From a bacterium (GTDB taxonomy: Bacteria > Patescibacteriota > Patescibacteriia > UBA9934 > GWF2-40-263): a stretch of DNA of 61,715 bases. The position numbers were made by a program, and so were the translations under genes. The notes below the pieces were generated by a model. That model was not told the DNA's origin. It was given only the letters and a program-made list of their open reading frames with translations, and searched no databases. This document shows, one piece after another, positions 1 through 61,715 of the stretch; the stretch's first letter is position 1; every line of letters begins with the position of its first letter. Location of the stretch: positions 1 through 61,715 of the forward strand of contig JAGVFR010000013.1 in the NCBI GenBank assembly GCA_020057555.1, given 5' to 3'.

Positions 1-1211
1 AAAGCGCTAAAATCCCCGACATTTTGGTTTGAGCCGACCCCGCAAGGCAAATTCATGTTGAATATCGCTTTTGGGCAATCAAAATACTTTGTGGATAATC
101 TTTCAGAGAATACTAAAGAGGGTTGCGTCAAAAATTGCGCCGAGGCGAATTGCCAGGCTACGCTTCGCTGGGATATTTGAACGACTTGCTAAAACACACG
201 ATATATAAAGACCCCGAAAGATTTCGCCTCGTTCGTAAAATTTTTGAACTTTACGCAACCGGAAATTATTCTCTGAAAGATGTGCGGAAGTTAATAACTT
301 CCGCTGGCTTGTTGAGCCGAAAGAAAAATATGCTTTCCGTTTCCAATATCCAAAGCATACTTTCCAATTCATTTTATTATGGAGTGTTTAAATATAACGG
401 CGAAATGTATGACGGAAAGCATGAGCCAATGATTCCAAAGAAACTTTTTGAAGCGTGCCAAAAAGTGATGGCGGATCGCTCCCGCCCGAAAAAGCCGAGC
501 CAAAAAGAATATCCATTTAGAAATATGCTCGTTTGCGGGGAGTGCGGTTGCGCCATAACTTCCGAAACGCAAAAAGGACACAACTATTATCGTTGCACCA
601 AAAAGCGGGATAAAAAATGTTCGCAAAAATATATCCGCGAGGAAGTTTTGGCCGAGCAAGTCGCAAACGAGCTTCAAAAAGTTTCTTTGTCTTCCGCTTG
701 GGCGGAGTGGATGCTCACCGAACTAAACAAGGAAGAAGCGGAAGCCGCCCAAAGCGGAGCCGTTTTCGCTCAAAATCTCAAAAACAAAATAAAAGAGCTT
801 GAAGGAAAGCTCGACATACTTTTAGACGCTCACTTGGACGGCACGATTTCACGCGAGGAATATACCGCTAAAAAAGAAAAAATCATCAACGAAAAAAGCG
901 AGCTTCCCGAAAAATCAAAGGATTTTGAGCGAAACTGCAATCATTGGCTCGAACCGGCCAGACAATTCATTTTAGCGGCTCAACAAGCCAAAATTATCGC
1001 TTTGCAAGAAAATCCCGTCGTGGGACGGGATTTTCTCAAAAGGATTGGCTCGAACCGCGTTTTGCTTTCGCAAAAGGTGGCGATTGAACCTAAAAAATCT
1101 TGGCAAATACTATACAATCTGTCTGCCGAGGCGCGAAGCGCCGAGGCAATAAACTCGCAACATACAATTTGGCTCGGGGGGTGGGATTCGAACCCACGAC
1201 CAATTGGTTAA
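1..1211 (+). pseudogene. large serine recombinase (resolvase-domain tail, recombinase domain, zinc ribbon); 5' end lies outside the window; apparent 1-nt frameshift near nt 115-120
   Basis: Frame 1 (nt 1-117) reads ...FMLNIAFGQSKYFVDNLSENTK. Frame 3 continues RGLRQKLRRGELPGYASLGY... The frames join only if one A is added in ACTAAAGAGGG. A zinc ribbon VCGECGCAITSETQKGHNYYRC and a coiled-coil tail follow. The last 14 codons run into tRNA-Asn. Confidence 0.7.
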
Positions 1212-1244
1212 CAGCCAACTGCTCTGCCGCTGAGCTACCCCCGA
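1170..1244 (-). tRNA. tRNA-Asn (anticodon GTT)
   Basis: 75-nt cloverleaf: acceptor TCGGGGG/CCCCCGA, D-arm GCTCAGCGGCAGAGC, anticodon loop CTGTTAA, T-arm GTGGG-TTCGAAT-CCCAC, encoded GCCA end. Confidence 0.9.
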
Positions 1245-1371
1245 ATATTGTTCTTTTATGAACGTCGAGATTATAGCAAAGGGTTAATCTGCAGGCAAGG
1301 CTTTAAATATTGCCAACAATAATAAAACATGCTATACATTTGAACACAATTTCCTTGGAGGGAATAAAAAA

Positions 1372-1653
1372 ATGGATTCGAAAGAGGAACTGGTCACACG
1401 GCTCACTAAACACGCCAAGAACATCAGCAGCATCACTATAACGTGGAACGCGTCTGATGGCGGACCGCGAATGGACATCAATCTGATAGCTAGAAACGGA
1501 AGTGACTTGGACAGCTGGAACGACTGGATGATTCTCGGCGATGGAGGTAGAACGACCGGAGCCGACATTATCATCAATATCATAAGGAGTGTACTTCCTC
1601 ACGCAGGACTCACAGATCGAGGAAACTTTCATCTTCGTTTCGAAATTTCCTAG
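1372..1653 (+). CDS. hypothetical protein (93 aa), GC-richer, SD-led
   Basis: ORF preceded by GGAGGGAATAAAAAA-ATG and followed by an intrinsic terminator. No recognisable motif. Confidence 0.5.
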   Translation: MDSKEELVTRLTKHAKNISSITITWNASDGGPRMDINLIARNGSDLDSWNDWMILGDGGRTTGADIIINIIRSVLPHAGLTDRGNFHLRFEIS

Positions 1654-1670
1654 AATCGCTCACGCGTCTG

Positions 1671-1696
1671 CCTTCACACTATGTGAAGGTTTTTTT
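1671..1696 (+). terminator. intrinsic terminator
   Basis: CCTTCAC-loop-GTGAAGG followed by TTTTTTT. Confidence 0.6.
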
Positions 1697-1918
1697 ATTT
1701 TGTGATATACTTTTATTATAAACTTAAAAGCAAACATATGGCCAAAGGAAAAAACGCGAGAAAGAACATTAAGAAACCGAAGAAAAACGCTAAAAAGAAA
1801 TAAAAAGAGATAGGTTTTGGATAAGTAATTCTTATAAGAAGTATATACGTCCATACTTTTACAGAGGTGTGGACGTTTTTATAGTTCATTAACACTGGTA
1901 TCTTTTTTATCATCACTG

Positions 1919-1947
1919 TTGACACACAATCCGTGTAATAGTACAAT
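1919..1947 (+). promoter_or_regulatory. sigma70-type promoter of the ArsR-family gene
   Basis: TTGACA, 17-nt spacer, TACAAT. An inverted repeat TTAAAC-N11-GTTTAA just downstream is a possible operator. Confidence 0.55.
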
Positions 1948-1983
1948 TAAACTATTAAATAAGTGTTTAATTGATGTAATTTT

Positions 1984-2322
1984 ATGCTTAACAAAAATGA
2001 AATCATTAAGAAGCAAAAACTTCTTAATGAAACTGATGAAAGAATGGCGAATACATTTAAAGCGCTTAGTGACGTGAATCGCTATCGCATTTTTCGTATT
2101 CTTGCAAAACAACCGCAGCTTACTGTCAGCAACATCGCTAAAATATTGAAAATATCAGTCCCTTTAGCATCGCAACATGTAAAAGTCTTAACGAATGCAA
2201 AAATATTGCAAAAGGAACGGGTTGGGAAGAAAATTTTCCCAAAAATTAAACATAGTAATCCGTTTGTCAAAACTGTTATTAAAACAATTCCCTACTGTAC
2301 AAGAGGTGATTATTTCGATTGA
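1984..2322 (+). CDS. ArsR/SmtB-family transcriptional regulator
   Basis: FKALSDVNRYRIFRILAKQPQLTVSNIAKILKISVPLASQHVKVLTNAKIL matches the ArsR winged-HTH pattern. Confidence 0.8.
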   Translation: MLNKNEIIKKQKLLNETDERMANTFKALSDVNRYRIFRILAKQPQLTVSNIAKILKISVPLASQHVKVLTNAKILQKERVGKKIFPKIKHSNPFVKTVIKTIPYCTRGDYFD

Positions 2323-2374
2323 TGGAAATACAGAAAATATTTTACAACCTTAACGAACATTCAATTACATATAT

Positions 2375-2905
2375 ATGACCAACAAATATTTATTTTTAAT
2401 GGCCTTTTCTTTTCCACTATTATCAATGGGTGCCGGATGTGCAATTCAAAATACATATGATCAAACAAATGCGAGCTACAGGAAATATGACAATACAGGC
2501 GCTCAAAATTCTTTTGTTTCATCAACTACCGAAAATTCATTGCCATCTTTACCAACCACATGTACAGACCAAGAGGATGGCATGCCAGTCATCACATCAT
2601 TGTCAAGTTACTCTGGTCCAGTTGGAACAACGCTCGAAATAAGCGGCTGTAATTTTGCTGGTTTCGAAGGAGACCTGAATGCATGGATCGAAGATATCGA
2701 TGGAGTAAAGGGAGTTCTGCATTCAGAAGTTGGATCCACAGAGAAACTCTTGAAGGTCGTCCTCAAATCAAAACTCTGCCAAAAGGATATTTCTTATAGC
2801 GGCCTTACTTGTGACGCGTCGTTAGTTTTAGTTCCTGGAACATATAAAATCTTTGTGTCGCCATGGGGAAAAACAAGCAACAATGTAATATTTGAAATCG
2901 AATAA
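2375..2905 (+). CDS. lipoprotein with IPT/TIG-like domain
   Basis: Signal peptide with lipobox LSMGAGC. PVITSLSSYSGPVGTTLEISGCNF is IPT/TIG-like. Confidence 0.55.
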   Translation: MTNKYLFLMAFSFPLLSMGAGCAIQNTYDQTNASYRKYDNTGAQNSFVSSTTENSLPSLPTTCTDQEDGMPVITSLSSYSGPVGTTLEISGCNFAGFEGDLNAWIEDIDGVKGVLHSEVGSTEKLLKVVLKSKLCQKDISYSGLTCDASLVLVPGTYKIFVSPWGKTSNNVIFEIE

Positions 2906-2973
2906 GTTCAAAATATCCCAAATGTGAAACGACAAAATATCTTATAAACTTACTAATTCACTCACTTTTCAAT

Positions 2974-3264
2974 ATGAAAAATAAATTAAAAAAAGGGCTC
3001 ATAATTGGAAGCCTGCTTGCAGTCGGAGCAGCAATTGGATTTGCAACTACAAAAGACATGAAACAAATTGCAAAAGACTTAAAAAAAAATCTAAATAAGT
3101 TGCAAGATGTTACAAAAGTAGAGTTTGATGAATTAGTCACAAAAGCCGTTGAGAAACATGCAAAAAAAATGGATCTTACAAGTGATGCTAGACAAGCACT
3201 TATGACTGCTTTACGAGCAAGTTGGCGTGAAATCGAAAAAGAATGTCATTCAGGGAAAAAATAA
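2974..3264 (+). CDS. YtxH-like membrane-anchored protein
   Basis: N-terminal GLIIGSLLAVGAAIGFATT followed by a charged helical region. Confidence 0.4.
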   Translation: MKNKLKKGLIIGSLLAVGAAIGFATTKDMKQIAKDLKKNLNKLQDVTKVEFDELVTKAVEKHAKKMDLTSDARQALMTALRASWREIEKECHSGKK

Positions 3265-3274
3265 AGGAATAATT

Positions 3275-3673
3275 ATGAAAAAAATAATCATCATATTAAT
3301 TGTTTTAGCAATTTCAGCAATCATATCGTCTTTAATATTAGCTAAATTTAAAAACGATAAACAAACTGCCGATATTTCAATTTCTGAACATGAAGCTCCT
3401 TTGGCAGAGAACGAAACAAACGAAAAAATTAAACAATTATTCGTAGAAAAGTACCCATCTTTTACTGACACTATCAAAGTGACAATAAATCAAGAAACTC
3501 AAAAGCACGCACGAGGTATAATAAAATTCGTTTCTGACGCTTCTGGAGGAATCTTCCTAGCTACAAAAATCGACGAAAAATGGCAGATAGTATTTGATGG
3601 CAATGGAACAATCCCATGCAGTCTTTCAAAATACGAATTTCCAGATAAGATGTTGTCGGATTGTGCAAAATAG
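3275..3673 (+). CDS. hypothetical membrane-anchored protein
   Basis: ATG at 3275 follows AAAGGAA. N-terminal TM helix KKIIIILIVLAISAIISSLILA. The upstream part of the 3227 ORF overlaps the previous gene. Confidence 0.5.
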   Translation: MKKIIIILIVLAISAIISSLILAKFKNDKQTADISISEHEAPLAENETNEKIKQLFVEKYPSFTDTIKVTINQETQKHARGIIKFVSDASGGIFLATKIDEKWQIVFDGNGTIPCSLSKYEFPDKMLSDCAK

Positions 3674-3702
3674 TTGTGTAAATATTCTATTTGAACAGTC
3701 CC

Positions 3703-3731
3703 TTGCCAAAATCCGAGACTTAAGCTATACT
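3703..3731 (+). promoter_or_regulatory. promoter of the cold-shock gene
   Basis: TTGCCA, 17-nt spacer, TATACT. It is followed by a ~65-nt leader, as is usual for csp genes. Confidence 0.55.
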
Positions 3732-3795
3732 ATCGCTGTCATTTAGACACAGAAACAAAGTCGAGTTTCAAAATAAGCAAACAAAACACATTCGT

Positions 3796-3996
3796 ATGAC
3801 AGGAACAATCAAGACTCTTACGGAAAAGGGATTTGGATTCATTTCTCGCGAAGGCGAGGCAAAGGATCTTTTCTTCCACTCCAAAGAGCTCCAAGGTGTG
3901 ACATATGACGAGTTGAACGTTGGCGACACAGTCAACTTCGAGATCGACAACTCTGGCCCAAAGGGACCAGCTGCAGTCAATGTAACACGCGTATAA
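3796..3996 (+). CDS. csp: cold-shock protein (CspA family)
   Basis: GTIKTLTEKGFGFISREGEAKDLFFH carries the RNP1/RNP2 motifs; 66 aa. Confidence 0.95.
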   Translation: MTGTIKTLTEKGFGFISREGEAKDLFFHSKELQGVTYDELNVGDTVNFEIDNSGPKGPAAVNVTRV

Positions 3997-4003
3997 TAAA
4001 AAA

Positions 4004-4035
4004 TACCGCTCTCAATTTGAGGGCGGTTTTTTTAT
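4004..4035 (+). terminator. intrinsic terminator
   Basis: ACCGCTCTCA-loop-GAGGGCGGT followed by a T-run. Confidence 0.7.
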
Positions 4036-4083
4036 TTCAAATATTAAATAAAAAAAAATGACGATGTCGGTCGTCAAATTCAG

Positions 4084-4479
4084 CTAGTCAGACTTGCGCG
4101 TTCTTGTCACAAGAACTTCTTGAACGAAGATTTGCGGTTCCTCCCAAGGGTGAACTTCGACAATTGCGTCAAGGACTTCGCGAAGACGCACCACGTCTTT
4201 TGATCCTCCACGTGGAAGCGTGAACGAAAGTTCGATCGATGGAACTGCTGATCGTCTTCCTATTTCACCAATCGCCGGCTTCGCGCCTTCAAGAGATCGG
4301 TATTTTTCGAGTCCTATCCCCGACTCGAACACAACTTGATCGTACTTAACTCCGTAACGAAGCGGATCGTGCTCTAAGATGGCATTGGTAACTCTTTCTT
4401 TGAATCCATTGTAGCTCGATACCACAACTGTAACTCGAAATACTCGTTCAAACCCAAACACCTTGCTTCCTTCTGCCAT
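4084..4479 (-). CDS. NIF3/YqfO-associated PII-like domain protein (COG3323-like)
   Basis: YRSLEGAKPAIGEIGRRSAVPSIELSF...VHPWEEPQIF resembles the F-RPLEGANPFIGEVG...HPYEEPAY pattern. Start chosen at the ATG after GAAAGGAGGTCAT. Confidence 0.5.
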   Translation of the reverse strand: MAEGSKVFGFERVFRVTVVVSSYNGFKERVTNAILEHDPLRYGVKYDQVVFESGIGLEKYRSLEGAKPAIGEIGRRSAVPSIELSFTLPRGGSKDVVRLREVLDAIVEVHPWEEPQIFVQEVLVTRTRKSD

Positions 4480-4557
4480 ATGACCTCCTTTCAAAATGAA
4501 AAGTAGCAGATATATGTAAAATTGAAAAGGTTAAAAATATGATAAAATGTTCCTCAC

Positions 4558-5436
4558 ATGAAAACCATCACAACAACATACAAAAATCCTGATCTTGATG
4601 GATACGGATCCGCAATGGCATACGCGGAATTTCTTCGAGCAAAAGGAAAAGACGCTACTGCTCATATTTGGGGCACACCGCATCTTGAAGTTCAATGGCT
4701 TCTTGATACATTCAAACTTCCGAATGCAAAAGGCCAAACAGACGACATAACATCAGAAGTCATTCTTTTGGACGCAAGCAGTCCGGAGGATTTACCAAAA
4801 CCACTTCAAGCAAAACAAGTTATAGAGATTATAGACCACAGAAAAGTCAACGATGTTAACGCTTTTCCAAATGCTACTTCACAAATTGAGCTTGTTGGAG
4901 CGTCTGCCACGCTTGTGGCTGAACGATTCAAAAAAGCGAATCTGGAGCCATCAAAAGAATCAGCGTTGTTTCTTTATGGAGCAATAATTTCAAACACAGA
5001 AAACTTCACTGGAATATTTACTGACCGCGATAAAGAAATGGCAAGTTGGTTGAAACAAATTTCAAATGCGCCGGATGATCTTGCACAACAAATGTTCATT
5101 GCAAAATCCGACTTGTCAGGAAATCGATTGAGAGAAATGTTGTTCGGAGATTTGAAAGTAATTGTTATTCAAGGGAAAACTTTTGCGATTGGTCAGATTG
5201 AGATAATTGGCGTTGACGAGCTTTTGAAAAATCGTCGAGAAGAGATCACGGACATAATGAGGGAAATTCAAAAGACAAACAACTCCGATTTTACTTTTGT
5301 GAATTTTAAGGATCTTGAAAAAGTCTCGTCAAAAAATCTTTGTCTTGATGAGAAAACAACAGAACTCTTGAAAGATTTGCCAGATTTGAAATTTAGAAAA
5401 CATATAATCGCTTGGATTCAGGAAAAGCTAAAATAA
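4558..5436 (+). CDS. DHH/DHHA2 phosphoesterase, family II inorganic pyrophosphatase-like
   Basis: NPDLDGYGSAMAYAEFL, LLDASSPEDL, IIDHRK (variant of the DHH motif), and a C-terminal DHHA2-like region. Confidence 0.6.
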   Translation: MKTITTTYKNPDLDGYGSAMAYAEFLRAKGKDATAHIWGTPHLEVQWLLDTFKLPNAKGQTDDITSEVILLDASSPEDLPKPLQAKQVIEIIDHRKVNDVNAFPNATSQIELVGASATLVAERFKKANLEPSKESALFLYGAIISNTENFTGIFTDRDKEMASWLKQISNAPDDLAQQMFIAKSDLSGNRLREMLFGDLKVIVIQGKTFAIGQIEIIGVDELLKNRREEITDIMREIQKTNNSDFTFVNFKDLEKVSSKNLCLDEKTTELLKDLPDLKFRKHIIAWIQEKLK

Positions 5437-5664
5437 AAAACGACCCGAGTGGGTCGCAGAGTAGATGACAGGAAGCGATAGAATATCTTCTCACTCTTCG
5501 TAATCGAACCTCACGAACACTTTTGTTCTCGAACCATGCCGTTGACAGCTTTTTGCCGCTTGCAACAAAGCGCGTCCAAGACGGTCTCGATCTCTTAAAG
5601 AGAGATCACTGGTTTGAAAAAACCCTTGAGCTATTATCAAGGTAGTCCGGCAGACAGGAAGAAG

Positions 5665-5919
5665 TTAAATGTTCTTGATCGAAGGATCATGCACCAATGA
5701 AGGAACATGTCCGCTGTCGAATGAAACAACGACATTAATAGCGTCTTCCAATTCTGGAACTTTTGCTGAAATTGTCGCCCGACGAAGAGTGTCACTCATG
5801 CATCGCTTGAAAGCGTTGTCAGTTGCGACTGCTCCAGCAAAACATCCTTCAACAGGTGCATCGCCGTTTCCGAGTTCGTTGAACGAACTCGGCCAGTTTT
5901 TCACGTTGATAATGAGCAT
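5665..5919 (-). CDS. hypothetical protein (84 aa), second gene of a GC-rich two-gene operon
   Basis: ATG at 5919 follows AGGAGGTCTC. A terminator CCTTGA-N7-TCAAGG plus T-run lies downstream (plus-strand 5617-5640). The longer 5665..6111 ORF is Ser-rich upstream of this ATG. Confidence 0.45.
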   Translation of the reverse strand: MLIINVKNWPSSFNELGNGDAPVEGCFAGAVATDNAFKRCMSDTLRRATISAKVPELEDAINVVVSFDSGHVPSLVHDPSIKNI

Positions 5920-5948
5920 GAGACCTCCTGTGCTTGACGCTAAATGCG

Positions 5949-6380
5949 TCAGGTTGAACGACGGTGACGAGACAATGCTTGAAACGGAGCTCGCAGTACA
6001 GCGGACAACAGAGTTCCGCAATAGAACCTTGCTGAACGAAGTTGTCGGCGAAACTTCCGATATCTGTCCTCGAAAGCAGTCGGCGGCCACTCGGTTTTTG
6101 GAGCTTTGCATGGAATCTGTGTTCGAACAAATCCATCAACCTTTATCATGTTGTTCGTCTTGATCCTAAGAACAATGTACCAAGTGTTCTCACAGATATT
6201 CACATAGAGTCCATCGTTTCTGAACTGCATTGCTGTGATCGTTGCGTGTGGCCCATGATCCACCACGAATCCGCCGCTACCAGTTGTTCCGATTTCGGTT
6301 TGTTCGCAGGCGATCGAGTTTCCAAACGCCGCTTTCAGACGTTTTTCAAGATCAAGCCTGACTCCTCTCATAGCTTCCAC
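5949..6380 (-). CDS. hypothetical protein (~143 aa), first gene of the GC-rich operon divergent from the serpin
   Basis: SD AAGAGGTG precedes GTG at 6380 (alternative ATG at 6371). Contains IGTTGSGGFVVDHGPH. Arg-rich C-terminal tail. No family recognised. Confidence 0.45.
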   Translation of the reverse strand: MEAMRGVRLDLEKRLKAAFGNSIACEQTEIGTTGSGGFVVDHGPHATITAMQFRNDGLYVNICENTWYIVLRIKTNNMIKVDGFVRTQIPCKAPKTEWPPTAFEDRYRKFRRQLRSARFYCGTLLSAVLRAPFQALSRHRRST

Positions 6381-6486
6381 TTTTTTCACCTCTTTTCTTG
6401 TCTTGGAAACAGACGCTTTTGCAGACTACCCAAAAAAGTATTTTTTGTCTATAGTGTGCATTGACCATTGAGAAAAGGAGGTGCGC

Positions 6487-7386
6487 GTGGAATTAGTTGA
6501 AAAAAGAAGCTTCGCACAGAGTATCTGGCCAATAGATGCCAGTCTGGTTATGGCAGAGCGATTCCTTCTTGGGCCAAATCGAGTTTGGCGATATGTCAAT
6601 CAAACACAAGAAGCCTTTATTCGCGACCACCTCGGTGTCAGTCGCGGAGGATCACTTGATGTTGTGAGATCTATCGCAAGCTATTTAGCGCATGAGATCG
6701 AAGCATGGCTCAAACAACACGGCTTCGAAATCAAAATTGAAACGCTCGAAAGAAACGAGTTCAGTGTCGCGAGTGTTTTGGACGTTCTTTTGAAGTGGCC
6801 TCAAGATTGTGCTGAAAAGTCTGAACTTCACGTTGACGAAACACGCTATACTGGCGTTTGGATCAAACGAGGCGCGAAGTTCCTTTACACTTCAGCTCAA
6901 GACACACCAAAAAAACCGATCGTCAAACTCCCAACGGACAACAAGAGCATCAACGTATTTCTAACAATGCTTGACGAGCCTCCGCTCGGCGAATTCGGTC
7001 TTGTAACTTACGCCAGATACCTCTCTAGCGTAAACAAACAGTGTCTGGATTTGTATGACACTGTTGGTGTGCTCTTTCCAATGATCCAACTTGAGGAACA
7101 TTCGCGACTCGACTGGATCAGAAAAATGTGGACGTTTGACAGTGCTGGATTTCCAGCATTGATTAAACAAGCTGTTCAGATCAACCGCCTGCGCATGAAC
7201 GAGGATGGAGTCCGCGCACAGAGCGCTGTTCAAATTCGAATTCCTACAATCGGAGGATCTTCTCGAAAACCGTACATCTTCAACCATCCGTTTTTGCTGT
7301 GGATAGAACACGACAGCTCTCCAGAACCATTGTTCTCTGCTTGGCTCAACTTTGACTCGTGGAAAAACCCTCATGGCCTGAAGTAA
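6487..7386 (+). CDS. short divergent serpin-family protein
   Basis: Hinge-like NEDGVRAQSAV. YIFNHPFLLWI fits the serpin signature as I remember it. C-terminus PLFSAWLNFDSWKNP matches serpin ...LFMGRVxNP. VLFPMIQLEE resembles the LPKFKLE strand. SD AAGGAGG. Confidence 0.7.
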   Translation: MELVEKRSFAQSIWPIDASLVMAERFLLGPNRVWRYVNQTQEAFIRDHLGVSRGGSLDVVRSIASYLAHEIEAWLKQHGFEIKIETLERNEFSVASVLDVLLKWPQDCAEKSELHVDETRYTGVWIKRGAKFLYTSAQDTPKKPIVKLPTDNKSINVFLTMLDEPPLGEFGLVTYARYLSSVNKQCLDLYDTVGVLFPMIQLEEHSRLDWIRKMWTFDSAGFPALIKQAVQINRLRMNEDGVRAQSAVQIRIPTIGGSSRKPYIFNHPFLLWIEHDSSPEPLFSAWLNFDSWKNPHGLK

Positions 7387-7448
7387 ATTCTATACTTCGG
7401 CCTTTTTTTATTGCTAAAATTTGAGAAATTTGATAGACTTCTTGCATT

Positions 7449-8696
7449 ATGTCAAGAGAAGAACTCAACCAAGAAACATTTTTCGGACTGGGAATAGCTC
7501 CAACACTGTTAGAAAGACTCGAAAAGCTTGGATTTAAGCATCCAACACCAATTCAATTCAAAGCAATTCCAGTTGCCGCAACAGGCGAAGATCTTATTGG
7601 AATTGCGCAAACCGGCACTGGAAAAACACTGGCTTTCACGATTCCAATGCTTCAGCAAATGTCTGCACGTTCAAAAATGGGGCTTGTACTCCTCCCTACT
7701 CGCGAGCTTGCTGTTCAGGTTGATGAGGTCTTGCGCAAAATTGGTTTAACAATGGGTCTTCGCACAGCAGTGCTAATCGGCGGAGTACCAATGAGTCCGC
7801 AAATCAGACAACTTCGCGCAAAACCTCACGTGATTGTTGCAACACCTGGTCGTCTTATTGATCATCTTGAACAAAAAAACTTGAAGCTGGATAGAGTTGG
7901 AGTGTTGGTGCTAGATGAAGCGGATCGAATGCTTGATATGGGATTTGCGCCTCAACTTAAAAAAATTCTTGTTACTGTTCCAACTGATCGTCAAACAATG
8001 TTGTTTTCAGCGACAATGCCGGAGGAGATTGCAAAGATCGCGCGAACATACATGAAACAGCCATTGCGCATCGAGGTTGCTCCATCTGGAACAACGATCG
8101 AAAAAGTTGATCAGGAAGTTTACATTGTTTCAAAAACTGAAAAGGCTCAACTGCTCGAACGTTTACTCAAAGAATACAAAGGCACGGTTCTTTTGTTCAC
8201 TCGCACAAAACATGGCGCAACAAAAGTCGCGCGCATGGTGAAACTAATGCATCATTCAGTTACGGAGATCCATTCCAACCGTTCACAAAACCAACGCCAA
8301 GATGCTATACGAGGTTTTTCATCTGGCAAGTATCGTGTTTTGGTTGCAACAGATATTGCCGCTAGAGGGATTGATGTAAAAAACATCGAACTTGTTTTGA
8401 ATTTTGATTTACCGGATCATTTGGAAGATTATGTTCACCGTATTGGACGAACAGGACGAGCAGGCAAAGCTGGCAAAGCGATTTCGTTCGCGGCGCCTGA
8501 ACAAAAAGCAGATGTCCGCGGAATTGAAAGACTAATTAGAAAAACACTTGCAATGAAAACTCCATCAGGAGAACCTGTTGCGCCAGAACAGCCTCGGCAA
8601 TATCATCACACACCACGAAACAGACGAACTGATTCTGATTTTCGTGGTCAATCACGAAATCGACGTAGTCCAAGACAGCAAAGCCATCATCGTTAA
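7449..8696 (+). CDS. DEAD-box ATP-dependent RNA helicase
   Basis: AQTGTGKT, DEAD, SAT and HRIGRTGRAG motifs; basic C-terminal tail. Confidence 0.95.
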   Translation: MSREELNQETFFGLGIAPTLLERLEKLGFKHPTPIQFKAIPVAATGEDLIGIAQTGTGKTLAFTIPMLQQMSARSKMGLVLLPTRELAVQVDEVLRKIGLTMGLRTAVLIGGVPMSPQIRQLRAKPHVIVATPGRLIDHLEQKNLKLDRVGVLVLDEADRMLDMGFAPQLKKILVTVPTDRQTMLFSATMPEEIAKIARTYMKQPLRIEVAPSGTTIEKVDQEVYIVSKTEKAQLLERLLKEYKGTVLLFTRTKHGATKVARMVKLMHHSVTEIHSNRSQNQRQDAIRGFSSGKYRVLVATDIAARGIDVKNIELVLNFDLPDHLEDYVHRIGRTGRAGKAGKAISFAAPEQKADVRGIERLIRKTLAMKTPSGEPVAPEQPRQYHHTPRNRRTDSDFRGQSRNRRSPRQQSHHR

Positions 8697-8737
8697 AATA
8701 ACAAATTAACCATATTATTCTTTAAGCTACTCCAAAT

Positions 8738-8989
8738 ATGCACAATCTAAATCATCTCCTTAAAGTCACAATGGCGTGGACAACCATCGCTTATGTGATT
8801 TGCTTCGTTGTTGTATTGATTTTTCCTTCAATCAGAGAACTCTTTTTCCAATACGCTTTACACACAAGCATCACGATCAAAAATCTTGACATGAACATAG
8901 GAAATTTTATTTCTGGCCTGATCATCTGGAACGTTTTGGATGTCGTTTTTGTCTGGTTGTTTGCTTCGCTTTACAAATCAATAAAATAG
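8738..8989 (+). CDS. small membrane protein
   Basis: Two predicted TM helices. A bidirectional hairpin GAAGCCCGGTCGGGCTTC lies downstream. Confidence 0.5.
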   Translation: MHNLNHLLKVTMAWTTIAYVICFVVVLIFPSIRELFFQYALHTSITIKNLDMNIGNFISGLIIWNVLDVVFVWLFASLYKSIK

Positions 8990-9019
8990 TTTTTTCAAAA
9001 AAAGAAGCCCGGTCGGGCT

Positions 9020-9784
9020 TCAGAATTCATCGTCTGCTTCAGTAGATGCTGTTTCAACGACTTGAGTCGCGGCAATTCTCGGACATGGTTGCCAAGAACG
9101 CCTGCGGTATGAGAGATACCCTGTGAAGATGTGCCCGAGCAGAGAAAACATACCGAACGCGAGCGCGAAAAGGAAAATTGTGTCCACGATCATTACGATC
9201 GTTGGATGACGATAGCCTTCCGGCATGAAAACCAGAAACGCCATGCCAATGATCTCGGCCCAGATTTTGATTTTCCCGAATCTGTTACTGCTCACATTAT
9301 CGAGCTTGAGATACTGTTTGATCGGACGCATGAGCGTCAGACAAACAGCCGTGATTGTCAGTGAGACAATTACGCTTGTTGTAACATATCCGATTCCGAG
9401 CGAAAAAAGAACGAGAAAGAACCGTAACTTATCTGCAAGAGGATCAAGTGTGCGACCAAGGTGCGTGACACCTCGATAGTTGATGCGCTTCCAGAGTGTC
9501 ATCGACACTTCTTCATCAAGTGACATTGGTTTTCGAGCACCTTGTTGATAACGACTCAATGCGCCGTCCACGAAATCCGTGACAAGACTGATAGTGAGAA
9601 GAATGGCACCAATGACGTAGTGGTCGAATATGAACAGCAGACACATCGGAATGCAGATAATCAAACCGATGAATGTCACTTGATTGGCTGTGAAATGATC
9701 GGAAAGCCAACGTCCTACTGATTTCGAAAGCCCTTGCACAGGTCCGAACTTCGGATCCTTGAGCCAGCGGCCAAATCTCCTCAT
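9020..9784 (-). CDS. CDP-alcohol phosphatidyltransferase family protein
   Basis: DFVDGALSR...GRTLDPLADKL matches D-x2-DG-x2-AR...G-x3-D-x3-D; multiple TM helices. Confidence 0.8.
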   Translation of the reverse strand: MRRFGRWLKDPKFGPVQGLSKSVGRWLSDHFTANQVTFIGLIICIPMCLLFIFDHYVIGAILLTISLVTDFVDGALSRYQQGARKPMSLDEEVSMTLWKRINYRGVTHLGRTLDPLADKLRFFLVLFSLGIGYVTTSVIVSLTITAVCLTLMRPIKQYLKLDNVSSNRFGKIKIWAEIIGMAFLVFMPEGYRHPTIVMIVDTIFLFALAFGMFSLLGHIFTGYLSYRRRSWQPCPRIAATQVVETASTEADDEF

Positions 9785-9876
9785 GATCTCCCTCCTTGTA
9801 GATCTGACGTGCTGATGTTAGACCTATTCAGGAATTTGTCAAAAATAAAACAGGCTCACTCGAGCCTGTTTTATTA

Positions 9877-9990
9877 TTACCAATCGTCACCTACTTCGTC
9901 GCTCGAATCTTCTTCGTCGTCTTCCACGTCCTTCGTTGCTTCGTCTTCTTTCCCATCATCATCGCCGTTCCCCCAATCATCGTCTCCCAT
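9877..9990 (-). CDS. possible small acidic protein (37 aa)
   Basis: MGDDDWGNGDDDGKEDEATKDVEDDEEDSSDEVGDDW, followed on its own strand by the hairpin AAACAGGCTC-GAGT-GAGCCTGTTT. Too short for the ORF track; no SD. Confidence 0.3.
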   Translation of the reverse strand: MGDDDWGNGDDDGKEDEATKDVEDDEEDSSDEVGDDW

Positions 9991-10109
9991 GGCATAACTT
10001 AATGGACAAAACATACGTCTCTGGTAGTGATCAAAGATCGTTATGAGTTAGTAAAATCATAATACCAAATAAAAACTAACGCGCAAGAAGTTGTCAAGGG
10101 TGACAAAAA

Positions 10110-11360
10110 CTAATAGTCACGCAATTTTTCAATCAATGGATTCGCTTGAATCTTTTCAAGCGCTTTTGCTTCAATTTGTCTAATACGTTCACGTGTTACG
10201 TCAAACTCTCGTCCGACTTCTTCAAGTGTGTGGCTGACACCGTCAGTCAACCCAAAACGCATTTCCAAAATTTTCTGCTCGCGCGGTGTTAACCCTTCCA
10301 TTGCTTTTGTAACATAATCTTTCAAAAGCTCACGCGCGGCCTGACGATCTGGTGAAATCGTTTTGACATCTTCCAAAAAGTCTTCAAGTTTTGAGTCTTC
10401 GTCGTCATCACCAACAGAAGTTTCAAGCGAAACTGTGTCTTGAGATATTTTTCTAATATGACGAACTTTGGAAATTGACTCGCCCATTTCTGCCGCGATT
10501 TCTTCCGGAAGAGGTTCACGACCAAGGTCCTGAATAAGTTGACGTTCAATTTGTTGAAAACGATTTATTGTCTCAACCATGTGAACTGGAATACGAATTG
10601 TGCGCGACTGATCTGCGAGCGCGCGCGTAATTGCCTGTCTTATCCACCAAGTCGCGTAAGTTGAAAACTTGTAGCCTTTTCGATAATCGAATTTTTTAAC
10701 CGCGCGAAAAAGTCCAATGTTCCCTTCTTGAATCAAATCCAGAAGTGACATTTGTTTTCCAACGAACTTTTTTGCAATCGAAACAACAAGACGCAAATTC
10801 GCTTCGATTATACGACGCTCGGCTTCTTTTTCATTTCGCTCTTTGCGTTTTGCAAGTGAAACTTCCTGTTCTCCGTTCAGCAAAGGAATTTTTCCAATCT
10901 CACGCAAATACATTTGAATTGAATCTTGAGTCAACTCTGGAATTGCCGCGCCTTTTTGACGCTCGTGCGTAAGACGGATCTTGTCATAGACTTCCCCACG
11001 TTCGATTTCACGACCAAGAATTCCCTCTTTAAGTTCGATAAAATGAACACCAAGCCGTTCCATTCTATCCAAAAATTCCTCAAAAAAATCCACGTAATCC
11101 TCAACTTCAGTAAACGTAAACAAAACTTCATTTTCAGTGATATATCCGCGTTGTTTCCCTTTCTCAAGAATTTTGTTTATTACCTCAACAGACGGAGGTT
11201 CAGCTCGCTTGTAACGAACGCGCTCCGGTTGAACTTTTTTTGCAACAAATTTTTTGCTCGGTGTATGTGGTTTTTTAACCACGTGTTTCCGAATAACTTT
11301 TTTCACGTGCTTCTTTTTGTTCTTTTCAAATTTCTTATTCTTTTTTTTCAACTTATTCAT
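10110..11360 (-). CDS. rpoD: RNA polymerase sigma factor RpoD (sigma-70)
   Basis: Regions 1.2-4 are present: [40 protein letters not shown]. Start set at the ATG (MNKLKKK). Confidence 0.95.
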
Positions 11361-11377
11361 AACCAAAAAAGCTCACA

Positions 11378-13183
11378 TCAAAAATGATTTAATTCTGAAA
11401 GAAGCCGTTTAACAGTTTCTTGATCGCCAGCATGTTCTGCTTGGCGTAACTCCATCGCAATATTTTTGCGTTTGTTCTGCGCTTTAGAATGACGCAGAAG
11501 CAAAAAGAGCATATTTAGTTGTTCCTGCACGTTTTCGGTTGGCAATTGTGAAAACGCCGTTTCAGCGAGAAAATAAATTTCTATGAGAAGCTTTACAAGG
11601 TCTTCTCTTGACTCGCTTTTTAGGTGATTTTCAAGCCTCGAAAAAAAAGATTGTTTTTGTGCAGTGTTGCCAGAATTGTAGAGCCTTTTGGCTATTGTGT
11701 AAAGCTCAACGGCTAATGGGGAGCTGTTTTCTGGAAAAGGGATGTCCATCGAAAACTCTGGATACGCGCTTGGGTTCATCACATAAAGTCCAAGGATCAA
11801 CAATGATGCCCTCTCTTCTTTTGAGGTTGTTGAAGTCGTTTTTGGTTGAACAACTTTTGTCTTCAATTTGTCGTGATCTGATTTTGTTGGAGCAGGAAGA
11901 TGCGATCGAAGAATCGATGTGTCAATTCCAAGAAGTTTCGCGATCTCGTTCAACCAATGTTCTTGTTCAACAACGTCCGTTATTTCAACAAGCGCTGGGA
12001 TGAGTTCCTGCGAAACAGTTTTTTTATCATCAATGTTTGTTAAATTTTTTCCTTGAATCACGCGAGCAATTAGATATTCCATGAAAGGCACTGATGAAGC
12101 TGAAAGTTTTTGCCATGCGGCTGGATCTTTTTGCGCAAGTTCGTCTGGATCTTTTGAACCTGCTGGAAGAATAATCGCGCGAACATCAAACCCAAGTGAA
12201 CGAGCGATTGAAACTCCACGTTTTGCCGCTTTGAGCCCTGCCGCGTCTTGATCAAAACAAAAAACAAGTTTTTTTGTGTATCGCGCAAGAAGTCGCAACT
12301 GATCTTCTGTTAAAGCTGTTCCTGAACTTGCGACAACGTTTTCAACTCCTGCTTTGTGTGAACCAACAACATCTAAATTTCCTTCAACGACGACAGCACA
12401 ATCTTTTTGTTTGATTGAAGTTTTAGCAAGATCAAGGCCGTAAAGCAATGATCCTTTGTGATAGATTGGAGTTTCAGGTGAGTTGATGTATTTGGAAAGA
12501 GAAGCTAAAGAGGCTAAAGAAGTTGAAGAAGCTGGAAGCAGACGCGCGGTAAAGCCGACAGTCTTCCCATGATGATCTCGAAGCGGAATCATTAGACGAT
12601 CACGAAAACGATCAATCAATCCAGAACCTGATCGTTTTTTTTGTCCAAGACCGGCTGTGATAATTTCATTTTCAGAATATCCACGCTTGAGCAAAAATTG
12701 TGTCAGAGCATCCCAGTCTGCTGGCGAGTAACCGAGCTTGAATTTTTCACAAAGTTCAAGCGTGATACCGCGTCCACTTACATACACACGAACCAATTCA
12801 GCAATTTGAGAACCTGCAAATACTTTTTGATAATATCGCGCCGCAAGATCATTGATCTCGTACAAACGTTGTTTAACATTGCTTTCAGTTGTTGGAAGTC
12901 TGCGAACTTCAACACCGGTTTTTTGTCCAAGGTGCATTAGCGCTTCGGAAAAATCCATCCCTTCCATTTTCATGACAAACGAAAAACAATCGCCCCCTTC
13001 CCCGCAACCAAAGCAATGCCAAATTTGGCGATCTGAGGAAACATGAAAAGAAGGGGTTTTTTCAGGGTGAAAAGGACAAATCGCGCGGAAGCCGTGCGTT
13101 CCTGCTGGCTTTAACGTCAAATACTCGCCGATGAGTTCGACGATATCGAGTTTTTGTTTAATTTCATCGCGAGGATCTGACAC
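11378..13183 (-). CDS. dnaG: DNA primase DnaG
   Basis: Zinc finger CPFHPEKTPSFHVSSDRQIWHCFGCG; TOPRIM VVVEGNLDV...DQDAAG. Confidence 0.95.
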   Translation of the reverse strand: MSDPRDEIKQKLDIVELIGEYLTLKPAGTHGFRAICPFHPEKTPSFHVSSDRQIWHCFGCGEGGDCFSFVMKMEGMDFSEALMHLGQKTGVEVRRLPTTESNVKQRLYEINDLAARYYQKVFAGSQIAELVRVYVSGRGITLELCEKFKLGYSPADWDALTQFLLKRGYSENEIITAGLGQKKRSGSGLIDRFRDRLMIPLRDHHGKTVGFTARLLPASSTSLASLASLSKYINSPETPIYHKGSLLYGLDLAKTSIKQKDCAVVVEGNLDVVGSHKAGVENVVASSGTALTEDQLRLLARYTKKLVFCFDQDAAGLKAAKRGVSIARSLGFDVRAIILPAGSKDPDELAQKDPAAWQKLSASSVPFMEYLIARVIQGKNLTNIDDKKTVSQELIPALVEITDVVEQEHWLNEIAKLLGIDTSILRSHLPAPTKSDHDKLKTKVVQPKTTSTTSKEERASLLILGLYVMNPSAYPEFSMDIPFPENSSPLAVELYTIAKRLYNSGNTAQKQSFFSRLENHLKSESREDLVKLLIEIYFLAETAFSQLPTENVQEQLNMLFLLLRHSKAQNKRKNIAMELRQAEHAGDQETVKRLLSELNHF

Positions 13184-13244
13184 AACGCTTACACATTACC
13201 TCTTATTCGAGGATCATCGCAAATATTGGAGAATGGTAATGAAG

Positions 13245-13273
13245 TTGACAATCTAATGATTTTTTGGTAGTTT
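13245..13273 (+). promoter_or_regulatory. promoter of the GGDEF gene
   Basis: TTGACA, 17-nt spacer, TAGTTT. Confidence 0.5.
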
Positions 13274-13306
13274 TCTATGTCCTGAGTCAAAAGTATGGAG
13301 GACATC

Positions 13307-14128
13307 ATGGCTGACAAAGGAAACTTGCTGAAAATCACATTCACTGACGAGGGTGAACTCGTAGTTGAATACCCCGGAGGAATTCGAGATCGAACCGGGA
13401 TATTCACCTCGCTCCAAGAAAAACGCACGGTTCTCGAGTTTGCCATGACAACCGCAGGACAAACTCTTCTCATGAGACAAAGGGGACGGGAAATTCACGA
13501 CCCGCTCACAAGTCTTTTGCGTCGTCAACCTGGCCGCGAGTTAATTCAACAGCAATTGGTACGAATTGCGGCAATGCCATTTACAGGGACGATTTCAATC
13601 ATCCTGATGGATCTTGATCACTTCGGAATACTCAACAAGCAATATGGTATGAGTGTTGGAGATGAAGTGCTCCGCTGGTTCGCACATATTCTCACCAGAA
13701 GAACAAGAAGTTCTGATGTGATTGTGCGATGGGGTGGCGAAGAGTTCCTGGTCTTTACCTCTGCGGGTCTGGCACCGGACGAACGTGGCAAGGCTCGCGA
13801 CAGAGACACTTCGACTAACGCCTTTGTCCAAACAGGTGCCACAGATAGAAGTCTGGGACCAGTTCTGAACAATGGAGAGATAGTCGCTGGTCGTTTCATG
13901 ACAAGTGCTGAGGCTGGACCATGTATGGTTGGTGGTTTAGCGATCAAACAACGAGTTACGATTGCTGTGGCAACACACATCATCACTTCAGCTGAAGACA
14001 GAGACACACTCGCCGAAGGTGTGTTCGAAGGTCTATTCGAACAAGCCGATGCTCTTCTTCGAAAAGCAAAGACTGATGGGCAACGTGGACGGATCTTCTC
14101 TTTCAACAAAGCCATGCAAATCAAGTAA
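13307..14128 (+). CDS. stand-alone GGDEF-domain protein (diguanylate-cyclase-like) with an internal insertion
   Basis: DPLTSLLRR, DLDHFGILNKQYGMSVGDEVL, RWGGEEF, ADALLRKAKTDGQRGRIF. A ~50-aa insert sits after the GGEEF strand. Start taken at the ATG after GGAGGACATC. Confidence 0.75.
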   Translation: MADKGNLLKITFTDEGELVVEYPGGIRDRTGIFTSLQEKRTVLEFAMTTAGQTLLMRQRGREIHDPLTSLLRRQPGRELIQQQLVRIAAMPFTGTISIILMDLDHFGILNKQYGMSVGDEVLRWFAHILTRRTRSSDVIVRWGGEEFLVFTSAGLAPDERGKARDRDTSTNAFVQTGATDRSLGPVLNNGEIVAGRFMTSAEAGPCMVGGLAIKQRVTIAVATHIITSAEDRDTLAEGVFEGLFEQADALLRKAKTDGQRGRIFSFNKAMQIK

Positions 14129-14144
14129 GATGTTTCTTCTTTCT

Positions 14145-14170
14145 GCGCCTTTAACAAAAGGCGCTTTTTT
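14145..14170 (+). terminator. intrinsic terminator
   Basis: GCGCCTTT-AACA-AAAGGCGC followed by TTTTTT. Confidence 0.75.
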
Positions 14171-14208
14171 GATTAATTTGTTCTAATTGTGTAAACTTTC
14201 GTGCGTTC

Positions 14209-14296
14209 GGAGAGATCGCATAGTGGTCGATTGCGCGCGCTTGGAAAGCGCGTATACCGAAAGGTATCGAGGGTTCGAATCCCTCTCTCTCCGCCA
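14209..14296 (+). tRNA. tRNA-Ser (anticodon GGA)
   Basis: 88-nt class II tRNA: acceptor GGAGAGA/TCTCTCC, anticodon loop TTGGAAA, long variable arm ATACC-GAAA-GGTAT, T-arm GAGGG-TTCGAAT-CCCTC, GCCA end. Confidence 0.9.
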
Positions 14297-14346
14297 GTTC
14301 AATGAAGCCAACTGCTTGGCTTTATTGAACTGGACACAGACAGAAA

Positions 14347-14462
14347 GGAGGGATTCGAACGCCGGAGCCATATGCCGTCAGTAGACGGCATGGCGAGGCG
14401 GTGGCCAGACCTCGGCGAGTTGACGAGCCGAGAGTCGAGGTCGAATCCCTCTCTCTCCGCCA
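14347..14462 (+). other. tRNA-like GC-rich element repeating the 3' end of tRNA-Ser (pseudo-tRNA, att-like duplication, or unknown ncRNA)
   Basis: Ends ...TCGAGG-TCGAATCCCTCTCTCTCCGCCA, nearly identical to the last ~29 nt of tRNA-Ser. The 5' GGAGGGA can pair with TCTCTCC. No standard D-arm or anticodon arm. Contains the perfect hairpin ATGCCGTC-AGTA-GACGGCAT. Confidence 0.35.
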
Positions 14463-14488
14463 ATTTTTACATTCAGCGAAATTGAAAT

Positions 14489-15019
14489 ATGAAAATCGGG
14501 GTTGGGTCAAAAAATAAAACTAAAGTTAATGCTGTTACGGAAGTGCTTAACGACTGTCCAATGTTTGCTGATGCAGAAATTGAAGGCGTTGATGTTCAAG
14601 TCGAGCAATTCGGTCATCCAAAAAGTCTTGATGAAACAGTCGCTGGAGCGATTGATCGTGCAAAACAAGCATACGTTAATCACGACTTTGGTTTTGGAAT
14701 TGAAGGCGGACTTATGAAAGTTCCTCAAACCAAATCCGGATATATGGAAGTCGCGGTTTGCGCGATTTTCGATGGCAAGCAAATTCACTTGGGTCTTTCA
14801 CAAGCGTGCGAATGGCCAAAAAAAGTTCTAGAAAAAATACTAGAAGGTCTTGATGGAAGTCAAGCAATGAAAGCAGTTGGTTTAACTCAACATGAAAAAT
14901 TGGGAGAACACGAAGGTCTTGTTGGAATTTTAACAAAAGGGCGTACGAACCGCACTGAATTCAACAAAGGCGCTGTTGTGATGGCTCTCATGCATTTGGA
15001 GAATCCGGAACATTATTAA
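14489..15019 (+). CDS. yjjX: inosine/xanthosine triphosphatase (YjjX/DUF84 family)
   Basis: MKIGVGSKNKTKVNAV..., GFGIEGGL, GLVGILTKGRTNR, AVVMAL resemble YjjX. Confidence 0.7.
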   Translation: MKIGVGSKNKTKVNAVTEVLNDCPMFADAEIEGVDVQVEQFGHPKSLDETVAGAIDRAKQAYVNHDFGFGIEGGLMKVPQTKSGYMEVAVCAIFDGKQIHLGLSQACEWPKKVLEKILEGLDGSQAMKAVGLTQHEKLGEHEGLVGILTKGRTNRTEFNKGAVVMALMHLENPEHY

Positions 15020-15073
15020 AAAGAGATCCTTCGGCTTATTGCCTCAGGATGACGCAAGAAAGTCAACTTGAAA

Positions 15074-15136
15074 TTCGCCATTGACAAATGGCGAATTTTT
15101 TATTAGTCTGGGAACTTTCCAGAACATCTCTGGAAA
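15074..15136 (+). promoter_or_regulatory. terminator-promoter-operator module, copy 1
   Basis: Hairpin TTCGCCATT-GACA-AATGGCGAA plus TTTTTT. The same bases give TTGACA (15081), a 17-nt spacer and TAGTCT. A perfect palindrome TTTCCAGA-ACATC-TCTGGAAA follows at 15116-15136. Confidence 0.6.
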
Positions 15137-15149
15137 AAGCGGAGGAAAA

Positions 15150-16154
15150 ATGAGCAAGTGGACTTTCAACGCAATCCAAGTCAGACAAGATGGCCAAATC
15201 GAAAAGGTTGGACTGTCACCGCATCAATTCACGCGAATCGACAAATATATAGCTGCACTTGAGGCGGCCGCAAGTTCAACCGTTGCCAATCCGATTTTCT
15301 CTCAATACTTTGTCAGAGAGAGCGTTGTGCCAGTACTTGGTGCAATTGTACCGGCTGGCAACATCGAATACGGCCTGTGCCAAGCACTTCATGGCGAAGA
15401 GGCCATTGTGGCCGCGTATCGAAGTAGGTGTGGCAGATCTACTCAAGACGTAGTTATCGGAATCATTGCCGGAAGTCCTGGCAACATCGCGACACCTTGT
15501 GGAAACTGTCGAGATATCTTACTCGATGATCTTGGCACTGATTTCGAAATCGTGTCTGGCGTGGCAGACGGCGGAGAAGCGGTCGTGGCTAACATGAGCC
15601 ACTTTCTGTTTTCAAAGTTCAAGACCTTGAGCACAATCGAAATCCATCCTGACTTGGATAACATGATCAAAGTAACAATTCACCATGGCGATCTTTTGGT
15701 GAACGACGCGTTCTCGCCAAAAAACGTTCACCCTGAACGCAAATATCACGCGCTCATTGCAACCAAAGTTGAGAGGTTCGTCGGCGCGCACGATGTGATG
15801 TGTGATTATCATCCTATCTACGCGCTTCGCGACGCTATTCGCCAAGCAAGACGAAAACACGATCCGTTTGTTCAATCGGTCGTGATTGTAAGCAAAGGCT
15901 CCGGCGAAAAAGCGCCTCATGTCATGTACAAGGATCGTCAGCATCTGCTGTCGCTCAATCTACAAGCAGAATTGCTCGCAAAAGAAGAAAACGATCCACC
16001 AGTCTTTCTCGCAACATACGATGATAAACACAAGGTAACTGGACTGTGGCAAACAAGCGTAAAGCAATGGTTGCCTCTTCCCTTCACTTCTCGCAACTTC
16101 GGCCAGGAACACATTGAGTTACTGACCAACTACTACAAAGGTATAAGGAGATAA
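15150..16154 (+). CDS. two-domain cytidine-deaminase-like protein
   Basis: LHGEEAIVAAY and TPCGNCRDILLD match the CDA zinc motifs (H/C-A-E, PCxxC). The second half is CDA-fold-like but lacks the Glu and Cys ligands (DYHPIYALRDAI). Ends LPLPFTSRNFG, similar to the CDA LLPxxFGP tail. SD GCGGAGG. Confidence 0.6.
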   Translation: MSKWTFNAIQVRQDGQIEKVGLSPHQFTRIDKYIAALEAAASSTVANPIFSQYFVRESVVPVLGAIVPAGNIEYGLCQALHGEEAIVAAYRSRCGRSTQDVVIGIIAGSPGNIATPCGNCRDILLDDLGTDFEIVSGVADGGEAVVANMSHFLFSKFKTLSTIEIHPDLDNMIKVTIHHGDLLVNDAFSPKNVHPERKYHALIATKVERFVGAHDVMCDYHPIYALRDAIRQARRKHDPFVQSVVIVSKGSGEKAPHVMYKDRQHLLSLNLQAELLAKEENDPPVFLATYDDKHKVTGLWQTSVKQWLPLPFTSRNFGQEHIELLTNYYKGIRR

Positions 16155-16171
16155 AGTCCTCTCCGACACGG

Positions 16172-16229
16172 CCGCTATTGACAAATGGCGGTTTTTTTGT
16201 TATTTTTTCTATTCCAGAGTGTTTCTGGA
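16172..16229 (+). promoter_or_regulatory. terminator-promoter-operator module, copy 2
   Basis: Hairpin CCGCTATT-GACA-AATGGCGG plus TTTTTTT. TTGACA (16178), 17-nt spacer, TATTTT. Palindrome TCCAGA-GTGTT-TCTGGA at 16213-16229. Confidence 0.6.
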
Positions 16230-16297
16230 TAAGCCAGTGGCTGGGCCGAAAACATACAGCCAACTTGGTCCTTTGGACCATAGGAAGGAGAAGAGTA

Positions 16298-17041
16298 ATG
16301 CCTCTTCGCACGGGTCGACAGGTTCCGATCGGCAACGGGTCCACTCTCATGATACTCGGTGTTGAGCCAGTGGATCGAGAGCTTTGGGAAAGCCACGAGA
16401 CAGTTCAAGGTCATTGGGTCTACTTCATGGCGCACATTCAGAGTCATGTAGAACCTGCATATGTCAGAGAAGCTATCGTTCACATTCACGCACGAGCGAT
16501 CTGGAAGCTTATGTGCCCGAACAAGCTCGAACAACCACACACAATTCTCATCTCACCTCATGATGAAAGCAACTGGATGAGAGTGATGTTCAGACGACGG
16601 ATCGAAGGTGAACTGTATGATCACAAAAAGTTCCTCCACAACGAAGCGAAAAATCTCAAACACATCTGGCAACTTGTTCGTTACGCTGAATCCGGCTATA
16701 CGAATGAGAACAAGATGTTCAGCACGAGCAAGCTCGGAAGAGAGTGTCCGATTCAGCCATGTCACATAAGAATCGAGGACGGTGTACGACTAGGTCTCGG
16801 TATACCTGAAGCAGAAAAAACCGCGCACCTCATTCTGACATTAGCCAGAGTGATGAGCAGTTGGGGTCCTCGAACAGCCGACTTGTTGGTACTGGGTCTT
16901 AAGATGAAGAGAAGTGAGATATTGAACGGTCTCAACTATCTCATCGAGAACGACTTTCTTGCGAGCGAACCCGATGAAGTTGGATACATCATCCGCGAGA
17001 AATTCGTTGTTCATTGCTGGCGTGCTTTCTTGCACAGCTAA
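16298..17041 (+). CDS. hypothetical protein (247 aa), possible C-terminal winged-helix
   Basis: ATG follows GGAAGGAGAAGAGTA. The C-terminal region MKRSEILNGLNYLIENDFLASEPDEVGYIIREKF looks wHTH-like. No family recognised. Confidence 0.5.
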   Translation: MPLRTGRQVPIGNGSTLMILGVEPVDRELWESHETVQGHWVYFMAHIQSHVEPAYVREAIVHIHARAIWKLMCPNKLEQPHTILISPHDESNWMRVMFRRRIEGELYDHKKFLHNEAKNLKHIWQLVRYAESGYTNENKMFSTSKLGRECPIQPCHIRIEDGVRLGLGIPEAEKTAHLILTLARVMSSWGPRTADLLVLGLKMKRSEILNGLNYLIENDFLASEPDEVGYIIREKFVVHCWRAFLHS

Positions 17042-17057
17042 CACTTCACCACCTTGG

Positions 17058-17088
17058 CTCTTGTCATTTCTCTGACAAGAGTTTTTTT
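17058..17088 (+). terminator. intrinsic terminator
   Basis: CTCTTGTCA-loop-TGACAAGAG followed by TTTTTTT. Confidence 0.75.
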
Positions 17089-17091
17089 ATT

Positions 17092-17283
17092 TCATCGTTT
17101 TTTTCGATCCCATCCATGCGACTGGCCAGGACGAGGGCTTGGATTGTGACCAAGTGGACAGCGCCGACCACCTTTACTCATTCGACAGTACGAACAATTC
17201 GAACCGCCTGAAGACATTGCCTTGCGCGCGCGATCGAGTGAATGAGAACTTTTCTTTTTTTTGTCGTCGTTGAATTTCTGCAT
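17092..17283 (-). CDS. possible small basic Cys/His-rich protein (63 aa, or 41 aa from an internal ATG)
   Basis: ...MSSGGSNCSYCRMSKGGRRCPLGHNPSPRPGQSHGWDRKKR with C-x2-C-x9-C-x3-H spacing. GC-rich. Forms the 3' part of the 17092..17508 track ORF, whose upstream part overlaps the plus-strand paralog gene. Confidence 0.3.
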   Translation of the reverse strand: MQKFNDDKKKKSSHSLDRARKAMSSGGSNCSYCRMSKGGRRCPLGHNPSPRPGQSHGWDRKKR

Positions 17284-17322
17284 ATTGTAAATAGTATAGC
17301 ATAAGTGATAAAGTGAAAAAGT

Positions 17323-17631
17323 ATGGTCAAACTTTTTGAAGGACCATTTCATGAACCAGTTGAAGCCGTTATGAAACGTCTTGGCTACTCTTATCACTGT
17401 GGTCGTGATGGACGTCCTTGTTTTCATCGCGCGCTTAATGATCCAGAGTTTCCTCGATTTCATGCTTATGTAATTCACAAAGACAGTGGAATTGAAATTG
17501 ATCTTCACTTTGACGCGCTTGACTCAATCGAGCACAAAGGAAACCATGAACAATCATGGTCGTATGAAGGAGGACGTGTTATTGGAGAGATGCAAAGAAT
17601 AACGCAAATACTTGAAAGTATTAAAAATTGA
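17323..17631 (+). CDS. hypothetical protein, tandem paralog 1 (FPRFHAYV family)
   Basis: Shares GP...M..LGY...FPRFHAYV...I.I.LH.D...SYEG with the next gene. Confidence 0.6.
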   Translation: MVKLFEGPFHEPVEAVMKRLGYSYHCGRDGRPCFHRALNDPEFPRFHAYVIHKDSGIEIDLHFDALDSIEHKGNHEQSWSYEGGRVIGEMQRITQILESIKN

Positions 17632-17640
17632 TCCGACCTT

Positions 17641-18012
17641 ATGCAACAATTTTTTCAAGGTCCACTTCAAGATCACGCGCGAAATATAATGCGACATCTT
17701 GGTTATGGTGAACAGCGTGCGCGAAGCGGACAGATCAGTTATGTGCGAAGAGTTTCTGGTGACCGATTCCCGCGATTCCATGCTTATGTGGAAGATAAAA
17801 ATAACGGAATACAAATCAACTTGCACATGGATCAAAAAGAAGCGAGCTATGAAGGATCACACGTCCACTCTGGTGAATATGAAAGTCCGCTTTGTCAGGA
17901 AGAGATGAAACGAATAATACAATTCATACAAACTCCAAAAACAGTTTCAACACAGACCCAAGTTCCACAGCAAAAAAAGAAAACAAATTTTATATCAAGA
18001 TTTTTTAAGTAA
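17641..18012 (+). CDS. hypothetical protein, tandem paralog 2 (FPRFHAYV family)
   Basis: Paralog of 17323..17631 with an extra Lys-rich tail. Confidence 0.6.
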   Translation: MQQFFQGPLQDHARNIMRHLGYGEQRARSGQISYVRRVSGDRFPRFHAYVEDKNNGIQINLHMDQKEASYEGSHVHSGEYESPLCQEEMKRIIQFIQTPKTVSTQTQVPQQKKKTNFISRFFK

Positions 18013-18117
18013 CTACAGCCTTCGACTGGCTCAGGCAATAATTTCCGAAGTCGAGTGGACTCATCGCAATGACAGAACGTAAAAAATAGAGCGCCAGTTG
18101 GGCGCTCTTGAGTTTGG

Positions 18118-18702
18118 TCAAGCAATCAACGGTTCAGGAACGAAATCGGATTCGTCTTCACCGTCTGCAAATGCTTGTGCGTTAGGTTTGCCATAGGAAA
18201 GCGCAGGCGCGCGATTCCCATAGTGATCTTCGAGAAAGTCGAGCGTTCCGAGTCTTTCCGCTTCAAGCACCCTTGCTGGTGGAAGACTTACATGTATGAC
18301 CTCAACACACTCAATTCGCAGATCAAGACGTCGTCTCAATGCTTCAATCTTGAGCATTGTTGTTGCGCGAAGCATGTGCCAGTTGTCTGTGACAAGATGA
18401 ACAAGTACGCCATCACAGAATTCCGGATCAGTCTTCAGCGCGCGTACAACAGATTGAACGTCAGCAAGAGTGTTCGCTCGTGCATCGTAAAGTCGAATGC
18501 ACTTACTGACTCCGCGACAACACGCTTCGTTCTCGTACACTTGCAGGTCTGCCCCATTGTTGGCATCGCCTGCTATGACAATTGGAAGTTTGTGCTGAAG
18601 AGAAACTTCGATTGCTCGATTGATTCGACGAAACGAGATGCCATCTTTGTGTGTTTGGTCATCGTGCGGTCCGCACAATGTAACGACTATCGAACGCCTC
18701 AT
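18118..18702 (-). CDS. DUF218/YdcF-like domain protein
   Basis: IVIAGDANNG..., ARANTLADVQ, LVTDNWHMLRA fit the YdcF/ElyC pattern. SD AAAGGAGGAAACCGCC. Confidence 0.6.
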   Translation of the reverse strand: MRRSIVVTLCGPHDDQTHKDGISFRRINRAIEVSLQHKLPIVIAGDANNGADLQVYENEACCRGVSKCIRLYDARANTLADVQSVVRALKTDPEFCDGVLVHLVTDNWHMLRATTMLKIEALRRRLDLRIECVEVIHVSLPPARVLEAERLGTLDFLEDHYGNRAPALSYGKPNAQAFADGEDESDFVPEPLIA

Positions 18703-18728
18703 GGCGGTTTCCTCCTTTTTTTGCCAGC

Positions 18729-18786
18729 GTCATTCTGAGCGAAGCGAAGAATCTTTTGGGAGATACTTCACTTTGTTCAGGATGAC
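18729..18786. repeat. GTCATYCTGA inverted-repeat element
   Basis: GTCATTCTGAGCGAAG... pairs with ...CACTTTGTTCAGGATGAC. A half copy (CCTCAGGATGAC) occurs at 15025-15052. Confidence 0.5.
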
Positions 18787-18797
18787 AAAAGAGCTAC

Positions 18798-19556
18798 TTA
18801 TTCCAATTGCTTCCATAGAGAATCAAAGATCATTGTTTGTGTCAATGCAATGGCTGTATCGTCAATAATAACTCCAAAGAGTTTCTTTTTTTCATCAACT
18901 GACACATAAGCAGTTTTGCCTGGATAGATGAAAATGTACGTTGGAGCTTTATCTTCTTTTGTAAGCCATCTTCGCTCATCCAAACCAGATGTGTTTCCTC
19001 CATGCCCAATCGCGATTGCTCGTACTCGAACTTTTTCTCGAATACGATTTTTTGTATATCCTGGCCATGCGTTTAGAATCAAATCGCGAATTGCGGCTGA
19101 CGAATACACACGATACATTTTGTCGAGCGAATGGGCGCACGTCTGAATTACATCTTCCAAAATCGAACGAACGCCCACCTCGCCCTCGTAGTAAAAAACA
19201 GTAGGACGGTGCTGACTCCATCCAATAAGTTGTTGGAGATTTGGAATAATCTCTTGCAGTTTCAAACGCGCTTCTTGCGCTGCGACTTCTCTACGCGTTG
19301 CAACACCCGTCAGCTTTTTGGGATCCTCTGCCGTAAAGAATCGATGCGTTTTCGCATCCACGAAACTGACAAGGCCCAGATCCATAAGACGTTTGAGCGT
19401 GTCATAAGTAGTTCCTCGATTAAAACCGCTTTCTTGCGCAATCTCACGCAATGGCGCGGTTCCCAGCTTCATGAGAGCGATATAAATTTCGTAGTCTTTT
19501 TGACGAAGACCAATCGCTCCCAATGTCTCCTCTGAAAGTGTATGACGTTTAAGCAT
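18798..19556 (-). CDS. TrmB-family transcriptional regulator
   Basis: GLRQKDYEIYIALMKLGTAPLREIAQESGFNRGTTYDTLKRLMDLGLVSFV. Confidence 0.75.
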   Translation of the reverse strand: MLKRHTLSEETLGAIGLRQKDYEIYIALMKLGTAPLREIAQESGFNRGTTYDTLKRLMDLGLVSFVDAKTHRFFTAEDPKKLTGVATRREVAAQEARLKLQEIIPNLQQLIGWSQHRPTVFYYEGEVGVRSILEDVIQTCAHSLDKMYRVYSSAAIRDLILNAWPGYTKNRIREKVRVRAIAIGHGGNTSGLDERRWLTKEDKAPTYIFIYPGKTAYVSVDEKKKLFGVIIDDTAIALTQTMIFDSLWKQLE

Positions 19557-19636
19557 AGGCGTTAAGATAAATACGACAATTTGTGGATAAACAAAAAATA
19601 CCCTTGAAATAAGGGTATTTTTTTAATCAGATTTTG

Positions 19637-20392
19637 TCAATTTTTTTTCGACAACTTTTTGAAATAAAACCAAAAACCAAACACAACCATTACCGTTGCC
19701 ACATACTGCGCGGGTGTAAATCCAAAATATCTAACATCAATAATAGGTCCGTTAGTAGCGCGCAAAAAATCAAGTAGAAAACGAGCTATCCCCTTCCAAA
19801 CTAAAAAGACCACAATGTAAGTTCCAACTTTTGCTTTTCGATGAGCAAGCAGTAGGAAAAGACAAAATAATAGCAAACCATTTAATGAAAGGTATAAACC
19901 GAGATCATGTCGAACTCCGTCTGGAAATTTCACTCCAAGAAAAAAATTTGTCAGTCGTCCAGGGTGTTCGTGCAATAAAAAACAACCAATGCGTCCAATA
20001 AAAAATCCAAGAGGTAATCCAAAAATTGCTGTATCTGCGTAAGACCAAATATCAACACGACTTTTGTGTAAAAATAAAATTCCGAAAATTACTGAACCAA
20101 TGAATCCGCCCATCACTGACATTCCACCATTCCAAAACTTCAAAAGTTCAATCGGAGAATTAAAATAAAAAGCCGGTTCGTAGATGATGTGAAATAGTCG
20201 CGCAAAAATCATTGCGCCAATAATCACCCAAAAAGCTAGGTCCCAAATTAAATTTGAATCTTGTCCTCGGCGTTTTGCCATCCATGCTGAAACTGATGCA
20301 CCAGCCAAAATACCAAGTGCCACAAATAGACCCCAAACTTGGATTGGTATTGGACCGAGATGAATTACATCGAGATGGAAATATGGAAGCAT
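19637..20392 (-). CDS. lgt: prolipoprotein diacylglyceryl transferase
   Basis: IQVWGLFVALGILAG..., GRIGCFL, polytopic; typical Lgt. Confidence 0.9.
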   Translation of the reverse strand: MLPYFHLDVIHLGPIPIQVWGLFVALGILAGASVSAWMAKRRGQDSNLIWDLAFWVIIGAMIFARLFHIIYEPAFYFNSPIELLKFWNGGMSVMGGFIGSVIFGILFLHKSRVDIWSYADTAIFGLPLGFFIGRIGCFLLHEHPGRLTNFFLGVKFPDGVRHDLGLYLSLNGLLLFCLFLLLAHRKAKVGTYIVVFLVWKGIARFLLDFLRATNGPIIDVRYFGFTPAQYVATVMVVFGFWFYFKKLSKKN

Positions 20393-20465
20393 AGCTGTAA
20401 GCTTTTAGCTGTTAGCTTTTAGAAAAACAATCTAGTGCGTCCTAAAGGCTAATGGCTAAAGGCTT
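20393..20465. repeat. GCTAA-word palindromic intergenic repeat (family G)
   Basis: AGCTTTTAGCTGTTAGC ... GCTAATGGCTAAAGGC inverted arms between the gatA stop and the lgt start. Confidence 0.7.
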
Positions 20466-21917
20466 TTACACTGGAATTCTCTTGTGCCACTCTGTCAGAT
20501 TCTGATAATACATTCCGATTCTAAACAAAGTATATTCATCAAACGGACGACCCATTAGTTGAAGACCGACTGGCATATCTTTTGAAAATCCGCATGGCAA
20601 AGATATTGCAGGAACAGTCGCAAGATTTGCTGTGATCGTATAAATATCTGACAAATACATTGTGAGCGGATCACCAAACTTCTCACCAAGTTTCCACGCA
20701 ATCGAAGGACTTGTCGGTGTCACAATCGCATCAACATGCTTAAATGCCTCGTCAAAATCTTGTTTAATAAGTGATCTTACTTTGAGAGCTTTACGATAAT
20801 ACGCGTCATAATATCCGGCAGAAAGCGCGTAAGAACCAAGCATTATTCTGCGTTTCACTTCAGGGCCAAACCCTTCACCACGAGAAAGTGAGTATGTTTC
20901 AGCAAGATTGTTTCCGGTTGAATGATAGCCATAACGCAAACCATCATACCGACCGAGATTTGAACTTGCTTCACATGGCATTATTATGTAGTAAGTTGCA
21001 AGCGCATATTCTGTGTGCGGCATTGAAATTTCCTCGACTTTTGCCCCACCCTTTTCAAGTTCTGCAACAGCGTTCATGACAAGTTTTTCTACATCCTTAT
21101 CCATTCCTTTCAAAAAATATTCTTTCGGAATTCCAATTTTCATTCCATCAACAGACGGATTCATTAATTCTGGAACACTTGTGTCTTTTAGCTCAACAGA
21201 TGTCGCATCTTTTGAATCTTTTCCTTCGATTGTTGACATGAGAAAAGCAACATCCTCAACTGTTCGAGCAAAAGGCCCGATTTGATCCAAGCTTGATGCC
21301 ATTGCCATTAAACCATAACGAGAAACTCGTCCATAAGTTGGTTTAAGTCCGACTACGCCACAAAGTGAAGCTGGTTGTCGAATTGATCCGCCCGTGTCAG
21401 AACCAAGCGCGATTGGCGCGAGTCCAGCCGCGACAGCAACAGCAGATCCACCGCTTGAACCACCTGGAACTCGTTTTTTATCCCAAGGATTTTTTGTTGG
21501 ACCAAAGTGCGAAGTTTCAGTTGATGAACCCATCGCGAATTCATCCATGTTTGTTCGTCCCAACAAAATCGCTCCAGCTTTTTTTAATCTCTCAACAACT
21601 GTTGCGTTGTAAATGCTTTTGTGACCTTCAAGAATTTGCGAGCCTGAAGTGTTTCCCCATCCTTTAACCATCATGTTGTCTTTCAACAGAACTGGAACAC
21701 CAGCGAGCTTGCCCAAAGATTTTCCTTCAGCTCGGGCCTTATCAATTTTTTTTGCATCGTCTTGCGCTGTTGGTGAAATTTCCAAAACAGAATTCAAATC
21801 CTCATCAACATCTTTAATTCTTTTTTGATAAGCCAAAACAAGTTCTTCAGAAGAAAATTTTTCTTTTTCAAGAGAGCTAACGATTTCTTTGAGAGTAAGT
21901 GTTGAAACATCAATCAT
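20466..21917 (-). CDS. gatA: Glu/Asp-tRNA amidotransferase subunit A
   Basis: Amidase signature GGSSGGSAVAVAAG...GSDTGGSIRQPA. Confidence 0.95.
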   Translation of the reverse strand: MIDVSTLTLKEIVSSLEKEKFSSEELVLAYQKRIKDVDEDLNSVLEISPTAQDDAKKIDKARAEGKSLGKLAGVPVLLKDNMMVKGWGNTSGSQILEGHKSIYNATVVERLKKAGAILLGRTNMDEFAMGSSTETSHFGPTKNPWDKKRVPGGSSGGSAVAVAAGLAPIALGSDTGGSIRQPASLCGVVGLKPTYGRVSRYGLMAMASSLDQIGPFARTVEDVAFLMSTIEGKDSKDATSVELKDTSVPELMNPSVDGMKIGIPKEYFLKGMDKDVEKLVMNAVAELEKGGAKVEEISMPHTEYALATYYIIMPCEASSNLGRYDGLRYGYHSTGNNLAETYSLSRGEGFGPEVKRRIMLGSYALSAGYYDAYYRKALKVRSLIKQDFDEAFKHVDAIVTPTSPSIAWKLGEKFGDPLTMYLSDIYTITANLATVPAISLPCGFSKDMPVGLQLMGRPFDEYTLFRIGMYYQNLTEWHKRIPV

Positions 21918-22222
21918 AGATTTTCGTTTCGACCAAACACAGATTGAACTTCAAGCAAATCTCCATTACTGTTTGAAAAGTTCTTGATGGCACTTTTTCT
22001 CGTATTTTCGTCACTTTGTTCCTCAACGTCAACTCGAAAAACATTTGAAACATCAAGCGCATGTTGCAATTCTGGAACATTGTCTGTATTCACTTCTTGA
22101 AGTTTCGCAACATAATCAAGAATTGAACTTATTTGTTCGCTAAACTGTTCGACTTCATCATCGTTGATGTGCAATCGAGCGAGTTTTGCAATGTATTTCA
22201 CGTCGTTGTTCGATAAAGGCAT
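21914..22222 (-). CDS. gatC: Glu/Asp-tRNA amidotransferase subunit C
   Basis: VKYIAKLARLHINDDEVEQFSEQISSILDYV; 4-nt overlap with gatA. Confidence 0.9.
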   Translation of the reverse strand: MPLSNNDVKYIAKLARLHINDDEVEQFSEQISSILDYVAKLQEVNTDNVPELQHALDVSNVFRVDVEEQSDENTRKSAIKNFSNSNGDLLEVQSVFGRNENL

Positions 22223-22224
22223 AT

Positions 22225-24809
<2,585 letters not shown>

Positions 24810-24833
24810 GATGTTTGAAAAATTCTGATCCAA

Positions 24834-24853
24834 CCCACGGCTAAAGCCGTGGG
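24834..24853. repeat. REP hairpin 3
   Basis: CCCACGGCT-AA-AGCCGTGGG immediately upstream of the RAYT gene. Confidence 0.8.
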
Positions 24854-24860
24854 TTACCAA

Positions 24861-25625
24861 CTATACAAACAAACTCAAATACCACTGCAATGGTGCATTA
24901 CCAAAAAACAGAATCACGGCGGTTCCGATTGCCATAAACGTTCCAAAAGCGATCGGAGTTTTCCGATCAACGCGTTTTGTCAAAAGAAGCATAACGCCAA
25001 TGATCGCGCCAAGCAAATATGCTAAAAACAGCGCAACAAGCCCTTGATTCAGTCCAAGCATAAGTCCCATAAGCGCGCCCATGCGAATGTCTCCACCGCC
25101 AACCCAAGCACCGTTTGATATAACAAATTGAAGATAAAAAAATCCACCAAGAACAACTGCACCAGTAATTAATGACATCGCGGGAACTGTACCGAGCCAA
25201 AGATTAAAAATTATCGCGACTATCATTGCTGGAATTGTAAACCGATCCAGAATGTACATGTGCTTCAAATCGTAAACAAAAATCAAAATTAAAAACGCGA
25301 TGAAAATCCAATCACGAACAATCGTGTACATTCCTTCGATCGAACTGTCATTAAACTTAGAATAAAAAAGAAGAAATAAAATTCCAGTAACAAATTCAAC
25401 AAGTGGATATTGCCACGAGATTACATTTTTACATTTACGACATCTTCCACGCAAAATAAAAAAACTCAACACCGGAATCAAGTCGTGAGCTGAAATTGGT
25501 TCCTCGCAAGTTTTGCATTTTGATCGTCCTTTAATTACTGAACGACCTTCATGAACACGAAAAATGGCAACGTTTAAAAAACTGCCAATGCAGACACCGA
25601 AGACAAAAACAAGAAATTGAAACAT
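24861..25625 (-). CDS. pilD: prepilin peptidase (A24 family)
   Basis: CxxC...CxxC (KCKTCEEP...RCRKCKNVI) and a polytopic C-terminal half with GGGDIRMGALMG. Start at MFQFLVF; the track extension covers non-coding element A. Confidence 0.9.
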   Translation of the reverse strand: MFQFLVFVFGVCIGSFLNVAIFRVHEGRSVIKGRSKCKTCEEPISAHDLIPVLSFFILRGRCRKCKNVISWQYPLVEFVTGILFLLFYSKFNDSSIEGMYTIVRDWIFIAFLILIFVYDLKHMYILDRFTIPAMIVAIIFNLWLGTVPAMSLITGAVVLGGFFYLQFVISNGAWVGGGDIRMGALMGLMLGLNQGLVALFLAYLLGAIIGVMLLLTKRVDRKTPIAFGTFMAIGTAVILFFGNAPLQWYLSLFV

Positions 25626-25956
25626 AAAATATCCCTGTCGTTTGGTTGCAATAGAGACAGACGGGACTCCTTTTTCTTGGCCTTCATACAGAACCAACGG
25701 CAGAAAAAGCGTCCCGCAACTGTCTCTTGTGAACCTTGTTGATTTATTGAATGTATTGAGGCTAAAGAGAGAGGTTTGTAAGATCGTTCGGATCCTCTGT
25801 TCGCCGACATCCGGAGCCGACCTGTACAAACACTCATTAACCACAACGATTCACGTCGGCGAGGACTAAGCCGCCACCACTCACGTTGGTTATCCTCGTC
25901 GACCACGGCGGCGGTCAAGAACAGAGGAACCGGACGATCTTATTTGCAATTCAATT
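25626..25956. ncRNA. unclassified structured element, copy A (shared ~170-nt core at 25626-25796 plus a nested GC-rich hairpin at 25780-25941)
   Basis: No credible ORF. The long hairpin GAGACAG..GGGAC..CTTTTTCT / AGAAAAAG..GTCCC..CTGTCTC is conserved with copy B at 58268-58434, with a variable apical loop and indels that are not multiples of 3. Confidence 0.45.
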
Positions 25957-26463
25957 CTACTCCGTACACGTCCCTGCCTCCATTCCATCTGGTGTTGCGC
26001 AATTTACCCCTGTTTGAAGTCCAACAGCAGTTAACCCATTTTCAAGTTCAAAATGAATAACATATGAATCACCCTCGTCAAGAACACTGTAACAAAAAGC
26101 ATTTCGAGCCGGCTCTCCGCATGTGATTATGCCTTTCAAACCATTTTCATATGTTCGTGGAACACGTCGCAAAAATACCGCTTCTTCACTTGAACAATCA
26201 CTTCCAAATCCCGACAAACTTAAACACGCGCTTTGCGCAACATCACCAAGCGGCAATAAATTTCCAAGTGGATAGGAATTATTTTCATTGAAATAATCCT
26301 CAAGCGCACTCTGAACCAAACGCACGTTTGACAAACGTGTTGCGTCACGCTGTTTAGAACGAGCGGAATTCACAGCAACTGCCGAGAATGTTCCAACAAG
26401 CGCGATAATGGCTACAACAACGAGAATTTCTATATGAGTAAAACCTTGTTTTTTTGTGTACAT
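25957..26463 (-). CDS. type IV pilin / pseudopilin
   Basis: Prepilin leader MYTKKQG|FTHIEILVVVAIIALVG. Confidence 0.9.
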   Translation of the reverse strand: MYTKKQGFTHIEILVVVAIIALVGTFSAVAVNSARSKQRDATRLSNVRLVQSALEDYFNENNSYPLGNLLPLGDVAQSACLSLSGFGSDCSSEEAVFLRRVPRTYENGLKGIITCGEPARNAFCYSVLDEGDSYVIHFELENGLTAVGLQTGVNCATPDGMEAGTCTE

Positions 26464-26471
26464 ATATTTTT

Positions 26472-27575
26472 TTATTCAATTTCTCTCATGGCCAATCCGA
26501 CCGCGACACTCATTCTTGGACCAATCTCTTCCAAAACAACTGACAAATCCTGTGGATACACAACGCGTGCCCATGGATCACCTCTGTATACATTCATATT
26601 TAATGTTGCTGACAGGTATTCTGGAACGCGCGGTAAATGAGCGGATCCTCCTGTTAAGATAATTTTCTCAACTTTTTTTGTTTCAGTAAATTCCATGTTT
26701 GCAAATAATTGAAACGCGTAACGGATTTCATTAACAAGTGACTGAAAAACCGGTTCGAGTAAAACTGGCAGACCTCCAGCAAGTGTTGATTGTGTGGATT
26801 GAACTTCGCCAAAATCTCTTTTCATTCTTTCAGCTTGCGCCATATCAACATTTATAGACGCGCTCATTCGACTTGTAATTGCGTCTCCTCCGAGATTTAC
26901 ACTTCGAGTAACAAATGGAATTCCCTTTTCAACAATAGTGATATTTGATCGTCTTGCGCCAAGATCAATAATCATGATCGCGCTTTTGTCTTTTCCAACA
27001 AGTGAACGAATAAGCGCAAACGACTCTGTATCCAAAGCCTGCAACTGAAGTTTCGCAACTTTAAAAATTTCTACATATTTTTGCACTAACGTTTTCGCCG
27101 CTCCAGTAACAAGAACTTTTATTTCTTTTTCGTCCATCTCGGTCATCTGGGCAGTCTGGGACTTCTCGGACTTCTTTTCCTCCCCATCTAAAAATGTCGA
27201 ATACGTGATCATTTCAGAAAGAGGAAGTGGTGAAAGCTTTCCAATCTCAACATCAATAATTGGTTTGAGTTGTTTGCGATCTTTTGTTGGTGGAAGAGAT
27301 AGAATCGTGGAATAAACATTTGACATTGGAAGCGCGGCCATCGCGATTGTTGAACGGCATCCGGCTTTTTTGCAAACTTCTGCCAAAAGCTCGCCAGCTT
27401 TTTTTGTGTCGTCTATCAACAAACCTCCAGCATCTGAAACCGGAAGTTCGGCATATCCATAAGTCATCAAACGCGCACGGCCTTTTTCATTCGCAAGTTC
27501 AACCAGTTTTATACTGCTTGCACCAATATCTACTCCAAGATAACCACCTTTTTGTTTTTTTCCAAAGAGGCTCAT
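26472..27575 (-). CDS. pilM: type IV pilus assembly protein PilM
   Basis: YLGVDIGASSIKLVEL...; actin-like ATPase fold pattern; LTGGSAHLPRV. Confidence 0.85.
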   Translation of the reverse strand: MSLFGKKQKGGYLGVDIGASSIKLVELANEKGRARLMTYGYAELPVSDAGGLLIDDTKKAGELLAEVCKKAGCRSTIAMAALPMSNVYSTILSLPPTKDRKQLKPIIDVEIGKLSPLPLSEMITYSTFLDGEEKKSEKSQTAQMTEMDEKEIKVLVTGAAKTLVQKYVEIFKVAKLQLQALDTESFALIRSLVGKDKSAIMIIDLGARRSNITIVEKGIPFVTRSVNLGGDAITSRMSASINVDMAQAERMKRDFGEVQSTQSTLAGGLPVLLEPVFQSLVNEIRYAFQLFANMEFTETKKVEKIILTGGSAHLPRVPEYLSATLNMNVYRGDPWARVVYPQDLSVVLEEIGPRMSVAVGLAMREIE

Positions 27576-27631
27576 AGTGGTTTAAGTATAACACAGAGTG
27601 AAAAAGTGATGGAGTGGTTGAGGGATGAAAC

Positions 27632-27653
27632 AAAAAAGACCCGAGATCGGGTC
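27632..27653 (-). terminator. intrinsic terminator
   Basis: Minus strand reads GACCCG-ATCT-CGGGTC followed by TTTTTT. Confidence 0.75.
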
Positions 27654-27668
27654 AGAGAACAAAGAGCC

Positions 27669-28325
27669 TTACTTGCGGACAAACAGAAAGCGGCAGTCGG
27701 CAAGCCACCTGCGGTCGAACCAGTAGGAGCCGAAGATGCGCCTTGCGGAAATGCTGTGCAACGCAGCGAGGCACCGGCCGCCGCAGTCCATCGCGAACGA
27801 ACCAAGAGCGATGAGCAGAAACTGACTCTGGAGGTCAGGATTCTTCTTCTGGAACTCATATGCTTCGATGTGAGTTGCTGGACGATAGCCGAACTTGTCC
27901 ATCTCGACTATTGCGTCTTCGGACTTGATCTCCCTATTGAAATGCTTCACAAGGAATATCTCGTAACCTGGAGTCTCGGCAATATTAACGCAAGAAGCGT
28001 GCTTATTGAATGGACGACCGTCAAATATGATCGAAACATTACCATTGCCGAACTCCTGCTCGAGCTCGGAGAATGACGGAAACGGAGCATAGGATACTGG
28101 AACAAAATACTCGTTTTCGACGAGACATATCACGGATTGTCCTTTCAGCCAATCCTCGTGCGCAAGATCGACCATTTTCTTAAGTGTTTTTCTTCCTTGA
28201 GGCGTTACGAGCCGATAGATGGCTTCAAATGGAACCGACTTCTCACGTGTCAATTCCATCAGGCCACTCACAAGCCCTGCAAAGTATCCAGCACCGCTCT
28301 CGATCTCTGACACTCGTTTTCTCAT
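27669..28325 (-). CDS. hypothetical protein with conserved C-terminal ...GYRPAT...LIALGS...RFLFVRK domain
   Basis: Start at the ATG after GAGGTGTGTC. GC-rich. I remember the C-terminal pattern from other uncultured-bacterium hypothetical proteins, but no function is known. Confidence 0.5.
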   Translation of the reverse strand: MRKRVSEIESGAGYFAGLVSGLMELTREKSVPFEAIYRLVTPQGRKTLKKMVDLAHEDWLKGQSVICLVENEYFVPVSYAPFPSFSELEQEFGNGNVSIIFDGRPFNKHASCVNIAETPGYEIFLVKHFNREIKSEDAIVEMDKFGYRPATHIEAYEFQKKNPDLQSQFLLIALGSFAMDCGGRCLAALHSISARRIFGSYWFDRRWLADCRFLFVRK

Positions 28326-28394
28326 GACACACCTCATTTGGTTTGGCTTGCCCCTCATCTAGCACCATGCCAGACCCCAGACTCGCCATTCCTT

Positions 28395-28523
28395 ATTGAG
28401 ACCTCTGAAAAAAACGATCTGCTCGTGCTTCGGCTAAGAAGACCCTCACCGTAGCGATTGCTACGCCTCGGATTTTCTTAGTCTCCAGCACGTCGCATCT
28501 CATCTTTTTTCAAAGGTCTCAAT
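28395..28523 (-). repeat. long imperfect hairpin in the 5' leader of the 27669..28325 gene
   Basis: 19-nt arms ATTGAGACCTCTGAAAAAA / TTTTTTCAAAGGTCTCAAT enclose ~90 nt with nested pairings (CTAAGAA/TTCTTAG, GTAGC-GAT-TGCTAC). Confidence 0.55.
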
Positions 28524-28548
28524 TTTGCAGAGATCTTTATCAAAAATG

Positions 28549-28597
28549 CCAGAATTATCTGGACAAATAACGTATCAAAATATAACAATATTGTCAA
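28549..28597 (-). promoter_or_regulatory. promoter plus CCAGA/TCTGG palindrome for the 27669..28325 gene
   Basis: Minus strand: TTGACA (28597-28592), 17-nt spacer, TACGTT, then TCCAGA-TAAT-TCTGG. The -35 overlaps the rnhA stop codon. Confidence 0.5.
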
Positions 28598-29010
28598 TGC
28601 CTCAATGAATCTAAAACTTTATTCACCAACTCATCAGCTTCTTTGTTTTTTTCACGACGAACATGCGTGAATGTAACTTTACGAAATGAATGCAAAAGAT
28701 TCTTAACTTCTAAAAATCTTTTAGCGATTTCTGAATCTTTAACTTTGTATTCACCTTTAAGCTGACGATACGCAAGTTCTGAATCGAGATAAACTTCGAT
28801 CTGTCTGCAACCGAGCGCGCGAGCTTTTTCAAGACCAATAACAATCGCTATGTACTCAGCTTGATTGTTTGTTGTTTTGCCAAGATATTTTGAAGCTGTC
28901 GCGATTGTTTTACCTTCTTTTCCAGCGATAATTTCTTTTAATACAGCGGCTGACGCGGCAGGTCCTGGGTTTCCACGAGAACCACCGTCGGTGTAGATAC
29001 GGAGATGCAT
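28594..29010 (-). CDS. rnhA: ribonuclease HI
   Basis: IYTDGGSRGNPGPAA..., NNQAEYIAIVIGLE, REKNKEADELVN. Start at MHLRIY; the track extension reads through a word repeat. Confidence 0.9.
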   Translation of the reverse strand: MHLRIYTDGGSRGNPGPAASAAVLKEIIAGKEGKTIATASKYLGKTTNNQAEYIAIVIGLEKARALGCRQIEVYLDSELAYRQLKGEYKVKDSEIAKRFLEVKNLLHSFRKVTFTHVRREKNKEADELVNKVLDSLRH

Positions 29011-29016
29011 AGAATA

Positions 29017-29055
29017 TGAAAAAGTCCAAGAAGACCAAAAGGACCAAAAGGATAA
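29017..29055. repeat. GGACCAAAAGG word repeat (family K)
   Basis: GTCCAAGAAGACCAAAAGGACCAAAAGGA directly upstream of the rnhA start. Confidence 0.6.
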
Positions 29056-29060
29056 AAACA

Positions 29061-30155
29061 TTAACGAATTAGTTTGATTAACTGTGGAAGCTCTGCAACT
29101 GTTTCTACACGAAATCGCACGCGGCCAAGAACTTGCCCGCGTTTTGTTTCAACATCAACACGCCACAAACCAGGGGTTATAGCTGTTTTCATTGAATACC
29201 CGCGATACCCTTCCTCGCGACCACCGGTAATTGAAAACGACAAACGATCTTTTTGAATCCACGCGTGTTTTTCTTCATCATAAATTTGCCAATTATGAAC
29301 AACAATCGTGTTCAGTTCGGTTGGCGCAAAAATTGATGAAAAAACAAACACGCGATCGCTTTTTTGTATGTGAATTGTTTGAACTGGAAGAATGCGTTCG
29401 ATCAGACTTCGATTCTCATCAAGAATTTGATACTGACCATCTGAACGCATGACACTATGATACACACCAGCTTCTCGAAGTGAAAGAGGAATTGGCGGAA
29501 TCAGATTCAAAAAATACAAAGCGTTCATTATAACGAAAATTGACAGTGTGCAGACTATAACTCGCTTCCCTGTTAATCTTATTTTTTCAAAAAACTTTGC
29601 AAGAACCGATAGATACAACAAGAAAAATCCAAGACTCAAGACGCCAGACGCGACGAAAAATAATGGATCGATTGAATTGAACAAGTAAGAAAAAATTACA
29701 GAGAAAACAGAAAAGAGAACAAAATAATATACACTCATGTGAATCAACGGCCTGACATACGCTGTACGGAACACTTCATTTGACAGCATTAGGAATGCAA
29801 TCAAAATGAGCAGTGGCCAGCTCACGGAAAACGATCCGCTAAACCAATAAAAAATAAAAGACGCGCTCAAAAGCGCGCCAAGCGAAAACTGAAGAATAAG
29901 CGGAGCAAGCAAACAAAGATAAGAAATTATTTTGCCTTTACGGTTTACGATATATAACAACACTATTGCAGAACCGACAATTACAATATGAACAGCAAGA
30001 ATCAAAAACGCAGTTTGAATTTGAATGCTTTTGAATGTTACAAAATCAACTGCAACACCAAACAAGAGCGTGCCAGGAAGAAGCACACGTTCGTATTTCT
30101 CAAAAAAAAGTTTCAATTTTTCGTATCGAACCAATCTTTTCACTTGCTCTTTCAT
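29061..30155 (-). CDS. polytopic membrane protein with C-terminal beta-rich domain (DUF2914-like)
   Basis: About 8 TM helices followed by ...GLWRVDVETKRGQVLGRVRFRV. ATGA overlap with the maf stop. Confidence 0.45.
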   Translation of the reverse strand: MKEQVKRLVRYEKLKLFFEKYERVLLPGTLLFGVAVDFVTFKSIQIQTAFLILAVHIVIVGSAIVLLYIVNRKGKIISYLCLLAPLILQFSLGALLSASFIFYWFSGSFSVSWPLLILIAFLMLSNEVFRTAYVRPLIHMSVYYFVLFSVFSVIFSYLFNSIDPLFFVASGVLSLGFFLLYLSVLAKFFEKIRLTGKRVIVCTLSIFVIMNALYFLNLIPPIPLSLREAGVYHSVMRSDGQYQILDENRSLIERILPVQTIHIQKSDRVFVFSSIFAPTELNTIVVHNWQIYDEEKHAWIQKDRLSFSITGGREEGYRGYSMKTAITPGLWRVDVETKRGQVLGRVRFRVETVAELPQLIKLIR

Positions 30156-30766
30156 ACGTTGTGTTGTTTTGAGTCTTCCGAAATAAAATCCCAAACATCG
30201 ATTCCAAATTCATTCAAAAGTCTGGCAAGTGTCGTCACTGATAATCCAAGTATACCAAAATAGTCACCTTGAATTTTATCAGCAAACAAAGAGGCATATC
30301 CCTGAATCGCGTACGCGCCAGCATGACCAAACGGTTCGTTAGTATTAATATAGTTCTCAATCTCCTGATCTGAATACGATCTAAATGTAACATAAGACAC
30401 AGAAACATTGGTTTTTACAATGCTTGTTTCTGTATCGATAATCGCAAGACCGGTCATTTGCTGGTGTGTTGTTCCACGTAAAAGCTTAAGCATCTCTCGC
30501 GCATCCCCTGGTGTTTTTGGTTTACCCAATCGATGATTTCCAAACACAATAATTGAATCTCCACCTATCACAATCGCATTTTTATATTTTTCTGCAACAG
30601 CTTTGACTTTTCCAAAAGCTAAATGTTGGACTAATTCTCTTGGTGGAAGATCAAGCGCCATATCCTCTGCATATTCACTAGCAACAGCTTCAAATGGAAT
30701 ATGTAAAAGTGTCATCAATTGTTTTCGCCTTGGCGAAGTAGAAGCAAGAATAATTTTTTTGTTCAT
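30152..30766 (-). CDS. maf: Maf-family nucleoside triphosphate pyrophosphatase
   Basis: IILASTSPRRKQLM..., GAYAIQG. Confidence 0.9.
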   Translation of the reverse strand: MNKKIILASTSPRRKQLMTLLHIPFEAVASEYAEDMALDLPPRELVQHLAFGKVKAVAEKYKNAIVIGGDSIIVFGNHRLGKPKTPGDAREMLKLLRGTTHQQMTGLAIIDTETSIVKTNVSVSYVTFRSYSDQEIENYINTNEPFGHAGAYAIQGYASLFADKIQGDYFGILGLSVTTLARLLNEFGIDVWDFISEDSKQHNV

Positions 30767-32514
30767 ACGTTGTTTTTGATGATAATATCTTCAACTTGTA
30801 ACTGCAATTCGCGGTTGCCGTTCCATTCATTAACTCTAACATGATAAACAAGATCAATCGACTGTCCAAGTGAGATATTTTGCGCGCGATCACCAAAACC
30901 AAAAGCAATCGCTGGAAGTATTTGACCTTGCGGAGAACGAACAGAAAGTTTTAGATGCTTTCCTTCGTTTCCAACTGGCGCAAAAGAAACAAGTGTCAAA
31001 CCGCGTGAAGAAAATAACGGCTCTGTATTTCCATGTCCAAAAGGCCGACATCGTTCAAGTGAATCAAATAGCGACCAATTGATTTCTTCCAGCGTCAATT
31101 CCTTTTCTATATCAAGATGTGGAATTAGATCTTCTTGTTTTATTTTTTCTAACGCAAAAGCATGAAGTGAATCTACAACTAATTTAAGATTTTCTTCTCC
31201 GCGAATTGAGAAACCGCAAGCCTGCGGATGACCACCAAATTTTTCCAAATGCGCAGATACATGGTGAAGTGCTGATGTCACATCAAAATCTCCAAATGTT
31301 CTTCCTGATCCAACATACAAATCACCTGACTTTCCAATCACATACACCGGACGTTTGTGTTCGTTTACAAGTTTTCCAGCAACAAGACCGACAAGACCTG
31401 GAGACCAGGAATCGGAAATAGCGATCAAAATATTTGTGAATGGTAGGGTTGATAAAAAAACTTTTGCTTCGCCAAACATTTGTGAAGACTGACGCTGACG
31501 CTCTTTATTTGTTTCCTGTAGACGCATCGCAAGTTCTGTCGCTAGTGTTTCATCTTCTGCCAATAACAAATCCAAAGCTTCGGTTGCGTGATTGATTCGT
31601 CCTGCCGCGTTCAATCGAGGTCCAATTTGAAAACCGATCGAGGTTGTATCAAGTGTTCCAAATGTTCCACCTGAAATCTCAATCAATTTTCGTAAACCGA
31701 TTCGTTTTGTTTTATTCAAAACAAGAAGTCCGAACATTTCCAACAATCGATTTTCTCCCAAAAGCGGCATCACGTCTGTAACAGTCGCGACAGCAACAAG
31801 ATCAAGCAGCCATTTTTCAAATCCTTCAGGAATTTTAGCACCACGTTTTCTCGCTTCTTCATACAAAGAACACGCGAGCTTGAACGCGACACCTGTTCCA
31901 CACAAAAATTTGTTTGGATATGTTTCACCTTTGATAAGAGGATGAATTATAATCGTTTGATCTGGTATTTCATCAGGAATTGCGTGATGATCGCAAATGA
32001 TTGTGTCTGTACCAAAAGTTTTCGCGTGATCAATCGCTTGCTTGTTACTGATCCCACAATCAACTGTGATAATAAGTTTCGTGTGCTCGTGCGTGTTCAA
32101 ATGTTCAACTGTTTCAACTGACAAACCATATCCTTCTTTTTCACGATGTGGAATATATGAAGTGACAAGTTTTTCATCAAACAAAAATGCGCGACACAAA
32201 TCACGCAAGCATGTTAGCAAAAGTGTATTTCCACAAACACCGTCAGCATCGTAATCACCGTGAACTGTTATTGTTTCTTTTTGTTCAAGCGCTTGAAAAA
32301 TTCTTTGCACAGCTTTGTTCATTTGATGAAACAAAGCTGGCGAGTGAATATCGCGACTCCAATCCGGGCCGAGATATAAGTCCATTTCTTCTTGTGTACG
32401 CAAATTCCGATTCCAAAGCAACTGCAAAAGAACCGGATGAATTTCCGGAAACTGTTGCTTCACCTCCTCACTTATTGATTCAGCAATTTTCCAAATTGAT
32501 TTTTTGTAACTCAC
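30763..32514 (-). CDS. recJ: single-stranded-DNA-specific exonuclease RecJ
   Basis: VHGDYDADGV, ICDHHA, GGHPQACG (DHH/DHHA1). Confidence 0.9.
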   Translation of the reverse strand: MSYKKSIWKIAESISEEVKQQFPEIHPVLLQLLWNRNLRTQEEMDLYLGPDWSRDIHSPALFHQMNKAVQRIFQALEQKETITVHGDYDADGVCGNTLLLTCLRDLCRAFLFDEKLVTSYIPHREKEGYGLSVETVEHLNTHEHTKLIITVDCGISNKQAIDHAKTFGTDTIICDHHAIPDEIPDQTIIIHPLIKGETYPNKFLCGTGVAFKLACSLYEEARKRGAKIPEGFEKWLLDLVAVATVTDVMPLLGENRLLEMFGLLVLNKTKRIGLRKLIEISGGTFGTLDTTSIGFQIGPRLNAAGRINHATEALDLLLAEDETLATELAMRLQETNKERQRQSSQMFGEAKVFLSTLPFTNILIAISDSWSPGLVGLVAGKLVNEHKRPVYVIGKSGDLYVGSGRTFGDFDVTSALHHVSAHLEKFGGHPQACGFSIRGEENLKLVVDSLHAFALEKIKQEDLIPHLDIEKELTLEEINWSLFDSLERCRPFGHGNTEPLFSSRGLTLVSFAPVGNEGKHLKLSVRSPQGQILPAIAFGFGDRAQNISLGQSIDLVYHVRVNEWNGNRELQLQVEDIIIKNNV

Positions 32515-32609
32515 AAACCAAGACCAACGACGACACTAAACAAAACCATTGAGAGAATCACCATCACGACAATGATTGTCCAAAATACTCGAAACCTTTT
32601 TTGGTGCAT
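32511..32609 (-). CDS. possible 32-aa membrane peptide, translationally coupled to recJ
   Basis: MHQKRFRVFWTIIVVMVILSMVLFSVVVGLGL. Its TGA overlaps the recJ GTG start (GTGA). Too short for the ORF track. Confidence 0.35.
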   Translation of the reverse strand: MHQKRFRVFWTIIVVMVILSMVLFSVVVGLGL

Positions 32610-32615
32610 ACTTTT

Positions 32616-34406
32616 TTATTCGCGTTTTAATACTTTAAGATAAGCGTCTGTCGGAATGTTTACTGTCCCTTTTCCGATTTCTGCCATTTTTGCTTTTCCC
32701 TTTTTCTGTTTTTCCAAAAGTTTACGCTTGCGTGTCACATCTCCACCATAAAGTTTCGCAGTAACATCTTTACTCATCGCGGATATTCGCTCTGATGCAA
32801 CAATTTTTCCGCCAATACTCGCTTGAAGTTTGATAACAAAATTTTCCCTTGGAATAGTGTCTTTTAAAATATTTAACACGCGTCGTCCGGTGCGCTGTGC
32901 TTCATTTTGATATACAAGAGTAGCAAACGCGTCAACAGCTTCTTCAGCAACCAAAATATCCATGCGCACAACATCCGCGTCGCGATATCCAATCAATTCA
33001 TAATTCATCGAACCATATCCAGCAGTTGCGCCTTTTAGTTTGTCGTAAAAATCCACAATGATCATTGAAAGTGGAATTTCGTAATGCAAGATCGCGCGCT
33101 CGCCAAGAAGATACTCTGTATTTTTATATACACCGCGTCGCTCTTGCACAAGATTCATAATTCCACCGATATATTCTGAAGGACTTACAATATCCATTTT
33201 CACCCAAGGCTCCTCAATCTTCTCAATAAAAGAAGGATCAGGAAGTTCCAATGGACTTTTGATAGTTTTTATTTCGCCTTTTCGCAAAATCACTCGATAA
33301 GCAACCGAGGGAACAGTAACAACTAAATCAAGACCGAATTCACGTTCCAAACGCTCTTTGAGAATTTCCAAATGCAACATTCCAAGAAGTCCAGCGCGAA
33401 ATCCATAACCAAGCGCTGGTGAATGTTCTGATTCATAAACAAGTGAAGAGTCATTTAGTTTGAGCCGTTCGATCGCTTCACGCAAACGTTGAAAATCATC
33501 CCCTTCTTTTGGAAAAACTCCGGCATAAACCATTGGACGAACTTCTTTGTATCCAGCAAGCGCTGAAACGTTCGCGTTTCGATCGGTGATTGTGTCACCA
33601 ACACGACAACTTCCAATCTCTTTCAAACCACTTACCATATACCCGATTTGTCCGCATTCAAGAATCGGCGATGATTTCAAACCGCCAGGAGTTACTGCTC
33701 CAACTTCTAAAACTTCAAATGTTTTATCAGTGGCAACCATGCGCACAAGGGATCCTTTTTTAATTTCTCCGTCCATGACGCGAATGTATGCCATGACTCC
33801 GCGATAATCGTCGTAGAATGAATCAAAAATGAGCGCGCGAGTTGGCGAATCTTTTTTTCCAGATGGCGGCGGAATTCGATTCACGATTTCTTGCAATAAT
33901 AGTTCAACCCCATGCCCTGTTTTTCCACTCACACATAAAATTTCCTCTGGTTTGCATCCGAGTAATTGAACAAGCTCTTCCTTTCTACGTTCAACATCAG
34001 CGGCTGGGAGATCAATTTTGTTGAGAACCGGAATGATTGTGAGTTCCTCTTCAAGAGCAAGATATAAATTGCCGATTGTTTGAGCTTGAATTCCTTGTGT
34101 CGCGTCAACAAGAAGTACCGCGCCTTCAACTGCCGCAAGAGAGCGAGAAACTTCGTAATTGAAATCAACGTGACCCGGAGTGTCAATCAAATTTAAGATA
34201 GTGTCTCTCCACATCATTCTTGCTGGCGCGAGTTTAATCGTAATTCCCTTCTCACGTTCCAAATCCATTGAATCCAAAATCTGTTCTTTCATGTTTCGCT
34301 TATCAACAGTTCCTGTAATTTCAAGCAACCGATCCGCGAGAGTGGATTTTCCATGATCAATGTGAGCAATAATGCAAAAATTTCGGATATTGGATTGATC
34401 GGACAT
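32616..34406 (-). CDS. lepA: translation elongation factor 4 (LepA)
   Basis: IRNFCIIAHIDHGKSTLADR, DTPGHVDF, NKID, LepA C-terminal domain. Confidence 0.97.
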   Translation of the reverse strand: MSDQSNIRNFCIIAHIDHGKSTLADRLLEITGTVDKRNMKEQILDSMDLEREKGITIKLAPARMMWRDTILNLIDTPGHVDFNYEVSRSLAAVEGAVLLVDATQGIQAQTIGNLYLALEEELTIIPVLNKIDLPAADVERRKEELVQLLGCKPEEILCVSGKTGHGVELLLQEIVNRIPPPSGKKDSPTRALIFDSFYDDYRGVMAYIRVMDGEIKKGSLVRMVATDKTFEVLEVGAVTPGGLKSSPILECGQIGYMVSGLKEIGSCRVGDTITDRNANVSALAGYKEVRPMVYAGVFPKEGDDFQRLREAIERLKLNDSSLVYESEHSPALGYGFRAGLLGMLHLEILKERLEREFGLDLVVTVPSVAYRVILRKGEIKTIKSPLELPDPSFIEKIEEPWVKMDIVSPSEYIGGIMNLVQERRGVYKNTEYLLGERAILHYEIPLSMIIVDFYDKLKGATAGYGSMNYELIGYRDADVVRMDILVAEEAVDAFATLVYQNEAQRTGRRVLNILKDTIPRENFVIKLQASIGGKIVASERISAMSKDVTAKLYGGDVTRKRKLLEKQKKGKAKMAEIGKGTVNIPTDAYLKVLKRE

Positions 34407-34501
34407 AAAAAATGAAAGCCGTTAGCTTTTAGCTGTTAGCCGTTAGAACAGAAAATGCGTTTGCTTTACCTAAAGGCTAATGGCTAAAAGCTAGTGGCTA
34501 T
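34407..34501. repeat. GCTAA-word palindromic repeat (family G)
   Basis: GCCGTTAGCTTTTAGCTGTTAGCCGTTAG ... CTAAAGGCTAATGGCTAAAAGCTAGTGGC. Confidence 0.7.
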
Positions 34502-35869
34502 TTATATTTCGTACTTCTCCTGAAACTCTGGAATAACAACTTCGGTTTTCAATTCATGACGCAGATGTGTTGCAAACACTTCTTGAGCTTCTAAATCTCC
34601 ATGCACAAGAAAAACCTTTTGAGGAATCTTTCCATCTTCTGGATGAAGCCATCGAGTGAGTTTATTCATATCTCCATGCGCAGAAAAAGCGCCGATTGCT
34701 GTTGTTCGAGCGTTTACTCTTACTTCTTCACCGTAAATTATCACACGTTTTGCTCCTTCGTAAATTTTTCGACCGATCGTTCCTTTTGCTTGATAGCCAA
34801 TGATAAGCAATGTTGTTTTTGGATCTGAAAGATAACGAATCAAATGATGCATGATTCGACCACCGGACATCATGCCAGAACCTGCAACAATGACTTTTGG
34901 CGGAGGAGTGTCATTGATTTTTTTTGATTCATCCACTGTCAATGTTTCTCTCAAATTCTTAAAACTAAAAAAATCTCGGTCAGCTTCTTGTAAAATCGAG
35001 GCATCAAATTCCAAATACTCTTTGAAATCGCGATAAAGTTGAGTCGCGCGAATCGCCATTGGACTATCAAGAAAAATCGGACAACTGGTTACAAGATCAT
35101 GCTCAAGAATTTGATTCAACGCATACAAAAGTTCTTGAGTACGTTCGATCGAAAATGCTGGGATAAGAAGAACTGATCTATCTTTGAGTGTTTGTTCAAT
35201 CGCGGCTTTCAACTTTGACTCACGTTCACTAACTGGTTCGTGCACACGATGACCATAAGTTGATTCACAAACAACAATGTCAGCATGAGAAATTATTTCC
35301 GTGTCAGGTAAAATTGGCACATCATCGTTTCCAATATCACCGGAAAAAACAATTCGTTTTCCTTCAGCTTCTACAGAAATGAAAGCTGAACCAAGCACAT
35401 GCCCTGCCTCGTGAAACATCACAGAAATTCCAGGCGCAATATCAAGTTCCTCGTGATAAGCGACTCCATTTACGGAATCAAACGCGTTCAACAAATCTTC
35501 CATTTCATACAAAACTGAACTTCCACATTTTTCCGATTCTTCCTTCATTATGTGATGCGCGTCTTCAAGAACGAGCTTACTCAAACCAATGCACGGATGA
35601 GTCATATAAACAGGACCTTCAAACCCTGCTTTGAAAAGTTTTGGCAAACGTCCTGTGTGATCAGCGTGCGGATGAGTAACAAAAACAGCTTCGACTTGTT
35701 TTGCGTCAAAATCAAATGGCTCAAAGTTTTTTCCACCGCACAAATGTTCTCCTTGAAACATTCCGCAGTCAATTAAAAATTGATGCTCTTTTTTATTTGA
35801 ATCAAGAGCACGCAACAGAAAACACGAACCAGTTACTTCACGAGTGGCTCCGTGGAACGATAATTCCAT
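34502..35869 (-). CDS. MBL-fold beta-CASP ribonuclease/hydrolase
   Basis: GATREVTGSCFLL, HPHADHTGRLP, beta-CASP motifs. Confidence 0.8.
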   Translation of the reverse strand: MELSFHGATREVTGSCFLLRALDSNKKEHQFLIDCGMFQGEHLCGGKNFEPFDFDAKQVEAVFVTHPHADHTGRLPKLFKAGFEGPVYMTHPCIGLSKLVLEDAHHIMKEESEKCGSSVLYEMEDLLNAFDSVNGVAYHEELDIAPGISVMFHEAGHVLGSAFISVEAEGKRIVFSGDIGNDDVPILPDTEIISHADIVVCESTYGHRVHEPVSERESKLKAAIEQTLKDRSVLLIPAFSIERTQELLYALNQILEHDLVTSCPIFLDSPMAIRATQLYRDFKEYLEFDASILQEADRDFFSFKNLRETLTVDESKKINDTPPPKVIVAGSGMMSGGRIMHHLIRYLSDPKTTLLIIGYQAKGTIGRKIYEGAKRVIIYGEEVRVNARTTAIGAFSAHGDMNKLTRWLHPEDGKIPQKVFLVHGDLEAQEVFATHLRHELKTEVVIPEFQEKYEI

Positions 35870-36285
35870 ATTGATAAACCTAGAATTGAAAGAATAATCA
35901 TCTGTGAACTAACACAAATTAAACACCACACGCGTAAAATCGCAAATTCAATTCCAGTTAAATATAGGCTGAACAATAATCCACCGATGGATGCCAGAAG
36001 AACAAATTTATCCATTGAGCGGTCTGATTGATTGCGAAGCGAAAGAAACGCTCCGATTGCAAGAAACACATATCCGATCACACCAATCAGCGCGACTGGA
36101 ATTCCTGCAATTTGTGAATATGTACCTTTATTAACAACATCGCAATCAAACGTGCTATTTATGGAACAAAATTTTCCAGATGCGAAACCGGCGTTATGAA
36201 AAAGCGCGTAAAGAGAAATCGCAAAACCGATTAATGAAAGCGCTATTATCCATGTAAGACGTTTTGATTTCATATTTTTGCTCAT
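35833..36285 (-). CDS. vitamin K epoxide reductase (VKOR) family protein
   Basis: CSINSTFDCDVV, GIPVALIGVIGY, WCLIC. Confidence 0.85.
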   Translation of the reverse strand: MSKNMKSKRLTWIIALSLIGFAISLYALFHNAGFASGKFCSINSTFDCDVVNKGTYSQIAGIPVALIGVIGYVFLAIGAFLSLRNQSDRSMDKFVLLASIGGLLFSLYLTGIEFAILRVWCLICVSSQMIILSILGLSIWNYRSTEPLVK

Positions 36286-36671
36286 GGAGTTTGTGGAAGT
36301 TCACATTGACTTTTCTCTGCTAATTCGTCAAGCGACCGTTCACCTGAAAGTCTACTTCCATCAGCAAACTCCCAAGTTGGATAACCTTCTATTCCAGCGT
36401 CTTTGCACTCTTGACTCATTGCTTTTGAACCAGGAAGAGAACATTCAATATATGCCACTTTCTCAAACGCTCCTTCAAACAATTTTTTTTGACTCTGACA
36501 ATGAGGACACCACCATGCGCCGTACATTTTCACACTTTGATCAGTTAAACATTGGGCAAAGCTGTCATATTTAGACGGTCCTGAATTTTGTTTTATCACA
36601 ACAACAATCAAAATTACGACAATAATTGCCGCGGCCGCGTAAAGATAGGAGGAGGAAGATATTTTTGTCAT
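36282..36671 (-). CDS. membrane-anchored thioredoxin-like protein (VKOR partner)
   Basis: YGAWWCPHCQSQKKLF ... GIEGYPTWEF. Start at MTKISSS (alternative at 36704). Confidence 0.8.
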   Translation of the reverse strand: MTKISSSSYLYAAAAIIVVILIVVVIKQNSGPSKYDSFAQCLTDQSVKMYGAWWCPHCQSQKKLFEGAFEKVAYIECSLPGSKAMSQECKDAGIEGYPTWEFADGSRLSGERSLDELAEKSQCELPQTP

Positions 36672-36707
36672 ATTTGTTGTTAAAGTATACCCTATGACAA
36701 TCAAATT

Positions 36708-37763
36708 ATGAAATTGGATTGGAAAAAACTTAAACGCCCGATTTTGGCACTTTCGCCAATGGCCGACATGACTGATTCGGCGTTTTGTCGTATTGTGCGA
36801 AGAATAACAGAGTCGAGAGAGTCTAAAAAAGAGTCAATGGAGTCAATAGAGTTAAAAGAAACTACTGAACCAACTATATTGACTTCTTCGACTTCATTGA
36901 CTTCAAGACTAGTGTTGTTCCGCGAAATGGTTTCTTCGGAAGCTGTTGTGCGCGAAAACAAAAAAACTCTCAACATGACAACGATAAATCCAGTTGAACG
37001 TCCGATAGTGCAACAATTGTTTGGGAGCGATCCTGAAGTAATGGCCGAAGCCGCGCGAAAAATTGAAGAAGAACATCACCCTGAAGGTTTTGATATCAAC
37101 ATGGGTTGTCCTGTTTACAAAATAGTTCACAACTTCAACGGCGCAGCACTAATGAACGATCCAGAGCGCGCAACAGAGATTGTTAAAAAAATGAAGGCTA
37201 CAGTTTCTGTTCCAGTGTCAGTCAAAATCAGAACTGGTTGGTCTGATTCAAAACAATGTTTGGAATTTGCTCATGTGCTTGAAAACGCTGGGGCTGACAT
37301 GATCACGGTTCATGGACGAACAAAAGTTCAAGGATATTCTGGAAAATCAGATTGGGATCAAATTCGTGGAGTTAAAGAGCGTGTTTCAATTCCGGTTTTG
37401 GCAAATGGAGATATCCACACAGCTGAATTGACTTTGAAAGCTTTAGAACAAACAAAATGTGATGGAGTTTCTATTGCTCGCGGCGCGCTTGGTAATCCTT
37501 GGATATTTCGACAAATTTCGGAAATGTTGGATGTAAAAACTCCGACTCCTGTTTCTTGGAATGAGCGGATCGAGGTGATGAAAACACATTTTGCTTTTCA
37601 CATTGAACAATACGGCGAGCGAGGCGTTCCAACTTTTCGGAAACATGTAAGTTGGTATTTGCGTGGAATTGCAGGCGCAAAAAAATATAAAGAAAAACTT
37701 CACACAGCATTAACGGTCGAAGAAATTAATAATCTTTTGGATGAGATGAAAGATAAAATATGA
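36708..37763 (+). CDS. dus: tRNA-dihydrouridine synthase with an in-frame low-complexity insertion
   Basis: LSPMADMTDSAFCRIVRR...QLFGSDPE...DINMGCP...HGRT. A ~34-aa insert TESRESKKESMESIELKETTEPTILTSSTSLTS is present. Confidence 0.85.
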   Translation: MKLDWKKLKRPILALSPMADMTDSAFCRIVRRITESRESKKESMESIELKETTEPTILTSSTSLTSRLVLFREMVSSEAVVRENKKTLNMTTINPVERPIVQQLFGSDPEVMAEAARKIEEEHHPEGFDINMGCPVYKIVHNFNGAALMNDPERATEIVKKMKATVSVPVSVKIRTGWSDSKQCLEFAHVLENAGADMITVHGRTKVQGYSGKSDWDQIRGVKERVSIPVLANGDIHTAELTLKALEQTKCDGVSIARGALGNPWIFRQISEMLDVKTPTPVSWNERIEVMKTHFAFHIEQYGERGVPTFRKHVSWYLRGIAGAKKYKEKLHTALTVEEINNLLDEMKDKI

Positions 37764-38641
37764 AAATCGGAATTCTAATTTTGTCAGAACCAGCGCTTGA
37801 TAACTACACCGGAGTTGTACGACTTGAAGAAACAGCACAAGCACTTGGCCACACTGTTGTTCGTTTGTACGAACCAAATTTTTCGCTTTGTGGCGATGAA
37901 CTTTTTTACGATGGAAAACAAGTGCCAGAAGTTGACGTGATAATTTCGCGACCAAACTTTATTGAAGAACCAAGTTTACATTTTTATGTTGTAAACACAC
38001 TGATTGAAAAAGGATATCGAGTTCTAAATGGTAAACCGTCATTTGCGATCGCGAAAAATAAAATCGAGCAGTTGCGTGTGTTTCAAAAAAATAAATTGCC
38101 TTATCCAAAAAGTTTTATAACAAAAAATCCAGAGATCGCGCTTGATGCTATAAAACAAATTGGTTTTCCTGTTGTGATAAAAGTCGCTTTTGGAACAATT
38201 GGAAAAGGAGTTTTCTACGCGCCAAATCAGGAAACGTTCGGCCCAATTGTTGAGTACTTGGCGATTCGAGACCGAAATCCAGTGATCGTACAAGAGTTTA
38301 TCAAAGAGGCTGACCGAAAAGATTTGCGAGTGTTTATTATTGGAGGAAAAATCATTGCATCAATGGAACGTTGCGCGCCTGAAGGTGATATTCGAGCAAA
38401 CACGAGCAATGGTGGAACCGGAAGATCAGTAACACTTACCGATCAAGAACAAAAACTGGCTCTTCAAACAGCTAAAGTGTTTGATTTGGATATTATCGGA
38501 ATTGATATAATTCGATCGAATCGCGGGCCACTTGTTTTGGAAGTAAATTCAAATCCAGGATTTACCGAACTTGAACGCGCAACAGAAACTGATGTCGCAA
38601 AAGCAATTATTCTCTACTGTGTCATAACGGCTAACGACTAA
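37760..38641 (+). CDS. rimK: RimK-family ATP-grasp ligase
   Basis: FPVVIKVAFGTIGKGV, DLRVFIIGGKI, IGIDIIRSNRGPLVLEVNSNPGF. Confidence 0.85.
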   Translation: MKIGILILSEPALDNYTGVVRLEETAQALGHTVVRLYEPNFSLCGDELFYDGKQVPEVDVIISRPNFIEEPSLHFYVVNTLIEKGYRVLNGKPSFAIAKNKIEQLRVFQKNKLPYPKSFITKNPEIALDAIKQIGFPVVIKVAFGTIGKGVFYAPNQETFGPIVEYLAIRDRNPVIVQEFIKEADRKDLRVFIIGGKIIASMERCAPEGDIRANTSNGGTGRSVTLTDQEQKLALQTAKVFDLDIIGIDIIRSNRGPLVLEVNSNPGFTELERATETDVAKAIILYCVITAND

Positions 38642-38706
38642 TGGCTAATTGCTCAAAAATAAAAAAGCAAGCCGAGTTGGCCTGCATAGAACGTGGAACA
38701 AAGAGT

Positions 38707-38853
38707 CTAGCCCTTCTTCTTGCTCTTGATGTTGAGGTGGCCCTTGAACTCCTTCCTCGCAGAGATTCCCTGCCCGTGCCTGGTCTTGGCGATGTGTCGG
38801 ATCATCTGACCCGGGTTGTTCGTCCTGTACTGGCACTTCGGGCACTGCTTCAT
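38707..38853 (-). CDS. 48-aa C2H2-type zinc-finger miniprotein
   Basis: MKQCPKCQYRTNNPGQMIRHIAKTRHGQGISARKEFKGHLNIKSKKKG, with C-x2-C-x12-H-x5-H spacing. SD GAAAGGAGCAACAG. Terminator GCAGGCC-AACTC-GGCTTGC plus T-run. Very GC-rich. Not in the ORF track. Confidence 0.6.
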   Translation of the reverse strand: MKQCPKCQYRTNNPGQMIRHIAKTRHGQGISARKEFKGHLNIKSKKKG

Positions 38854-38880
38854 CTGTTGCTCCTTTCAGAGTATAGATCT

Positions 38881-38938
38881 ATCTGCGCCTGTCGCAGATT
38901 TGCCCAAATAGAATACCAGAATTTACAGATTTTGTCAA
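38881..38938 (-). promoter_or_regulatory. promoter and leader palindrome of the zinc-finger gene
   Basis: Minus strand: TTGACA, 17-nt spacer, TATTCT, then ATCTGCG-N5-CGCAGAT. Confidence 0.5.
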
Positions 38939-38973
38939 TAATGCTAGATTTGGGTAGTAATTTGAGAGATTAT

Positions 38974-39047
38974 TCCGGGGTCGTCTAGCGGCAGGACATG
39001 TGCCTCTGGAGCATAGAACCGTGGTTCGAGTCCACGCCCCGGAACCA
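38974..39047 (+). tRNA. tRNA-Gln (anticodon CTG)
   Basis: Acceptor TCCGGGG/CCCCGGA, anticodon loop CTCTGGA, T-arm CGTGG-TTCGAGT-CCACG, ACCA end. Confidence 0.9.
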
Positions 39048-39082
39048 ATCTAAAACACCGATGCAAATCGGTGTTTTAGATT
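39047..39082. terminator. strong hairpin after tRNA-Gln
   Basis: AATCTAAAACACCGAT-GCAA-ATCGGTGTTTTAGATT; no clear U-tract on either strand. Confidence 0.4.
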
Positions 39083-39120
39083 AAAAAAAACTTTCAAGCG
39101 ACTTTTTTTTGACGACCTTT

Positions 39121-40599
39121 CTATGTCATCACTGTCCCACCAAACTCGCTCACGAGCTTTTGCAAATCTTCTTCGTTTTCATGCTTTTTTTGAATAGCTT
39201 TTACTTTAATACGCCTGCCGATTACTTTTTCCAAAACATCCTCAATCACCTGACGGTTTTTATCTTTGTTAACCGTTTGAACATACAAATCATACGCAAA
39301 ACCAAGTTCAACATGCTCGCCTGTTACACCGCAAACTTCGCATGACTGCATGAAGAGCGGCAATGATGCATTGCACTCTTTGATCTGCTCGAAAATCTGC
39401 GGCCATTTCGCGCGAACTTCTTCAAGAGAAATTACTGGGATTGTGTCAAAAACTGTTTTGTTTACCACTTCGACAAGCTCAGGGAGTAATGCGTCTTTAG
39501 TTTCTTCCTTCTCGACCTTTTCTTCCCGATCCGAAACAACCCCCTTTTGATTAAAATCCACTTTGTGATCCGACTCACACAATTCAACAATCGCGAGTTC
39601 GATCGGAAGCTGTGGCAAATGTTCAGAACGAATTTTTGTTTTCGCTTCAAGCAATGAGGTTAAAGCTTGACGCATAAACGAAACATCCGACTCTGGGACA
39701 GTTTTTGAAAGTTGATCAAACATGTGATCGCGTAAATTCGCGATCACATCTTCAATAAACATTTTCAGATCGACGCCTTGTTCAATAAATGTGTTCAAGT
39801 CAAAAATACAAACCTGTGTATTTTTTTCAAAAAGATGGTTCACAAAAGTTTCAACCAAAACAGTAGTTGTTGCTGGAAGAACAAGCGACGCAAGCTCAAC
39901 AGTGATGTGTTTTTCACCCAAAGCCATGAGCTGACCAAGCAAACTCTCCGCATCTCGCGCGCAACCTGTGCTATGACGTACAACTTGTTCAAGAACCTCA
40001 TCGTCAATTTTCATTTCTTCTGATTTTGTTATTTCTTTCAATCGTTTCATCATCTCTTCTTTTTGAATGCGCTTAAAATCAAAACGCTGACATCTACTCA
40101 CGATTGTTTCCGGAACTTTGTGAATTTCAGTTGTTGCTAAAATAAAAAGCACATGCTCTGGCGGCTCTTCAAGCGTTTTCAAAAGCGCATTGAATGCCGA
40201 AGTCGAAAGCATGTGAACTTCATCAATGATAAAAACTTTTTTCTTTAATTTGTTTGGAGCAAAACGAACGCTTTTGATAATATTCTCGCGAACGTTTTCA
40301 ACATCAGTGTTTGACGCGGCATCTACTTCGTACAAATCAAGAGCGGAGCCAGAAGTGATCTGTTCACATGCTGAACACGTGTTGCAAGGTTCATTGTGTT
40401 TTGGTTTTTCGCAATTAACAAGCTTTGCCAAAAGACGCGCTGTTGTTGTTTTTCCAACTCCACGCGGGCCAGTAAACAAATAAGCATGGGCAATACGGCC
40501 CATTTCAAATTGGTTTTGTATAGTTGTTGAGACATGCGGTTGGCCGATCAAATCCGAAAACTTTTGCGGTCGGTAGGCGCGATAGATTGCAAGAGACAT
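39121..40599 (-). CDS. dnaX: DNA polymerase III subunit gamma/tau
   Basis: YLFTGPRGVGKTT, CNTCSACEQI, FIIDEVHMLS, SRCQRF. Confidence 0.95.
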   Translation of the reverse strand: MSLAIYRAYRPQKFSDLIGQPHVSTTIQNQFEMGRIAHAYLFTGPRGVGKTTTARLLAKLVNCEKPKHNEPCNTCSACEQITSGSALDLYEVDAASNTDVENVRENIIKSVRFAPNKLKKKVFIIDEVHMLSTSAFNALLKTLEEPPEHVLFILATTEIHKVPETIVSRCQRFDFKRIQKEEMMKRLKEITKSEEMKIDDEVLEQVVRHSTGCARDAESLLGQLMALGEKHITVELASLVLPATTTVLVETFVNHLFEKNTQVCIFDLNTFIEQGVDLKMFIEDVIANLRDHMFDQLSKTVPESDVSFMRQALTSLLEAKTKIRSEHLPQLPIELAIVELCESDHKVDFNQKGVVSDREEKVEKEETKDALLPELVEVVNKTVFDTIPVISLEEVRAKWPQIFEQIKECNASLPLFMQSCEVCGVTGEHVELGFAYDLYVQTVNKDKNRQVIEDVLEKVIGRRIKVKAIQKKHENEEDLQKLVSEFGGTVMT

Positions 40600-40602
40600 A
40601 GA

Positions 40603-41208
40603 TTAACTACTTACTATACTTTCCACTGCAGCGAATGCTGAATCTCCTGAACGTGGCACAACAACTACGACTTCGTCTCCTGGCATTGCTTTGAAATACG
40701 TAACGCTCGCAGTGAGCACTTTATACACCTGATCGTCTGCTGTCACAACATACTCTTGTGTTGACGAATCAAGAGCGAGTTTACCAAAAAGTCTCTGTCG
40801 TTCCACAGGCCCGATTTGCTTATAAACGTGTGTCCCATCAGGTTGAATTGTGAGTTTCAAAATATCTCCCTCTACCAAACGAGATTTTGACGCGTAGTTT
40901 TCAGGAACTTGATAACGCGCACCATCAGCGCCGACCATCATTTCTCCATCAAACACTCCTTCAAGAACTCGGCTTCCGGTTTTCTGTTCAAGATCTTGAG
41001 TCAAACCATTGTTGTGAGTCACCAAATCAACTAGATGTCGCGTTGCTCGTGCTGAATCACCTTGTTCAAGTAACTGAATTACGTGCGTGATACTGTCACG
41101 CATTTTTTTGAGCATTTGAACAGCAAGTTGATTTCGTGTATCTGCAAACTCCACACGATTCGCGTGCGATTCAACATCTGGTTCGTTCTCAAAGATATCG
41201 TCAGGCAT
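40603..41208 (-). CDS. hypothetical protein
   Basis: 201-aa ORF packed between the ATPase gene and dnaX. Contains YQVPENYASKSRLVEGD. No family recognised. Confidence 0.6.
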   Translation of the reverse strand: MPDDIFENEPDVESHANRVEFADTRNQLAVQMLKKMRDSITHVIQLLEQGDSARATRHLVDLVTHNNGLTQDLEQKTGSRVLEGVFDGEMMVGADGARYQVPENYASKSRLVEGDILKLTIQPDGTHVYKQIGPVERQRLFGKLALDSSTQEYVVTADDQVYKVLTASVTYFKAMPGDEVVVVVPRSGDSAFAAVESIVSS

Positions 41209-41213
41209 AAATT

Positions 41214-43766
41214 TTATCTCTCTCCAATCGGCGGAGGCTGTGGACCGCGAGGGGCTGCGCCAAGCGCAGTTCTCTCAAGAATATCCGCCTCAACTAAACG
41301 ACGGTCTCGTCCGTATTTCAATCTTGATAACTCTTTGATTCCTTCCGCCAATTCCCGATCGCCAAGCGGCGCTGGTTCAAGTTTCATCGTGAATGGTTTG
41401 ACTTGCGAATTTCCAACAATCATTCGAACATACCAAGTAAACTTGTCTGAATTCATCAAATCATATCCGGCAAAATCAGGGGTGTAAATTTTTTCAAGAG
41501 TATCAACATCTTCAGGACCAATGCGCGCAACATACGTTGTACCAACGTTTCCAAAAACAGCGTCTTTGATTTTTGTATCATTATTTTTTACAAGTTGGCC
41601 GATGTATTGATGCGCGATAATCAAATTCAATCTATACTTGCGAGCTTCTGATAAAATAGTCGCGATCGAATCTGTTATGAAATTTTGAAACTCATCAATA
41701 TATAAGTAAAAATCGTGTCGCTGTTCTTCTGGAATATCCGCGCGTGTTAGAGCCGCCATCTGAAGTTTCGAAACAATAATCATTCCAAGCAGGTCAGCGT
41801 TTACATCACCAGTCTTCCCTTTTGATAAATTAACAAGCAGAATTTTTTTCTTATCCATGACTTCGCGAAAATCAAAACTTGAATGCGTTTGGCCGATTAT
41901 ATTTCGCATCATTTCATTTTCAACAAAACGACCGACTTTTGAAATCAAATATCCTAGCATTTCTGATTTGTGAAAATCACTTGTTTTTGCCATTTCGTTT
42001 TCCCAAAATGAACGAACAACAGGATCTTTCACTTTTGCGACCCAGCGTTTTTGAAAAGCTTCATCTGAAAACATGCGTGGAATTTCAGCAATCGTGCCAG
42101 GCTGTTCAGGATCAGACATGAGAGTCAACATCACATTTCGCATGTTGTGCTCAAACATCGGACCGATCATTTCCGGTGGAAAAAGTTTGTAAAAAATCGA
42201 GATCATTTCTTGAACAGCAAAATCTTTCATTGATTCATCTTTAGCTTCAAGCATATTCAACCCCATCGGACGTTCCAAGTCTGATGGATTGAAATGAACA
42301 ACATCATCCACTCGCTCGCGAGGAATGTTTCCTAAAATCTGTTCAATCAAATCTCCGTGCGGATCAACAACCGCAACTCCGTGTCCAGCTTTAATATCTT
42401 GGATCGCGTATTTCGCGATTGTTTGAGATTTTCCAGAACCGGATTTTCCAATTAAATACATGTGACGAGTTCTGTCGGAATTTTTCATCCACACAGGCGT
42501 CTTGATCCCGCGATAAACGTTAAATCCTAATTCAAAATCTCCATCTGAAGGGCCACTTGGAACACCTGAAGGAACAGATCCGCTTCTCGCTCCCAACCAT
42601 TTGATATTTGGAGTTTCAGTCCATGGCAAAGGCAAATGCCAAAGACTTGCCATTTCTTCCGCGTTCAAAACCATTTTATATTTTTCATCAATCGTTCGAT
42701 AAATAAATTGTTGAATGAGATTCTTTTTTGAACGAGGCACGGCTTTCACAAACGAATTCCCATACTGATAAATGTTAAACTGCGAAAACGCGTTCAACAT
42801 GTTTTGAAGAGTTGATTCTGCGGCTGTTGCAGTTTGAGAAGCAACAACAAGTCTCACACAAACATTCAGTCCAGCTTTACTGGCTTTCTCTTCAAGCCCT
42901 TTTACAACCTCTTCTTCTTGCGGAGACAAACGATAATCTCTGTCTTCTTTTTCTTTGTTATCACCTCCACCTGTAAGTTGTTGAAGTGTGCTCTTGTGCC
43001 CTTTTTTCTTTCCTTTGAGCGCGTCACTCAAACTCATGCCTTGTTGCATGCTAGAAGCAAGAGCAACTCCTCGCGAACGCCAAGATTTATATGCAGAACG
43101 AACAACAAATTGAAAAACGGCTCCTTCTCCTTCTGGAACACTTGTTAAAACATTTGTTAGAGAATTGAGTGGATCCTTGTCGAGTTTGCGATATGTTTTG
43201 ATTGGAAACGCGCTTTCTCGAGCAAAACGAAGATAACTTCCGACAATAACGCTTTGCGCCGAAAAAATGTTGTAGTCTTCGACTTCTTCCAAATACGCAT
43301 CCGGATATGCGGCAGAAATCTGCTGTTCAACATAAGTGGCCATGTGCATTGGAACAGTTACAAAAAATTGAATCAATTTATGTTCAACAACAATTTCAAA
43401 AGCGACTTCGTCTGATCTTCCAAAAAACCATTGCTTCAAGCCTCGCTCTCCTTTCAAGCCACCAATCGCTGAAAAAACAGTTTCAGCGGCCGCGATTGCT
43501 TCTTGCACTTCCTCTTTTTGCGGACCGCGATTGCTTTCTTCTTCTCGACGAAATTTTGGAAGAGTTACGAGTATTGTTCGGCTTTGAAATGTTGCGTGTT
43601 TTGCCGCGTTCGTTTTACGTATAAACCAGCGTAATAAAAAAAGACAACAAAAAAATAAAACAGCTACAACTGGAATCCAAACAAAATCCATGTAAGCAGA
43701 AATATCAAATTTTTCTGCTTGGATTAGTTGAGCTTCTGGCTGCAAAAACATTTGAAGCAATATCAC
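41214..43766 (-). CDS. membrane-anchored TraD/VirD4-like P-loop ATPase (coupling-protein family)
   Basis: N-terminal TM helix. Walker A IGKSGSGKSQ. VVDPHGDL. Walker B FYLYIDEFQNF. IIAHQYIGQL. Confidence 0.7.
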   Translation of the reverse strand: MILLQMFLQPEAQLIQAEKFDISAYMDFVWIPVVAVLFFCCLFLLRWFIRKTNAAKHATFQSRTILVTLPKFRREEESNRGPQKEEVQEAIAAAETVFSAIGGLKGERGLKQWFFGRSDEVAFEIVVEHKLIQFFVTVPMHMATYVEQQISAAYPDAYLEEVEDYNIFSAQSVIVGSYLRFARESAFPIKTYRKLDKDPLNSLTNVLTSVPEGEGAVFQFVVRSAYKSWRSRGVALASSMQQGMSLSDALKGKKKGHKSTLQQLTGGGDNKEKEDRDYRLSPQEEEVVKGLEEKASKAGLNVCVRLVVASQTATAAESTLQNMLNAFSQFNIYQYGNSFVKAVPRSKKNLIQQFIYRTIDEKYKMVLNAEEMASLWHLPLPWTETPNIKWLGARSGSVPSGVPSGPSDGDFELGFNVYRGIKTPVWMKNSDRTRHMYLIGKSGSGKSQTIAKYAIQDIKAGHGVAVVDPHGDLIEQILGNIPRERVDDVVHFNPSDLERPMGLNMLEAKDESMKDFAVQEMISIFYKLFPPEMIGPMFEHNMRNVMLTLMSDPEQPGTIAEIPRMFSDEAFQKRWVAKVKDPVVRSFWENEMAKTSDFHKSEMLGYLISKVGRFVENEMMRNIIGQTHSSFDFREVMDKKKILLVNLSKGKTGDVNADLLGMIIVSKLQMAALTRADIPEEQRHDFYLYIDEFQNFITDSIATILSEARKYRLNLIIAHQYIGQLVKNNDTKIKDAVFGNVGTTYVARIGPEDVDTLEKIYTPDFAGYDLMNSDKFTWYVRMIVGNSQVKPFTMKLEPAPLGDRELAEGIKELSRLKYGRDRRLVEADILERTALGAAPRGPQPPPIGER

Positions 43767-44251
43767 AAACGTAGAATTTTATCTGTTTTTATTTTTGCTT
43801 CTTGTTCAAGGAAAAAACGGTTAACGCCTGGAATCAATTTAAGCCAATTGCGAATGAGCAAAAAAATCTTTTTTGCGTTCACTTTTGTTTTGTGAACAAT
43901 CTGCATGATCTTTGACAAGGTTTTTTCTCCTTCTGCTTTGAATACTTCTTGTTTGTCTTTTGGCATTGAAAGATAAAGATCAGTCAGATCTTCCTGAAGA
44001 ATTGATTCAATTTTTTGCTCAATCGGATCGGTTGTTACTTGAACTACTGAAGCGACCACGACCGGTTTCACTGTGACTTCCTGACTGACACCAGTTTCAC
44101 TTTCTTGTTTTCCCTCTTGGTCCTCTTGGTCCTTTTGGTCTTCTTGGACCTCTGGGCCTTCTTGGACCTCTGGGCCATTTCCCTTTTCAACCAAAACCCG
44201 CTCCGCTTCCTGCGGAGTTTCTTTTGGCTTGAGTGCTGGAAAATCTACCAT
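43763..44251 (-). CDS. hypothetical protein with an acidic word-repeat tract
   Basis: GPEVQEGPEVQEDQKDQEDQEGK is encoded by family-K-like DNA words. GTGA overlap with the ATPase gene. Confidence 0.5.
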   Translation of the reverse strand: MVDFPALKPKETPQEAERVLVEKGNGPEVQEGPEVQEDQKDQEDQEGKQESETGVSQEVTVKPVVVASVVQVTTDPIEQKIESILQEDLTDLYLSMPKDKQEVFKAEGEKTLSKIMQIVHKTKVNAKKIFLLIRNWLKLIPGVNRFFLEQEAKIKTDKILRL

Positions 44252-44286
44252 AGATGTGTAAACAGTTTACCACAAAACTCATTCTA

Positions 44287-44323
44287 ACAAAAAAGAACCA
44301 CTCGTATTATTGAGAGGTTCTTT
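44287..44323 (-). terminator. intrinsic terminator after nrdJ
   Basis: Minus strand: AAAGAACCTCTC-loop-GAGTGGTTCTTT followed by a T-run. Confidence 0.65.
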
Positions 44324-44338
44324 AATTAAAATGTATAT

Positions 44339-47300
44339 TTAACTGCACCCGCTCGTTGCGCCGCAATTCAGACACTTATAACATGCGGCGTTACGGACCA
44401 TGATTGAACCACAAGTGTCACACGCTGGCGCGTCAGATTGATTATCAAAAGTCTTTGTTGTATCGAACAGCTTTGGCTGTGAGACAATTTCTTCCTTTGT
44501 TTCCGTTACATCCTTTACTTCCATCTCAACATTGATTCCAAGCGAAATTTGTGATTCTTGCGGTAAAAATTTAATCGCGAGCCAACGGAAAATATAATCA
44601 GTGATGGATTTCGCAATACGAATTTGTGGATTGTTCGTGTATCCGGACGGCTCAAAGCGCATGTGTACAAACTTATTCACCAAAACTTCAAGTGGAACAC
44701 CGTATTGCAGACCAATTGAAATCGCAGTCGCGAAACTATCCATAAGTCCACTGATGACCGAGCCCTCTTTTGACATTGTCATGAAGAGTTCTCCTGGTGA
44801 ACCATCATCATACAAACCAACTGTGATGTATCCCTCGTGACTTCCAACTTTAAACTTATGCGTGATCGCGCGCCTTTCATCAGGCAAACGACGACGACGC
44901 AGTTTGTTGTCTGAAGTAACAGTCACTGTTGGAATAGTCACTTTTTCTTCTTGCATATTGTTGTCCTCCTCTTGCTTATTCCCTCTTGCCCCTTCTTCTT
45001 TCTTATTCTGTTTTTTCGCATCACTTTCTTTTGACGTCGTAAGTGCTTGTTGACGCTTTGATCCATCTCGGTAAATCGCAATCGCTTTCAAACCAAGTTT
45101 CCAACCTGTTTCATAAACTTCAATGATGTTTTCCGGAGTCGCGTCATGTGGCATGTTCACGGTTTTTGAAATCGCGCCTGAAACAAACGGCTGAACAGCG
45201 GCCATCATTCGAACATGACCCATATAATGAATTGTTCGAATTCCGTTTGTGGCCTTAAACGCGCAGTCAAAAACCGGTAAATGTTCTGGTTTAATATGCG
45301 GTGCGTTTTCAATCGTGTCTGTTTTTTCAATATGTGCCAAAATTTCTTCTCTTTCTTTTTGTGAATATCCAAGTCTTGTAAGCGCTTCTGGAACTGTATT
45401 GTTGACGATTTTCAACATTCCTCCGCCAACAAGCCACTTATATTTTACAAGAGCGATATCTGGCTCAACTCCTGTTGTATCACAATCCATCAAAAATGAA
45501 ATAGTGCCTGTTGGCGCGATCACACTGATCTGCGCGTTTCGCAAACCATGGAGACTTCCGTGTTCCACAACATTGTCCCAACTAATGCGAGCTTCTGTAA
45601 GCAAATCAGCAGGAACGCCATTTTGATTGATTTCATACGATGCGTCGCGATGCATTCGCATTACTTCAAGACACGACGTTTCGTTTTGTTTATATCCTGC
45701 AAACTGCCCGATTTTTTCCGCGATCTTTGAGGATTGAAAATAACAATGTCCGCTTTGAAGTGAAGTGATCGCGGCCGCAAAATTTCGACCTTCGTCAGAA
45801 TCATACGGAATACCTCGGCTCATGAGAAACGCGCCAAGATTGGCGTATCCGATTCCAAGCGGACGATAATCCAAACTGTTTTGTTCAATTGCCGGAGTTG
45901 GATAAACGGAATTTCCAATAATAATTTCCATGGCTGTCACAATGATTTCGTTTGCTTTTTTGAATGCCTCGACATCAAAAACTAATAGACCGTCAACTTC
46001 TTTACGAAATTTCATTATGTTAAGCGACGCCAAATTGCACGCGCTGTCATTTAGGAACATGAACTCGCTACATGGATTTGACGCGTAAATTCGATCTGTA
46101 TTTTTGCATGTGTGCCATTTGTTGATTGTTGTGTCGTATTGAATTCCAGGATCACCACATTGCCAAGCGGCCTGCGCCATTTTGTCCATGAGCTCTTTTG
46201 CTTTCCAAGTTTGAACTGGTGCTCCGGTTATTACAGCGTGAGTTGTCCAATCTTCATCTTTTTCAACAGCTTGCATAAACGCGTCTGTTACACGGACAGA
46301 GTTGTTTGCATTTTGAAAATAAACTGAAGAATATGCTGAACCATCCATTGAACCATCATAACCAGCGTCCATTAGCACCCAAGCTTTTTTCTCTTCCTCA
46401 ACTTTGCATTGAATAAAATCATTGATGTCTGGATGATCAATATCTAAAATAACCATTTTTGCAGCGCGGCGAGTTTTTCCACCGCTTTTGATAACGCCGG
46501 CAAAAGCGTCCAATCCTTTCATGAAAGAAACAGGCCCGGATGCTTTTCCATTACTTCCACCTAGAAATTCTTGCTTTGATCGCAATTTTGAAAGATTTGT
46601 TCCGGTTCCTGATCCGCCTTTGAACAACATACCTTCTGTGACACACAAATTCAAAATAGAGCGCATGTCATCTTCAACTGAATTGATAAAACACGCGCTA
46701 CATTGTTGTGGACGAGAAGTTCCAACATTAAACCAAACCGGTGAATTGAACGCGGCCATTTGATTTACCAAAATATAGTGAAGTTCATCTTCAAAAGTTT
46801 GCGCATCTTCTTTTGTTGCGAAATATCCATCCTTACGACCCCAGTTTGAAATTGTTTTTGCCACGCGCGAAACAAGTTGTTTAACTGAATATTCACGATC
46901 AACTTTCCCAACTGTTCCATAAAAATATTTTGATACAACTATGTTTGTTGCTGTCTGTGTCCAATTTTTTGGAACTTCAACTCCTTTTTGTTCAAAAACC
47001 ACTTCGCCTTTTGTTCCGCTGATAATCGCGTCTCGCGTTTCCCATTCGATTTCATCAAATGGATGGACGTTTGGTGTTGTAAAGCGACGTTCAACCGTTA
47101 TTCCATGACCGTAAACTTCACCACGTTCGTCTGTTTGCACGGCCGCTCGGTAATTTAGATATTTTTTCGCTACATGGATTAGGTTGTTATCAATAAGTGT
47201 TACATTTACAACCTCGCGGACATCAGCAAATGATGGAACACTGTGCCCATTGAACCTGTGTGTTAGCCGACTCACAACTTGGCCAGCTATTTTTTCAGTA

Positions 47301-47500
47301 AGCTTTCCAGATTTGATACCTGATGCTTCAAGTGCTTGTTTGATTGAATGCGCAAGTTTGTGCGGTTCAAACATTTGTTCTGAACCATCACGTTTGTGAA
47401 GCGTTTTTACAGAAGTCATGAATTGCCAAACCGCTTCAGAAATATTTTCCGAGCCAGTCGTTGTTTGATTGGTTTGGGAAGCAGTTTGATTGGAAGGCAT
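44339..47500 (-). CDS. nrdJ: adenosylcobalamin-dependent (class II) ribonucleotide reductase with ATP-cone and C-terminal zinc ribbon
   Basis: N-terminal ATP-cone, NPCSEF active-site region, C-terminal CDTCGS...CYKCLNCG. A Lys/Glu-rich insert lies near residue ~820. Confidence 0.92.
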   Translation of the reverse strand: MPSNQTASQTNQTTTGSENISEAVWQFMTSVKTLHKRDGSEQMFEPHKLAHSIKQALEASGIKSGKLTEKIAGQVVSRLTHRFNGHSVPSFADVREVVNVTLIDNNLIHVAKKYLNYRAAVQTDERGEVYGHGITVERRFTTPNVHPFDEIEWETRDAIISGTKGEVVFEQKGVEVPKNWTQTATNIVVSKYFYGTVGKVDREYSVKQLVSRVAKTISNWGRKDGYFATKEDAQTFEDELHYILVNQMAAFNSPVWFNVGTSRPQQCSACFINSVEDDMRSILNLCVTEGMLFKGGSGTGTNLSKLRSKQEFLGGSNGKASGPVSFMKGLDAFAGVIKSGGKTRRAAKMVILDIDHPDINDFIQCKVEEEKKAWVLMDAGYDGSMDGSAYSSVYFQNANNSVRVTDAFMQAVEKDEDWTTHAVITGAPVQTWKAKELMDKMAQAAWQCGDPGIQYDTTINKWHTCKNTDRIYASNPCSEFMFLNDSACNLASLNIMKFRKEVDGLLVFDVEAFKKANEIIVTAMEIIIGNSVYPTPAIEQNSLDYRPLGIGYANLGAFLMSRGIPYDSDEGRNFAAAITSLQSGHCYFQSSKIAEKIGQFAGYKQNETSCLEVMRMHRDASYEINQNGVPADLLTEARISWDNVVEHGSLHGLRNAQISVIAPTGTISFLMDCDTTGVEPDIALVKYKWLVGGGMLKIVNNTVPEALTRLGYSQKEREEILAHIEKTDTIENAPHIKPEHLPVFDCAFKATNGIRTIHYMGHVRMMAAVQPFVSGAISKTVNMPHDATPENIIEVYETGWKLGLKAIAIYRDGSKRQQALTTSKESDAKKQNKKEEGARGNKQEEDNNMQEEKVTIPTVTVTSDNKLRRRRLPDERRAITHKFKVGSHEGYITVGLYDDGSPGELFMTMSKEGSVISGLMDSFATAISIGLQYGVPLEVLVNKFVHMRFEPSGYTNNPQIRIAKSITDYIFRWLAIKFLPQESQISLGINVEMEVKDVTETKEEIVSQPKLFDTTKTFDNQSDAPACDTCGSIMVRNAACYKCLNCGATSGCS

Positions 47501-47742
47501 AGATGAAGAAGAAAGTTAGAAAAGAAGTGAAGAGCAAGTGAGTGTAAACTTTTCTTAAAAATGGATGATATTTCGGTGCGCGCTGAGGACGTTGCCGAGC
47601 CGTACTGAAATGTACGGTGAGGTGACGACCGGAAGCGCAAGCCGAAAGATCGCCAGTTTTAAGAAAAGTCAGTCAAAAAACAATCCCCACTGGGATCATT
47701 TATATTCACTCCTGGAAGGCTCGTAAACACCGTTCCTCACGA

Positions 47743-47798
47743 CCACACAATATCTTGTGGTACAACTACATTTTATACCCCTATATATTGGGAGTCAA
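47743..47798 (-). promoter_or_regulatory. nrdJ promoter with two NrdR-box-like palindromes
   Basis: Minus strand: TTGACT, 17-nt spacer, TAAAAT. CCCAATATATAGGGG lies within the spacer and CCACAAGATATTGTGTGG just downstream. Confidence 0.4.
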
Positions 47799-47826
47799 AG
47801 ATGCAGTTATCCACAGCAACAGCTTA

Positions 47827-48405
47827 TCAAAACCCCATCGTAAGATTGATTTTTGGCGCCAATTCCTCCTTTTTCTCGAAATTTACAGGAATAGCTCGTC
47901 GCCCGTGCAAACGATCTTCATACGCAAGTGCCTTATACTTGAGTCCGTACTCGTAAACCGCTTTTGTAACTTTCACATCTTGCAAACAATAATCCTTAAT
48001 TTTCTGAATCTCGCCTTGCTTCCACCATTCAACTGCTTGAAGTCCGTGTCCAGACTTGCGCACCCCAACTGTCGCGGCCGCAACATCATCAAGTTTTAGC
48101 CGAAATCCAAGAATATTATGAATCTCCTCAAGAATATCAAGACTTGAAAAAGTAAGAAAATCTCCGCTGTAATAATTGTTCATGACTGGATAATCAAAAC
48201 CTTTTGTGTTGTATCCGATAATTCGATCAGACTGCTCTAATCGTTTCCAAAGCATAGGAAGTTCTGGTTCTTCAAACGCTTCGTACGTGTCAGTCTCATA
48301 AAAATAACAACCGATCACACTGATGAGCAGTTTGTCATGGTTATATCCACCAACATCTTGAAAAGTGTTTTGTGTTTCAATGTCGAGAACGATTTCTTTG
48401 GACAT
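47827..48405 (-). CDS. RNase H-like 3'-5' exonuclease (DEDD family)
   Basis: IVLDIETQN..., IIGYNTKGFDYPV, YCLQDV. Confidence 0.65.
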   Translation of the reverse strand: MSKEIVLDIETQNTFQDVGGYNHDKLLISVIGCYFYETDTYEAFEEPELPMLWKRLEQSDRIIGYNTKGFDYPVMNNYYSGDFLTFSSLDILEEIHNILGFRLKLDDVAAATVGVRKSGHGLQAVEWWKQGEIQKIKDYCLQDVKVTKAVYEYGLKYKALAYEDRLHGRRAIPVNFEKKEELAPKINLTMGF

Positions 48406-48407
48406 AG

Positions 48408-48445
48408 AAAAAAGGTCAGAAAGGACTGAAAGGTCGGAAAGGTCA
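48408..48445. repeat. GGTCAGAAAGGAC word repeat (family K)
   Basis: AAGGTCAGAAAGGACTGAAAGGTCGGAAAGGTC directly upstream of the exonuclease start. Confidence 0.6.
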
Positions 48446-48455
48446 AAAAAAATAA

Positions 48456-49874
48456 TTAAGACTCGAGCTTTGCAGAATTAGCGGCGGCGGTTACGGATTC
48501 GGAATACGACGGAAACGCGTGGATCATGCCGGCTAATTTGTCTATTGTAGCATTGAGATAAATCGCAAGCGCAATTTCGTGAACCACTTCCCCAGCACGT
48601 TCACCGATTATGTGGCCTCCAAGAATCTTTCGCGTTTTCGGATGAGCAATTATCTTGATAAGTCCTTCTGAACCGTGTTCTGTTGCTGTTCGTCCAAGCG
48701 CGGAAAACGTATAACGACCTACCAAAACTTTTCCGAGCGCTTCTTTTGCTTCTTTTTGTGTCATTCCAACTGACGCAACTTCGGTTGATAAAAATGTTAC
48801 TCGCGGTACAACACGTTCGTCTATTTTCATTCGAGTTGTTTGTTTCTTTTTCGCCATAAGCGCGGCATTGTGTCCGGCAACATATCCTTCGTGATGCGCT
48901 GTGTGTGTGAATTGCATTCCACCACATACATCGCCTGCGGCAAAAATATACGAAACTGACGTTCGTTGTTCATTTGTCGTGATAACGCTTCCACGACTGC
49001 CAATCTTGACTTCCAACTTTTCCAAACCAAGACCATTAGTATTCGCTCGACTTCCTGCCGCTAAAACAACTTGTTCAACAGCGTGCATTGTGCGATTCCC
49101 TCCTACGTCAACATTTACACCATAAACTCCGCCACCACCATTTACAACCTCAACGACATTTGCGTTCGTAACAACCTCAACTCCAAGCGATTCGAGTGCT
49201 TTGCGAGCCAAACCGGCAATCTCTACGTCTTCGCGATGCAAAACCTGTGACGCACTTTGAATCAAAACAACGCGTGTGCCAAAAGACGCAAAAAATGTCG
49301 CGAGCTCACATCCAACCGGACCTCCACCAATAATTCCAAGCGACTTTGGCTGACGTTTAAGACGAAAAGCATCCTTCCACAGCAGATACTTAAGTGTATC
49401 TATTCCCTGAATTGGCGGAACAAATTCCACAGATCCGGTTGCAATTACAAACGTTTTTCCAATCAAATTTTCTCCTTTTACTTCAATTGTATGCTCATCA
49501 ATAAATTTTGCTTTGCCAATTTTCACAACAATGCCAAGTGAACGAAATATCTTTTCATATCTCGTTCCATAAGTTCCTCCACCAGTAATTGACTGAACAA
49601 CATTTTCACGATATTTCATCACTAAATCATAGTTGTACGAAACTGAACCAACACTCACACCGTAATCTCTCGCGCGATTTGCCAAACGATAAACAGACGC
49701 GGTTTTTAGAAGAGCTTTTGATGGAACGCAAGCATAATTTGGACAGTCTCCTCCGAGCCTTTCGTGTTCAACAACACAAACACTCGCACCGGCTTTTCGC
49801 GCAACTTCAGCAGCTGAAAAACCAGCAGACCCAGAGCCGATTATGATTACATCAAATGTTTGGATTTTGGGCAT
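48456..49874 (-). CDS. FAD/NAD(P)-dependent pyridine nucleotide-disulfide oxidoreductase (Lpd / mercuric reductase-like)
   Basis: DVIIIGSGSAG, redox-active GGDCPNYACVPSK, GGGPVGCE, C-terminal dimerisation domain. Confidence 0.85.
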   Translation of the reverse strand: MPKIQTFDVIIIGSGSAGFSAAEVARKAGASVCVVEHERLGGDCPNYACVPSKALLKTASVYRLANRARDYGVSVGSVSYNYDLVMKYRENVVQSITGGGTYGTRYEKIFRSLGIVVKIGKAKFIDEHTIEVKGENLIGKTFVIATGSVEFVPPIQGIDTLKYLLWKDAFRLKRQPKSLGIIGGGPVGCELATFFASFGTRVVLIQSASQVLHREDVEIAGLARKALESLGVEVVTNANVVEVVNGGGGVYGVNVDVGGNRTMHAVEQVVLAAGSRANTNGLGLEKLEVKIGSRGSVITTNEQRTSVSYIFAAGDVCGGMQFTHTAHHEGYVAGHNAALMAKKKQTTRMKIDERVVPRVTFLSTEVASVGMTQKEAKEALGKVLVGRYTFSALGRTATEHGSEGLIKIIAHPKTRKILGGHIIGERAGEVVHEIALAIYLNATIDKLAGMIHAFPSYSESVTAAANSAKLES

Positions 49875-49885
49875 ATGTAAAAAGA

Positions 49886-49990
49886 TAGTAGGAAAGTAGC
49901 AGAGTAGTATAGTAGCAAAGGGTTAAAACAAATTTTCAAGCATATTTTTATTTCCCTATGCTACTTTGCTTCTTTTCTACTTTGCTACTG
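49886..49990. repeat. GTAGCAAAGTAG word palindrome (family T)
   Basis: TAGTAGGAAAGTAGCAGAGTAGTATAGTAGCAAAGGG ... CCCTATGCTACTTTGCTTCTTTTCTACTTTGCTAC. Confidence 0.7.
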
Positions 49991-50986
49991 ACTATTAAAC
50001 ACTTCCTCTGCAACATTCCACAACCGATCATCTCCATTTATTTTCAACAAATACCACCACTCTGCTCCCCACAAATATGCTTCAGGCAATTTCGATTCTT
50101 CTACAAACTCTAAATTTTTCTTGAACATGTCTTCATCAAAAGATTGGTACCACTGCGAAAGCGAGAGTGATTCGATTGGCTCTGGAAACCATGGTTCAGC
50201 TTGAAGTTCAGTGACTATCACATTATCAACAAATCTCTGGGCCAACTGCGCACGCGTATAATAATACTCCGGTGTGAGCGGAAACATGAAATATCCAAAA
50301 AGATCATTCCATGTTAAGCGATACATTGAAATTCCCAAAATGTCAGCGGCGCGCCCTTCATTTTCCCACGAGGCAAGTTCACCACTCACTGTAATTTGAA
50401 TTGGATGAACTGGATCAAGCGATCGAACTAAATCCACTCGTTGTTGAAATTCCGCGAGTTTAAGTGGAACGCAAATTCCAAAAGGAAAAAAAGGTTCATT
50501 TTCAACTTGCCATCGTTCAAGCGCTGTTGAATTTTTATACCGGTTCACAACTGCCGTAATCATGTTTAGCGCGCGTGATTGTTGCTTTTCTGATTCCAAC
50601 GTTTCCGCCCAATCAGGAATAAAACATTCTGGCCAACGAGGAACTTTTATACCAACAACAAGCGTTAATTTCACATCATGATCTTCTGAATATAAGATAA
50701 TTTCGTCTAGCTCCTGCCAGTCAAACTTGTCCTGTGTTTTTTCAATCTCTGACCAATAAACAGGTAGACGAATGGCCGTCACATCAAGTTCTTCCACAAA
50801 TGCGCCATATGCTTCTTGAACATTCAGACCAAGTTGTTTTGCGTATATTGTTGAAAACGTTATTCCATAACGCGGTGGAGTCAAATTTATTTTTGTTCCA
50901 AGCTGTTGATTCATCAAAAAAAATAAAGCAAGACCTCCAACTAGCAGGATAAATAAAATTAAAAGGGTGTGAAAACGTTGTTTCAT
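49985..50986 (-). CDS. membrane-anchored glycoside hydrolase, (beta/alpha)8 clan GH-A-like
   Basis: N-terminal TM helix; IRLPVYWSEIEKTQDKFDWQELD; WQVENEPF (NEP acid/base). Confidence 0.5.
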   Translation of the reverse strand: MKQRFHTLLILFILLVGGLALFFLMNQQLGTKINLTPPRYGITFSTIYAKQLGLNVQEAYGAFVEELDVTAIRLPVYWSEIEKTQDKFDWQELDEIILYSEDHDVKLTLVVGIKVPRWPECFIPDWAETLESEKQQSRALNMITAVVNRYKNSTALERWQVENEPFFPFGICVPLKLAEFQQRVDLVRSLDPVHPIQITVSGELASWENEGRAADILGISMYRLTWNDLFGYFMFPLTPEYYYTRAQLAQRFVDNVIVTELQAEPWFPEPIESLSLSQWYQSFDEDMFKKNLEFVEESKLPEAYLWGAEWWYLLKINGDDRLWNVAEEVFNSQ

Positions 50987-52566
50987 GAAATCTCTTCACG
51001 CTTTTCTCGCAAAAACGCAAGCCAGCTTTCAATCACGTCAATTGCCGCCTTGAATGGCGCTTCAATAATAAAATCAAAAAAGAAAAGAAAAATGTTTATT
51101 CGCGGTGCTCGCATTGCGATCCAGCGTCCAACTCGAACGATAGGTAAAAACAACATGTCGCCAAGAATTCCGAAAAATCCTCCTGAAGTTTCAATAACAA
51201 GATATTCCTTGCGTGTGTTGCGGATACGAAGTCCAAAGTACGCAACGAGTGACAAGAAAAACAGAAAAAAGAAAATTGACAAACTGTTAAATCCGAATGT
51301 TCGCAATCCCCACGCGATAAGAGTCACAACAGCGACAAAAACCAGAAGATACACAAAATGGAATATGGCCCAAAGCGCTCCGCCTCCCCATACGCGCTTT
51401 CGCAATACGAATGTCGTGTCTTCTCCAAGCCCTAAAAATGCGTGTGCTTCTTCGAGAATCTTTGCGTTGTTTTTCTTTTTTGAAATACGAACAGTAAGTC
51501 CGACAAACGCAAGCAGTAACGGCGGAAACATTATGTTAACTGCTAAAGGTAAATAATCAGTTGAGTGCAAAACAAAAAGTTCGTACGGATATTCAACAAG
51601 AATTGCAAGAATAGACTTTGTGAGAAGAAGAAAAAACGCGGCTCGAATTACAGTGCGAGAAAGTCGCGCGCGAAAAACACTGTATCGTTCTTTCACAGCT
51701 GAAGTGATCGCGGAATCTATCGTGTTTGCGTCTTGTTCTGTAACAGCATCAGAAAAAGCTTGAGGATTGTCTTTTGCAATATCTCCAATAAGATGAAAAA
51801 CAATGGAGTGACGGCGTACAAATCTATAAACCACGTCCGCTGATTTGTGATGTACCTGTTCTTCAATTGAAGCAACAACTTTTTTAAGATTCACAGCAAT
51901 CTCTTGAACAACAGGATCGCTTGATTGCGCTGTGCGCCAAGCAGGATAATACAAAGTCAAAATTCGATAGCGAAGCGTTGCTCTATTCGATTTGAGAACA
52001 CTGCGATGAACAGCAACATACAACTGTAAATCACGATCTTTTTCAGCAACTGCATTGGTTTCCCATTGCACTCGCGCTTTGAGAGCCTGATACGCATAAC
52101 TCGCGAGTGATTCATCAACGCAAGGCGGCGCAACAATGTATTCAATCTCTGTTGAGAGAACATCAAGAAGCCATTGATAACGAAATTGGCCGTCGTGGGT
52201 TTCTTCCTCAAGAGTTCCAAACATTTTTTTGTATTTCTCTAAAACATTCGCGACCTCGCCGATTTTTCCAGTCGGAACTCTTTTATTTGGAAGATATTTT
52301 GCCCAAACAAGCTCTTTCAACAAATGTGAGGATAATTTTTGTGAATCCGTTTCGCCCAAACGTCGTTTCAAAACACGACGAATCGCGTTGCGACGAAGAA
52401 GATGTTCTTCATCATATTCAAGAGTGTTGCGAACTGTTTCGTACGCAGAAGCAGCAACAGAAACTGTGTCAGAAACTTTAATTACATCTTCGGCTTTTGG
52501 TTCTTCCTGCGCCTCCTGATTCATTTGAAGAATTGTTGTAACAAGATGTTGTAGAGATTTTTCCAT
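50983..52566 (-). CDS. hypothetical polytopic membrane protein
   Basis: 527-aa ORF with a soluble N-terminal half, C-terminal TM helices, and a 4-nt overlap with the downstream gene. Confidence 0.6.
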   Translation of the reverse strand: MEKSLQHLVTTILQMNQEAQEEPKAEDVIKVSDTVSVAASAYETVRNTLEYDEEHLLRRNAIRRVLKRRLGETDSQKLSSHLLKELVWAKYLPNKRVPTGKIGEVANVLEKYKKMFGTLEEETHDGQFRYQWLLDVLSTEIEYIVAPPCVDESLASYAYQALKARVQWETNAVAEKDRDLQLYVAVHRSVLKSNRATLRYRILTLYYPAWRTAQSSDPVVQEIAVNLKKVVASIEEQVHHKSADVVYRFVRRHSIVFHLIGDIAKDNPQAFSDAVTEQDANTIDSAITSAVKERYSVFRARLSRTVIRAAFFLLLTKSILAILVEYPYELFVLHSTDYLPLAVNIMFPPLLLAFVGLTVRISKKKNNAKILEEAHAFLGLGEDTTFVLRKRVWGGGALWAIFHFVYLLVFVAVVTLIAWGLRTFGFNSLSIFFFLFFLSLVAYFGLRIRNTRKEYLVIETSGGFFGILGDMLFLPIVRVGRWIAMRAPRINIFLFFFDFIIEAPFKAAIDVIESWLAFLREKREEIS

Positions 52567-52568
52567 AT

Positions 52569-53915
52569 TTACACAATAAGTGGCAGTGGATGTAATTCAC
52601 TCTTTCGCCCTAAAACAGTGTCCTCAATACGATACGTTCCGTGTGTCGGAGCTTCAATATACCCGTTCCAAGCCATTCTCGCCACTCCGCCTGAAGAAAT
52701 CCAATCAAACAGCCATTCATCAGTATATTTTGGATCGTTTTGCGGAATACCCCCACCAACATAATCAAGCCATACGCGATTAAACTCTTCCTGCGAGCCG
52801 ATTGGCGGAGCCATAATAATTGCAATGCCAAGACCGCAATAAAACGACAACTCACTCGGTTTTGTCCAAAGAATATCAGTTGTTTTTAGAAGCTCTGTGA
52901 AACCGGAAAAATATGAAGATCGCGATTCAAACTCCGGAACATTCACCCAAGTTCCAAGTGACTTTTTAAGTCCAGCATCAGAAACAGCTTGACGATAAAA
53001 ACGCGCAGCATCTTTTCTAACACCAGCGACAAGATTTAATCTGATTTTTTGTTGAGAAATTTTTGCTTTAAGACTGTTTAAAACCTGAACTCCAAGTTGT
53101 CGCTGTGCCCCTGCTCCACCAACACTATAAGTGAGCGTGAGTGGATGTTGTTCGTCTGTTTTGCAACGCATTGTTCCAAGTTCAGCTTTGAGCGCTCTTG
53201 CATAACGTTCTTCAAAAATTCCTTGTGGATCAAGATTGCAAAGTCGAGCTCGAAGATTTTCTTTAAGCGCAATCGCGCGTTCTCCGCCAATCAATTCTTT
53301 TGGAAGCGGAAAACCAGTGAGAAAAATGTTTTCCTCACGCACGCCATATAGTTTCAACCGTTCAACAACACGGCCGTTGCTTGCAAAATATTTTATTCGA
53401 CTTCGTTGAGGATCAAGCGGCGCCCATGTGCGGGAAATGTCCGCATCAGTTGTAACACACCAAATGTCACCGGGGTAATCAAAATAATCAGCCGCGAACG
53501 CTGGAATAAAAAAAGTCGTGACAAGTGGTTTTGGATCTTTTGAAAACTGTTCGATCAAATGCTTGCCAAGCCCTTTTCGAATTGATGAGTAAATTTGTTT
53601 GAGTTGAAAGTTTGGTTTTGAAAGATCACGACGCGGATAAAATCGTGGGATTTCCTGCCATTGATCAAGCGCTTCAAACAAAAAATTTCCTACAACTGGA
53701 ATTGGTTTCATGCGCGAGATTGCTTCATAGAGCTCGCGACTTTCTAACCATAATTTCTTATCATGCTCTGGGATCCCTTTATAATCATTCGCGGATACGA
53801 CTTCTCCATTTGAAAGATCAGCGAGAGCGTAAGCCGCGCGCGAATGTCCGTACCCCATGTTTACGTCAACAATCCATGCCGCGCTATTATTTTTTTTGTA
53901 AGAATGGTTTTGCAC
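52569..53915 (-). CDS. putative glycosyltransferase (MGDG-synthase/UgtP-like)
   Basis: N-terminal VNMGYGHSRAAYAL resembles the GxGH..AA motif of diacylglycerol glycosyltransferases. Confidence 0.45.
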   Translation of the reverse strand: MQNHSYKKNNSAAWIVDVNMGYGHSRAAYALADLSNGEVVSANDYKGIPEHDKKLWLESRELYEAISRMKPIPVVGNFLFEALDQWQEIPRFYPRRDLSKPNFQLKQIYSSIRKGLGKHLIEQFSKDPKPLVTTFFIPAFAADYFDYPGDIWCVTTDADISRTWAPLDPQRSRIKYFASNGRVVERLKLYGVREENIFLTGFPLPKELIGGERAIALKENLRARLCNLDPQGIFEERYARALKAELGTMRCKTDEQHPLTLTYSVGGAGAQRQLGVQVLNSLKAKISQQKIRLNLVAGVRKDAARFYRQAVSDAGLKKSLGTWVNVPEFESRSSYFSGFTELLKTTDILWTKPSELSFYCGLGIAIIMAPPIGSQEEFNRVWLDYVGGGIPQNDPKYTDEWLFDWISSGGVARMAWNGYIEAPTHGTYRIEDTVLGRKSELHPLPLIV

Positions 53916-53918
53916 AGA

Positions 53919-54629
53919 TTAAAAAAACGTTCGTTCTTCAGATTTAGAAATTATCTCAAACGCTTCATCAGCTGTGTCAACAATCGTGAATAGCGCGATA
54001 TCTTTTGCGGCAATTGTTTTGTACGTATCAAGCAATGTTTTTTCCATCCATTTTACAAGTCCTCCCCAATACTCTTTTCCAACACAAACAATTGGTGTTG
54101 ATTGCATTTTGCCAGTTTGAATCAAAGTTACGATTTCAAAAAACTCATCAAGTGTTCCATATCCACCAGGGAAAAACACGTACGCCTGCGCAGAAGCCGC
54201 CAAAATCACGCGACGTGTGAAAAAATAATGAAATCCACGACCGCGAGTAAGATATTCATTCGCGCGTTGTTCGTTTGGTAGCTGGATGTTCAAACCAAGA
54301 GATGTTCCACCAACTTTATACGCGCCTTTGTTTCCGGCTTCCATAATTCCAGGACCTCCACCGGTTATAACTGTGAAACCATATTTTCCGAGTAGCCTTC
54401 CGAGTTTTTCAGCTTCTTTATACCAACGGTCACTTTGTTTAATGCGTGCTGAACCAAAAAAAGTAACTTCACGCGAAGATTCGGACAGGAATTGAAAGCC
54501 TTCAACAAACTCTGCCATGATTCGAAATATGCGCCATGTAATATCGTTCATGCTAGGAGGAGCTTTTACATGCGCTTTCTCGTCTGGCGCAAGCGGAAGA
54601 CGACAAAAATTGTTTGGTTGATTATCCAT
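53919..54629 (-). CDS. LOG family / TIGR00730 Rossmann-fold nucleotide-binding protein
   Basis: ITGGGPGIMEA ... FPGGYGTLDEFFE. Confidence 0.85.
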   Translation of the reverse strand: MDNQPNNFCRLPLAPDEKAHVKAPPSMNDITWRIFRIMAEFVEGFQFLSESSREVTFFGSARIKQSDRWYKEAEKLGRLLGKYGFTVITGGGPGIMEAGNKGAYKVGGTSLGLNIQLPNEQRANEYLTRGRGFHYFFTRRVILAASAQAYVFFPGGYGTLDEFFEIVTLIQTGKMQSTPIVCVGKEYWGGLVKWMEKTLLDTYKTIAAKDIALFTIVDTADEAFEIISKSEERTFF

Positions 54630-54760
54630 AGTGGAATTATTTTAGCACACTTTAACACTGGACAAAATCTCGAGGAATGCAGTATATACTTAACGGGTAT
54701 ACTCTATGGACAAAAAACAGTCGATGATGTAATATCTTTTTGTTCATATTTAATGTCACC

Positions 54761-54797
54761 TTTACTACTCCGCTACTTTACTACTCTGCTACTATCC
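54761..54797. repeat. CTACTTT word repeat (family T)
   Basis: CTTTACTACTCCGCTACTTTACTACTCTGCTACTATCCC ends 3 nt before the rpmB ATG. Confidence 0.6.
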
Positions 54798-54800
54798 CAT

Positions 54801-55046
54801 ATGTCAAAATCTTGTCTTATCACTGGCAAAAAAACTACTGTTGGAATGCATGTTTCACACTCAAAACGAAGAGTGAAACGCAAACTTTTTGCTAATTTGC
54901 AAACTCGTCGACTTTTGAATCCTGCGACCGGCAAAATGGTCATGGTCACGATTTCAAACCGCGGTTTGCGTACTCTCAAAAAATGGGATCGCGAGGGAAA
55001 AAAGTACGATCTCGCCGCATTGAAAAAAGCAGAACATATCGCATAA
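54801..55046 (+). CDS. rpmB: 50S ribosomal protein L28
   Basis: MSKSCLITGKKTTVGMHVSHSKRRVKRKLFANLQ. The longer track ORF is a spurious extension. Confidence 0.9.
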   Translation: MSKSCLITGKKTTVGMHVSHSKRRVKRKLFANLQTRRLLNPATGKMVMVTISNRGLRTLKKWDREGKKYDLAALKKAEHIA

Positions 55047-55053
55047 ATAAAAA

Positions 55054-55096
55054 CCAGTTACGCCCTTCGACAAGCTCAGGGTATAACTGGTTTTTT
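55054..55096 (+). terminator. intrinsic terminator after rpmB
   Basis: CCAGTTA...TAACTGG followed by TTTTTT. Confidence 0.65.
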
Positions 55097-55102
55097 GATT
55101 AA

Positions 55103-55129
55103 ACAAAAAAGCAACCCAGAACGGGTTGC
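55103..55129 (-). terminator. intrinsic terminator after the Cys-rich gene
   Basis: Minus strand: GCAACCC-loop-GGGTTGC followed by TTTTTT. Confidence 0.7.
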
Positions 55130-55166
55130 AGAGTATTGGATGAGAAATACATTGGACGAAGTTATC

Positions 55167-56141
55167 TCACATTTCACCGCATTTTCCACATTTGAGACTT
55201 TCGACTTGCTTTTCTGTCAAGCAGTCTTCACAAGAAGAAGTCCCATTGCAAGAAATCTGAATACAGAGATCGTGGTGAATCCTGCTTCGCACATCCGAAT
55301 CTGTCCATTTGTGTTTCCACCAAGCATAAAATTCTCGAATTCCCCTTTTCTTCCACTGAAACAACTTCTCCATAGAAAGTCCTGCTTGAAGATCTTGTGG
55401 AAAAAAGTCGTTGTGGTGAAGAAGACTAAACACTTCATTTACTAGATTGTGACGACCGAGAACTCCGTTACCGCGAGTGAAAAAGAACGGAGATGGGGTT
55501 ATGTCCAACTGGATGAGTTCCAATAGGAGCCTTGTCTTATAACGAATTTTCTGTTGAAGATTCGCTCTAACGTCTTCCGATGAGACAGACGAAGAGACAG
55601 AAACTGGGAATAACACTATGCGTTCCTCCGACTCGACTGTCAAGAATTCTGTCATTGTGTCGATACACCACCAAAGATCCTCACCTTCTTCCGCGAACAC
55701 ATCACGAACAAACATGTATTCGGACTTCTCTTGTTTCTGTTTGGATCCCTGCTTCTCACTCCTTACAGAAACAAGAGCGGATACGGAACTAAGGCAATCA
55801 GAAAGTATCTGATCATCCTTGCTTGGTTGAGGAGCTACTTCGCTCGGCTTGTCAGCCAGAGGAGAAGTTGCGGCCTCGAGAAACTCTACAACACCGACTT
55901 TCTTGCAGTTCTGACCCTGACACCCGATCTGCACGTTCTGATCTGGCTTGAAAGGCTCAACGTAACACCTCTCAAACCGTTCATCTAGCAACATTGTGAC
56001 GCAAGCTTCTGCGCTCATCCACAGACTCGGGTTGTCATCGCAGTGTGGCATCGGACATTCAACAATGAACTCCGATTTTTTCTCTTCGCTCTGGCACGCG
56101 AACTGGATGAAAAGAACAAAGCACACAAACAGACGCTTCAT
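55167..56141 (-). CDS. secreted/lipoprotein-like Cys-rich hypothetical protein
   Basis: Signal peptide MKRLFVCFVLFIQFAC. Cys clusters at both ends (CPMPHC..., CIQISCNGTSSCEDC...CGKCGEM). SD AAGGGAGG. GC-rich. Confidence 0.6.
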   Translation of the reverse strand: MKRLFVCFVLFIQFACQSEEKKSEFIVECPMPHCDDNPSLWMSAEACVTMLLDERFERCYVEPFKPDQNVQIGCQGQNCKKVGVVEFLEAATSPLADKPSEVAPQPSKDDQILSDCLSSVSALVSVRSEKQGSKQKQEKSEYMFVRDVFAEEGEDLWWCIDTMTEFLTVESEERIVLFPVSVSSSVSSEDVRANLQQKIRYKTRLLLELIQLDITPSPFFFTRGNGVLGRHNLVNEVFSLLHHNDFFPQDLQAGLSMEKLFQWKKRGIREFYAWWKHKWTDSDVRSRIHHDLCIQISCNGTSSCEDCLTEKQVESLKCGKCGEM

Positions 56142-56197
56142 GACGAACCTCCCTTTTCGATATATTTCGCCGTAATTGGCGGTAAATCGAACAATTC

Positions 56198-56226
56198 AGG
56201 ATAACCCAAAATAGAGATTTTGTCAA
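56198..56226 (-). promoter_or_regulatory. promoter of the Cys-rich gene
   Basis: Minus strand: TTGACAAAATCTCTATTTTGGGTTATCCT (TTGACA, 17-nt spacer, TATCCT). It is close to the zinc-finger gene promoter TTGACAAAATCTGTAAATTCTGGTATTCT. Confidence 0.5.
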
Positions 56227-56241
56227 TCATTTTACGAAAAA

Positions 56242-57336
56242 CTACTGCAAAATAGCCTCAATTTTTGAAATCAACTCTTCCAAGCCAGTCCTTTTTTGGG
56301 CTGAAATACTGATGGCCTTTCTATCGCCTAAACGACTCACAATTTCTTTTCGAGTCGCAGATGAAACTATATCAGTTTTGTTGAGAACTAAAATTCGTTT
56401 TTTTTGATCAATGCCAAGTCGTTTTAAAATATCATCAACAACATCAAGTTGTTGAAAAAAATGTTTGTCACTTGCGTCAGCGACATGCAAAAGCAAATCA
56501 GAGTCAACAGCTTCTGAAAGCGTTGAAGCAAACGCGTTCAAAAGTTCTGGCGGAAGTTCTTTTATAAAACCGATAGTGTCAGAAACAAGCGCGACTTCTG
56601 CTCGTTTTGGTAAAAAAAGTTGACCAACACGCGTATCGAGCGTTGCGAAAAGCTCGTTGGCCGCATATTCTTTTCGTCCTGTCAGAGAATTGAGAAGTGT
56701 TGTCTTGCCTGCATTTGTATATCCAACAACTGCTATTGTCTTAAGATTGTTCCGTTTTCTTGACGCACGTTGTAGATCACGGCCTTTTTGATATGTTTCC
56801 AATTTGTCCTTGATGTGCCGTTCTTTTTCTTTCAAATGTCGTTTCATGCGCTCGATGTTTGTTTCTCCGATTCCGATTGTTCCAATTCCACCAGCCTGAC
56901 GCGAAAGTTCCATTCCCATTCCAAAAATCCTCGGACCCATGTGACGAATGCTCGCGAGTTCGATTTCGAAACGTGCTTCTGTGGTTCTTGCGTGTTTGGC
57001 AAAAATTTTCAAAATTAAATCAATTCGATCCCAAACTTGAATTTTGTATTTTCGCAATTGTTCTGAAAGTTCAAATGTTTGGCGAGGTTTTAGTTGCGCA
57101 TTAATAATCAATAGTGTTGCGCCAAGCTGTTTTCCTTCTTCACCAAGTTCGATCACTTTTCCAGTTCCGATATATGTTTTTGGATGCGGCGCAAATCGCT
57201 TTTGCCATTTTTTAACAATCACAATTCCGCCGTACGTATGTACAAGTTCTTCAAGTTCTTCCATCCGATCCATTGCATGCTCTCCAAGCATCTTTGGATG
57301 AATGAGATCAATTAGAATCGCTTTTTGCTGGGACAT
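56242..57336 (-). CDS. hflX: GTPase HflX
   Basis: HflX N-domain, VGYTNAGKTTLLN, DTIGFI, NKTD. Start at MSQQKAIL; the 22-codon track extension lies inside a hairpin. Confidence 0.9.
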   Translation of the reverse strand: MSQQKAILIDLIHPKMLGEHAMDRMEELEELVHTYGGIVIVKKWQKRFAPHPKTYIGTGKVIELGEEGKQLGATLLIINAQLKPRQTFELSEQLRKYKIQVWDRIDLILKIFAKHARTTEARFEIELASIRHMGPRIFGMGMELSRQAGGIGTIGIGETNIERMKRHLKEKERHIKDKLETYQKGRDLQRASRKRNNLKTIAVVGYTNAGKTTLLNSLTGRKEYAANELFATLDTRVGQLFLPKRAEVALVSDTIGFIKELPPELLNAFASTLSEAVDSDLLLHVADASDKHFFQQLDVVDDILKRLGIDQKKRILVLNKTDIVSSATRKEIVSRLGDRKAISISAQKRTGLEELISKIEAILQ

Positions 57337-57341
57337 ATTGA

Positions 57342-57419
57342 CGGAGCCGAGTTGAACTATGTCGTAGGGAACAGCGGCGACAGTCCGATGGCCCGGAAAC
57401 ATAGTTCAACTCGGCTCCG
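57342..57419. repeat. perfect 20-bp inverted repeat directly upstream of hflX
   Basis: CGGAGCCGAGTTGAACTATG - 38 nt - CATAGTTCAACTCGGCTCCG; GC-rich. Confidence 0.7.
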
Positions 57420-57439
57420 GAAATCATTTCAATCATACC

Positions 57440-57468
57440 AAAAACCGCCCTTCGACTCGCTAGGGCGG
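57440..57468 (-). terminator. intrinsic terminator after hup
   Basis: Minus strand: CCGCCC-loop-GGGCGG followed by TTTTT. Confidence 0.65.
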
Positions 57469-57486
57469 CTTGGTTTTTCAAAAAAT

Positions 57487-57768
57487 TTATAGCACTGCGT
57501 CTTTTGCTTGCTTTGCAACGCGGAACTTCACGACTGTCTTCGCCGGGATTGAAATGCTCGCGCCGGTCATTGGGTTGCGACCTTGGCGTGCGGCTCGTTG
57601 TTTCTTAACGAGCTTACCAAGTCCTGGGAGGTTGAATTCCCCGCTTGTTTTGACCTCTTTATAGGCCAACTCAACGAACTTGTCCCATGCGTCAGAAGCC
57701 TCTTTTTTTGAAGCTCCCATCAACTCGGCCAATGTGTTAACAAATTGGCTCTTGGTCATTTTTGCCAT
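57487..57768 (-). CDS. hup: HU-family DNA-binding protein
   Basis: MTKSQFVNTLAE..., GRNPMTGASISIPAKTVVKFR. Confidence 0.95.
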   Translation of the reverse strand: MAKMTKSQFVNTLAELMGASKKEASDAWDKFVELAYKEVKTSGEFNLPGLGKLVKKQRAARQGRNPMTGASISIPAKTVVKFRVAKQAKDAVL

Positions 57769-57846
57769 AAGTGTAAAAAACTTAAGTTTTACTAGAGCAT
57801 TTTAACAGGGATAGATAAAAAAGGCAAGGGAATCAAAGAAAAAACG

Positions 57847-58227
57847 TCAATCTTTATGCACAGCGAACCATTCACCTGCTTTTTGAATGTCATCTTGAAT
57901 GATCTTTGCCATCTCGTCTTCCCCAGGAAATGGCACTAAATCCCTTATTTTATTGCATAAAACAACGTTCAGATGTTTTCCTGTAAGGTCTATCTCCTTC
58001 TGATTGAGTAGGTGAACTTCGATTTTTAGATGGTATCCTGTTCTCCCGTCATTTATGCAAATTAGCGATGGAAAGAGTATTCCTTCAAGTTCTGTATTTC
58101 CAACATAAACCCCAAGAGCGGGGATTACCGCGCCTTGCTCCACAGCTAAATTAGCTGTTGGACAGCCCATTCGTGTGGCCATTCCCTCCCCTTTTTCCAC
58201 ACGACCGCAAAAACACAATTCACGCAT
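57847..58227 (-). CDS. ribK: riboflavin kinase domain protein
   Basis: GRVEKGEGMATRMGCPTANL ... IEVHLL ... IRDLVPFPGEDEM. Confidence 0.75.
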   Translation of the reverse strand: MRELCFCGRVEKGEGMATRMGCPTANLAVEQGAVIPALGVYVGNTELEGILFPSLICINDGRTGYHLKIEVHLLNQKEIDLTGKHLNVVLCNKIRDLVPFPGEDEMAKIIQDDIQKAGEWFAVHKD

Positions 58228-58267
58228 ACTAATTTAATCTAGCAAATCACCTAACGTTTAGGCAAGT

Positions 58268-58434
58268 AGGATCGTTCTCAACTTACAACCTTCCTCTTTA
58301 GCCTCAAGCCAATCAGTCAATAACTTTAGGTTCACAAGAGACAGTTACGGGACGCTTTTTCTGCCTCTATTCGATGTATAAGGCCAAGAAAAAGTCGGCC
58401 CGTCTGTCTCTACTGGAACAAACGACAGGTTATT
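58268..58434. ncRNA. unclassified structured element, copy B (inverted relative to copy A)
   Basis: AGGATCG..CTTACAACCTTCCTCTTTAGCCTCAA...GGTTCACAAGAGACAGTTACGGGACGCTTTTTCTGCC...AAGGCCAAGAAAAAG..CCCGTCTGTCTCTACTGGAACAAACGACAGG aligns to the reverse complement of 25626-25796. Confidence 0.45.
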
Positions 58435-58911
58435 CTAAAAATTCTCCTTGATAAAACTCAACGCGCGTTTGAGAATTGGAATCATGTCTGGATAACTTGA
58501 TTGTTTCAAGACAGCGCTTATCGGCAACCACTTTGCATCAAGCGCGTGTTCTTTTGGATCTGGATGTAAATTCGCATTACCGGGTGTTTCAAAAAGAAAA
58601 AAATGAATGTCTTTGTGAATCAACTTCCCTTTTTTACTAAATTGATCGCGAAACCAAATATCAATTTGACCAAGCTCTTCAAGCAAACGAATCTGTTCAA
58701 GTCCAAGCTCTTCTAGTGTTTCGCGAGCCGCCGCTTCTTCAAGCTCTTCACCTTTTTCAACATGACCTTTTGGAAAGGTCCACTTTCCATACGAATCTTT
58801 CATCATCGCGATTAAAAGACGGCCCTTTGAACGTTTCAAAACAATTCCTCCTGCTGATTCTTCCTGTTCAACCGGTTCACGGTGTTTTATTTTCAGTTTT
58901 TTGTTCAACAT
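58435..58911 (-). CDS. NUDIX hydrolase
   Basis: Nudix box GHVEKGEELEEAAARETLEELGL. Confidence 0.9.
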   Translation of the reverse strand: MLNKKLKIKHREPVEQEESAGGIVLKRSKGRLLIAMMKDSYGKWTFPKGHVEKGEELEEAAARETLEELGLEQIRLLEELGQIDIWFRDQFSKKGKLIHKDIHFFLFETPGNANLHPDPKEHALDAKWLPISAVLKQSSYPDMIPILKRALSFIKENF

Positions 58912-60124
58912 AGGTACCTAAGATAACCTTGATCGCAACATCAAGTTGAGGATCAATTCCTTTTTTGAATTCTTCAATCGCAAACTGTATGACAATGTCA
59001 GGTGTGATTCCTGTTTCGTGAATCGTGCGACCTTTTGGCGTATACCAAGTTGCGGTTGTAACTTTCACAGCTGACCCGTCGCTTAATTCTCGATAATCCT
59101 GAACAGAACCTTTACCAAACGTTTGAGTACCGACAAGTTTAGCGACTCCGTAGTCCTGCAAAGCACCAGCAACAATTTCAGAGCCTGAAGCGCTTCCGCC
59201 ATTCACCAAAACAACTGTTGGAATATCAGCAAGACGTGCCGCGCTCATTCCTTTGAAGGTTTGCGCGTTTTCTTGTGCTTTTTCGATCACAACTGGTTGA
59301 TATCCAATCCAAGCCGATGCAACATCAATGGCTGAAGTGAGAAGTCCACCTGGATTACTGCGCAAATCAAGAATTATTCCACGAACATTTTTTGTAAGTG
59401 TTTCTTGAATCGCGTCCAAAAATAATTCAGCTGTGTCATCATTGAATGTTGAAATTGAAATTCGCATGATGTTGCTTTCATCAATCTTCCACTTCACTGA
59501 ATCAATAACAATTTTTTCGCGTGTGATCGTAATTTCTGTAAGTGAATCCAAACCATTTCGACTGATAGACATCTTAACTTGTGTTCCAGCGTCACCGCGA
59601 ATTTTTGAAACTGCTTCATCAACGCTCATACCAAGTGTTTCAACCCCATCAATCATCACAATCCAGTCGCCTGGTTGAATACCAGCACGAGCGGCAGGGG
59701 CATCATCAAGCGGAGCAACAATAACCAACTTTTCATCTCGAATTCCAATTTCTGCGCCTATCCCACTAAACGACCCGTTCAAACTCGAAATAAATTCCTC
59801 TGCGTCTTTTGGATCAAAATAAACTGAATATGGATCGCCGAGTCCTTCAAGAATTCCTTTGAGCGCGCCGTAATACAAATCCTCATCAGATACTGGCTGT
59901 TTGTAATATGAAGTTTTTGCAAAATTCCAAACATCCCAAAATTGTTGAAAGTCAACTTTATCTTCGATTGCAGTTTGACCTTTAGATTCAGGAATCAGAT
60001 TTTGTGTTGAACGTGCGCCTCCGACAAAATATCCAATCACAAACGAAAACACGATAATAAGCGCGCTAAAAAGAAAAAGTACTGTGTGCGGGATATTCTT
60101 TTTTGGAAAAAAGATTGAAGGCAT
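58877..60124 (-). CDS. ctp: carboxy-terminal processing protease (S41) with PDZ domain
   Basis: PDZ PAARAGIQPGDWIVMIDG; catalytic region DLRSNPGGLL ... NGGSASGSEI. Start at MPSIFFPKK. Confidence 0.9.
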   Translation of the reverse strand: MPSIFFPKKNIPHTVLFLFSALIIVFSFVIGYFVGGARSTQNLIPESKGQTAIEDKVDFQQFWDVWNFAKTSYYKQPVSDEDLYYGALKGILEGLGDPYSVYFDPKDAEEFISSLNGSFSGIGAEIGIRDEKLVIVAPLDDAPAARAGIQPGDWIVMIDGVETLGMSVDEAVSKIRGDAGTQVKMSISRNGLDSLTEITITREKIVIDSVKWKIDESNIMRISISTFNDDTAELFLDAIQETLTKNVRGIILDLRSNPGGLLTSAIDVASAWIGYQPVVIEKAQENAQTFKGMSAARLADIPTVVLVNGGSASGSEIVAGALQDYGVAKLVGTQTFGKGSVQDYRELSDGSAVKVTTATWYTPKGRTIHETGITPDIVIQFAIEEFKKGIDPQLDVAIKVILGTYVEQKTENKTP

Positions 60125-60130
60125 GATAAA

Positions 60131-60167
60131 AAGTAGTATAGTAGAAAAGTAGCAAAGTAGCAAAGGG
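60131..60167. repeat. GTAGCAAAGTAG word repeat (family T)
   Basis: AAGTAGTATAGTAGAAAAGTAGCAAAGTAGCAAAGGG between the divergent ctp and PEGA genes. Confidence 0.65.
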
Positions 60168-60196
60168 AAGTGAATTCTGCTATTTTAGCATCGCCT

Positions 60197-61393
60197 ATGA
60201 AACCTAAATTCTGGAGACCATTATTATTCTTCATATTCGTCGTAGCGTTTTTGATAAGCGCTCCGATTGTTGTCTTATACACGGCCGGTTATCGCTATCA
60301 ATTTGGAGTTAATAAAATCGTACAAACTGGAATTTTGAACGTAACGTCTTTTCCTCGTGGCGCTTCAATTTTTGTTGATGACAAAAAACAAAAAGAAAAT
60401 ACACCGGCAGTGATTGACGATGTAATGCCTGGAAAACACAAAGTGCGTGTACAAAAAGACGGTTACACTTCTTGGAAAAAAACACTCGAAGTAATTAGCA
60501 AGCAAAGCACGTTTGCTAATGATATCGTTTTGTTTCTTGAGCAAGATATGGAATCAGAAACAATCACACTTAAAACAAACCCAATTATAAATCAATCAAC
60601 AAAACAATGGGCGTATATATCAGACGATGATTCTTGGGTTGAGGTTATAGTGAAAGAAAATTTTGACGCGCAACCAAAATCACTTTTGCGTTTACCAAAA
60701 CAAAAGTTAAAAACATATTCTATTGAATGGACAGATACAAACGAAATCAAGTTCATTGAAGAAATCGGAGCAAAACAAGCAACAACGCTTCTTAATGTTC
60801 AAACCGGTGAACAAAAACCATTTGATGAAAAACTGAATCGCTTCGCAATCAAAAATTTATCTGATAGAAGTGTTCTTTCTGTAAAAGACGAAAACGACAT
60901 TGCAATAATTATCGCTTATCTTCCGCTTGGCTCATATGTTTTTGAAAATTCTCCGAAGCCGTATCTTTTACTGAAGGACACCACGCACAATAGACTAATT
61001 CTTATTGATCCAACACAAACACAAGAACAGATACTTTTGAATGTTTCGGCAAGTCAATGGAATTGGTCGAGTGCTAGAAACGCATTGCTGTTTAGTGATG
61101 GGTTTGATGTTGCAGTATATTCCCCACTTTCGCATAAACAAGAAACTCTAACGCGCGTGAGTGAACCAATCAGTGGACTCAAATGGTATGAAAAGGGCTA
61201 TATTGCGGTTTTTGCTTCGAAAGAAGGTATTGCGGCTTTGGAACTTGATCAAAGATCACAAAAAAATAAAACGACCCTTGTTGAAGAGTCGTTTGTAAAT
61301 CAATTTTGGTTTGAGAATGGAGGAGAATGGATCGTGTGGACAGTTGAGAAGGATTCGGGAGTGGAAGTGGTGAGAAAAAGGTTGCAAAAATAA
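60197..61393 (+). CDS. membrane-anchored PEGA-domain protein
   Basis: TM helix LLFFIFVVAFLISAPIVVLY. PEGA domain SFPRGASIFVDDKKQKENTPAVIDDVMPGKHKVRVQKDGY. Confidence 0.75.
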   Translation: MKPKFWRPLLFFIFVVAFLISAPIVVLYTAGYRYQFGVNKIVQTGILNVTSFPRGASIFVDDKKQKENTPAVIDDVMPGKHKVRVQKDGYTSWKKTLEVISKQSTFANDIVLFLEQDMESETITLKTNPIINQSTKQWAYISDDDSWVEVIVKENFDAQPKSLLRLPKQKLKTYSIEWTDTNEIKFIEEIGAKQATTLLNVQTGEQKPFDEKLNRFAIKNLSDRSVLSVKDENDIAIIIAYLPLGSYVFENSPKPYLLLKDTTHNRLILIDPTQTQEQILLNVSASQWNWSSARNALLFSDGFDVAVYSPLSHKQETLTRVSEPISGLKWYEKGYIAVFASKEGIAALELDQRSQKNKTTLVEESFVNQFWFENGGEWIVWTVEKDSGVEVVRKRLQK

Positions 61394-61398
61394 AAAAC

Positions 61399-61485
61399 CC
61401 TAGCCATTAGCCACTAGCCATTAGCTTAAATAATTCTTTTTAATTCCTAACGGCTAACAGCAAACGGCTAACAGCAAACGGCTTT
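61399..61485. repeat. GCTAA-word palindromic repeat (family G)
   Basis: CTAGCCATTAGCCACTAGCCATTAGC ... CTAACGGCTAACAGCAAACGGCTAACAGCAAACGGC between convergent genes. Confidence 0.7.
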
Positions 61486-61487
61486 TT

Positions 61488-61715
61488 CTACAATTCCACA
61501 AAACTATTATCGCCGACAATTAATCTGTGTCCGCTTTTTGGATGAGTGCGTGTGTAATCAACGAGAGTTGCATTTAATCCGATCAAACTGTTTACAATTC
61601 TACGCGTTGTGTCAATCGTAGCTCCATCAAAAATAATTGAATGTTCAACTTCTGTTTGATTGATTTTTACATTATTACCGATCGCTGTGTATGGCCCGAT
61701 ATACGAAGAAGTGAT
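61488..61715 (-). CDS. sugar-phosphate nucleotidyltransferase, C-terminal left-handed beta-helix part (partial; 5' end outside the window)
   Basis: My own translation: ...YIGPYTAIGNNVKINQTEVEHSIIFDGATIDTTRRIVNSLIGLNATLVDYTRTHPKSGHRLIVGDNSFVEL*. It resembles long-form glucose-1-phosphate thymidylyltransferases. Not in the ORF track. Confidence 0.6.
   Translation of the reverse strand: MTSSYIGPYTAIGNNVKINQTEVEHSIIFDGATIDTTRRIVNSLIGLNATLVDYTRTHPKSGHRLIVGDNSFVEL

Follow-up and report, generated by a model that had tools for sequence, protein, structure and literature searches.

Two inverted, hairpin-forming repeats in a 61,715-nt stretch of a Patescibacteriota genome (hereafter the window) raise the question of what kind of element they represent. 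Genomes of CPR/Patescibacteria measure about 1 Mb, have a high coding density, and as a rule are called repeat-poor. A preliminary description of the sequence had taken the repeats for a conserved structured RNA or DNA element, with a decaying local duplication as the alternative. We compared the two copies with each other and with related genomes and metagenomes. The copies, A and B, probably belong to a family of modular, non-coding repeats that is dispersed in Candidatus Uhrbacteria and behaves as a MITE/BIME-like non-autonomous mobile element.

The inverted repeat itself is real. A blastn comparison of the window with itself matched 25634-25782 to 58429-58282 on the minus strand, with 83.0% identity over 153 columns and an E-value of 1.8e-34. 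No third copy was found in the window by this self-comparison, and a repeat search of the window recovered the same inverted repeat as three pieces (I1, I2, and I6). Across the ~107-nt core (25634-25740 and 58324-58430), 91 of 110 aligned columns were identical, as were 37 of 38 in the 5' arm of the core. The longest identical run between copies was about 20 nt, and the apical loop was the most divergent segment, in agreement with the ~90% core identity and variable loop noted previously. The proposed non-coding nature of the element also held, as indels between the copies were single bases and read-through ORFs recurred in only 4 of 36 family copies. The alignment originally drawn between 25626-25796 and 58268-58434 stood for 25634-25782 and 58429-58282, with only a short remnant shared beyond 25782/58282. 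Copy A had likewise been thought to end 4 nt before the pilD ATG; homology instead stops at 25634, 8 nt before it.

Pfam supported the gene assignments made earlier. Copy A runs in the same direction as the genes beside it, and copy B is antisense to its two neighbours:

25957-26463, minus strand: pilin gene (Pfam N-methyl pilin), flanking copy A
24861-25625, minus strand: pilD, prepilin peptidase (Pfam), flanking copy A, with its start codon at 25625-25623
57847-58227, minus strand: riboflavin kinase gene ribF (Pfam), flanking copy B
58435-58911, minus strand: NUDIX hydrolase gene (Pfam), flanking copy B

A 327-aa ORF with a GTG start (24861-25844) reads through copy A and is spurious.

Alignment with copies from other genomes divided each repeat into parts, as follows:

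25626..25956, minus strand: copy A, the full-length "long form"; the whole 331-nt insertion from the pilin stop (25957) to the pilD start (25625)
25779..25942, minus strand: module A of copy A, 164 nt, GC-rich, closed by a 24-bp inverted repeat
25728..25778, minus strand: linker of copy A, TTACAAACCTCTCTCTTTAGCCTCAATACATTCAATAAATCAACAAGGTTCACA, conserved and not palindromic (36-copy alignment)
25653..25727, minus strand: long hairpin of copy A, AGAGACAG-UU-GCGGGAC-G-CUUUUUCUGCC, loop, GGCCAAGAAAAAG-GA-GUCCCGU-CUGUCUCU
25634..25652, minus strand: tail and right terminus of copy A, ATTGCAACCAAACGACAGG; the family alignment stops at ...AAACGAYRG(G)
25626-25633, minus strand: extra sequence GATATTTT before the pilD ATG, beyond the homology of copy A
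58269..58429, plus strand: copy B, the short form (blastn; nhmmer 58283-58430, E 7e-49)
58269..58282, plus strand: module A left-arm remnant of copy B, GGATCGTTCTCAAC, matching the left terminus of long copies, GATCGTTCGG
58283..58336, plus strand: linker of copy B (alignment and nhmmer)
58337..58411, plus strand: long hairpin of copy B (folds and alignment)
58412..58429, plus strand: tail and right terminus of copy B, ACTGGAACAAACGACAGG, ending 5 nt from the Nudix stop codon

Within the interval 25626-25956, the core was upheld, while 25779-25942 proved to be a GC-rich module rather than spacer. Its arms (25919-25942 and 25779-25802) are 91.7% complementary, GATCG...CGATC spans 25782-25939, and the module has a predicted fold of -74.4 kcal/mol (z -4.2). 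Four copies from elsewhere (L010, L011, L018, and L025) align with window positions 25627-25942 over 294-353 nt. Copy B retains a 9-nt remnant of the module A left arm, GGATCGTTC (58269-58277), which is followed by the linker; the remaining module A is absent. The limits of copy B follow from the L012, L043, and L044 spacers at the orthologous position. At the junction, the window has TAGAATAA followed by CCTGTCG..., where L012 has TAGAATAA followed by AAATAGG....

A further 34 copies were found in two Candidatus Uhrbacteria groundwater MAGs and in groundwater metagenomes. Scanning one genome per species with the 5'-arm pattern CACAAGAGACAGTTNCGGGAC gave 10 matches, seven in JACPHT01 and three in JACQXU01, with none outside these two MAGs. 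A 3'-arm pattern that fitted all 12 copies known at that stage detected 24 more loci in metagenome contigs. An nhmmer core profile built from unbroken copies confirmed the copies at E-values of 1e-37 to 1e-49 and added a few fragments within the loci. Copy number reached at least 7 in one MAG of the ~1 Mb class, and over syntenic genes the window DNA is 82-91% identical to these loci. This places the organism of the window among the Uhrbacteria. Viral contigs scanned with the 5'-arm, 3'-arm, and module A end patterns gave 0 matches, and so there was no sign of a phage carrier. The 34 further copies show that the element is not a decaying local duplication. That explanation drew on there being just two copies in the window, 83% identical, but it is refuted by these copies and by the empty state of both window sites in relatives.

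Every copy occupies a short spacer, usually 0-15 nt from a stop or start codon. In 19 copies the tail points toward the start of the following gene, and in 15 toward its end. Neighbouring genes are unrelated housekeeping genes, among them those for RF-1/2, RecR, MreB, YceG, epimerases, and glycosyltransferases. Apart from orthologous contexts, no recurrent neighbouring gene or transposase was found beside the copies, and ~390 kb of related loci contained no autonomous partner sharing the element's ends.

The 36-copy alignment and a search for module ends revealed a polar unit consisting of module A, linker, hairpin, and tail, in that order. The full unit is ~330 nt and reaches ~520 nt with nested inserts; all copies span 160-520 nt. 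The GC-rich module A (~160 nt), GATCGTTCGGATCCTCTGTTC-TTGACCGCC ... GGATGTCGGC-GAACAGAGGATCCGAACGATC, begins with GATCGTTCGG and is closed by a 21-24-bp inverted repeat. The linker, TTACAAACCTTCCTCTTTAGCCTCAAGCCAATCAGTTAACTACTTTAGGT, is ~50 nt, non-palindromic, and conserved, and it is covered by the nhmmer profile in 25 full-length matches. Next comes an imperfect hairpin of ~75 nt, CACAAGAGACAG-TT-ACGGGAC-R-CTTTTTCTGCC, loop, GGCCAAGAAAAAG-NN-GNCCCGT-CTGTCTCTAC, and then the tail, TGGAACAAACGAYRG(G), which ends in ...CAAACGAYRG(G). In most long copies the core is preceded by module A in the same polarity. ATCGTT is common to the left terminus (GATCGTTYG) and to the right terminus when the latter is read as its reverse complement (CCATCGTTTG or CCTGTCGTTTG). 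This outer similarity is short, at 6-9 nt: ATCGTT plus one to three further bases (GATCGTTYG versus CCATCGTTTG). The terminal motif is present three times, as ATCGTT at the left end and as AACGAT in both the module A right arm and the tail. Because it also lies in the module A right arm, one enzyme could move either module A alone or module A together with the core.

Module A occurs without the core at L025 8313-8470 and L037 7478-7638. As in copy B, interior sequence is lost from L015 and L028/L031, which still have both their left terminus and their right part, while L001, L004, and L005 retain mere scraps of the module A right arm. In nine copies, a 58-nt GC-rich double hairpin replaces 14 nt of the 5' arm, and other hairpins sit at the same point in L018/L029 and L030. 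These 5'-arm inserts enter at one defined point, after GAGACA, and as read from the alignment they keep an alternative pairing, GGCGGG/CCCGUC. A distinct hairpin with a conserved 45-nt motif is nested inside module A in L017, L018, L021, and L033. Module A, the GC double hairpin, and the 45-nt-motif hairpin each occur alone elsewhere and are therefore dispersed repeats themselves; the modules range from 58 to 160 nt.

Orthologous loci in relatives allowed filled and empty sites to be compared. Relatives at the pilin-pilD site were reached by PilD homology search, the exact window PilD not being on record. In L035/L036 (PilD 92% identical) and in L037 of the JACPHT MAG (82%), the pilin-pilD spacer is 3 nt, compared to 331 nt in the window, and the sequence from pilin stop to pilD start reads TAG-GTT-ATG or TAG-ATT-ATG. 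In L040/L041 (PilD 69%) the pilin and pilD genes overlap, and in L039 (JACQXU) the spacer holds an unrelated hairpin of heptamer repeats. These comparisons show that the full-length copy A was inserted recently into the pilin-pilD spacer. Unexplained extra nucleotides, 15 and 8 nt, flank the recognizable element there. A 12-15-nt duplication of the pilD start was considered as a target-site duplication and rejected, the best alignment being an unconvincing 10/16 in AT-rich sequence.

The Nudix-ribF site gave a more complex picture. In L043 (83%) and L044/L045 (77%) the spacer is ~50 nt long, contains no repeat, and has a promoter-like TTGCCA...TAGATT. In L012 (93%) it instead holds one half of the GC double hairpin together with the 45-nt-motif hairpin. 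In L042, whose Nudix protein is 97% identical, the Nudix stop is followed immediately by a module A left arm in reversed orientation, and the contig breaks there. Elsewhere, L005 (JACPHT) carries the element at a position occupied in the window by a different hairpin (34407-34501), and L037 has module A in its ligA-gatC spacer, which is 2 nt long in the window; in L037, module A is flanked by 8 and 32 nt of unexplained extra sequence. No target-site duplication was found in the filled and empty pairs at pilin-pilD, Nudix-ribF, or ligA-gatC, and TA at both flanks was not consistent across copies. Presence/absence polymorphism at orthologous sites was observed, and the family is multi-copy, dispersed, and gained or lost at such sites. 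Two of the comparisons, the L005 site and the L012 Nudix-ribF spacer, are replacements rather than clean insertions, so recombination or gene conversion between repeats may explain part of the turnover. Comparison of these loci shows that gain or replacement in the tiny spacers of closely related genomes has been repeated and recent.

Gene order is the same in relatives without the element, both around copy A (pilM-pilin-pilD-RAYT-ligA-gatC-gatA) and around copy B (ctpA-Nudix-ribF-HU-hflX). Since the order across both copies matches that of element-free relatives, the assembled arrangement is ancestral. A fixed inversion of the segment between the copies was rejected, as synteny with relatives is intact across both.

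We considered whether the element could be a functional structured RNA, either a small RNA gene or a cis-acting RNA under selection, with the GC-rich modules as variable peripheral domains. Each copy folds into the long hairpin previously described. Minimum free energies on the shown strand are -47.8 kcal/mol for A and -48.2 kcal/mol for B (z -2.9 and -3.4), and with module A included the z-scores extend from -2.9 to -4.2. The complementary strand folds about equally well (z -2.1 for A and -3.6 for B). In 21 distinct unbroken copies, the 24 consensus pairs of the hairpin form in 99.2% of cases. A G-to-A change reported to preserve pairing is real (alignment column 24/82) and pairs with U. One pair has changed on both sides, G-C to U-A in L011, as a compensatory change would. 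The linker and hairpin are highly conserved where flanking genes are only 82-90% identical, the inserts at a single 5'-arm point keep their alternative pairing, and the tail often lies 5-12 nt upstream of a start codon.

Other observations count against a functional RNA. Seventeen of the 24 pairs never vary, which leaves covariation silent on RNA versus DNA; the observed level was reached by 28 of 500 shuffles, in a sample of very similar copies found with arm patterns. G.U cells on the shown strand numbered 5 compared to 3 A.C/C.A cells, the latter being G.U on the other strand, and there is no wobble strand bias. The palindrome is real, and as far as these sequences indicate, the data single out neither RNA over DNA nor one strand. 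An Rfam search of the whole window at the gathering score found only three tRNAs, and a search of both copy regions at E up to 10 gave chance-level scores of 10-17 bits against cut-offs of 44-130, in line with the earlier failure to match the element to RNase P, tmRNA, SRP, 6S, FMN, or cobalamin elements. No promoter or terminator consensus brackets the element, and no forward-strand promoter was found. The copies lie in both gene orientations (19 versus 15) beside unrelated neighbours, orthologous sites are empty in close relatives, deletion derivatives exist, and the supposed peripheral domains occur alone as independent dispersed repeats. A conserved structured RNA tied to its loci is not supported by this distribution, and we regard a functional structured RNA as unlikely.

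It is also conceivable that the element is a selected intergenic punctuation cassette, combining a terminator or attenuator with an outward promoter on the complementary strand, and spread by inter-strain recombination rather than transposition. Every copy fills a short spacer adjoining a stop or start codon, as such a cassette would, and element-free orthologous spacers often hold other hairpins (window 34407-34501; the L039 pilin-pilD and ligA-gatC spacers). The putative promoter, a reverse-strand TTGAGG-17 nt-TAAGAT, has a -35-like hexamer that varies only within TTGNNN-like forms as read from the alignment, and in copy B it points toward ribF. However, it scores 8 of 12, below the scan threshold, and in co-directional copies it would drive antisense transcription. 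In addition, ribF retains a promoter-like TTGCCN...TAGATT of its own downstream of the insertion, which is kept in filled and empty relatives. No U-tract follows the hairpin on either strand; an intrinsic terminator was rejected for this reason, and the sole "terminator-like" prediction sits within a hairpin arm. Spread within a genome to at least 7 unrelated sites would still require a mobility mechanism. We therefore consider a punctuation cassette very unlikely.

An ORF at 24333-24860, 770 bp from copy A, encodes a RAYT, with a match to NCBIfam NF047646 REP_Tyr_transpos at 87.8 bits (cut-off 80) and to Pfam Y1_Tnp. The element could accordingly be REPIN-like and moved as single-stranded DNA by this RAYT, with the hairpin serving as an inverted REP doublet for an HUH enzyme. 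The RAYT is single-copy, with a 90% identical orthologue at the same locus in the JACPHT MAG (L037), which is typical of RAYTs. The copies are extragenic hairpins without detectable target-site duplications, and the RAYT mechanism leaves none. As read from the alignment, the reverse complement of the 3' arm usually begins with GTAG-AGACAG, resembling the GTAG head of REPs. On the other hand, the RAYT is flanked by its own GTAG-headed REPs, GTAGCCCACGGCTTTAGCCGTGG, at 24236-24258, 24298-24326, and 24835-24863. These REPs share no similarity with the element and are almost confined to the vicinity of the RAYT. The RAYT is absent from this locus in L039 (JACQXU) and L035, yet JACQXU carries at least 3 copies of the element, and no further RAYT copies were found near other elements. 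The GTAG-like head is confined to one hairpin arm and varies (ATAG, GCAG, CAAG), the arms are not themselves palindromic, and the unit, at 160-330 nt, is far longer than known REPINs and includes a conserved non-palindromic linker. Because the RAYT's own REPs are unrelated to the element, we hold mobilization by this RAYT as a rival and not as our preferred model, and think it improbable.

A non-autonomous mobile element is the most economical explanation for the multiple copies, the deletion derivatives with both ends, the thrice-repeated terminal motif, and the filled and empty sites. In such a model, a transposase or recombinase encoded elsewhere would move the element in trans. Copy B and similar short forms would have arisen by internal deletion with both termini retained. 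After insertion, the element would be co-transcribed with its neighbours, its stem-loops acting in either orientation and being at most an incidental RNA hairpin. Candidate effects include attenuation or termination downstream of the highly expressed pilin gene, or provision of an mRNA-stabilizing or processing site, and the AGG of the tail may sometimes become the ribosome-binding site of the next gene. A purely selfish model does not account for the strong conservation of the non-palindromic linker, and treating the repeat as neutral also leaves unexplained the fixed polarity of module A and the single insertion point in the 5' arm. One rather improbable alternative is that the long form (330-520 nt) is a mobile guide-, bridge-, or scaffold-like RNA for an Uhrbacteria recombinase or nuclease, or that the hairpin modules belong to the first REPIN-RAYT-type single-strand transposition system in CPR bacteria, with longer composite substrates.

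Among known systems, the Correia elements of Neisseria (CREE/NEMIS, which are MITEs) are similarly short (~100-500 nt), non-coding, multi-copy, and intergenic in both orientations. They also show presence/absence among close relatives and internal-deletion variants, and they form long hairpins when co-transcribed. They have 26-bp terminal inverted repeats and a TA duplication, whereas in the Uhrbacteria element the long inverted repeat is limited to module A, the termini share 6-9 nt, no duplication was found, and no related IS is known. The BIMEs of E. coli and the BOX elements of Streptococcus pneumoniae also combine hairpin units in variable order and number, with units that occur alone and spacer modules that differ between genomes. 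Compared to these, the Uhrbacteria modules are longer (58-160 nt) and unrelated in sequence, and the core has a ~50-nt non-palindromic linker.

The REPIN-RAYT system (Bertels & Rainey 2011, PMC3116915) offers a single-copy RAYT with GTAG-headed REPs, an extragenic inverted-doublet hairpin of ~75 nt, and no target duplication. Here, the REPs flanking the RAYT differ in sequence, and the element is 2-4 times longer and asymmetric. PATEs derived from IS200/IS605 resemble it in their sub-terminal hairpins, the lack of target duplication, and a Y1/HUH transposase relative in the genome. In contrast to PATEs, TTAC is not a boundary of the Uhrbacteria element, and module A is bounded by true terminal inverted repeats, a feature missing from IS200/IS605 ends. 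TTAC was rejected as an IS608-like target, as short copies remain homologous to the left of TTAC/TTAT/GTAA, where remnants of the module A arm lie. The element departs from a classical MITE in that no target-site duplication was found, and from a REPIN in that the RAYT is flanked by a different repeat. Our best reading is that the element is a mobile repeat of intergenic spacers, which is a well-known kind, rather than a new regulatory RNA. The searchable literature held no relevant description of a MITE, REPIN, or RAYT in CPR/Patescibacteria.

Collectively, these findings indicate that several interacting hairpin-repeat families are present in this lineage and insert in 2-50-nt spacers between essential genes. 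Their turnover is visible between strains with 92-97% identical proteins and marks recent genome change. The repeats also have practical consequences: they break contigs during assembly, as in L042, which ends within a repeat; they create spurious long ORFs in annotation, such as that at 24861-25844; and motif searches can misread them as riboswitches or small RNAs. The type IV pilus is regarded as central to the way CPR bacteria live as episymbionts, and a 331-nt structured insert between the major pilin gene and pilD may alter its expression.

In the window, a GTG-initiated ORF of 327 aa (24861-25844, minus strand) runs from within copy A, the dispersed hairpin-repeat element between the pilin gene and pilD, into pilD. 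This long frame is artefactual, produced by reading through the repeat; the true pilD start is the ATG at 25625, which gives a protein of 254 aa. Comparable spurious ORFs cross the repeat at L006, L020 and L034 (L numbers denote loci from related Uhrbacteria genomes and groundwater metagenomes). Over its first five codons pilD encodes MFQFL in the window (25586-25625) and MIPIF in close relatives (L035 2610-2650; L037 4001-4040), a divergence far above that of the rest of the gene. The divergent start may reflect a compensated frameshift, or sequence replaced on insertion of the element.

The pilD-ligA interval holds a gene for a REP-associated tyrosine transposase (RAYT), which matches NCBIfam NF047646 at 87.8 bits (cut-off 80) and is flanked by short palindromic REP hairpins with a GTAG head (GTAGCCCACGGCTTTAGCCGTGG) in inverted orientation:

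24333-24860, minus strand, RAYT gene
24236-24258, 24298-24326 and 24835-24863, flanking REP hairpins

A 90% identical orthologue occupies the same locus in MAG JACPHT01 (L037 4877-5368). The gene is missing from this locus in L035, L039 and L040. In L035 the pilD-ligA spacer, which in the window houses the RAYT gene, is filled by a further module (L035 3380-3620; also L019 179-400). This module begins like module A, the GC-rich repeat unit, with the left arm GATCGTYCG.TTCCT.TGTTCTTG, but its interior hairpin is another one (TTAAGCCATGCAGGGATGCC ... GGCATCCCTGCTCGGCTTAA). The searchable literature yielded no description of a RAYT-REP system from CPR bacteria.

We also observed a second dispersed hairpin family, without a match in Rfam, that shares a conserved apical motif of ~45 nt (CATGTCTCCGGGCCAWCGGACT..CGCCG.TGTTCCCT.CGACATG):

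57337-57424, window copy, hflX-HU spacer
L001 5437-5482; L009 2855-2925; L012 11958-12003 and 12934-12981, other copies

Further loci include L016, L019, L020 and L025, among others. The outer stems are variable, and both arms often start with GTAG, GGAG or GAAG, which is REPIN-like (an inverted REP doublet). These hairpins occur alone, within module A and within the core hairpin (L030).

Another repeat unit, TAGGCGGGGTCCCTTGACCCCGC...CGCGGGGTGTGGGCACCCCGCCTA, is 58 nt long and GC-rich; it forms a double hairpin and has inverted ends of 10 nt:

L012 6340-6397; L032 6410-6467; L013, L016, L017, L019, L021, L022, L027 and L033, copies
L012 11899-11927; L026 3609-3633; L030 799-821, half copies

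In nine element copies it replaces 14 nt of the core 5' arm, and it is also found alone or outside the core (L032). At one orthologous locus, it is present in L012 and L027 and absent from L014 and L023.

Inside two ORFs, an inverted repeat of 29-34 nt (GTCCAAGAAGACCAAAAGGACCAAAAGGA; window 29019-29052 and 44121-44163) is 97% complementary over 29 nt. Its arms lie 15 kb apart in these minus-strand ORFs (28594-29061 and 43763-44251), and would be read in sense in one and antisense in the other.

Intergenic hairpins in which both arms are short tandem repeats were also observed in the window:

20377-20468, 34401-34500, 38620-38653 and 61386-61475, tandem-repeat-armed hairpins
49871-49989, 54761-54797 and 60108-60174, also of this kind

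In the heptamer type, (AGCYRTT)n pairs with (AARGGCT)n-like arms; the octamer type is (AGTAGNAA)n. Because orthologous spacers of relatives hold different hairpins of this kind, such as those with (AAGAAGCT)n in the pilin-pilD and ligA-gatC spacers of L039, they too turn over fast. These hairpins may serve as the terminators of this lineage.
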